A stretch of 41,260 nt of DNA. It comes from Basidiobolus meristosporus CBS 931.73 (lineage: Eukaryota > Fungi > Basidiobolomycota). Location: contig MCFE01000736.1 in NCBI GenBank assembly GCA_002104905.1, forward strand, positions 1 through 41,260, read 5' to 3'. Position 1 is the stretch's first letter. Each line of letters begins with the position of its first letter. Shown piece after piece: positions 1-41,260 of this stretch. The notes beneath the pieces were generated by a model, which was not told the DNA's origin, made no database searches, and was given only the letters and a program-made list of their open reading frames with translations. Made by a program: the position numbers and the translations under genes.

Positions 1-495
1 TCGAAGATCCCCAGCGACTACGGAGACATATGTCCTATATAGCAACTGACACGGTGTAACAGCAGCGCTGAAATTGTAGAGGACTCAGGCAGCGGCGAGA
101 TGCAGTCCAGCTGGATGGCTGGATTTGTCGACCAAAGGGGATCCAGTCCCACCCTAACCCACCAACTGTACACGGTAACAACCTCTCACAGTGAAGTCTA
201 GTTTGGCCAGGTATCGCCATGAGTCAACGTGCGCTCGGGATCCGATCCCGATGCAGGGCCAATGGACGACCAGGTCTATTATGGTAGCGATGGATACGGC
301 CATTGGGTGTGCCATCCGTGGCCATAGATGATTGCCATCCCTTCCCCAACATGGTTTGCCAAATATGGATGCGCATCTGCAGTCATTTCCTGGGGGGAAT
401 CAATGGGTTTTATTTGACATGGATGTAGATCACCAATTCTAAACTTGATCTCGATGTATGTAGCGTGTTGGGGTGGAGGCGGTCCACTCGAGCCT

Positions 496-1605
496 CTATC
501 CGGAAATCTGCCACCATTCTTTGCGAACGGGGGTGATTCCAGCGGCGATCAAGGCCTGCTCCTTCTTGACGTCCGACTCGGATTTGAAGCCGTATGGGTT
601 ACCCTTCTGCCAACGCCAAAGGTCTTGGCACATGTCGGTCAGCCCACGCTCCGCCTTCCAATGCAGCTCCTTGTGGGCCAAATCTGGGTCGGCCACCACC
701 ACACCCACATCTCCAGGACGACGATCCACAATCTTGTAGGGAAGCTGGTGGCCCACGATCTCTGACATCGTCTTCACCATGTCCAGCACCGAATAGCCAT
801 TGCCGGTGCCGAGATTGTAAACAACACACCCAGGCTTCTCCTTGAGACGCTCCAGAGCGGCGATATGGCCCAGGGCTAGGTCGACAACATGAATGAAGTC
901 CCGCACTCCCGTCCCGTCGTGCGTCTCGTAGTCCCCTCCGAATACATTCAAGTGAGGCAGACGGCCTACAGCCACTTGCGAGATATATGGCATCAGGTTA
1001 TTGGGGATTCCCTGAGGGTCCTCACCAATCTTACCACTGCGATGGGCGCCAACTGGATTGAAATACCTAAGCAAGGCAGCATTCCATGTGGAATCGGCAT
1101 TGCATGCGTCTGTGATGATTTCCTCGATGAAAAGCTTCGTACGTCCGTAGGCATTTGTACACCCCGTCTTGCACTTCTCGTGGATAGGGATGATCTCAGG
1201 GTCGCCGTATACCGTGGCAGAGGAGGAGAACACAATATCGGTTACGTTGAACTCCTTCATCAAACTCAGAAGCACCAGTGTGGACACGATGTTGTTGTGG
1301 TAATATGTCATGGGGATGATGGAGGATTCCCCGACCGCCTTGAGCCCCGCAAAGTGGATCACCGCCGAGAAGGTATACTTCTCAAATACCTTCTTCAAGG
1401 CGACTCTGTCACAACAATCCACCTTATGGAAGGGGATGTCTTCCCCAGTAAGCTCTTCAACCCGTCGTAACGATTCCGATGAGGAGTTGCATAGATTATC
1501 GACGACCACCACTTTGTATTTGCGTTGCAACATCTCCAGGACAGTATGGCTACCAATGTAGCCTGCGCCACCGGTAACTAGAACATATTCTTGTTTGGAA
1601 CCCAT
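496..1605 (-). CDS. GAL10: UDP-glucose 4-epimerase (GalE/Gal10 epimerase domain only, no fused mutarotase), intronless, ~369 aa
   Basis: ORF 496..1686; likely start is MGSKQ at 1605. Shows the Rossmann motif [31 protein letters not shown], catalytic YxxxK (YGRTK), [24 protein letters not shown] and [11 protein letters not shown]. Confidence 0.96.
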
Positions 1606-1770
1606 TGGCTTAGATTTCAATAGGATCGAAGGGTATCTTGTATGGGGACTGGGATTGATTCTTGCCAAGAACCAAGCCCTCATCAACGGTTATTTATATT
1701 CCAGAAGGCATCTTGCGTCATGTATCATTACCCTATTCTCGAGGAAGGGATGATTGGAGCAGCTGGATCT

Positions 1771-1802
1771 CTAACCCCAGCCCCAACCCTAACCCTAACC
1801 CA
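1771..1802 (+). repeat. Short degenerate telomere-like (CCCTAA)n tract
   Basis: ctaaccccagccccaaccctaaccctaaccca contains two perfect CCCTAA units plus degenerate ones. Confidence 0.5.
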
Positions 1803-3104
1803 GGCCCAAATCTGCGCCCTCCCCTCACCCCTCCACTTTTGGTGTGGTAATCATGCGTGTTTTGGAAGGGATCAATTTCTCGATCATTCCTCTATTGGGT
1901 CAATTTGCTCGCCAACCCAAATTGGTCTAGACGTTAGAAGAAACGTGATTCATCGACTGGGCATCGAGCATCACCATCAGATAAGGCCGAATTCCCTAGC
2001 AGAAAGTTTAAATAATCCATATTGCCAAGCGAGGGGGATCGTATTCACACGCACCTCTTGACCTTGGGAGGAAAGCGGCCAGGATTTCGAACCGGTGCTC
2101 GAAACAACGAACTTCGGGAGGGGTTTTTGGCGTTCGTGATAAGGCTTATCTAGGATTCCCAGTGGTCTCCTTGTGTTCTCACCTAGATTCGATGTGGGTA
2201 CGAGATCGAAACTGGTTGAGGGAAACCGAGTAGGAATCTATTTTTAACTGCCGCCAAGATTGGCGGAAGAGGCCTTCGCTACACTGGGGGTGGCAACGCC
2301 CCCATAAGCATGGATGGTGGATGTTGACCTCTGCCTCCCCGTATTAGTCAACGCCAGAGCTCTCCCTGGCTTACAATTCACTCTCTCTGGGCATGTATTT
2401 TTCAATTCATCCCTACTAAAAGTCATCGGAGTCTTGCCATAATGGGAGTCAATTAAACTGTTTAAGTAAAGAGTCACGGATTATGTACAATGATCGACCT
2501 GCGCGTCCATTGGTGGGCGACCAGGCAGAGGTCTCTGTTCGAGGCACCCGAATGAGGCATTCCCTCACCAGAGTGACACAGAATATCGTACTACAGTTGT
2601 TAGCAACGAGACGCTGCGAAAAATTGCGTTGACATCAGACGACACCCGGGCTAATTCAGTAGCATTCGTCCTTAAGGCTTTTGAGGGTGGGAATTAATTG
2701 GCATGCACGTCTCATGAGGGCCATTTTCTTCCATTGGTTGGCTGAGCTCGTGGATGTTCCGATGCAGAACGGTTCGATGATTCTACGGTGTATCGCTCGA
2801 AGAAGAAAGCTTGGGTTACCGAGAAAGCACTGCTGATTTGGTCAGTAGCATTCATGATGATGCTGATGTAGAACAGCTCGATCGAAATGGAATCCATGCC
2901 TAACAATGGTAGACTTGGTCACCATGAATAGGCCCCTCAATCATCCACCATTCATTAACGAAACGCCTCAACCTCTGGGCCATCTGCCACCTGCGGATTC
3001 ATATAAAATGATACCAGAATCCAGATGCATCCCCAATCCCATTGCCCATCAGCTCGAATTCGTTTCCTTTGGAACGCCGTCCACCCCCCGCGCCTACGCC
3101 AACG

Positions 3105-4707
3105 ATGAACCAGAACTTAGTCCCAATTGCCAATTCCGTGGCTGACATCTATGCTCAAAATAAAGTCGATCAGGAAGTGTAAGCGCTTGCATGTATGATC
3201 GATTGGCAGCAGAAGGACTAATTCCCCTCTTATTTGGATCTTTAGCCAACGCTATCGCGCCTTGATTACTCGCTTTAAAAGTGTATATGGCTTCGAGCCG
3301 GAATTCGTCGCTCGTTCACCGGGTAGAGTCAATCTGATTGGTGAGCATATAGACTATGCGGGATTTCCTGTTCTCCCCATGGCGGTGGACCGCGACTGCC
3401 TGGTTGCCGTTGCCACCACCACAGCTGACCACAGAATCCGGATTGCCAATACGAATGCTAAATACCCTAGTCGGGAGTTTGAGTACGAAGGCGAGAACAT
3501 CATCAGCATTGATGACACCATCCATGAATGGACCAACTACTTCAAAGCGGGCTACAAGGGGATGTTGGAGAATCTCAAGTTAGGGACAGCCCCCGTCGGG
3601 ATGTTCTGCCTAATGGACGGCTCGGTGCCTTCTGGGGCCGGAATGTCGAGTTCCTCAGCCTTTGTATGCGCCTCCGCTATTGCCACCATGGTAGCCAACA
3701 AGAAGGAACTGGCAAAGACTGATATTGTCCAAATTGCGATTGCTTCCGAGCGCTACGTAGGTGTTAATGGCGGTGGCATGGACCAAACTGCATCCGTCAT
3801 GTCCAATGCCGACTCGGCGACCTTTATCGAATTCCAGCCAAAGTTCAGAACCGTTCCCGTTCAACTCCCCAATACTCAGCCGGCAATCTCGTTTGTGGTT
3901 GCCAATACCCTGGTTACTGCTGATAAGGTAGTATCAGGGCCCGTTTGCTACAATCTCCGAGTAGTGGAGACTAGGGTGGGGGCTAAGCTATTGTCAAAGA
4001 AGTTGAATCTTGAAGAGCTAAATCCGCAGACGTACAAGGAGGTTATGGATGCATACTTTATAAACCACGAGGAACCATCATACACAACAGAGACTGAACA
4101 GTGGATCTATCGACTCACCAAAATGCTTGAGCTGGTCAATGAGCATATCACCAAGCACAAAGGATACTCTAGGCACGAGATGGCCGCGGAACTTGGGCTT
4201 ACAGAAGAAGAGATTCACCAGACATTCATGTCCAAGTTCCCTGTACGCACTGAGCTATTTCAACTATACTCTCGGGCCGTTCATGTCTACTCGGAATCCC
4301 TAAGAGTTGTCCGATTCAGAGATATTTGCGAGAACTACAATACCACGCGGACCGACAGCGAGTGTATATTGCAACAGTTGGGTGATCTAATGAATGAGAG
4401 CCAGTACTCGTGCCGGGACAATTTCGATTGCTCCTGTCCGGAGCTGGAAGAGCTCACCACCACATGTCGTAAGGCCGGTGCTTTAGGATCGCGTCTAACT
4501 GGTGCAGGATGGGGAGGCTGCACCGTTTCCTTGGTCCCCGAGGACCGGGTGGAGGCGTTTATCGAAACCGTCAAGAACGAATATTTCCGCAAGCGATTCC
4601 CTCATTTCACGCCCGACCAGCTTGAGAACGTGATCTTTTCGTCGCGGCCCTCTAGCGGGGCATACATCTTCAAGAAGCATGCTGCGGCCAGCCCTATTGG
4701 TGGATAA
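3105..4707 (+). CDS. GAL1: Galactokinase (GHMP kinase, fungal Gal1/GALK2-like), copy A; 2 exons (3105-3178, 3246-4707)
   Basis: Motifs ARSPGRVNLIGEHIDY, GSVPSGAGMSSSSA, GGGMDQ and GSRLTGAGWGGC. The ORF-track start is a TTG; an ATG at 3105 plus a GTAAGC...TTTAG intron (3179-3245) gives the N-terminus MNQNLVPIANSVADIY...QRYRAL. Confidence 0.93.
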
Positions 4708-5534
4708 ATCGTGATTCGTGCGCTCCATGCAGTGAGTGATTTACCCTCCTGCATGATCCAGATGAGAGGTACAAGGGAGCTCCAACCTGTTAAATAATAT
4801 AAATGTCAATAAATACGCTCTGTCATATGTGCAATATTCACATCACTGGTGCCACGAGAAATGAATAAATCGCTTGGATTAGTATGGAAATCACTCCAGT
4901 TTTACCCGACCAAATCCGGTAGGTTCTAATCTGGGGATGATGTTCTGGAAACAGGACGATCCGAAGCCAGCATCCATCGCCATCAGCGTGCCAACACCGA
5001 TCCCTCCCCCAGGGCGAATTTCCCAAGGGTGGAACGGGTCCAGTAAAGCCTTGGCAGCACATCGCTCACTAGGAACCAGGCTAGTGCGATGGAATATGCC
5101 CCAAATTGAGCTCGGATGTACCTTGTACGACTGCCCACAGTTTTAATTTCAACCCTGCTTTCTCTATTTGGAACTCGTCTTGTGATCAGGATGACAATCT
5201 GATAGGGCGCGCAAACTACCAAGTACTATTCTAGATTCATGAGGTTTGTACCGCTTCACTCGGTTCGAAAAGGAAACTGATGTGGTCACCTCCATTAGAA
5301 TGCTGAGTAAACTAATGGCATGAGAATTTTGTGTTTCTTCGGAGCCGCCAGGATCAAAAGCTCATTCGCGATCAAGCGGTATGCTTTTCTGGTAGGCTCA
5401 GGTGATACCTCTCAAAAGCCACCCGATTCTATAGGGGATCTCGGCGCCGGCGCAGGTATAAAATGGATGCGTGGTCGCAGGCCAACCCTCAAGCCGATGC
5501 AAATTCTCCGACCACAACAGTAGCGTAAATAAAC

Positions 5535-7131
5535 ATGCAGCAAGAAAACTTCGTGCCCACCACTAATTCGGTGATGGACATCTACGCCGAATCCAAGATT
5601 CCCGGTCAAATGTAAGCCCCAGCATTGTTTTCTGCCGATCCAAATATTGACCACCAGCGCAACCACTAGAAAGCGCTATCGTGATTTATTCCAGGAATTC
5701 AAAACAATCTATGGGTTTGACCCAGAATTTGTCGCCCGGTCCCCAGGTCGCGTCAACATCATCGGTGAGCATATTGACTATGCGGGATTCCCCGTGCTGC
5801 CGATGGCCGTAGACCGAGATTGTTTGATTGCCGTAGCTACCACAAAGTTGGATAGCAAAGTTCGCCTGGCAAATGTAAACCCAAAGTTCACCCGGGCAGA
5901 ATTCTCATTCGTCGACAAGGAAAGGATTGTCGACATTGACGATACCGTCCATGAATGGACCAACTACTTCAAAGCGGGCTACAAGGGCATGCTTGAATCC
6001 TTAAAGCTCGATGCGCCTGTGGGCATGTTCTGTCTCATGGATGGCTCTGTCCCCTCAGGGGCTGGAATGTCAAGCTCCTCAGCATTGGTCTGCACCTCCT
6101 CAATTGCCACCATGATAGCCAACAAAAAGTGCCTGAGCAAGAACGATATTGTTCAGATCGCCATTGCATCCGAACGATATGTCGGAACCAATGGAGGTGG
6201 CATGGACCAAACCGCTTCGATCATGTCGCATGCGGATGCAGCAACATTCATCGAATTCCACCCCAAGTTCATTACCACCCCGGTCCATTTCCCTGCAACC
6301 CTCCCGGCTATATCCTTTGTGGTGGCCAACACAATGGTTGTGGCGGACAAAGTGGTGTCTGCACCTGTATGCTACAATCTACGAGTAGTGGAAACCAAGG
6401 TCGCGGCTATGATTCTGGCCAACAAGCTAGGCCTACTTAGCGAGAGACCCCAAACACTCAAAGAGGTCATGGATTTGTTTTTTGCAGGATCCGAAGAGCC
6501 CAAATATGCCACTGTCACAGAGCGTTGGATCTTTAGGCTTGGCCGAATGTTGGAGCTAGTGGAGCAGTTCATCACCCAGCACGATGGCTATTCTCTTGCA
6601 GAAATGGCAGAGGCAGCTGGGCTGTCTGAGGATGAGATCCATGCTAGATTTATGTCCAAGTATCCAGTTAGGGCTGATGTATTCCACATCTATGCCCGTG
6701 CCATTCATGTGTATTCCGAAGCTCTACGGGTGGTTCAATTTCGGGATGTCTGTGAGAGAAATCAAGATACTGTTGAGGACAGCCAGGTCGTGTTGCATCA
6801 GCTGGGAAGATTGATGAATGAGAGTCAGGTCTCTTGTAGAGATAACTACCACTGCTCATGCAAGGAGCTTGATGATCTTACATTGATATGCCGCAAGGCT
6901 GGAGCATATGGCTCAAGATTGACTGGTGCCGGCTGGGGTGGATGCACAGTGTCGATGGTGCCTGAGGATCAAGAGCAGGAATTCATCCAAAGAGTGAAGG
7001 ATGAATACTTCCGACCCAGATTCCCTGATTATACTGAGGAGCAGCTGAGCAATGTCATATTTTCATCTCGCCCGTCTTCTGGGGCGTTCATCTATAGGAA
7101 GCGTACTGCCATTAATCCATATGGAGGTTAA
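5535..7131 (+). CDS. GAL1: Galactokinase, tandem paralog copy B; 2 exons (5535-5611, ~5670-7131)
   Basis: Same GHMP motifs (GRVNIIGEHIDY, SGAGMSSSSA, GGGMDQ, GSRLTGAGWGGC). ATG at 5535 gives MQQENFVPTTNSVMDIY. A phase-2 intron starts GTAAGC at 5612, the same position as in copy A; the acceptor (5657 or 5669) is ambiguous. Confidence 0.93.
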
Positions 7132-7490
7132 TGAACAATTCTGTGTCTATTTAGCTCACTCATGGTTAGTCTTTGTACATTTTGATATCTGCATGTCTCT
7201 ACTCCCTTCTGTCCCAACTCTCCTATGTACATCGTGATTCACAAGTAGATATCCCAGATAAGTACATAATAAATATAGATAAACAGTATTCACGCTGGCA
7301 TTGATATCAATCTGAACCATTTGGTTTCAATCCAATAAGCTTGATATCAGCGAGGCATCTGTACTATACTGCAAGGTGTGGATGCATCTCGATGTTGACA
7401 CAGATGAAACAGGAGTCTGACCAATTTTGTTGATTCAGTCTAATGATAAATAGGGGCTCACTTTCATTCTCGCAGAATAGAATAGAGACC

Positions 7491-9165
7491 ATGACATTAT
7501 ACCTTGCCTTTGCGCTCATTATCTCGCTGGTAAAATCAGAAAATATACTTCCTCTCAGTGTAGCAAATTTCGATCAGACAGTCACCACTTCTCCATTAGC
7601 CTTGGTTCGGTTTCATGCATCTTGGTCTAAGAGCAGCAGACAGTCAGGTAAATCCAAAATGGGCGGTAAAAGTAATGAAGTTCATCAACTAACTCCAGCT
7701 TTCCGGAACTAGAATTGGCATTTCACTCGGTAGCATCGGATTTGAGTCCTCATATCACCTTTGCTACAGTGGATTGTTCCGAATCTAATAGTTTATGTAA
7801 TCAGCTTGATGTATGGGATCTACCGACATTAAGGATTTTCAGGTAGTTAAAGTGCTTATTTTTGATATGGCACGTAACATCGTCGTGACTGGATCTCGCT
7901 TTAGAAATGGAACCAGATACAACTACAGCGGGCCTTTTGAGAGAGATGGGATGATGGAATACCTGCAAAAGTATGCTTTGGAGGTCAGATTCGTGTATTC
8001 TTGGGACGGATATTAACTTGTCCTCAGGCAGAAACTTCCAACCCTCACTCAGGTGAGCGCCATCAATTTCCAAGAATTCATCAATCATGACTTGATTGTG
8101 CTTGTGGGTTTTCTTGGAGAGAATGAGGGACATGAAGCGTTACGGGATATCGCACTCCAATTCAGAGATCAATTCCAGACTGGTTTATGCACAGACAGAA
8201 CCCTAATGAAAGAGCTTCAGGTTACCCCGCCCACCCTAATCCTGTATCACCATGATATGGGCGACTCATATCGCTACACTGAAGCCTTGGAGGTTCCTAG
8301 GATTGCTCAGTTCATCAAAACCAACTCGATCCCGATTATATCCGAAATAACCCCCACGACATACGAGCTGATGCGAGAAGCAGACCTGCCGGTCGCTTTC
8401 ATATTTTACTCGGGCTCTGGGGAAAGGGAACGCCTGAGGAAGGAACTGGTCGGAGTAGCGAGGTTGTTTAGAGGCTCCATCAGCTTTGGTTTAATCAATG
8501 GTGCTGAATATCAGGTGTTTGCTGGATTGTTGAACATTCAGCCAAGATTTCCTGCTTTGGCCATCCAAACACCAGCCAATAATGCAAAGTATGTATTGCC
8601 TCAAGACATACCAGTTGGTGCTGAATCAGTACGTGATTTTGCATACCAGTTTTTGCAAGGGAAGGCCCAACCAAGCCTGCTTTCGGAAGACATCCCTGAG
8701 ACAAATGATGGTCTGGTTAAGATTGTTGTGGGAAAAGAATTCAATCGAATTGTGATGGATCAAGAGAAAGATGTGGTGGTGGAGTTTTATGAGTCCAGCT
8801 GTGGTGCAGGCTGCAACGAGATTGATCCATTGTATGAAGCAGTGGCACGGAAATTCTCCCATCAGAAGGGGCTGCTATTCGCTAAAATGGATATGAAGTA
8901 TAATGAGTTACCTATTGACAAGAATCTGGAGATTATCGGCTTCCCTTCGGTGAAGCTGTTCAAGGCCGGTCAGCCCAAAGAAGCGATAGACTTTGAAGGC
9001 GCACAAGAGTTCAATGCATTCGTCGACTTCCTGAGACAGCACTCTACCTATCCTACCGATGTTGAGAAGATATCTGACTATGAGGAGTATCAGCTGATTA
9101 TGCAGATGAAGCAAGAGCATCAAAAATCAGTGCGCCAATTGAGACCCTCTCATGATGAGCTTTAA
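7491..9165 (+). CDS. Protein disulfide isomerase-like ER protein (a-b-b'-a' thioredoxin folds) with non-canonical active sites; ~4 exons
   Basis: Signal peptide MTLYLAFALIISLVKS; thioredoxin-fold segments FATVDC...LPTLRIF and VKIVVGKEFNRIVMDQEKDVVVEFY...FAKMD...GFPSVKLF; C-terminal HDEL. Introns ~7643-7698 (donor uncertain), 7843-7904 and 7971-8027. Confidence 0.85.
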
Positions 9166-10154
9166 CGGATGGCTCCCACTAACCATTCCGGAAACTTTCA
9201 GGCTGCAAGTGTCCGTGAAGCATGCAGTGTATGAAACACGCCTACGAGCACCCCATTAGGTTAACAACCTAGTGCAATAAAGCGTTTATCCAAATCACAA
9301 TAAGGACATTTTGCGCTCTTGGCTGAATCCTAGTTTGTGCATTGAAATTACTCAGCCACTCTGATCGGCTTTTCATCCATCAAGAAAGTCGCAATGCCGC
9401 AGGCAACCAGGGTTTCTGCATGGACAGGGCGATGCTTGTGGGTTGGGTTGCCAGATGTCTGCCACCAAGCCAGCTATCAATAATATACGCCAAGGCCCTT
9501 CTGCCCGGCAGCCGTTTGATTCAAGCAAGCGTTGGAAACCATCCAGGGGACATAGACCAAGCACATAGTGCTGTGTCGTATTATATTACACGAGCCCTGT
9601 GGCCATCAGATTAGTCCGATTTGATGCAGCACGATCCATTCTACTAAAATCGGCCATACCTGTGTGCACGGCATTTGTGCCGGATCCGAGATCGTATTGT
9701 CTCCTAATTATTCGTCATCACCACGAAGCTTGAATACAGCACCCTCCAAACGTCTCACACCAATTCGATGAACGGGATTTCTGGGCTAACTTGGAAGGGA
9801 GAATTCCTAATCAAGGATAGTGGGGGGCTGAGGCTAATCTATAAATTGGGGTTGTGACGATCGTAGAGACCACTTTCTCATTATCAAGCTAAATTGAAAT
9901 TAGAGTCAAGCATCAGGCGATTAGTGCATTATATCTCGTTGTTTATCTTATATTTGTCTGAACCAGTCTCGGAATAGATTAAGGGACCCTCGATTCCGCG
10001 ATCTCTATTTAAGCAACTTGCACCTCCACGAAAACCTGAGAGCTAAACAGAAAAGCACATTCATCCTCGTTGCCTCCGAAGCATTTTGTCAATATCTAGC
10101 TTCGCCCCTTCCATTTTGGTTTCAATATCTACACTAATTTCTAATTTCCCAAGA

Positions 10155-13100
10155 ATGAGACTGGCGGTAATCTCATGCTTGGCTTTGTCCGGATCTATAA
10201 TCGGCGTCACTCATGCCCAGGATGTCAGTTACCGCCCTGTTCTTGACAACTGCATAACACCACTAGCACGAAACGCTGTTCCCAAGGCAGTTTTTCCTGA
10301 CAACGTCGGGGCAATGCCTCCCACCCTGACTTCAGCCCCGCACACCCTGAGCTGCCCAAACTCACTCGCCAACCTGAATCTTTTTCCGCCGCCGAGATGC
10401 CTCTCACTTGAAGGTACGACGTACCCTCCCAATGACAATCAAGACATATATGCCCACCGCGGACAGAAGTCATCTCGACTGATTACTCACATGGTATGGC
10501 CACACGTTATACTTCACTCGTGAAGCATCGATTTGGTTGACGAATTCGCCTTTCCTGTAGATCACATTTTTTGGACATTTCCTGTCCTTGGATTTAGGCG
10601 ACTTGCTCGTCAACAACACTGACACAGCAAATGTCGACCTACCTGCTGGAGATAATCTTTTCCCTGAGAGCCTCACCACGAACGGAACGCTGCTATTCAA
10701 AAGAGCGCAGTACCAGATCGGCCCAAACGGCTATCGACAGGCCCTTAACAATGCCACCTTTACCTTGGATGGCTCCGCGATCTACGGCTCTATCACTGCG
10801 GTAAACCAAGCATTGCGGTGGACGAACATGCACGGGAAACTGCGAATGACCAGTTTGAACAACACTATAGCCTTGCCGATCAGAAGTGACGATGGCTATC
10901 TACTAGGGGCTGCGCCATCGCGTAGCATGAATATTTTCACCATGGCCATTCAGATCATATGGATGCGGGAGCACAATCGCATATGTGACGAGCTCTACGC
11001 AATCTACAAGGACACTTGGACGGACGAAAAGTACTATCAAGAGGCACGAAGGCGTGTGGTTGCCCTGATCCAAAAAATCACCTACAACGAGTACTTGGGG
11101 ACAGTCCTTGGTCGCTGGATATCGCAGGACTACGACATCTACAAGAATAGTACGCCCAACACCGACAATTTCTTCCTCGGGACAACCTTCCGCTACGGCC
11201 ACTCAGAGCTGAGGTATGTTTTTACACTAATCTTGGTCCAGATATCCAGACACTTATCTCGATGCACTGCGACCCATGCCACATTAGCGATACATATCGT
11301 CTGGTGGATACCCAAGGTGTTTATCTTAAAGACTTTTCGCTGCGAGAGATCTCCAATTTGACCTTGATCGAGAGCATTCCTCTGGAACTCCTAATCCGGT
11401 CTGCAGCAGCCCAAGTCCAGGAAGAAGTAGACATCTACTTCCCTTCTATGTCCATGAATTACACCAATACCAGGGGAGTCTCCTACGACATCCCGGCCTT
11501 TGATGTTCAACGCGGACGTGACCTAGGCATTCCCCTCTACAACGATGCCCGGCAAGCATTCAACCTCCCAAGAAAAACTAGCTTCGAGGACATCAGCAAT
11601 CTACCGGATGTGCAAAATCGACTGAGAAAAATGTATGGCACGGTTGACCGGGTCGAGTCTTATATGGGTGGTCTGGCGGAGAACAAAATCACGGGCTCCA
11701 GCTTTGGCGAGCTGTTTTTCAAGAGCATGGAGGATCAATTCGTCCGGATACGCAATACAGACCCGTACTGGTACGAGAACAGCCCGGATCTTGTCGATTA
11801 CGTTAAAAGCACGGCTTGGAAAGACGTCATTGCCCGAAACCTTCCGCCCACTGCCTTGATGCCTAATTCTATTTGGACCTTACAACAGGAGAGCTCAGCA
11901 AGCCTGAATGATCTTTCTGCCACCTATCGCAACGAATACGTGGCTAACGATATGTACAAACTCAACTGGGAAGTCCAAGGAGATGTGATCAAGTTTGTCC
12001 TGCAGCTCAAAAGCAACCAGGGTTGGTGCGGCGTAGGGTTCAACCAAGTGAGCGCCTCAATGGGGATGGTAGCTACTCCAATTTCTTGATATATCTTAGC
12101 CTCATTCTAACATCATGTCAGATCAAAGCAGACTTCGTAGTGGCCAACTTTTCGCAGGGGTCATTTAATATCGCACCCTACACCTTTGAAGGTCTTAGTG
12201 CCAGCGTACCCAGGTCGACTGATCTCTATAAGATCACTGATTCAAGCATGATGAACTCCAAAGGTGTAACAATCATCCGGTTTTCTCGCCCTCTGGATGT
12301 GGGGACATCCAATAAGATCATCAATACCAAAATGCTACGTAGGTGGACCCCTCGAAGTGCATCGTCCCCGAGCAGCCGTACTAACCCGGCCTTCTAGTGA
12401 TATGGGCATACTCTACCACAGAGACATCCCCCTCGCACCATAGAGAGAACAAAGGGAAGAAAGAGATGAATTTCTTCACCGGCGAGAATTCGAAAGCCAT
12501 CGGATCCACCCATAAATTCCACGGCATAGGGATGATACTGACCTGGACGTAAGTCAGCATGGCGCAACCTTTGGCCCATACCACTCACTAACACCACAAT
12601 CGCACGGCTTATCTAGTGTTCTCTATCCATGTAAGGCCAAAACCCGTTGGTCGGTCTGAATACGCATACTGACTGTCACTCTCCTGTAGTGTCGATTTTT
12701 GTAGTGCGATTCCGAAAGCACACCAATAATTACATGACCTTGCACCGGAATATGCAAATCATTGGGGGGATCTCGGTTTCGACCTTGGGGGCTGCTGCCA
12801 TCGCCACATTCACCGGCATGATGTCGAAATCGCACGGGACATTAGGACTGGTCATATATGCGTGCGTCTTCTTTCAGCTTGGTTTGGGTATGATATCACT
12901 GTGGGGAAGAGAAAACACCCTCTCGGTGAAACAGGGGATTACGAAGTATACTAAATACTTTCACGGGATATTCGGTAGTGTTCTACTGTTGATGTCATGG
13001 TACCGTATCGTGCCCCTACTACTCACACTCAGTGAACAGTCGCTCATCTTTGCTATTTGAAGGACGAACATATATCTTGGAATCCGCGCCTATGCTCCCG

Positions 13101-15317
13101 CCCAAGAAAGACTACTTACAATTCTCTATTTTGTCTGGTTGGGGATCATATTACTCTCCTTCTGTGTCGGGCAATACTGGTACAAGTACGGCACCAAGCT
13201 GCAAACCAACTCCAGGACAAGCAATCGAAGGTCAATTGCGAACTTCCTGGATGAGAAGAAAGTAGAGAGCCTTCCCGCCTTCACTATCGACGATGTCAAT
13301 GAGAGAGTTGCTCAAGGAGTAAGTGACTTGGCGCTGAGCGCTTATCTACCTTTGGCTCGCAACTTACAATTTGATTACTCCAGGCGTGCCTAGTTATGAT
13401 GGAGGGTTATGTGTTCGACATTCGCAAGTGGATTCAGCATCACCCTGGTAAGTGCCCACAATTCCCGTTTCGTCCAACTCGTTCGCTGACCACGGATGCA
13501 CGCGCAGGAGGAGTCAAGATTTTAGAAGCGGTTGTAGGGACCGACATCGGTATTGACTTTTACGGTCACCACAAACTGGCTGAGGAAGAAATCAGCAAAC
13601 ATGACCAGTCCGCTGGGAGGAAATCCGTTTTCAACAGTGTCGTCGGGGACTACACATCAGAAAAGCGCAAGAAGAAAGGGTTCGGAAACCTCGTAACCCA
13701 GCTGTTCCCGACGAATATTTCAGTGGTGAAGCACGACCATTCAAGATTTGCCGCAGAGAAGCTAGCAACCATGCTTTTTGGGCGCTTGTTAGACGAGAAA
13801 GAGCCCGTAGGAAGAACAACCACTTTGGCCAAAAGAAGAGGAAAAGTGCTGGGATTACCCTCGACTCCGAAGCCATCTCAAAACCTTCAAAATCACCTCT
13901 ATCGCCGTTATCTTGTCAATAGGGTTACCACGGTGACCCTCCCCGCAGCCAAAGCCACAGTCAAGCGGTTCGATTTGTCCATTTTACACCCCGTCAAGAG
14001 CATGGACCCATTTCAGCCTGGTGAATATATTGAAATCCAAGCCAAGATCGAGAACCAAATAGTGGTTCGAGCCATTACACCAATCCAAGGCACCTTGTCA
14101 GATTCATTCTATTTCTACGGAAAGCTTTACTCGGATGGTTTGATGTCCAAGTTCCTGGTAAGTTGATAATGAATTCTACGGTGGATTAAATTCCGACTCA
14201 TCATGAAATACGTGTAGGATGAACTTCAGCCGGGGACACAGCTGAAAGTTCGCGGCCCCCTATACAACGTAACCACAGATACTATCCTGAATCCAATCAC
14301 CCGCGATACCGAGCCCAATAAGACGGCATCAACTGAATCTGTCAGCAGCCTCACAGAACGCTATGAGATCCCTAGGCCTCTGCGAAACAAAAAGAGGCCA
14401 GAATTTGGATGCTGGGATAATTTGTACATGATTGCAGGAGGATCCGGCATTACACCCATGTTGCAACTGGTACTTCAATTGAAACCCTTTCCGTTTTCCG
14501 GCTCCTTATTAAACTCTGGCTTTAGATCTACTACCATTTGGAAAACTGGAAAAAAGAGAACCCCAGGAATAGCCGTATGCATCTGCTGTATTGCAGCTCG
14601 ACTATACTCGATATAATTGACGGATACACCCTTGATCACGTGGTCGAAAACTCCAAGGGAAGATTGACGATTACACATGTGCTGTCGTCCCCATGCGAAA
14701 ACTGGACGGGCTTAACGGGGCATATAGACCATCACATCTTGCGAAAATGGCTATGCACCTACCCTGGCAATAATCCGAACCCTCGCCAATTAGATGCAAT
14801 GCTAGAGATCAGGGAATCATCTACCCCCAGAACTCCAGAGACCCCCAACCTGGAGACAGAGGATACTCAGAGGCTGCTTCCATCCCAACCAGCCTCTATT
14901 TTAGAAAAGCGGGAGTCTAGACCCGCGAATATAGTGACGACTGAGCAGATCAAGGCTTCTGAACGCGTATCCAAATTCTTAGACGAGGCTATTCCAGAAT
15001 TCGTTCCTAAAGGAATTCTAGGCAACTCCTCAAGGAACAAACTGAAGCGCTCAACCCAGATCTCACCTACTGGGCAACTGGTTGGGGATGTGGATCATCA
15101 TATCTCCATGCCGCTGTATCCTAGCCAACAATTGGCATCTGGATCGCTGTCGACACTAAACCTCCCACTGGAACACGACTCCCCATGGTGGTATTCCGAT
15201 GAACCACTTCCCCATACTAAGATAGTTATATGTGGGCCATTTGGGATGGCGCATTCGTCTCGCAAATCACTGCGTCGACTGGGCTTTCAGCCTCAGAACA
15301 TTAGTGTGCTCCGCTGA
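10155..15317 (+). CDS. Multidomain membrane oxidoreductase: signal peptide, animal-type heme peroxidase fold, DOMON, cytochrome b561, cytochrome b5-like, FAD/NAD(P)-binding reductase; 12 exons
   Basis: Manual splicing gives one frame with exons ~10155-10493, 10561-11213, 11288-12068, 12122-12338, 12398-12548, 12617-12630, 12690-12999, 13063-13318, 13384-13447, 13508-14157, 14218-14469 and 14526-15317, all GT-AG. Motifs: WMREHNRI, FRYGHS, DVQRGRDLGIP (peroxidase); WCGVGF..GM..ADFVV and IWAY..SHH (DOMON); four His at FHGIG, LHRNMQ, SHGTLG and FHGIFG (b561); VFDIRKWIQHHPGG...HDHS (b5); VRAITP, G.MSKFL, KVRGP, IAGGSGITPMLQ and ICGP (reductase). Confidence 0.85.
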
Positions 15318-16641
15318 TCGCTTATCAGAGCCCATCGTCGCTCCTGCATCATATCCACCATCACGGACAACCCAAGGTAATCCAGATAATATTTAAACGA
15401 ACGGAGGTCGACTGAGTGCGTTACCGAGGTTTATTGTTTATTGGTCGCTGTGTGTAATGCGAATACTCTCCGAACCACCGTTGTATCCCAGAACTCAGTG
15501 TTGAACTCGGTTATCTGAATAGAAATGCCCCCCCCCCATTTACTTCAGATATTGGATTAGTTAGGACCGAAGCGGAAATGATCCAGATAAAAGATAAATC
15601 CGAAAATTTTGTCTTCAACAATATCGCCATCTCGAGCCCATTCTAATATAACTTCTGCTCAATGGTAAGCTACCAACGTGGGCGGAAGCTACGCTCCCAT
15701 CCATGATTGGTCCATTCTAAATATGCCAAGAATTTCGTATGACATGATATAAATAGAAGATTCTCTGAATGGCAGAGACTTCTTTTTCGGTGCGTAGTCT
15801 ATTGTGGAATAGAGTGGTCCCGATGGTGGGTTCCATGGCGACCATGCAGGTAGTCAGATCAGCACACACAAAGATTGCAGTTAGACCAGCAACTCAATTT
15901 ATGCGCGGTTTGGGGAGGTACCTGATGCATTAGACCAAACCTTGATTCTGACATGCAAGTAGTTTTTCAGAGTTAACATGAAAGTTTAATTTCGTGCAAC
16001 ACTAATCGTAATTGGTATTTATTTTGTCATTTTGGTGTATCATAATCAGCGCACCATTCATCCGCGCTCATGGGTAGTGTGCCCTTGGCAGCACACGCTG
16101 GTGTATCTTTTCGGAGGAGTCTGCCTGATAGAGTGAACTTAAGTCCACTTCCGGATTGCAAGAGAGAGTATCGATCAACCCATATTTTACATGACCGTTT
16201 GCTTTGGGAGCCTCTGATAGTGGTCCATACTGAGCATCCGTAATCCAGCTGTGACTCTCAATCGTTCAATCAAATACAACGAATCCAGAGTGAATTCCAA
16301 AATCCGGATATTGCTGAAGCCGGGTCAATCCTATCCGCCACTAAAATGGTAATATGAGATCACTATTCCATTATATATGGTGCCAATAGAATGCAAGAAT
16401 CGGTTCTCTAACAGCCATTAAAAATTAGGCGTGTTTTCTGCTGGACCAGTCATTGCTCTCCATTCCTAGATTCATATATCTCTGGTGTTCTTGGATAATA
16501 TTTGGTTGGATTCTCACATATATATTCAATATTTTGAAATAAAACGACCCAACCTTTCTATCTTTTCAGTGTCATTGAAATATAGTTAGAAAAGACCTTT
16601 TCTCCACCTGAACTCTTCCCTTCACACCACAAACTAATATC

Positions 16642-17998
16642 ATGAAAGCCCTTATTCTTGTCGGAGGTAAGTCTGCTTCTTAACAGGGAAACAAGATAGC
16701 TTGGAACTTAAAGTGCGTTGTACCTATCGCGTCATCTAGGTTTTGGAACCCGTCTCCGTCCACTCACCCTTACCCTTCCTAAACCCTTGGTGGAGTTTGC
16801 CAACAAGCCAATGATCCTTCATCAGATTGAAGCTCTAGTCAAGGTAAATATTCGCCATTCCTCTTACTCACAACTGCTAGTTCTCACTTTGGCTCTCATC
16901 TGCGATAGGCTGGTGTCACTGACATCGTTCTCGCGGTCAACTACCGCCCAGAAATCATGGTGTCTGTTTTGGAGAAATATGAGAAGGAATTCAATGTCAA
17001 AATCACCTTTTCCGTGGAAACCGAGCCCCTTGGCACAGGTACTTCACCCGATGTGACTACTGCCCTTCCAGGTGGCTCTAACCATATTCTACCTAGCCGG
17101 CCCCCTTGCTCTCGCCAAAGAGATTCTCGGTAGAGACAACAGCCCATTCTTCGTCTTGAACAGTGATGTAATCTGTGATTACCCCTTCGAACAGCTCCGT
17201 GATTTCCATCTTCAACACGGAGATGAAGGAACCATTGTGGTCACTAAAGTCGATGAACCCTCCAAGTATGGTGTAGTGGTCAACAAAACCGACAGCACAG
17301 CAATCGAGAGATTCGTTGAGAAGCCCGTGGAGTTTGTATCCAACAAGATCAATGCTGGCATGTACATTTTCAACCCTAGCATATTGGATCGTATCGAGGT
17401 AAGCCCGGATCGCAGTAGACACAACATATGATGGGTTGCATTTATTGAAGCACGATCTTTTTCTTAGCCCAAGCCAACTTCTATTGAGAAGGAGATCTTC
17501 CCTACTATGGCCGCCGAGGTTCAACTTCATTCCTTCAACCTCGAAGGTTTCTGGATGGATGTAGGACAACCCAAAGATTTCCTTACTGGCACCTGCCTCT
17601 ACCTTTCCCATCTGTCCAAGCGGAACCCCCAAAGCCTTGCCCCAGCTTCTGAGCCATATGTGTATGGCGGAAACGTACTCGTCGATCCTAGCGCCAAAAT
17701 CGGCAAGGGCTGCAAAATTGGACCCAATGTGGTGATTGGGCCCAATGTTGTTGTTGGCGACGGTGTACGTCTTCAAAGATGTGTTTTGCTTGAAGGAGCC
17801 AGAGTCAAGGACCATGCCTGGATCAAGAGCGCCATCATTGGCTGGCACTCGGTTGTCGGCAGATGGTGCCGCTTGGAAGGGGTCACCGTTTTGGGAGATG
17901 ACGTTAACGTCAGCGATGAAATCTACGTGAATGGTGGATCTGTTCTTCCTCATAAGGGCATCAGTGTCAACGTCTCCGAACCACAAATTATCATGTAA
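16642..17998 (+). CDS. MPG1: Mannose-1-phosphate guanyltransferase (GDP-mannose pyrophosphorylase); 5 exons
   Basis: Spliced [69 protein letters not shown] and a C-terminal hexapeptide repeat domain. Exons 16642-16666, 16740-16843, 16909-17038, 17097-17398 and 17468-17998. Confidence 0.96.
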
Positions 17999-18579
17999 CA
18001 AGAGAAAATCGATATTAACCTCGCACCACAATCTTTTCCACACCGACACTATCTAATATATTCCCTGAGCCAGGAATTCATTTTGGATCACTTTAAGATG
18101 ATTCAGTCAACTCTTTTGTGAAATGTATATTAGAAATTTCCATCTTTTTAAACCATCCCCAGATCACAACGTCAATAAAGAATTAGATATGATTTCCAAA
18201 TCCCCATCGCCCGACGCCAAGGATTCAATTCACACCCGCGGCTCAGTGTCGCTGCGGCCATATCTACCAATGAGATGATGAAACATCTTGGTGCGAGGGG
18301 CACTCAAACCAATTTCCATTGGCCAGTGGTGTTTACATGATGATGATGAGTGGATGCGCTGGAGAAGTGTATCCAAGCGCAACTGGATCGCGATGAGGTC
18401 AAGATAGAGAGGTGGTGGGGAGATAGGCTAATCCGAGGCTTGGACAAGTTCAGTCACAGTGGGTATCTGGTTTGTGAGCCTTTTCTTAGATTTGGCGAGG
18501 GTGCCAGCCTAAGAATCCCGCGATGGTTAAAAATAAGGCTGGAGATAAGCTAAACAGTGTTTGGAACTCGTAAATAAAC

Positions 18580-18743
18580 CCTTAATTCGATTTAATTAAA
18601 CATTCCCTTCGTTGGCCAATTACTCGCTATTCATCCTAGGGCAATGTTTAATTAAATCGAGTTGAGGATAAACCAGACCAGCGTACAGTCTTAGGATGAA
18701 GTGCGAGTTATTGGCCAACGAAGGCTGTACGCTGGTCTTGTTT
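18580..18743. repeat. Three interleaved inverted-repeat pairs in the order A-B-A'-C-B'-C'
   Basis: A 18587-18604 and A' 18643-18660 form a perfect 18-bp pair that extends to ~25 bp with two G-T pairs. B 18606-18638 and B' 18692-18724 match at 30/33. C 18675-18692 and C' 18721-18738 match at 17/18, the difference being a G-T pair. Confidence 0.9.
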
Positions 18744-18907
18744 GCATGCCAGCACTCGCTAGGGACACAACGCCATGTGAGACCGAGCTGATTGGTGGGG
18801 CCATTGTTTACCTTTGGTCTTCTCGGTGTATATGAGGTTCATTTCCTACAACTGGAGGGTTGATACACTGGATTCTCTTTACCTTCTCTCATCTGATCTT
18901 TATATTC

Positions 18908-20431
18908 ATGGGTGTTGCCGAGAAAAATTACGAGTCTCAGGTGCGGTCGCACAACAAAGTATTGGTGAACAGTACTGAGGAGGAATGGGACAAACGTCGG
19001 GATGCAATCAACAAGTTGAAGTCACTGGTGAAGGAGGGTGTCCACCTCCGCAATTTCATTCCTATGTGCATCATGGTTTCCACGCCCATCATCGAGTGTA
19101 TGAAGAGCGAAAGAACACAGCTTTGCAATCTGGCTATGGATTACGTCGAGGAGATCGCTCGCTCCACCAAGGCTGAGTTTGATCCTCTAGCGGAGCATTA
19201 CCTCTCGGTTATCTTGAGAAACTGCGGACGCACCAACAAGATTGTTAGGCTCAAGGCTGGTGACTGTTTGGTTAGCATCTTAAGCTGCGCTGGGCCAACT
19301 TCGTGGTTTCCAAGGATGCTCCAGGATCGGGACAATGAAAACAAGGATATCAGGTCGCATGTGATTAGAGGGTTGAATGCGGTTCTTGGCGTGGAGCAAG
19401 CGAATCTTTCTCCTCTTGTCTCGTCCATTGAAAAAGTTCTGGCCGCCACCGTAGCTGATGCATCCCCGGAAGTACGAGAGTACGGCTTCAGGTGTTATCA
19501 GCTATATCTCCAAAGATTTCCAGAAAGGGTCCAGTCATTCCACTCTTCATTGGATGTCGGAGCCTTGAAGACCTTGGAAAAACTTCAAGCGCGTAAAGTG
19601 ACCGCCAATAACAGCCGTCATAAACAAATGAAAGCCAAGCCCGCACGTGAGGAAAAATTCTGCATCACCAGTGACAATATGCCAGGGATTGAGGTGGGTT
19701 GTCAGGATCAAATTTCAGAAGCTTCCCGGGCGCAAACTTCGAATCAAGAGGCCCCGAGCACCGAGGTGACTGGATCATCAGAGCAACCTGAGCATCCGTG
19801 CGATGGGGTTCAGGGTGATGCCCAAATTGACACATGCATTGACATGCCAAAACCTCCATCTTCTACGGTAGCTAGCCAAATATCGGTAATTGGGGGGTTC
19901 GTCCCGAAAACGACTTCATGTAACGGTTTGACCAAAACCAACTCTGCGAATCATCAGAAGTCCAATACGGTTGGTCGCACAATTCTTGCAGGAGGGGCAC
20001 AACGTGTTTTGAAAAAGGTCGAGTCAAACAGGAAGGTACTGCCCAAGTCCAATGGAAAGAAGCTGGAAAAATCGAAACCACCATCACAATCGCTGGGCCA
20101 GGGGCCGAAAAAAAGTTTAGTGAAGCCCGAGTCTATTCCTCCAGCCGCCAAAGTTAACCGCGGTATGGCTACCACAAATATCAAGCGTACAGTGTCCAAG
20201 ATCCCTCCTCTAGCAACTAAGCGCCCACATTCTCCACACGACACACCTCTGGAAAGTGTCAAATTGGTGAAGACCACCCGTTCCAGCTTTTCCCGTCCCA
20301 CAGCATCGTCCAACGCCAAGGCGTCTGCCGCTGTAGAAAAATTGCATCGGAAGGGGGTCGATCAACCAAGAACTTTGGCAAGAAAAGCAATAGGGACTAC
20401 TGGCCCACTCCGAGTATTGCGAAAACCATAA
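18908..20431 (+). CDS. CLASP/Stu1-like protein: one N-terminal TOG (HEAT) domain plus a long basic Ser/Lys/Pro-rich disordered tail; intronless
   Basis: ORF 18860..20431; likely ATG at 18908. EEEWDKRRDAI, KSERTQLCNLA and DASPEVREYGFRCY resemble the CLASP_N HEAT repeats. The C-terminal half is low-complexity and basic. Confidence 0.75.
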   Translation: MGVAEKNYESQVRSHNKVLVNSTEEEWDKRRDAINKLKSLVKEGVHLRNFIPMCIMVSTPIIECMKSERTQLCNLAMDYVEEIARSTKAEFDPLAEHYLSVILRNCGRTNKIVRLKAGDCLVSILSCAGPTSWFPRMLQDRDNENKDIRSHVIRGLNAVLGVEQANLSPLVSSIEKVLAATVADASPEVREYGFRCYQLYLQRFPERVQSFHSSLDVGALKTLEKLQARKVTANNSRHKQMKAKPAREEKFCITSDNMPGIEVGCQDQISEASRAQTSNQEAPSTEVTGSSEQPEHPCDGVQGDAQIDTCIDMPKPPSSTVASQISVIGGFVPKTTSCNGLTKTNSANHQKSNTVGRTILAGGAQRVLKKVESNRKVLPKSNGKKLEKSKPPSQSLGQGPKKSLVKPESIPPAAKVNRGMATTNIKRTVSKIPPLATKRPHSPHDTPLESVKLVKTTRSSFSRPTASSNAKASAAVEKLHRKGVDQPRTLARKAIGTTGPLRVLRKP

Positions 20432-20613
20432 GTTGATATCCTGCGCATTGTGTGCACTGTAGTATTTGTGTATTTCTATCACTTCAATAAAACAAGGAAT
20501 GGGCCGTGTATGGATTTACGAGATAAACCAACCCCGTTTAATTTAGTCTTGTAATAGAAAATCAGCATCAATCCATCTGTCCCCTCCTCAATTGGATGTT
20601 GGTGTTTCACTTG

Positions 20614-22077
20614 CTACTCGGCAACGGTGACACTTTTGACCCGAGTGAACTCATCAATTGCCTCCTTACCCAGGTCTTTGCCTAATCCACTGAGTTTAAA
20701 GCCACCAAATGGCATGTAGGGATTGGAGATGTTGTAACAGTTTACCCAGTTGATTCCAGCTTGGATTCTTCTCGAGAACATCGCGATCTTCTTTGGATCT
20801 TTACTCCACAACCCAGCCGCTAATCCAAATTGTGTCCGGTTGGCCCGCTCCAACGCTTCCTCAAACTCCTTGAAGGGTTTTAGAACGGTAAGTACTGGGC
20901 CAAATATCTCCTCCTGCGCAATCTCTGCGTCATCGTCGACGCCATAGAATACTGTGGGCTCAATGAAATATCCTCCAGTCGCTTGAGGGGCATTGGATTC
21001 AAGAGAGTTGTATTTAGCTCTGGCTCGATCGATAAATCCCTTCACTTTCGTATATTGCCGCTCATCAATCAGTGGCCCATACTGACAATCTGGGTGTTCA
21101 AGGTCAGTGGTGGCCAGCACATGGCTAAGCTTTTGCTGAAGTTTGGCCAGGAACTCCTCATGGATCTTCTCGCTCAAGTACAACCGTGTACCAGCACAAC
21201 AATTCTGGCCAGCGTTTGAAAAAGCCGCTACAAATACCTCTTCAACCGCCTGAGCTATATTGGCATCTTCGGCGACAAGAAGTGGATTTTTCCCTCCCAG
21301 CTCCAAGGTGACCCTCTTTAAGTTAGTAGCTGCACTATGAGCTAGAATTTGCTTTCCTACATGAGTCGACCCAGTAAAACTGCATTTATCGACCAGCGCA
21401 TGTTTACTAATTGCTTCACCAACTGATGCACCGCCAGTTACAACGTTAACAACTCCCTTGGGGAATATGTCCCTGTCGGAAATTAGTCTAGCAACGGCAA
21501 GAGCGGTGAGAGGTGTTTGGGGAGCTGGCTTCAGCAAGACGGTGTTTCCAGTGGCCAATGCAGGAGCTAGTTTCCAAGATGCTAGTAGCAAAGGGTAATT
21601 GAAGCTAGTTATCAACCCACATACACCAGCAGGTTCACGCACAGTGTATGAATGTAATCCATTATCCACCTGGTAGGAGCTTCCCCTTATCTTGTCTGCA
21701 TATCCACTGAAATGCTTAAAGCACTCTATACTCTCATTTATTTCCCAATGTGCCTCGGCTAGCGGCTTGCCAGCGTTGACTGATTCAAGGTACGCCAGCT
21801 CTTCCACATTTTCACTAAGGGTTCGTGCAAGTAAGTTTAGAGCATCTCTGCGTTGTCGTCCATTCCATTCACCCCACTCTCCCTGAAGTGCCTCTTGTGC
21901 ACTAGAAACGGCTCTATCAACATCCTCCGAGCTTCCTTCAGTTACCTCAGCTAGCGGCTTTCCTGTAGCAGGGTTGAGAAGTAGACGCGGAGTGATACTG
22001 CTCAGCGAGTCCACGAATCTATTCCCGATGAAGAGCTGCGTGGTTTTTATGGTGTATTTTAAGCCTGTGGTTCTCAT
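20614..22077 (-). CDS. NAD-dependent aldehyde dehydrogenase (ALDH1/2-like), intronless
   Basis: ORF 20614..22149; likely start is MRTTG at 22077. Motifs SFNYP, WKLAPALATGN, LKPAPQTP, FTGST, LELGGK (catalytic Glu), GQNCCAG (catalytic Cys), EEIFGP, FGLAAG and PFGGFKLSG. Confidence 0.95.
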   Translation of the reverse strand: MRTTGLKYTIKTTQLFIGNRFVDSLSSITPRLLLNPATGKPLAEVTEGSSEDVDRAVSSAQEALQGEWGEWNGRQRRDALNLLARTLSENVEELAYLESVNAGKPLAEAHWEINESIECFKHFSGYADKIRGSSYQVDNGLHSYTVREPAGVCGLITSFNYPLLLASWKLAPALATGNTVLLKPAPQTPLTALAVARLISDRDIFPKGVVNVVTGGASVGEAISKHALVDKCSFTGSTHVGKQILAHSAATNLKRVTLELGGKNPLLVAEDANIAQAVEEVFVAAFSNAGQNCCAGTRLYLSEKIHEEFLAKLQQKLSHVLATTDLEHPDCQYGPLIDERQYTKVKGFIDRARAKYNSLESNAPQATGGYFIEPTVFYGVDDDAEIAQEEIFGPVLTVLKPFKEFEEALERANRTQFGLAAGLWSKDPKKIAMFSRRIQAGINWVNCYNISNPYMPFGGFKLSGLGKDLGKEAIDEFTRVKSVTVAE

Positions 22078-23395
22078 TACCAACATGCAATCTAAAACAC
22101 CTCTCAAAGCGATGCGTTTTTTCAGCTCTAATCCACGATTGCTATCCATCAGCCATCAATTAGCCTGATCCACCCGATCTGAGATTTCGATATATTTAGT
22201 AATCCCATGGCCAGAAATAGACATATCAGTACTATTCATATACAATGCTTCTTCTATACATATAAATTCATGCAGGTCTCCTAGATGGTGATTTATTTAA
22301 AAGGTCAGCCTTTTACTTGGTTCTTTAATTCTTGAATGTGGGGCCATATCGCTATATATGTTACCGATTTTGAGCAAGAGCCTAACCTTGCGCTTAGAAT
22401 CGCTTTTGCAAATGAAGAAGGATGCTCGTAAGCCTCACCCCCAGATAAGGTCAAGGTAAGGGGACGAAGGACACTATATCAAAGCTACGTAGGTTCTGGA
22501 CAACCAACAACATCTAAGCGAGACAGCTCTCTTGTTTAAAACTGCAGACCGTCTATGTCTTCCTGTGCTTTACTATCTGCTACAAAGCAAAAGTAAAACT
22601 GGCAGGAGCTCAAAGTCTTAGTCTACTAGCTAACCGGCGCCATCTCCCAAATTGAGTACGAGCACGCTGAGTTGCTGAACAGGGGCCTTTCCTTGCTAGA
22701 GACTGTTGGTGACGAGTCGTTGGTCAGCTCAGCATCTACGTAAACAAGTTTGTCCAGATCTCCTGGCTGGCTGGCTTCACTCTATGCTGTTGGCTTTATT
22801 GCTACCACTCGCTACACTGAACCACGAGGCTGCTTAATTGACATTAAATCTCTTGAAATATTATGCGGTTGACAAGGGAATATTGGCCGATTGTTTGATT
22901 CCAGCGGATCCCTAGATACAAATCCATTAGCAAACCTCTGTGTAGCAAAGGGAGTCCTATCTGGAGATGTTTTGGTAACTAACTTTGGAGTCCTATGTAT
23001 CACATGAGCCACGAATCCGTTGATGCATTGAGAATAGCGACGGTTTAGCCATCCAATACATACTCTCATTCTCTTCGAGGGGCATGGCTTATGACTATTC
23101 TTAATAATATATTGTAGTAAGGGTCGGTTCGCCATTGTCACATCCAAGATATCATCCCCAAATTGGATATGATTCGTCAAATGGGTTAGCCAATCTACTC
23201 ATTGCTCACAAAATGCTCGAATTTAAGCATGGGTGTCAAGCTTCGTCACTGATTAGCTAACATAGTAATCTTCCATATGGTGTTTTCAGGGGATGTAATT
23301 GCAATTTTTCGTAGATATTCACTAAATACCTCTTTCCTCGCACACTACAACTGCGCTAATCTTTCCCTCTTTCTTTCATACTTTCTTCATTTCTC

Positions 23396-24945
23396 ATGAG
23401 TTCCAGAGTCTATATCGGCCGCCTTGCGCGTGACGTTCGTGAACGTGACGTCGAAAAACTTCTTAAAGGCTATGGCGATATCAGAGAAATCACTCTCAAG
23501 AACGGTTTCGGTTTTGTCGTAAGTGTTGTTTGATTTGATTCAGCCAAGGTTTGGAATTTGTAACGAATGTTGTGATGCTTGAAGGAATTTCGTGATCAAA
23601 AAGATGCGGAGGATGTAGTTTACGATTTCAACGGCAAAGAGTTCTTCAACGAAAGGTAAACTTGTGATGATGCCTCAGATTTCGCCGTTCACGTGGGAGC
23701 GTAACCTAACCTCAATCTCTCTCCAGAATTATTGTTGAACTCGCTCGTGGTGAACGTAAGCGTAATGAGCGTACTGAACGTAATCCTCGTGACAGAAGGG
23801 AAACATCAAGGTATATTTGAGTTTCTTCGAGGAACCCCATAAAAGTGTCGCTTATCATTCGTTGGCCGCTGCCCATAGATACGGCCCCCCACAACGTACT
23901 CAACACCGAGTCATCGTAGAAAATCTTGCTTCAAGTGCTAGCTGGCAGGTATGGATCTCTCCGAATACTCTCTTGGACAACTTGGCAGCAATACTGTGAT
24001 ATTGGGGAGAATTTGTGTGCTACTTGGGCTTATTTCTAAATGAGAAATTACTGGGATGATTGGCTATCAGTGCACATAATACACTATGTGTACTTCTGTT
24101 ACGGTAGAACCTATTTGTTCACACGTGATCTTCCGAGCCTTCAGTGTGAGCAGGTAGCCTACTTGCAACCCCTGGCTTGGCTGTATGGTTTCCCCAGTCA
24201 TATCTTACTATTAGATAATGTCATGCTACACAGTTGTCCATGAATGGAACACTTTAACTGGAGCCTAATATGAATCCCCTTCCGCCTTTCTATGCACCAT
24301 TTCAAAGGATCTCAAGGATTTTATGAGAAAAGCCGGTGAAGTTACTTTTGCGGATGCTCATCGCGAGAAGGAGGGCACTGGGTAAGTTGAATTTCGGTGC
24401 TATTGACGGGGTGTTCGTTTGGTCTAATCATTACTAGTGTCGTTGAATTTTCTTCCTATGACGATATGAAGAGTGCAATCAAGAAGTTAGATGATTCTGA
24501 ATTGAAGGGGAAGAAAGTGGTCCTCAAAGAAGTGAGTTCGCCGCCCCTGTCTAAGTTGTGGCCCCACAGATTTTAAATGTCCTAATAGGATCCTGGACGC
24601 TCTCGTCGCCGCTCTCACTCTCGCTCTCGTTCTCCCCGCCGTAACTCTAGACGCTCCCGTTCTCGCTCTCGTTCTAGATCTCCTAGAGACAGAGGTGACA
24701 GACGCAGAAATGCCAGACCTCGCTCCAGATCTCCCAGAGACAGAAGTGACAGACGCAGAAGTCCAAGATCTCGCTCCAGATCTCCCAGAGACAGGGAAGA
24801 GAGACGTAAGCCCTCCCACTCCCGTTCTCCCTCTCCCGCTCGCGATCGCCGTGAGGATACCGGATCACCCAAAGGTCAACGCTCAAGAAGCGGCAGTAGG
24901 TCTCCCATTCAAGAAAATGGCAGGTTAGTTGAGAATGGAGAATGA
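23396..24945 (+). CDS. SR-family splicing factor (SRSF4/5/6-like; RRM + pseudo-RRM + RS domain); 7 exons
   Basis: Spliced [10 protein letters not shown]...KNGFGFVEF (RNP2/RNP1), the SWQDLKD signature of RRM2, and an RS tail. Exons 23396-23518, 23585-23655, 23727-23810, 23879-23948, 24308-24381, 24438-24531 and 24589-24945. A possible further intron at ~24924-24972 would alter the last few residues. Confidence 0.92.
24660..24800 (+). repeat. Three imperfect ~39-bp tandem units inside the RS domain
   Basis: The unit (c)tcgctccagatctcccagagacagaagtgacagacgcagaa recurs and encodes RSRSPRDR(G/S)DRR. Confidence 0.75.
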
Positions 24946-25665
24946 CACCGTTTGCCCCACTGGATCCTAACAGCACGTGTGCAGAAGCCCAGCCGTTGAA
25001 AACTAAGTCATGTTCGGAACTGGAAATGCCTTGATGAGTGACATATATTGCCGGTTTAATGAGCCTTTATTTTATTCTGTATACGAATTGTTTTTCATGT
25101 TATTTTGGTCATTTGGTTTTCAATATTAAATAAACTATATCCTCTTTGGTCGTATCCTCAATCGATTTCCCATTCGGAACATCGCCGGTCTCCCGACTGG
25201 TGGATTCTGCTGGGATTGGAAACGACCCGGCTGATGGGATCAATCGATTGGTCCATGCGCCAAATGGAGTCTGTACAGTTGGCGTGGATGGCACGTACCC
25301 AGAGGGATCTGCTGCTATTATCTCAACGATGCCAATAGTTCTTGACGGGCGAGTTGGCGCTAGCGTTGTTTCAGGTGGTGGCCGTACGTGGGAGCTCAAG
25401 CCATGATGGTCGCTATGACGCTCGGAGCACCAAATCATCGGTCGACGTGGCTCCTAGAGGGCAGAGCGGTTCTGCCTCTTGATCGGACTGCTAGTGGTCG
25501 CTGGGATGTTGCATCTGCGAGATTGAGGAGTGATTGGATTTGGTGGGAATGGTCCACTATTTTATTAAGTTGTGATGAGGATATCATTCAAATTTGATAT
25601 GCTGATGGGTATCGATGATAATTGGATAGAAGAGTGCTGGACTGGTGGCTAAGTAAGGGGCGGGG

Positions 25666-28377
25666 CTAACCGGATTTGTGGGATTCCTCCTTGGGCTCTC
25701 CACGGCGACGCAGATCCCGTAATTTGGGGTTGTTGATCAGCGTATACGCTAAATGCCATCTGTTGCGGGCAATCAGCCTGCGGCTTTCCAGATTTGCCGT
25801 TACAATGGTAATGGATTTCATTTCCCCATGAGCATCCTGCTTGTCATCCAAGAAGATGGACGGTGGCCTAATCAACTTGCGCCAACCAGTGGCCTCAAAT
25901 TTGAGGGGGGCTTCATGGTGGGTGATTCCTAGCATCAAGCAGAGGAAAACCATGTTGATTGGGTTGTAGTAGTAATGTTCAGAAAGAAGCTAGTGAAAAG
26001 GCCTGCGTTAGTATCTGCACCGACAGACGCCAATGCTTTCGAATATTACGTACCAGTCCTAGGTAGGCATTGTAGCCACCATCGCCCGATCTGAGGTTGA
26101 CGTGTGATACGTAGCGATCCACTCTCGAGCTGAATACGAAAATTGTGAAGAATGCTTTGAGCATGCGTTCGAGCCAGCCGGAAATCCCCTTGGGGATATG
26201 CACGAACATGGCAAGGTATGACCAGTGCATGAACCCGTTTCGACGTTTGAGCCAGAATTTTGTCCCGGGAATGATGAACAGTAGTGTGGTGATAAGAGAG
26301 ATCACCGCACTGGTGACAGCCGAAATGATGAGAGGGACCAAAAAGGAGAGCAGAAGCCATTTAAGTAAGAAGTTTCGGATTGATTCGATCAGAATGGCTA
26401 ATGAGAGCAGCACCAGTAGCAAAAAAAGTTGAATGATTACTACAATAGAGGCAAAGAACGCATTTCCTAGCGCTGAGCCATAGAACTGGAGATAGTTGTT
26501 CATACTGATCTTGTTGCCCTTGCGATGATGAAACAGGGAGTAGTTTCCCAAGCGAAGTTGCACCAAATCGCGCTGAAACCGATATTTGATTCCGGTGGCG
26601 AAGATGATAATCCCTAGTGAGTGAGTTAGCCACATTCCTTGGCAATCGATTCACTGATTTTTTATACCAAATCCGCCTACTAGAACAGCAATGAAGGTAG
26701 ATGATTTCAGGGCCAAAAGGACCTTTCTTGCAGTGTTCATATCTTCTTCTTCTATTCCGCTCATACCGTTGTAACTGGTTACAGCCGCAGTGAGAACGCA
26801 GGCCCCTGGACTTTGTATAATATAGTACAGAAAAACAACAATATATGCCATCGCTTGTGCGATGAGTAAAGCAATAGTGACGAGTGTGAAGTGGATCATG
26901 TCGGGGATTCTTGATAAAATCAAATGGTTGAGACACTTTAGGAGTAGTTATTGGCATGTCAATGCTACTTACTCGATGTACCGAACAATATCACGCTTAT
27001 ATTTCCGGAAGCTGAAGAATTTTCCAGGGTGGAGGATCGAAGTGATAGGCCCAGGTGGCGTCCTGGCAGCCTGAAACTCCATCTTCTTAAAGGCTAGCAT
27101 ATCTTTGACGTACTGGAAATCAGAGGAATATGCAAGCACCGCTTCTTGAGACCTAGAAGCCTTCGCCGAAAAGATACATGCCAGGAAGTAGATGATCATG
27201 ATAAAAAAACACGTCATGACCGGAACGTAAGAGATGATTTTCGTGGTTCTCGAGAGTTTTGCCCCTTCCTCAAAATAGACTGTTATGGCCGAAGACATGT
27301 ATTGCAAACAAAGTGCTGCCGATATGATGACTCCCAAGAGGCTTCCGAGAAGTTTGTGCGACTGTTCGTAGCACAGAAAGAGCGGATAAAGTATCAATCC
27401 TTGAAGAAGAAGCAAAATCATAAAGAATATGCCTTTGGTGTATCTAGCAGCAGTGGGGTTCAGTGAGAATTGGGCTTGAAATCCAGTATCACCCCAGAAA
27501 ATCTGCATTGCGGATATATAAACCAACTGCGCAACGATCCCGAAAAGGACGATAGAGATACGATTATCTCTTCGACGTTTGAGAAGGTTGATCGGGCTAA
27601 GTAAACACACAGGTCAGTTTCGTTACGGGTGGAAATGGATCGGCTTCATGCCCAACTTACATAGGAAATGGAACATAGTTGCGTCCAAAAACGAGGAGTA
27701 AGAAGGGAATAACAACGATGCATCCACGAGACACCCATGCAGCATAATTGTTGACTGTGGTGGAGTATGATTAACATGGTTGTCATTGAATGTCTTCGTA
27801 AGGTATGATTGTCACTTACTTTTATCGAACAGATTCTTTATGCGATCGTCATAGTAAGACTCGTCAAGATAGAGGACGAAACCATTGTAACATACCGGGT
27901 CATGGTTTGACATATATATGTGGAGTTCGATGGAGCGAGTATACGAAGGCACATCAACGGGGTCGTAGGAATCATCCCAGAACGTTGTGTTAGTTGCATC
28001 CAGCCACTCTTCGTGCATAACGGCTTGATTCTGATATTTGAAAACCAAACGTAGTCTTGTAGAATCTAAAGCGGCAAGAAAGGGGATTGATTGGGAAGCG
28101 AAACGAATATTCGCTGTCTATATGAGAAATTAGTACAGAGTAGAGTATTGACAACGGTTAGGAGATTCTTCAACCATTAGACCGTTGTCTATCTTTGAGG
28201 CAAACGGTGCCAATTTATCCTGGCCGATTGTTTGAATTAACTCTATATCCTTCTTCGGCTGATCCAAGTCTAGTAAACTAGCATCCAAAGAGCAACAGGC
28301 TGCAGAATGCAAAAGTATAATTCAGCGTCTTCTTGCGAACCCGAAGTATGCCGTCGTCGCTTACCATTACCCCACAT
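25666..28377 (-). CDS. STRA6/RBP-receptor-like multi-pass membrane protein; multi-exon, 5' end uncertain
   Basis: Spliced product contains FPIPINLL..RDNR..IVLFG, many TM helices, F..SRVDR...DGGYNAYLGL|LLSEHYYYNP and the C-terminal ARNRWHLAYTLINNPKL, which matches the STRA6 terminal signature. Introns include ~26616-26669 and 27597-27660. The start at 28377 is tentative. Confidence 0.8.
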
Positions 28378-29637
28378 TTTCCATTCATCTTTTTGGAACA
28401 TCCATTGTGAATTTGCTGCACTTAAATCGCAACGATCGGTGGCAAGTAGATTTTTTAACCTTTAAATTGATCCAGTTAGTACGAACATGCAAGTTATGAC
28501 CTACAGATGCTCACCCCTCTGAGTTTACTTGGCATTGCATCAGAAAAATATCTACAGCGAAGCCAAAGCTAGTCAATAGAAAGCTCATGAGGGAGATGTT
28601 TCTGATAGGTAAGAAGTACCTGCTTCAACCAAAGAGGCAATGATAACATGGAGCAATATAGAAAGCCAGGGTAGAAACGGCATCCTTCCAACCATATCTT
28701 GTTTCCGCGGTAGTGTGAATGCTTATTAGATTGTCGTGTGTAGCTGATACTGTAGAAAGCACCAACCTTCTGGGCATTTATACCTCCGAGCTTCTCATAC
28801 TTTGGCGCCGTGGTTTCTACTCTAGAAACTAGTTCATTTACTTTGGTATTAAGTATACAAGTTTCTAAACCTTATACCAGGTAAATTTAGAGTTTGATTA
28901 GTGTAAAAATACTGGGCTATTTCTTTGGGTAGCTTGTTTGGAACTCGTTTCCTTGCATGCTACTCATCAATGGTGCCGTACGCTTCTAATAGCAATGAAT
29001 TCAAATGATATCCCAACAGAGTGCTCCAGTGTCACCTCAACCCAATGTATAGCTTGGCTTGATTGGTGTACTTCACGCATTAGATCTCAGCCTAACTCAA
29101 GGTTACACATTTCTAAAGTCTGGTTTCTCCCCATGTTCCCACATAATTGAACTAGGCAATTATAGTATCGTGTACCCCTCGTCGATTCTAATCTTCTGCA
29201 GGTGGGCAAACTGATCATATGCAACAATGCCCCTCCACATAGTCGATGGGCATTACTGGATCTTCAGTAAGATGCATATGACCATTCCTTCCCTTCTTGT
29301 ACCCTTAGTGCTCGTGCTACGTACTGAAAGAACCCAGAACCAGTGCTTGATTACCGGTTCTGAAACATACGTAAGTAACATGCTGGTGGTCGTTGGACAA
29401 AAGTGACTACAGGCCCTTTTATTGTCTGGCTAGCCTTGAGATTACATGTAGTTGGGCAAACCCAGAGTTCTTCTCATCTAGTGGCGTGACGTGTTACGTT
29501 GTCATCTTCTCTTAATATGGCTGTATTGGAGATCTCATTTATTGGGATATTTGACTACAGGTTTATGAAGTTTAACCTTGGTGCGCTCAACCCTATCTAC
29601 ATATTACATGCGTAGCGAGGTCTAGGTATCGGATCTA

Positions 29638-30526
29638 TTACTTGCTCTGTATGGAGCACACCTGATTGATATTGGGGCTAGCGTCTCAGCCAATAAACCA
29701 GAGGGGAGGCATGCTCATAGTTCGCTCTTCCTAGTAGCCCCGTTGCTGGGAGGAAAACTTACTATTCGAGGGATGGCACTATATACCTTATCAAGCTTCT
29801 CCACCGTATACTGACCGGAGAAGTTCATGGCGTGTTGTGCGATCAGTACCAACCTACGGTATCGGTAAACATTGTAGCCGAAATAAAGCTGAGATAGCAG
29901 CTTGAAAGAGAGGGATGTTAACCATAGGTTTGTGCGTTAAAAGGGTTCACGATCTGATAACAAACCACAATTAAAGATAAAACGCCGTTGTACCACTCCT
30001 TATTCACCAAAGTTAGGATCAGGCCAGAAAATTCGGTTGTAGCAAGCATCGATGTGATGACCAAGTAGAGCAACAAAACCCATGGCTTGCACTAAACATA
30101 CACGGATTAGTGCCACGATTCAACATGGCTCACTCACGTTTGGAGTTACCTTCCAGGTTCCATAGAAGCCCACCATGCCGATCAACAGCATACCAAGGAA
30201 TGTGGTGAATACCATATACAACCCTATTCGGCCCACATGGAATGTTCTGACATCCTCCATAGTAAAAAGATTGTTCTGATTAAAGCCAAACGAGGAGCTA
30301 GTTACACCACTCCAGTTTAACGAGATCAAGATAACTGCTAGTAAGCCAAGGACCTAAACACGAAAACCCAAAAGGTTAGAACAACCTTGCAATCCAATTC
30401 TTAGGACCGTACCAAGATGGTCACCGGCTCTGTCACTGCCTCAGTGCTTACCAATTCGAAGGAAGTTAATACCAAACATCCAAAGCGTAGGCTTATACAA
30501 TAGAAGCAAGTTTGATTTCTAATCAT
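29638..30526 (-). CDS. Small four-TM membrane protein (LAPTM/tetraspanin-like topology); ~5 exons
   Basis: Manual splice gives MIRNQTCFYCISLRFGCLVLTSFEL|VLGLLAVILISLNW...GMVGFYGTWK|CKPWVLLLYLVIT...|LLSQLYFGYNVYRYRR, with four hydrophobic helices and GT-AG introns. The C-terminal exon is tentative. Confidence 0.5.
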
Positions 30527-31617
30527 TCTGCACCTCAACCGCAATATCAAATAATTAGAGAGAAGAGAGACGCCGTTGGGGATATAGACAGAAAGGAAAA
30601 GCACGAAGCTTGCAAGCTATTCCCTAGGGCACGCCACCTTATATTTGACGCCAGATGGCAACGGCACTTCCACCACTTGGCTATTGTTATGATTGTTGAT
30701 TGATGTCTACGAATGATATCCATATAAACACGTTGAGTGCTTTCATCCTAGTGGGTCTCAAGATCCCAACAAATTGTAGTCGGGTAATTCATATGATCGG
30801 TCTTGCAGTAGGGTCTCTAGGGATCATGGTGGAGACCGCGATGATCCCTAGCAATGCCCAAGCCCCGTAAGTAGAGAAAAGTGACTGTAGGCTTGATAGC
30901 ACCCCTCGGTCGTGGTCAAAGCCGAATGTTTTCAGCCCGTGCCCTGCTTGCACTGAGGTCCAACGTGAAATGATTCGTTAGAGATAGAGAAACAGGAATT
31001 TCCCTATTTAGTAGCCATAATAAGTAACCACTGTGATTATGTTGGCAAAATTGGGTCCATTGGTTACACGGAGGTTAAAACAACACGAAAACGGTCTTAC
31101 CCAACCTGATCATTGGGTCTCTAGAACGGATCAAAGTTCATGGAAATATACATCGCCAAAAATCAATGATTATTGGACACAGGCTAGTCAACAAAACGGG
31201 TTTCCATGCACGGTCACAAGAGTGAGAACGGGCGCCTACATGATCTCCTGTACACGCAACCTGCCTCGTATACCCAACTGGGCGCATTTCGCAATCTATA
31301 GATGGGCGCTAATAAAGTTAGATGGTGATCACTAACAAGTGCATCTACACAAGTTTAGTCTGTGGATGGTGGTATATGGGTTGGATCCAACTGCTCCAAA
31401 AGCTTCGTAGTCCCTTAGAACCTAGTGTGCTTTTTTGGGGGTATGTGTTATTGGAGATCTATTAACCGAAGTTGAGGAGAAGCCCATAAGGAGTTACCAT
31501 GGTAACCCTTGATTAGCGGCATCCTCAATAAATGATATGGTTGAAATTTCTAATGCAGAGGATGCAAGCCAAACTAACTCATTTTGACAGACGCACTGGG
31601 TTAATGGTAACGAATGG

Positions 31618-32049
31618 CTACTTCGTGCTGATGCCGCATATATATACATATATATAATATAGTTGCGTATTTTGGGCTTGGTATCCAGCACTAGTGTTGC
31701 AGAAATATCGGGCAAGTCCCTGGATGAGTTTGGCTGCATCAAAGCCATGGTGTGTTATTCTTTGAAGCACGGATACGATATTTCCATGAACCAGCTGGTC
31801 TGTTATCATACTGGCTGCTCCGGATCATGCCATGCTTGAGTTTGGGCGAGGTAGCCTGATACATGTTTGGCCGAAGTCATCGCCCAGAGGGGTTAATGCT
31901 TTGGTGATATTGAGCTTACCACGAAATGTATTCAGGGTTATGATGTTAAAAGACGGATTTGATTTCAGAGATTTCTCAAGTCTGACTTTACAATACACCC
32001 TAGAAATGGCGTTCTGTTGATTTGCTTTTAGTCGTATACGCCTGCACAC
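31618..32049 (-). pseudogene. Possible degraded coding relic of unknown family
   Basis: ORFs 31825..32049 and 31618..31809 are in the same frame and are separated by a single TGA. No family recognised. Confidence 0.25.
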
Positions 32050-33045
32050 AAGTGCAACATCACCTTCGACCCTATAGTTATGAATGATTTGTATTTCTTA
32101 GTGTCCAATTCTACAACTATTATTTCAACTATTGATTCATTCACTGAGCTCTTCATCTTCAATACTAATTTTCTCCAAAAAAACTAGTCAGATTTACCTC
32201 AATCTATACATATTATATCGTCAAGAACCAGGTCTATCTCATCAATAAACATGGACCAGCTGCTCACCAAAGCAATACTCATTACTTGCCTGTATTTTCA
32301 GCATTGTTCAAGCTAATTATACAAGAATTTGCACGTTAAGTGGGGGGGGGGATATGAAGCTCAATAACACAGCTGACGCAAAATCATTTCACATTGAGGT
32401 GGTCGCACAGATTGGTGGATTTGTCCTAATAAATTGCTGCTTTGGAACAGGGCATTTAGATAAAATCGATGGATGCCACTTGGTGAAACTTTGTAGTGTT
32501 TAGAGATGGCGGATGCTAGCGAACAACCAAGTGGATGCATATGGCGTGCTCAAAAGCTTTAGTGATGCCTATGCATTCTTTCCGAGAATATAGAGAGGGC
32601 TGGATTCTACGAAGAGACCTGTAGACTACGTCTACGCTATAACATATTAACGTGTTGAGGAAATTTCACCCCAAAACAGAGGAGGTACTTAGTCATAGTT
32701 GCTAACAGGGGAGCAGTGTTGAAAGATGTGCAATGTAAGCATCTCATCTAAATGCCCGATGTCTTAAAGAGACACTTCGATGTGTAGAAGATGACGAGGT
32801 ATGGTTTGGCAGTATACGTCAACAGTATCCAGTGGATTTGGCACTGCTCACCACTTACTCTCTATTATTAATCCAAGTATCACAAAGAACCACGAACGTC
32901 ACTTGATATTCCACATCCAGCAATAAAACCGGAAATCAGGGGGACGATCATACTGCAGAGATTACTAAGATATCTAATTGTAGTTGGGCCAACTTCCCAC
33001 GCAATTCAACCTTGTGCTTCTTGGTCGATAAGTGAGGGCTATATA

Positions 33046-34058
33046 ATGCCGGCCAGAGAGAGTGACCTCACCAATAACAACAGAATAGAGATGTCGAACT
33101 TGTCCTCCGCCCAAGAATTGCCCTTGATGTGCGTCACCTGTGGCACGCAGTTCCCATCCTCGTCGCAGAAGGAATGCCCCATCTGTCTGGATGAACGCCA
33201 GTATGTGCCGGCATCTGGACAAAAGTGGACCACACTACGGGGGATCCAAGAAGTCCACCAGAACAAGTTTGAGCCATTCGAGAATGACCCACGCCTAACT
33301 AGCATATTCTCTACCCCAACCTTTGCAATCGGGCAGCGTGGTATCCTGATCCGTACTCCAAAAGGAAACATCCTGTGGGATTGCATTTCACTGATAGACG
33401 AGGAAACTATCAGTAAAGTCAAGGAATTGGGCGGCCTCAACGCGATCGCAATCTCTCACCCCCACTACTATTCAAGGTAAGGCTGAGTTTTGTGTAGTCA
33501 CTTCGGGCCACCGCTAATTTCGAGTTAGTATGGTCGAGTGGAGCAAAGCCTTCAACGACATCCCGGTTTACATTCACAAGCTTGACGAGCAATGGATCAT
33601 GAATCCAGATAAGCGATTGACCCTGTGGGAAGGAGATACCTTAGATATTCTAGATGGCGAAGCCACTATGGTGCGTTGTGGTGGCCACTTCGATGGTTCT
33701 TGTGTTCTGCACTGGGAAAACAGTAAGTTCCTATTATTTCTACGGTAGTGCCATCCCAGGATATACTGAATTTATATTGCCTCCAATAGAATTATTTGTT
33801 GGGGATACCATCAAAGTTCTTCCGGATCTAAACTTTGTAAGTTTCATGTGGTCATATCCAAATCTGGTACCTCTCGCTCCTCAGGCTATCGGAGAGATCT
33901 GGAAAGCAGTCAAGCCATTCCAGTTTGACGAAATGTATGGAGCCTGGGTTAGCCATAATCTGCTAAGAAATGCTCGAGCAATAGTCCTTAAATCTGCCCA
34001 AAGATATGTCAGAGCGGAGAATCATCCTAATGACGCCATTCTTAGCGAATCATTGTAG
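33046..34058 (+). CDS. Metallo-beta-lactamase-fold hydrolase with an N-terminal Cys-pair motif; 3 exons (33046-33476, 33529-33722, 33790-34058)
   Basis: CVTCG...CPICLDERQYV, FAIGQRGIL, NILWDC, metal-binding motif ISHPHYYS|SMVEW, GGHFDG and GDT. The start may be at 33091. Confidence 0.88.
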
Positions 34059-35346
34059 TTGGTTCTTTCAATACTTATATAAAATGCATAGTTGCAATAA
34101 GTAAAGATTTATCATTCAAGCCTCTTGTGTAGAACATGTTGTCCTCCATCTACAAGAAACTGTTGGGCTAGAGGTGGTAACTCACAACACAGTAAACCCT
34201 CAACATTTGTAAGTGTTCAAGTAGGGTGGTATGTATATCTGGTATTGACTTTGAGGTTACTCACAGTATGGCTTATTTCCTGCACATCTCTTTAGTAATC
34301 AACCTCCTAGGTTCCTTACTTCATTTTAATGTTTGAAACCATGGTGGAGTTAAACAACCATTGAGGACACCGAAATACGGCCATAGTAAAGTTGCTCTGA
34401 GCACTATTATTTGCTATTGATTGTGATTTTAATATTGGCTTACCAGTTCCCATTTCCGTTCTCGGGATATATCGGTCGCGCATCATTAGGTCAGAACATA
34501 CTAAATACTGTCAGATTACCTTGTATCTTTGGTAAACATCTTCGCTAATTTCGTGCAGAGCCAACTTCCTGTTGAGTTCCTCTTTTAACTTACATCACAG
34601 ATGGTGCCGATTATCTAACCCCAATCGTTAATAGTTTGTGCCCCTATGGGTGCCTTCAAAAATTTGTTTCAAACTAATCCTCAATATGTCTGATTAGGAT
34701 GCAGTTGGGCTAACGTAATGTTGTACACATCGATATTTAAGATGTGTGGTGTTACAACGAGCACATTCAGTTTATTATTTTTAGTTGCAAGCCCCAATCT
34801 TCTTGTGAACAAGCGAATAGTATAAAGCCACCCTTAAAGCAAATCTGGTTTCCCTCGCTTAACTTCATACTTATTTGCTTACCTACAGTAACTTGATAGT
34901 CGCAAAATAAATGATGATTCACTATATATGTTATCTGAAACTTTAATCAATGATGTTAGTTGATAAGATATTAGTCAGCCATTTACCATGCAATATTATA
35001 AACCAACATTAAATATGTGGTAGCTCCTGCTCATATATCTCCACAAGAGAACTTACCAATCAGCTTTTTCATATAGCATCAGGCTGGCAGTGGATCTGAC
35101 AAATAAGGAGCAAGCAGTATCAGGTGGTTATTACCAGTCAATGCTAATGTTATATTAGCCTGAGCAAGGAGTGTCTAGCACTGAGCCAAATTGTAATGAG
35201 TTGGTACACCAATAAGTGGGTCTTATTTCACTTTCAAGTTTTCAAGTGCAAATACCCTATTGACAATATTTCAAAGAGCCCCACTTTCACTATTAGGTAA
35301 GCTTTTACTGATTTGAGTATGCTATGAACTGCTCATCCTAATAAGG

Positions 35347-35657
35347 TGTTGTGTCCAAGAGAAAAGTGTAATAAAACTCTTGAATGGTTTAACTGAACCC
35401 TGGGTGACAACCAAGTGCAGAAACTAAGAACTGTCAGAGAGTGGTGAAAATATTAGCAGAGAAGTTCTGGTCTAATATTGGTTTTGTATATAGTTGAGTT
35501 GGGCTATAAAGGCAACAGAGTTGCTTTGCTATACAGGCTAGGCTTGGTGTTCTTGGGAGTGCTAGATATGCTAGGCTGGGGTAGAAACCAGAATGTAATT
35601 GTTGAGTTCTTAATTTTGTTGAGGCACACACTATAAACCAAAAGGTTCAGTAAACTT
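35347..35657. mobile_element. Truncated LTR of the same family as 36493-37169, in the opposite orientation
   Basis: Begins TGTTG. Its reverse complement aligns (~80% by eye) to 36844-37169. It stops abruptly at 35657, where TTAGGG and a retroelement 3' end begin. Confidence 0.75.
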
Positions 35658-36156
35658 AGGGATAGGGGGGAGGGAGTCACCAATAGGTGAAATCTTTATT
35701 TCAGTTGAAACAAAGAAGCCAGCACTACTGTTGTAGCTTTGATACAAGAGTGTGTAGCTGAGGGGAATTTGTAGGTAAGTTTACAAGAAGTAATGATGGT
35801 TCTTCAGTGCTCAAGACACTGTTCAGTGGGAAGGGGGGTAACAAGAGTGGCAAGAATGATTTGTGAACAACATTAATGAGGGGAATATGATAAGGATTGA
35901 TATTTGTCATAAAGGGAGTGTGCTGCTTCACATATTGCTGCCAAAGGTCTGTCAAGTACTTCAGGTAGGCCAGCTTGGGTATTTCTGACTGCAGAATATA
36001 GTGAGCAAACTTCTTGACTTCAGGATCTCCAAGTATAGTTCTCCAGCAGGAGCCAGGTGTAGTGTGGTGTGTTCTCTTCCAGGTCTTGATTAGTGGGTTG
36101 TTGCAGTGGTGAAGTCTGCAATATAATTTTGATCTAAGATAGAGTAGTCTGATCTT
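35656..36156 (-). mobile_element. LINE-type retroelement, 5'-truncated copy 1 (3' ~500 bp)
   Basis: Encodes the C-terminal ...HTLVSKLQQ* segment shared with the other copies, plus the shared 3' terminal hairpin. Confidence 0.85.
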
Positions 36157-38852
36157 AGGGTTAGGGGGGAGACAGTCACCAACAGGTGAAATCTTTATTT
36201 CAGTAGAAACAATGAAGCCAGCGCTACTGTTGTAGCTTTGATATAAGAGTGTGTAGCTGAGGGGAATTTGTAGGTAAGTTAATAAGAAGTGATGATAGTT
36301 CATCAGTGCTCAAGACACTGTTCAGTGGGAAGGGGGGTAGCAAGAGAGGTAAGAATGACTTGTGAACAGCATTAATGAGGGGAATGTGATAAGGATTGAT
36401 ATTCATCATAAAGGGAGTGTGCTGCTGCAGATATTGCTGCCAAAGGTCTGTCAAGTACTTCAGGTAGGCCAGCTTGGGTTTTTCTGACTGCATGTTGTGC
36501 ATCAACATTTAAAACTTAGCCAGTTTTTCTCTGTTTGAAAATCTAGTACCCTAACTGATTTTCCCTAACCCAAACATAACAAATCCCAGTTACAGTTTAT
36601 TTTATCCCACCTCAGAATCTATTTTTAGCTATCACACCTGATCTATTTTCAAATGATCATTACATTATCAACCTATCTGCCAAGCCTTCCCAGGTGATTA
36701 GTCATCTGAGATCTATCCAACCACTGTGCAGTTGCCAAGGCATCAGTTGATTGATGATGTAATTTTCATTTATCTTATGCACCTATGAACATCCAGTCCC
36801 TTGGCGCTTACTAATTCAACTTGATCAGAAAAGTATAAATAAAGTTTACTAAACCTTTTGGTTTAGGGTGTGTCTCAACAAAATTAAGATTCTGTCTCAG
36901 CAAAAATAAGAATCCAACAATTCCGTTCTAGTTTCCATCCAAGCCTAGTATATCTAGCACTCCAAAGAACACCAAGCCTAGCCTGCCTAGCCAACAAATA
37001 TCATTGCCTTTATAGCCAACCCAGCTATATCCAAGACCAACATTAGATCAGAATCTTTCTGCTAATATTTCCGCCACTCTTTGACAATTCTAAGATTCTG
37101 CACTTAATTGTCCCTTTGGTTCAGTTAAACCATTCAAGAGTTTTATTACACTTTCTCTTGGACTCAACACTGCAGAATAAATTGAGCAAACTTCTTGACT
37201 TCAGGATTTCCAAGTATAGTTCTCCAGCAAGAGCCAGGTGTAGTGTGGTATGTTCTCTTCCAGGCCTTAATCAGTGGGTTGTTGCAGTGGTGAAGTTTGA
37301 GATATAATCTGGTTCTAAGGTAGAGAAGTCTGATCTTATAGGGCATAAACCCAAAAGCACCAAGAATAGCATGTCTGTAGGGGCATTCAGGCAAATGAGG
37401 CACCATGAGGTAATGCACCATACTGCAAACTTGTCAAGCTTAGTGCAGTCTCTAGAAGTAAGAGAGAGAAGTTGTAAGCCAAATTGCAGGACAGGGAAGA
37501 CAAACTGCTTGAGTAGAAGGAGGCAGCTGGGAGCTGAAGTTGTAGGAGGAGTAACAGCCAGTAGCTTGTGGAGTGCCTGTCTTGCAAGGATAATTCTCTT
37601 CTTCAGGTGTGCCCCAGAGTCTAGTCCAGTAGGAAGGAAAGGAAAGCCAAGATATGTAGCAGAAACCTGAGCAGGTAGAGTGGAGTTCTCCAAGTTGATG
37701 GGAGAGCCCAAAGGTACTGTCTTTGCAATGGAAAGCTGGAGATTATTCTTCTGCAGATACTAATGGATGGTCTGGGAGTCTTGTTGCATATTGGAGGAGG
37801 ATATTCTGATGTCATCAGCAAAGAGAGTAACCAGGCAGTCAGCTGAGAGTCTTGGAAATTATTCAGGAAGATGGTAAACAGTATAGGACCAAGCACAGAG
37901 CCTTGAACCACCCCATTTGAAACTGAGAACACAGCTGATTGCTCACTTGGGTGAAGAATTCTTGCTTGTGGATCCAGAAACAGAGACCTGACAAGGAGGG
38001 TGAGAGAGGTACTGGAGAAGCATTGCAACTTGGACCAAAGCAGATTTCTGTCAACTGAATCAAAGGCCTTAGTAATATCAAACAGAACAGAGGGATACTT
38101 GCACTGGAGAGAGTGATATTGGCTAAGTATGACTGCATATTCCAAGGAGAGGCCAGGAACAAAGCCAAACTGTGCAGGGTGAAACTTGAGGGAGTCAGAG
38201 TAGAGCTCCTGAGCAAGCAGAAGCTCAAACACCTTTCTGCAGGTGGGCAGCAGAGATATTGGCCTGTAGGAGCTAGGATCCAGGTGCTTTCCTTTATCCT
38301 TGTACAGTGGCAGAACATTTGCAAAGGACCATTCATCAGGAGTAGAAAGCTTGGCTGAGCATTGCTGAAACAGTGGAAGCAGAAGTGCAAACATGGCCTT
38401 AGTATTAGTCTTCAGAAGCTCATAGGAGATTGTGTCCACACCTGGAGCAGTTGGGTTGGGAAGCCTCTTGAGCACATTATGGATTCTCCCTTGATCAAGT
38501 GCAAGTGGGATGGGCAGAGTCTTGAAGTCAGGATGAAAACCAGGAGTTGAGTACTGCTTTGTATAGAAGAAGATGCCAGCCAGCTGTTCTGTTGAGGGTA
38601 ACTTCCTGGAAGAGGGCCTCATTGCCCTGTAGAGTCTTGATACTGTTCTTGTTATAGAGTTGGAAGATTGCAGAGGCAAAGAACTTATAATATGATCCCA
38701 GAGCTGAGTATGCAGAGTGTGGTGAATTGCCTTGGAGTGGTGTATTGCTTTCAGGAGGAGTTTCTCTGTTTTTGGGTTAGGGAAACTCAGGTAGCTTTGT
38801 TGCAGGGCTGAAACAATGGATTCCCATTATCTTGAAGTAACAGCAGTAGTAT
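36155..38852 (-). mobile_element. LINE-type retroelement copy 2 with RT domain, frameshifted, 5'-truncated, split by a solo LTR
   Basis: RT motifs APGVD, YRPISLL, QFGF, DITKAFDSV and GVVQGSVLGPILF, then a frameshift before LFADDI (~37850). The sequence at 36488-36492 resumes at 37170-37174. Confidence 0.9.
36493..37169. mobile_element. Solo LTR (677 bp) with a 5-bp target-site duplication
   Basis: TGTTG...CAACA termini with CTGCA on both sides (36488-36492 and 37170-37174); it interrupts LINE copy 2. Confidence 0.88.
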
Positions 38853-38969
38853 TTAGGGGGGGGGATGATAATCACCACAGGGTGAAATCTTTATTTAAAT
38901 AATAAATAAAGAAGCCAAACTTCAATATGAATATTTGAGATGCAGTAAGCCTAAAAGTTAAGCTTGGAC
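38853..38969 (-). mobile_element. Short type-C unit sharing only the retroelement 3' terminal signal
   Basis: TTAG9, tcacc-acag-ggtga, aatctttatt and aaagaagcca; the remaining sequence is unlike the LINE 3' end. Confidence 0.6.
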
Positions 38970-39288
38970 TTAGGGGGGAGGAAAGTCACCAAGTGGTGAA
39001 ATCTTTATTTACTTATGACAAGTATCTAAAGAAGCCAAGTTAATCTGAAGTTTTTCCTAGAAAGCTAGGTCTGAGAGATATCTTCCTGGTAAGCCAGGTC
39101 TGAGAGTTGAGAAGCTGAGTGGTACTATATTTCCTAGTTAGCTAGGTCTGAGAGTGGTTTCCTGGAAAGCCAGGCCTGAGAAGTGAGAATCTGAATATAT
39201 CTGAGCTAAGTTATCATGGTTTGCGGTAGCTGAATTGTGGCCGGAATGGCCAGTAGACTGGGGGAACTGAGAGGAATTTCTGGGCGAT
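38970..39288 (-). mobile_element. Type-B non-coding unit (putative non-autonomous partner or 3' UTR of a second family) with four tandem hairpins
   Basis: TTAG6, tcacc-aagt-ggtga and aaagaagcca. A second, shorter and near-identical copy lies at 40248-40357. Confidence 0.7.
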
Positions 39289-40247
39289 TTAGGGGGGAGA
39301 CAGTCACCAACAGGTGAAATCTTTATTTCAGTTGAAACAAAGAAGCCAGCGCTACTGTTGTAGCTTTGATACAAGAGTGTGTAGCTGAGGGGAATTTGTA
39401 GGTAAGTTAATAAGAAGTGATGATAGTTCTTCAGTGCTCAAGACACTGTTCAGTGGGAAGGGGGGTAGCAAGAGAGGTAAGAATGACTTGTGAACAACAT
39501 TAATGAGGGGAATGTGATAAGGATTGATATTCATCATAAAGGGAGTGTGCTGCTGCAGATATTGCTGCCAAAGGTGTGTCAAGTACTTCAGGTAGGCCAG
39601 CTTGGGTTTTTCTGACTGCAGAATATAGTGAGCAAACTTCTTGACTTCAGGATCTCCAAGTATAGTTCTCCAGCAGGAGCCAGGTGTTGTGTGGTGTGTT
39701 CTCTTCCAGGCCTTAATCAGTGGGTTGTTGCAGTTGTGAAGTCTGAGGTATAATCTGGTTCTAAGGTAGAGAAGTCTGATCCTATAGGGCATAAACCCAA
39801 AAGCACCAAGAATAGCATGTCTGTAGGGGCATTCAGGCAAATGAGGCACCAAGGAGGTAATGCACCATACTGCAAACTTGTCAAGCTTAGTGCAGTCTCT
39901 AGAAGTAAGAGAGAGAAGTGGTAAGCCAAATTCCAGGACAGGGAAGACAAACTGCTTGAGTAGAAGGAGGCAGCTGGGAGCTGAAGTTGTAGGAGGAGTA
40001 ACAGCCAGTAGCTTGTGGAGTGCCTGTCTTGCCAGGATAATTCTCTTCTTCAGGTGTGCTCCAGAGTCTAGTCCAGTAGGAAGGAAAGGAAAGCCAAGAT
40101 ATGTAGCAGAAACCTGAGCAGGTAGAGTGGAGTTCTCCAAGTTGATGGGAGAGCCCAAAGGTACTGTCTTTGCAATGGAAAGCTGGAGATTATTCTTCTG
40201 CAGATACTGGTGGATGGTCTGGGAGTCTTGTTGCACATTGGAGGAGG
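39289..40247 (-). mobile_element. LINE-type retroelement, 5'-truncated copy 3 with an intact post-RT ORF
   Basis: Open 305-codon frame 39352..40269, near-identical to copies 2 and 4, truncated just after the FADD-region codons. Confidence 0.9.
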
Positions 40248-40357
40248 TTAGGGGGAGGAAAGTCACCAAGTGGTGAAATCTTTATTTACTTATGACAAGT
40301 ATCTAAAGAAGCCAAGTTAATCTGAAGTAATTCCTAGAAAGCTAGGTCTGAGAGATA
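40248..40357 (-). mobile_element. Type-B unit, second truncated copy
   Basis: Near-identical to 38970-39080, including hairpin 1. Confidence 0.75.
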
Positions 40358-41260
40358 TTAGGGGGGAGACAGTCACCAACAGGTGAAATCTTTATTTCAG
40401 TTGAAACAAAGAAGCCAGCGCTACTGTTGTAGCTTTGATACAAGAGTGTGTAGCTGAGGGGAATTTGTAGGTAAGTTAATAAGAAGTGATGATAGTTCTT
40501 CAGTGCTCAAGACACTGTTCAGTGGGAAGGGGGGTAGCAAGAGAGGTAAGAATGACTTGTGAACAACATTAATGAGGGGAATGTGATAAGGATTGATATT
40601 CATCATAAACAGAGTGTGCTGCTGCAGATATTGCTGCCAAAGGTCTGTCAGGTACTTCAGGTAGGCCAGCTTGGGTTTTTCTGACTGCAGAATATATTCA
40701 GCAAACTTCTTGACTTCAGGATCTCCAAGTATAGTTCTCCAGCAGGAGCCAGGTGTTGTGTGGTGTGTTCTCTTCCAGGCCTTAATCAGTGGGTTGTTGC
40801 AGTTGTGAAGTCTGAGGTATAATCTGGTTCTAAGGTAGAGAAGTCTGATCTCATAGGGCATAAACCCAAAAGCACCAAGAATAGCATGTCTGTAGGGGCA
40901 TTCAGGCAAATGAGGCACCAAGGAGGTAATGCACCATACTGCAAACTTGTCAAGCTTAGTGCAGTCTCTAGAAGTAAGAGAGAGAAGTGGTAAGCCAAAT
41001 TCCAGGACAGGGAAGACAAACTGCTTGAGTAGAAGGAGGCAGCTGGGAGCTGAAGTTGTAGGAGGAGTAACAGCCAGTAGCTTGTGGAGTGCCTGTCTTG
41101 CCAGGATAATTCTCTTCTTCAGGTGTGCTCCAGAGTCTAGTCCAGTAGGAAGGAAAGGAAAGCCAAGATATGTAGCAGAAACCTGAGCAGGTAGAGCGGA
41201 GTTCTCCAAGTTGATGGGAGAGCCCAAAGGTACTGTCTTTGCAATGGAAAGCTGGAGATT
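40358..41260 (-). mobile_element. LINE-type retroelement copy 4, runs off the right edge of the window
   Basis: Open frame 40421..>41227 differing from copy 3 by only a handful of substitutions; TTAG6 3' junction at 40358. Confidence 0.9.

What the first reader, a model, noticed from the sequence alone, without database searches (positions are those of the whole stretch)
10155..15317. Single-chain trans-membrane electron wire: peroxidase fold + DOMON + cytochrome b561 + cytochrome b5 + FAD/NAD(P)H reductase
Seen: twelve exons splice into one frame carrying all five modules, with a signal peptide, DOMON Met/His ligands, four b561 His, b5 HPGG plus a second His, and the GGSGITP...CGP reductase motifs. 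Known: DOMON-b561 proteins move electrons across membranes, b5/b5-reductase take them from NAD(P)H, and DUOX couples an extracellular peroxidase-like domain to an NADPH-fed membrane heme chain using different (NOX) modules. Inference: a convergent DUOX-like machine that delivers cytosolic reducing power to an extracellular heme domain, for ROS chemistry, metal reduction, cross-linking or oxygenase activity. I know of no functional description, but did not search.
Basis: partly seen in the sequence, partly recalled or inferred. Interest (0 to 1): 0.8.

Follow-up and report, generated by a model that had tools for sequence, protein, structure and literature searches.

The report
Self-powered transmembrane haem wire, fungal
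One 12-exon fungal gene encodes a single membrane protein that joins an NADH-reductase, four electron-carrying haem modules and an outward-facing peroxidase-like domain; the design recalls animal DUOX, recurs in early-diverging fungi and some protists, and I found no paper that studies it.

Summary
On the + strand, 10155-15317, twelve exons (eleven GT-AG introns of 53-74 nt, one 14-nt micro-exon) give an open frame of 1492 codons. In order it carries a signal peptide, an animal-haem-peroxidase fold, DOMON, a 5-helix cytochrome b561, cytochrome b5 and an NADH-cytochrome-b5-reductase-type FAD/NAD domain. Every domain junction lies inside a single exon, so the fusion does not depend on the splice model.

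The same architecture is predicted in Basidiobolus ranarum (78-80% identical), Glomeromycotina, Mortierellomycotina, Blastocladiomycota and chytrids. It also occurs in a transcriptome ORF of the stramenopile Platysulcus.

All haem ligands of DOMON (Met/His), b561 (4 His) and b5 (2 His) are conserved. Five helices put the peroxidase and DOMON outside and b5 and the reductase inside.

- The peroxidase pocket is remodelled. The distal His is Leu, both haem-ester residues are Ser, and the Arg is shifted. Only the proximal His and the Ca loop are kept, so a classical peroxidase is unlikely.
- The second b5 His lies about 55 residues further on, in H-D-H-S.
- Only the membrane module is non-homologous to DUOX.

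No functional paper was found and no RNA run was listed. I rate it an uncharacterised, conserved family: a new variant of known transmembrane electron carriers. The chemistry at the outer end remains inferred.

The parts
10155..10493 (+). Exon 1. ATG at 10155. Signal peptide about 10155-10217 (hydrophobic core LAVISCLALSGSIIGV, then THA|Q). N-terminal part of the peroxidase domain, with the conserved Cys...PPPRC pattern.
   Evidence: B. ranarum P0001 starts in the same way.
10561..11213 (+). Exon 2, core of the peroxidase fold. Distal motif FFGHFLSLDL at 10567-10596, with Leu 10588-10590 where the distal His should be. Shifted Arg at 10921-10923 in GAAPSRSM. Ca loop NNATFTLDGSAIYGS. Proximal His at 11200-11202 in FRYGHSEL.
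   Evidence: Pfam 3e-42. PDB alignments to cyanobacterial peroxidase, DdPoxA and LPO. Family columns.
11288..12068 (+). Exon 3. C-terminal half of the peroxidase domain (to about 11875), then the start of DOMON (from about 11916). DOMON Met ligand at 12060-12062. The peroxidase/DOMON junction lies inside this one exon.
   Evidence: An_peroxidase and DOMON on the same ORF. for the donor at 12069. Met is invariant in alignment A1.
12122..12338 (+). Exon 4, middle of the DOMON beta-sandwich.
   Evidence: Pfam DOMON profile 44-111. Colinear with relatives.
12398..12548 (+). Exon 5. End of DOMON (His ligand 12439-12441) and the start of b561 helix 1 (His 12520-12522). The DOMON/b561 junction lies inside this one exon.
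   Evidence: (H136 and H168 invariant).
12617..12630 (+). Exon 6, a 14-nt micro-exon coding V-L-Y-P plus two split codons, in the middle of b561 helix 1.
   Evidence: It restores the frame and colinearity with relatives (W-x-V/I-L-x-P-x-S). The micro-exon and both splice sites are conserved in B. ranarum DNA while the flanking introns have diverged.
12690..12999 (+). Exon 7, b561 helices 1 (end) to 4. His at 12743-12745 (helix 2), 12833-12835 (helix 3) and 12962-12964 (helix 4).
   Evidence: Pfam Cytochrom_B561. Family columns. Family profile against A. thaliana b561 4o6y, E 2e-6, with the four His aligned.
13063..13318 (+). Exon 8. End of helix 4, helix 5 (LLTILYFVWLGIILLSF), a basic cytosolic linker and the first strand of cytochrome b5. 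The b561/b5 junction lies inside this one exon.
13384..13447 (+). Exon 9, b5 core up to H-P-G. First b5 His at 13441-13443.
   Evidence: HPGG invariant.
13508..14157 (+). Exon 10. Rest of b5, with an insertion of about 55 residues and the second His at 13738-13740 in HDHSRFAAEKLA. A linker follows, then FAD_binding_6 (RAITP and GLMS motifs). The b5/FAD junction lies inside this one exon.
   Evidence: Cyt-b5 and FAD_binding_6 on the same ORF..
14218..14469 (+). Exon 11. End of the FAD domain (KVRGP), a variable loop, and the start of the NAD domain (YMIAGGSGITP).
14526..15317 (+). Exon 12. NAD-binding domain with a poorly conserved insert of about 155 residues (about 14763-15231), the CGP motif, and the stop TGA at 15315-15317.
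   Evidence: Pfam NAD_binding_1 2e-8.. Relatives end at the same alignment column.

Best explanation
This is one gene for one roughly 1492-residue type-I-like membrane protein that forms a self-contained chain for moving electrons out across a membrane.

Proposed path: cytosolic NADH reduces FAD in a cytochrome-b5-reductase-type domain. Electrons pass one at a time to the fused b5 haem. They then pass to the inner b561 haem (His of helices 2 and 4), the outer b561 haem (His of helices 1 and 3) and the Met/His haem of the DOMON domain on the non-cytosolic face. From there they most likely reach a His-ligated haem in the attached peroxidase-fold domain.

That domain keeps its proximal His, its Ca loop and its fold. 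It has lost the distal His, the canonical Arg position and both haem-ester residues. I therefore take it to be the terminal acceptor that carries out reductive chemistry on O2 or a peroxide (an oxidase or NADH-peroxidase type reaction), not a classical H2O2-driven peroxidase.

Shown here: the gene structure, the module order, the ligand conservation, the topology and the conservation of the family. Inferred: the direction of flow, NADH as donor, haem occupancy, the last transfer step and the reaction at the end.
For: One chain:
- All five domain junctions lie inside single exons.
- The twelve exons map in order and without gaps onto full-length relatives.
- Relatives with the full set of Pfam domains come from Glomeromycotina, Mortierellomycotina, Blastocladiomycota and chytrids.
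- A transcriptome ORF of Platysulcus tardus carries peroxidase, DOMON, b561, b5 and FAD domains.
- An ESM Atlas cluster of 179 members carries peroxidase, b5 and DOMON.

Cofactor sites:
- The DOMON Met and His and the first b561 His are invariant. The second and fourth b561 His are nearly invariant. All four b561 His are conserved in the full-length fungal relatives shown.
- The four His align to the haem ligands of A. thaliana b561 4o6y.
- The His pairing 1-3 / 2-4 and the Met/His in DOMON match the CYBDOM protein CRR (PMC10784552).
- In b5, HPGG and H-x-H-S are invariant, as are R-x-Y, G-x-x-S, RGP, GGxG and CGP.
- The nearest solved reductases are NADH-cytochrome b5 reductases and the nitrate reductase FAD fragment (5e-38 and weaker).

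Topology: a signal peptide plus five TM helices in the window and in relatives, with basic loops after helices 1, 3 and 5 (sequence).

Folds:
- DOMON plus b561 model of the relative P0151: pLDDT 86. It matches the DBH DOMON, cellobiose dehydrogenase cytochrome domains and b561 4o6y.
- Peroxidase model of B. ranarum P0001: TM 0.74 to the cyanobacterial peroxidase 8s6c and to DdPoxA.

Remodelled pocket.
Against: - No RNA run was listed for this genome, so a single transcript is not shown here.
- The B. ranarum annotation splits the orthologous locus into two genes. I read this as a missed micro-exon.
- Peroxidase plus DOMON also occurs fused to a class-C GPCR membrane domain that offers no electron path (P0054, P0100). 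The pair can therefore serve without a wire, and electrons need not end on the peroxidase-fold haem.
- With the distal His, the Arg position and the ester residues changed, haem binding itself is unproven. The human DUOX peroxidase-like domain is likewise degenerate and inactive (PMC4420034).
- From my own knowledge, b-type DOMON and b561 haems have potentials well above the Fe3+/Fe2+ couples of LPO-type haems, so reduction to ferrous haem may be uphill.
- The FAD motif is R-A-I-T-P rather than R-x-Y-T-P in Basidiobolus.
Confidence: 0.55

Rival explanations
1. It is a self-powered CYBDOM-type reductase. Electrons leave from the DOMON haem to an external acceptor (ferric or cupric chelates, a quinone, or a partner enzyme such as an LPMO). 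The peroxidase-like domain is a non-redox appendage for docking, regulation, sensing or adhesion, like the degenerate domain of DUOX.
For: - CYBDOM proteins are ascorbate-dependent ferric reductases with the same Met/His plus 4-His haem set (PMC10784552).
- Cellobiose dehydrogenase cytochrome domains, the structural matches of this DOMON, pass electrons to separate enzymes.
- The distal pocket is degenerate.
- Peroxidase plus DOMON is also found on a GPCR membrane domain with no wire.
- A ciliate cluster has DOMON, b5 and FAD domains without any peroxidase.
Against: - The proximal His, the proximal-side RxRDxGxPxYN motif and the Ca loop are strictly kept across the fungal clade. This argues that a haem is still bound.
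- The peroxidase domain stays directly joined to DOMON in every lineage sampled.
Confidence: 0.25
2. It is a classical NADH-driven peroxidase. The outer domain forms Compound I with H2O2, and the DOMON haem re-reduces it, as cytochrome c does for cytochrome c peroxidase. The protein would then scavenge extracellular H2O2 at the cost of cytosolic NADH.
For: - From my own knowledge, electrons from a b-type haem to Compound I/II run steeply downhill.
- Non-fungal relatives keep canonical residues: P0073 has GQFLAHD and GDIRVNE, and P0122 has GQLVTHD. This may be the ancestral function.
Against: In this gene and its fungal clade the acid-base His is Leu, Phe or Tyr, the Arg is displaced by two positions, and the Asp and Glu haem esters are Ser or other residues. 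Fast heterolytic cleavage of H2O2 is therefore not expected.
Confidence: 0.12
3. These are two or more separate genes (peroxidase-DOMON, and b5-reductase) that merely lie head to tail, or the fused model is a splice-prediction artefact.
For: The B. ranarum record annotates two adjacent genes at the orthologous locus, 86 nt apart. There are no RNA data for this genome.
Against: - That split cuts b561 helix 1 from helices 2-5, separating the first haem His from the other three.
- The 14-nt micro-exon and its splice sites are conserved between the two species while the introns are not.
- b561 helix 5 and the start of b5 share one uninterrupted exon (13063-13318).
- More than ten independent annotations and one transcriptome ORF give the fused protein.
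Confidence: 0.04

Closest known systems
Dual oxidase (DUOX, NOX family)
   Same: An extracellular peroxidase-homology domain of the same superfamily (PF03098; DUOX1 is hit), with degenerate catalytic residues. A membrane bis-haem relay. A cytosolic FNR-like FAD/NAD(P)H domain. All in one chain with the same inside-to-outside logic.
   Different: The membrane module is a 5-helix cytochrome b561 with four His on four successive helices, not the 6-helix ferric-reductase domain; no PF01794 hit appeared in any scan. It has two extra haem stations (b5 inside, DOMON outside). No EF-hands were found. The reductase is of the cytochrome b5 reductase type. The proximal His is kept here, whereas it is absent in DUOX (PMC4420034). 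The nearest peroxidase structures are cyanobacterial and Dictyostelium enzymes, not DUOX.
CYBDOM proteins (DOMON plus cytochrome b561; Arabidopsis CRR/HYP1, animal FRRS1/SDR2)
   Same: An N-terminal extracellular DOMON with Met/His haem, followed by b561 with His pairs 1-3 and 2-4, giving three b haems across the membrane (PMC10784552).
   Different: Known CYBDOMs take electrons from cytosolic ascorbate. Here a b5 plus NADH-b5-reductase cassette is fused to the cytosolic end, and a peroxidase fold is fused in front of DOMON. Whether an ascorbate site survives was not tested.
Natural b5 / b5-reductase fusions (CYB5R4/NCB5OR, fungal CBBR, nitrate reductase C-terminus)
   Same: A b5 haem domain followed by FAD_binding_6/NAD_binding_1. 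The family profile hits CYB5R3, CYB5R4 and the nitrate reductase FAD fragment. CBBR feeds a P450 (PMC12462446).
   Different: Those are soluble or tail-anchored and serve cytosolic or ER-face acceptors. Here the cassette is tethered to a transmembrane haem relay. Its b5 carries a roughly 55-residue insertion and its NAD domain a roughly 155-residue insertion.
Cellobiose dehydrogenase (flavin dehydrogenase plus DOMON-like cytochrome)
   Same: A flavin-reduced Met/His b-haem domain of the same fold (Foldseek matches 4qi3, 1d7c) acts as a mobile one-electron shuttle to an extracellular metalloenzyme.
   Different: CDH is secreted and soluble and is fed by sugar oxidation outside the cell. It has no membrane relay and no peroxidase fold.
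Short peroxidases of the peroxidase-cyclooxygenase superfamily (Dictyostelium DdPoxA 6erc, cyanobacterial peroxidase 8s6c)
   Same: They are the best sequence and structure matches of the outer domain. The Ca loop and proximal His are shared.
   Different: Those enzymes have the full Gln/His/Arg distal set and haem ester links. This clade does not. The seven families in the 2015 review (PMC4420034) do not include a DOMON/b561/b5 fusion.

Membership tests
Peroxidase-cyclooxygenase superfamily (PF03098) | Sequence and fold match to the alpha-helical haem peroxidase domain | tested here: met
   Exons 2 and 3 score 3e-42 and 2e-34. LPO, DdPoxA, MPO and DUOX1 are hit. The model of the 80%-identical B. 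ranarum protein has TM 0.74 to 8s6c and 6erc.
Peroxidase-cyclooxygenase superfamily (PF03098) | Distal Gln-x-x-Asp-His and Gly-Asp-x-Arg-x-x-Glu (catalytic His and Arg; Asp and Glu haem esters) | tested here: not met
   The window has G-H-F-L-S-L-D and G-A-A-P-S-R-S-M. His is replaced by Leu, Asp by Ser and Glu by Ser, and the Arg is moved by two positions. The same holds in all members of the fungal clade.
Peroxidase-cyclooxygenase superfamily (PF03098) | Proximal His, proximal-side RxRDxGxPxYN motif, Ca-binding loop | tested here: met
   FRYGHSE, QRGRDLGIPLYN and NNATFTLDGSAIYGS are conserved across the family.
Haem-binding DOMON (PF03351; CDH-cytochrome type) | Beta-sandwich fold with Met and His axial ligands | tested here: met
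   The two exon pieces score 21.4 and 20.3 bits, below the cut-off of 32.7 because the domain is split. Relatives score 46-58 bits. Met and His are invariant. The model matches DBH DOMON and CDH cytochrome domains (on relative P0151).
Cytochrome b561 (PF03188) | Four His on four consecutive TM helices that bind two haems | tested here: met
   The window exon scores 21.4 bits against a cut-off of 23. The four His are conserved. The family profile hits 4o6y at 2e-6 with the His aligned. Structure TM 0.61 to 4o6y.
CYBDOM | DOMON directly N-terminal to b561 in one chain, DOMON on the non-cytosolic side | tested here: met
   The junction lies inside exon 5. There is a signal peptide and five TM helices.
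CYBDOM | Cytosolic ascorbate as electron donor | not testable with these tools
   A fused b5/b5-reductase cassette suggests NADH instead. This is inference.
Cytochrome b5 (PF00173) | HPGG and a second His (in the G-H-S-x-x-A context) | tested here: met
   HPGG spans exons 9 and 10. H-D-H-S-R-F-A follows after a roughly 55-residue insertion. Both His are invariant in A2. The Pfam score on the exon is 20.4 against a cut-off of 23.7 because of the insertion; relatives score 36-54 bits.
NADH-cytochrome b5 reductase / FNR-like (PF00970 plus PF00175) | R-x-Y-(S/T), G-x-x-(S/T), G-G-x-G-x-x-P and C-G-P motifs | tested here: inconclusive
   GLMS, GGSGITP and CGP are present and Pfam is above its cut-offs. 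The family profile hits 2eix at 5e-38. However, the Tyr of R-x-Y-T-P is Ile (RAITP) in both Basidiobolus genomes, although it is invariant in the ten other relatives aligned.
NOX/DUOX | Ferric-reductase transmembrane domain (PF01794) with bis-His on helices 3 and 5 | tested here: not met
   No PF01794 hit appeared in the window pieces or in any relative. The membrane part is b561.
NOX/DUOX | EF-hand Ca-regulatory region (DUOX/NOX5) | tested here: not met
   No EF-hand family appeared in any Pfam scan.

The most novel reading that the evidence does not exclude
This family is a third, independent eukaryotic design for exporting NAD(P)H electrons across a membrane, beside NOX/FRE and ascorbate-fed b561. 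In it a six-cofactor single chain (FAD plus five haems) reduces an outward-facing His-ligated haem whose pocket has been rebuilt (hydrophobic residue for the distal His, no ester links). That haem would activate O2 directly, making reactive oxygen or an oxidising ferryl species from O2 plus NADH, and so merge the DUOX and peroxidase steps into one protein.
Probability: 0.2. Interest if true: 0.85.

Novelty: new variant of a known kind. Interest (0 to 1): 0.6.

Why it matters
Two ways are known for eukaryotes to push cytosolic electrons across a membrane: NOX/FRE enzymes and ascorbate-fed cytochromes b561. This family shows a b561/DOMON relay hard-wired to its own NADH reductase on the inside and to a peroxidase-fold haem on the outside.

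- It offers a single-polypeptide system in which DOMON-to-enzyme electron transfer can be measured directly. For CYBDOM and cellobiose dehydrogenase that step is known only between separate proteins.
- It gives an independent parallel to DUOX, whose peroxidase-like domain still has no agreed function.
- It is present in arbuscular-mycorrhizal fungi, Mortierella, Basidiobolus and chytrids. I did not recover it from Dikarya, but I did not search them specifically. It may therefore bear on extracellular redox biology, such as ROS, iron or wall chemistry, in these lineages.
- Mortierella alpina carries a full-length copy (P0167). From my own knowledge it is genetically tractable.

Tried and rejected
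- RNA evidence: one search for sequencing runs listed none.
- Donor at 12048 (GTGAGC) for intron 3: rejected. It removes the invariant DOMON Met, and all other ten donors begin GTA.
- A direct join of exon 5 to exon 7: rejected because the phases do not match. The 14-nt micro-exon solves this.
- My first reading that R and E of 'REHNR' are the catalytic Arg and the ester Glu was wrong. The LPO numbering places them in the upstream G-D-x-R-x-x-E motif. This was corrected and note 4.
- phmmer of exons 10 and 12 alone against the PDB gave nothing. The family profile A2 was needed.
- Paper searches on DOMON, b561, peroxidase, b5, DUOX and early-diverging fungi found no description of this architecture. 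The CYBDOM/LPMO search was uninformative. The Iyer/Aravind 2007 DOMON paper is not held.
- Tree of the peroxidase half: the careful search did not finish. The quick tree puts the window in a 34-row clade (SH-aLRT 95). All its looked-up members are fungal, and 30 of the 34 rows are followed by DOMON. The tree does not resolve whether the non-fungal DOMON fusions share one origin.
- The search for homologous proteins was not used, because the representative search already gave the relatives.
- The joined 12-exon protein was never built, searched or folded. All window searches were made exon by exon, by reference. Full-length work used database relatives (P0151, P0001, P0122 and others).

Full report
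GENE MODEL. The window is eukaryotic and fungal in style, with short GT-AG introns. The closest relatives of this gene are Basidiobolus ranarum proteins at 78-80% identity. Reading the sequence and checking phases by script, without ever building the joined protein, gives twelve exons on the + strand:
- 10155-10493
- 10561-11213
- 11288-12068
- 12122-12338
- 12398-12548
- 12617-12630
- 12690-12999
- 13063-13318
- 13384-13447
- 13508-14157
- 14218-14469
- 14526-15317

The eleven introns are 53-74 nt long. All are GT-AG and all donors begin GTA. No exon has an internal stop. The CDS is 4479 nt (1492 codons plus TGA).

Two points needed outside evidence.
- Exon 3 could end at 12047 or at 12068; both are in frame. 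Only 12068 keeps the Met that is invariant in all relatives. B. ranarum DNA has its donor at the same place.
- Exons 5 and 7 cannot be joined in frame without the 14-nt exon 12617-12630. With it, the protein reads W-T-V-L-Y-P-L-S-I-F-V-V-R-F, colinear with relatives. In a DNA alignment with the B. ranarum contig, the micro-exon and both of its splice sites are conserved while the flanking introns are not.

MODULES. Pfam on the separate pieces finds An_peroxidase, DOMON, Cytochrom_B561, Cyt-b5, FAD_binding_6 and NAD_binding_1, in that order. The DOMON, b561 and b5 scores on split exons are just under Pfam's cut-offs. The exons align in order and without gaps to full-length relatives whose domains do pass.

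Each junction lies within one uninterrupted exon:
- peroxidase/DOMON in exon 3
- DOMON/b561 in exon 5
- b561/b5 in exon 8
- b5/FAD in exon 10
- FAD/NAD in exon 11

The single-chain claim therefore does not hang on any splice choice.

COFACTOR SITES.
- DOMON: Met (12060-12062) and His (12439-12441) are invariant in a 14-sequence alignment.
- b561: the His residues at 12520, 12743, 12833 and 12962 each sit at the start of one of four consecutive helices. They are conserved. In a profile search they align to the haem ligands of A. thaliana b561 4o6y (E 2e-6).
- From the topology, His 1 and 3 lie near the outer face and His 2 and 4 near the inner face. This is the same pairing as in the CYBDOM protein CRR (Met89/His180; His 220-289 and 256-325; PMC10784552).
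- An AlphaFold model of DOMON plus b561 from the Acaulospora relative (pLDDT 86.4, pTM 0.66) matches the dopamine beta-hydroxylase DOMON, cellobiose dehydrogenase cytochrome domains and b561 4o6y.
- b5: HPGG spans exons 9 and 10. The conserved second His is in H-D-H-S-R-F-A (13738-13740), after an insertion of about 55 residues. The nearer G-H-H is not conserved in the family.
- Reductase: G-L-M-S, K-V-R-G-P, G-G-S-G-I-T-P and C-G-P are present. The family profile finds NADH-cytochrome b5 reductases (2eix, 5e-38), nitrate reductase FAD fragments, CYB5R3 and CYB5R4.
- The Tyr of R-x-Y-T-P is Ile in both Basidiobolus genomes.

TOPOLOGY. The N-terminus is a typical signal peptide. There are five hydrophobic helices in the window pieces and in relatives. 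The loops after helices 1, 3 and 5 are rich in Arg and Lys. An odd number of helices after a cleaved signal peptide puts the peroxidase and DOMON on the non-cytosolic side and b5, FAD and NAD in the cytosol. Which membrane it sits in (plasma membrane or an internal compartment) is unknown.

THE PEROXIDASE-LIKE DOMAIN IS NOT CANONICAL.
- The fold is secure. The best solved matches are a cyanobacterial peroxidase (8s6c) and Dictyostelium DdPoxA (6erc). LPO and MPO follow, with DUOX1 further down.
- Kept: the Ca loop, the proximal His (11200-11202) and the RxRDxGxPxYN motif.
- Changed: the distal motif reads G-H-F-L-S-L-D where peroxidases have G-Q-x-x-D-H-D. The G-D-x-R-x-x-E motif reads G-A-A-P-S-R-S-M.
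- In residue terms, the catalytic His is Leu, both haem-ester residues are Ser, and the Arg sits two positions later. This pattern holds for the whole fungal clade: Basidiobolus, Glomeromycotina, Mortierellomycotina, Endogonales and Paraphysoderma.
- Some non-fungal relatives are close to canonical. P0073 has GQFLAHD and GDIRVNE, and P0122 has GQLVTHD. The fusion probably began with a working peroxidase, and the fungal branch rebuilt the pocket.
- According to PMC4420034, the DUOX peroxidase domain is also mutated and inactive, and its role is obscure.

DISTRIBUTION.
- Full or nearly full architectures occur in Acaulospora, Gigaspora, Diversispora, Funneliformis, Entrophospora, Actinomortierella, Mortierella (including M. 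alpina), Paraphysoderma and Powellomyces. They also occur in a transcriptome ORF of Platysulcus tardus and in an unassigned assembly. The Quaeritorhiza and Nowakowskiella proteins, the latter from a 4-kb contig, carry only part of the set.
- Shorter database entries come from short contigs or split predictions.
- The ESM Atlas holds a 179-member cluster with peroxidase, b5 and DOMON. It also holds a ciliate cluster with DOMON, b5 and FAD but no peroxidase.
- A quick tree of the C-terminal peroxidase half puts the window in a 34-row clade (SH-aLRT 95) whose looked-up members are all fungal. It does not resolve the deeper origin.
- The sources name these proteins 'heme peroxidase', 'hypothetical protein' or 'cytochrome b5 heme-binding domain-containing protein'.

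THE TWO-GENE RIVAL. The B. ranarum record annotates the orthologous locus as two genes 86 nt apart. The break falls exactly at the micro-exon. The first 'gene' reads through the micro-exon donor into the intron. The split would leave the first b561 His on one protein and the other three on another. I read it as an annotation error. Direct RNA proof for this genome is missing; for RNA runs, none was listed.

MECHANISM. Shown: the order of the modules, the ligands and the sidedness. Inferred from established properties of b5 reductase, b5, b561 and DOMON cytochromes: NADH to FAD, to b5, to the inner b561 haem, to the outer b561 haem, to the DOMON haem.

The last step and the end reaction are open. 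I favour transfer to a His-ligated haem in the peroxidase fold, which then reacts with O2 or a peroxide, because the proximal side is strictly conserved and the domain is always directly attached to DOMON. Two things weigh against this. Peroxidase plus DOMON also occurs on a GPCR-type membrane domain with no electron path. And electrons may simply leave from DOMON, as in CYBDOM ferric reductases.

As an inference, fungi may use a fused NADH-fed donor in place of ascorbate. PMC10784552 notes that S. cerevisiae cannot make ascorbate.

LITERATURE. Eight of the nine full-text searches bore on this architecture and none found a description of it; the ninth was uninformative. The 2015 classification of the peroxidase-cyclooxygenase superfamily lists seven families, none with DOMON, b561 or b5 (PMC4420034). 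A study of ferric-reductase-domain proteins reports DOMON fused to FRE-type reductases in Naegleria and oomycetes, which is a related idea built from a different membrane module (PMC3591440). The library lacks most subscription journals, so absence here is not proof.

LEFT OUT BY RULE. The joined 12-exon protein was not built, searched or folded. Window evidence is exon by exon, and full-length inferences rest on database relatives.

VERDICT. This is a conserved, apparently unstudied architecture: a new variant of known transmembrane haem electron carriers. Interest 0.6.

Noticed in passing
window 496-1686 (-), 3262-4707 (+), 5647-7131 (+): An NAD-dependent epimerase/dehydratase-like ORF lies next to two tandem galactokinase-like ORFs (GalKase_gal_bdg plus GHMP kinase domains). 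This looks like a Leloir/GAL-type cluster with a duplicated kinase.
   Followed up: no
window 8053-9165 (+): A protein-disulfide-isomerase-like ORF (Thioredoxin_6 plus Thioredoxin) sits directly upstream of the gene studied.
   Followed up: no
window 35000-41260: GC skew is strongly positive (+0.15 to +0.31), and there is a reverse-transcriptase ORF at 37621-38679 (-) (RVT_1). Earlier notes of this scan describe a LINE / telomere-like array here.
   Followed up: no
L001 (B. ranarum JASJQH010009231.1) 15-1021 and 1107-3630: The public annotation splits the ortholog into two genes at the 14-nt micro-exon. The micro-exon and its splice sites are conserved (TAG | 14 nt | GTAAGT), so the split looks like an annotation error.
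   Followed up: yes
P0054 (JGI metagenome) and P0100 (Rhizamoeba saxonica transcript): Peroxidase plus DOMON is fused to a 7tm_3 (class C GPCR) membrane domain instead of b561. The distal His is replaced by Val or Thr. This may be a redox- or haem-sensing receptor.
   Followed up: partly
ESM Atlas cluster: A ciliate cluster of 54 members carries Cyt-b5, DOMON and FAD_binding_6 without a peroxidase. This suggests that a self-powered DOMON core also exists on its own.
   Followed up: no
window 14071-14085 and L001 about 2459: The FAD motif R-x-Y-T-P reads R-A-I-T-P in both Basidiobolus genomes. The Tyr is invariant in the ten relatives aligned.
   Followed up: partly
window 17093-18049 (-), 25979-27610 (-): Long ORFs with no Pfam match. 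They were not examined further.
   Followed up: no
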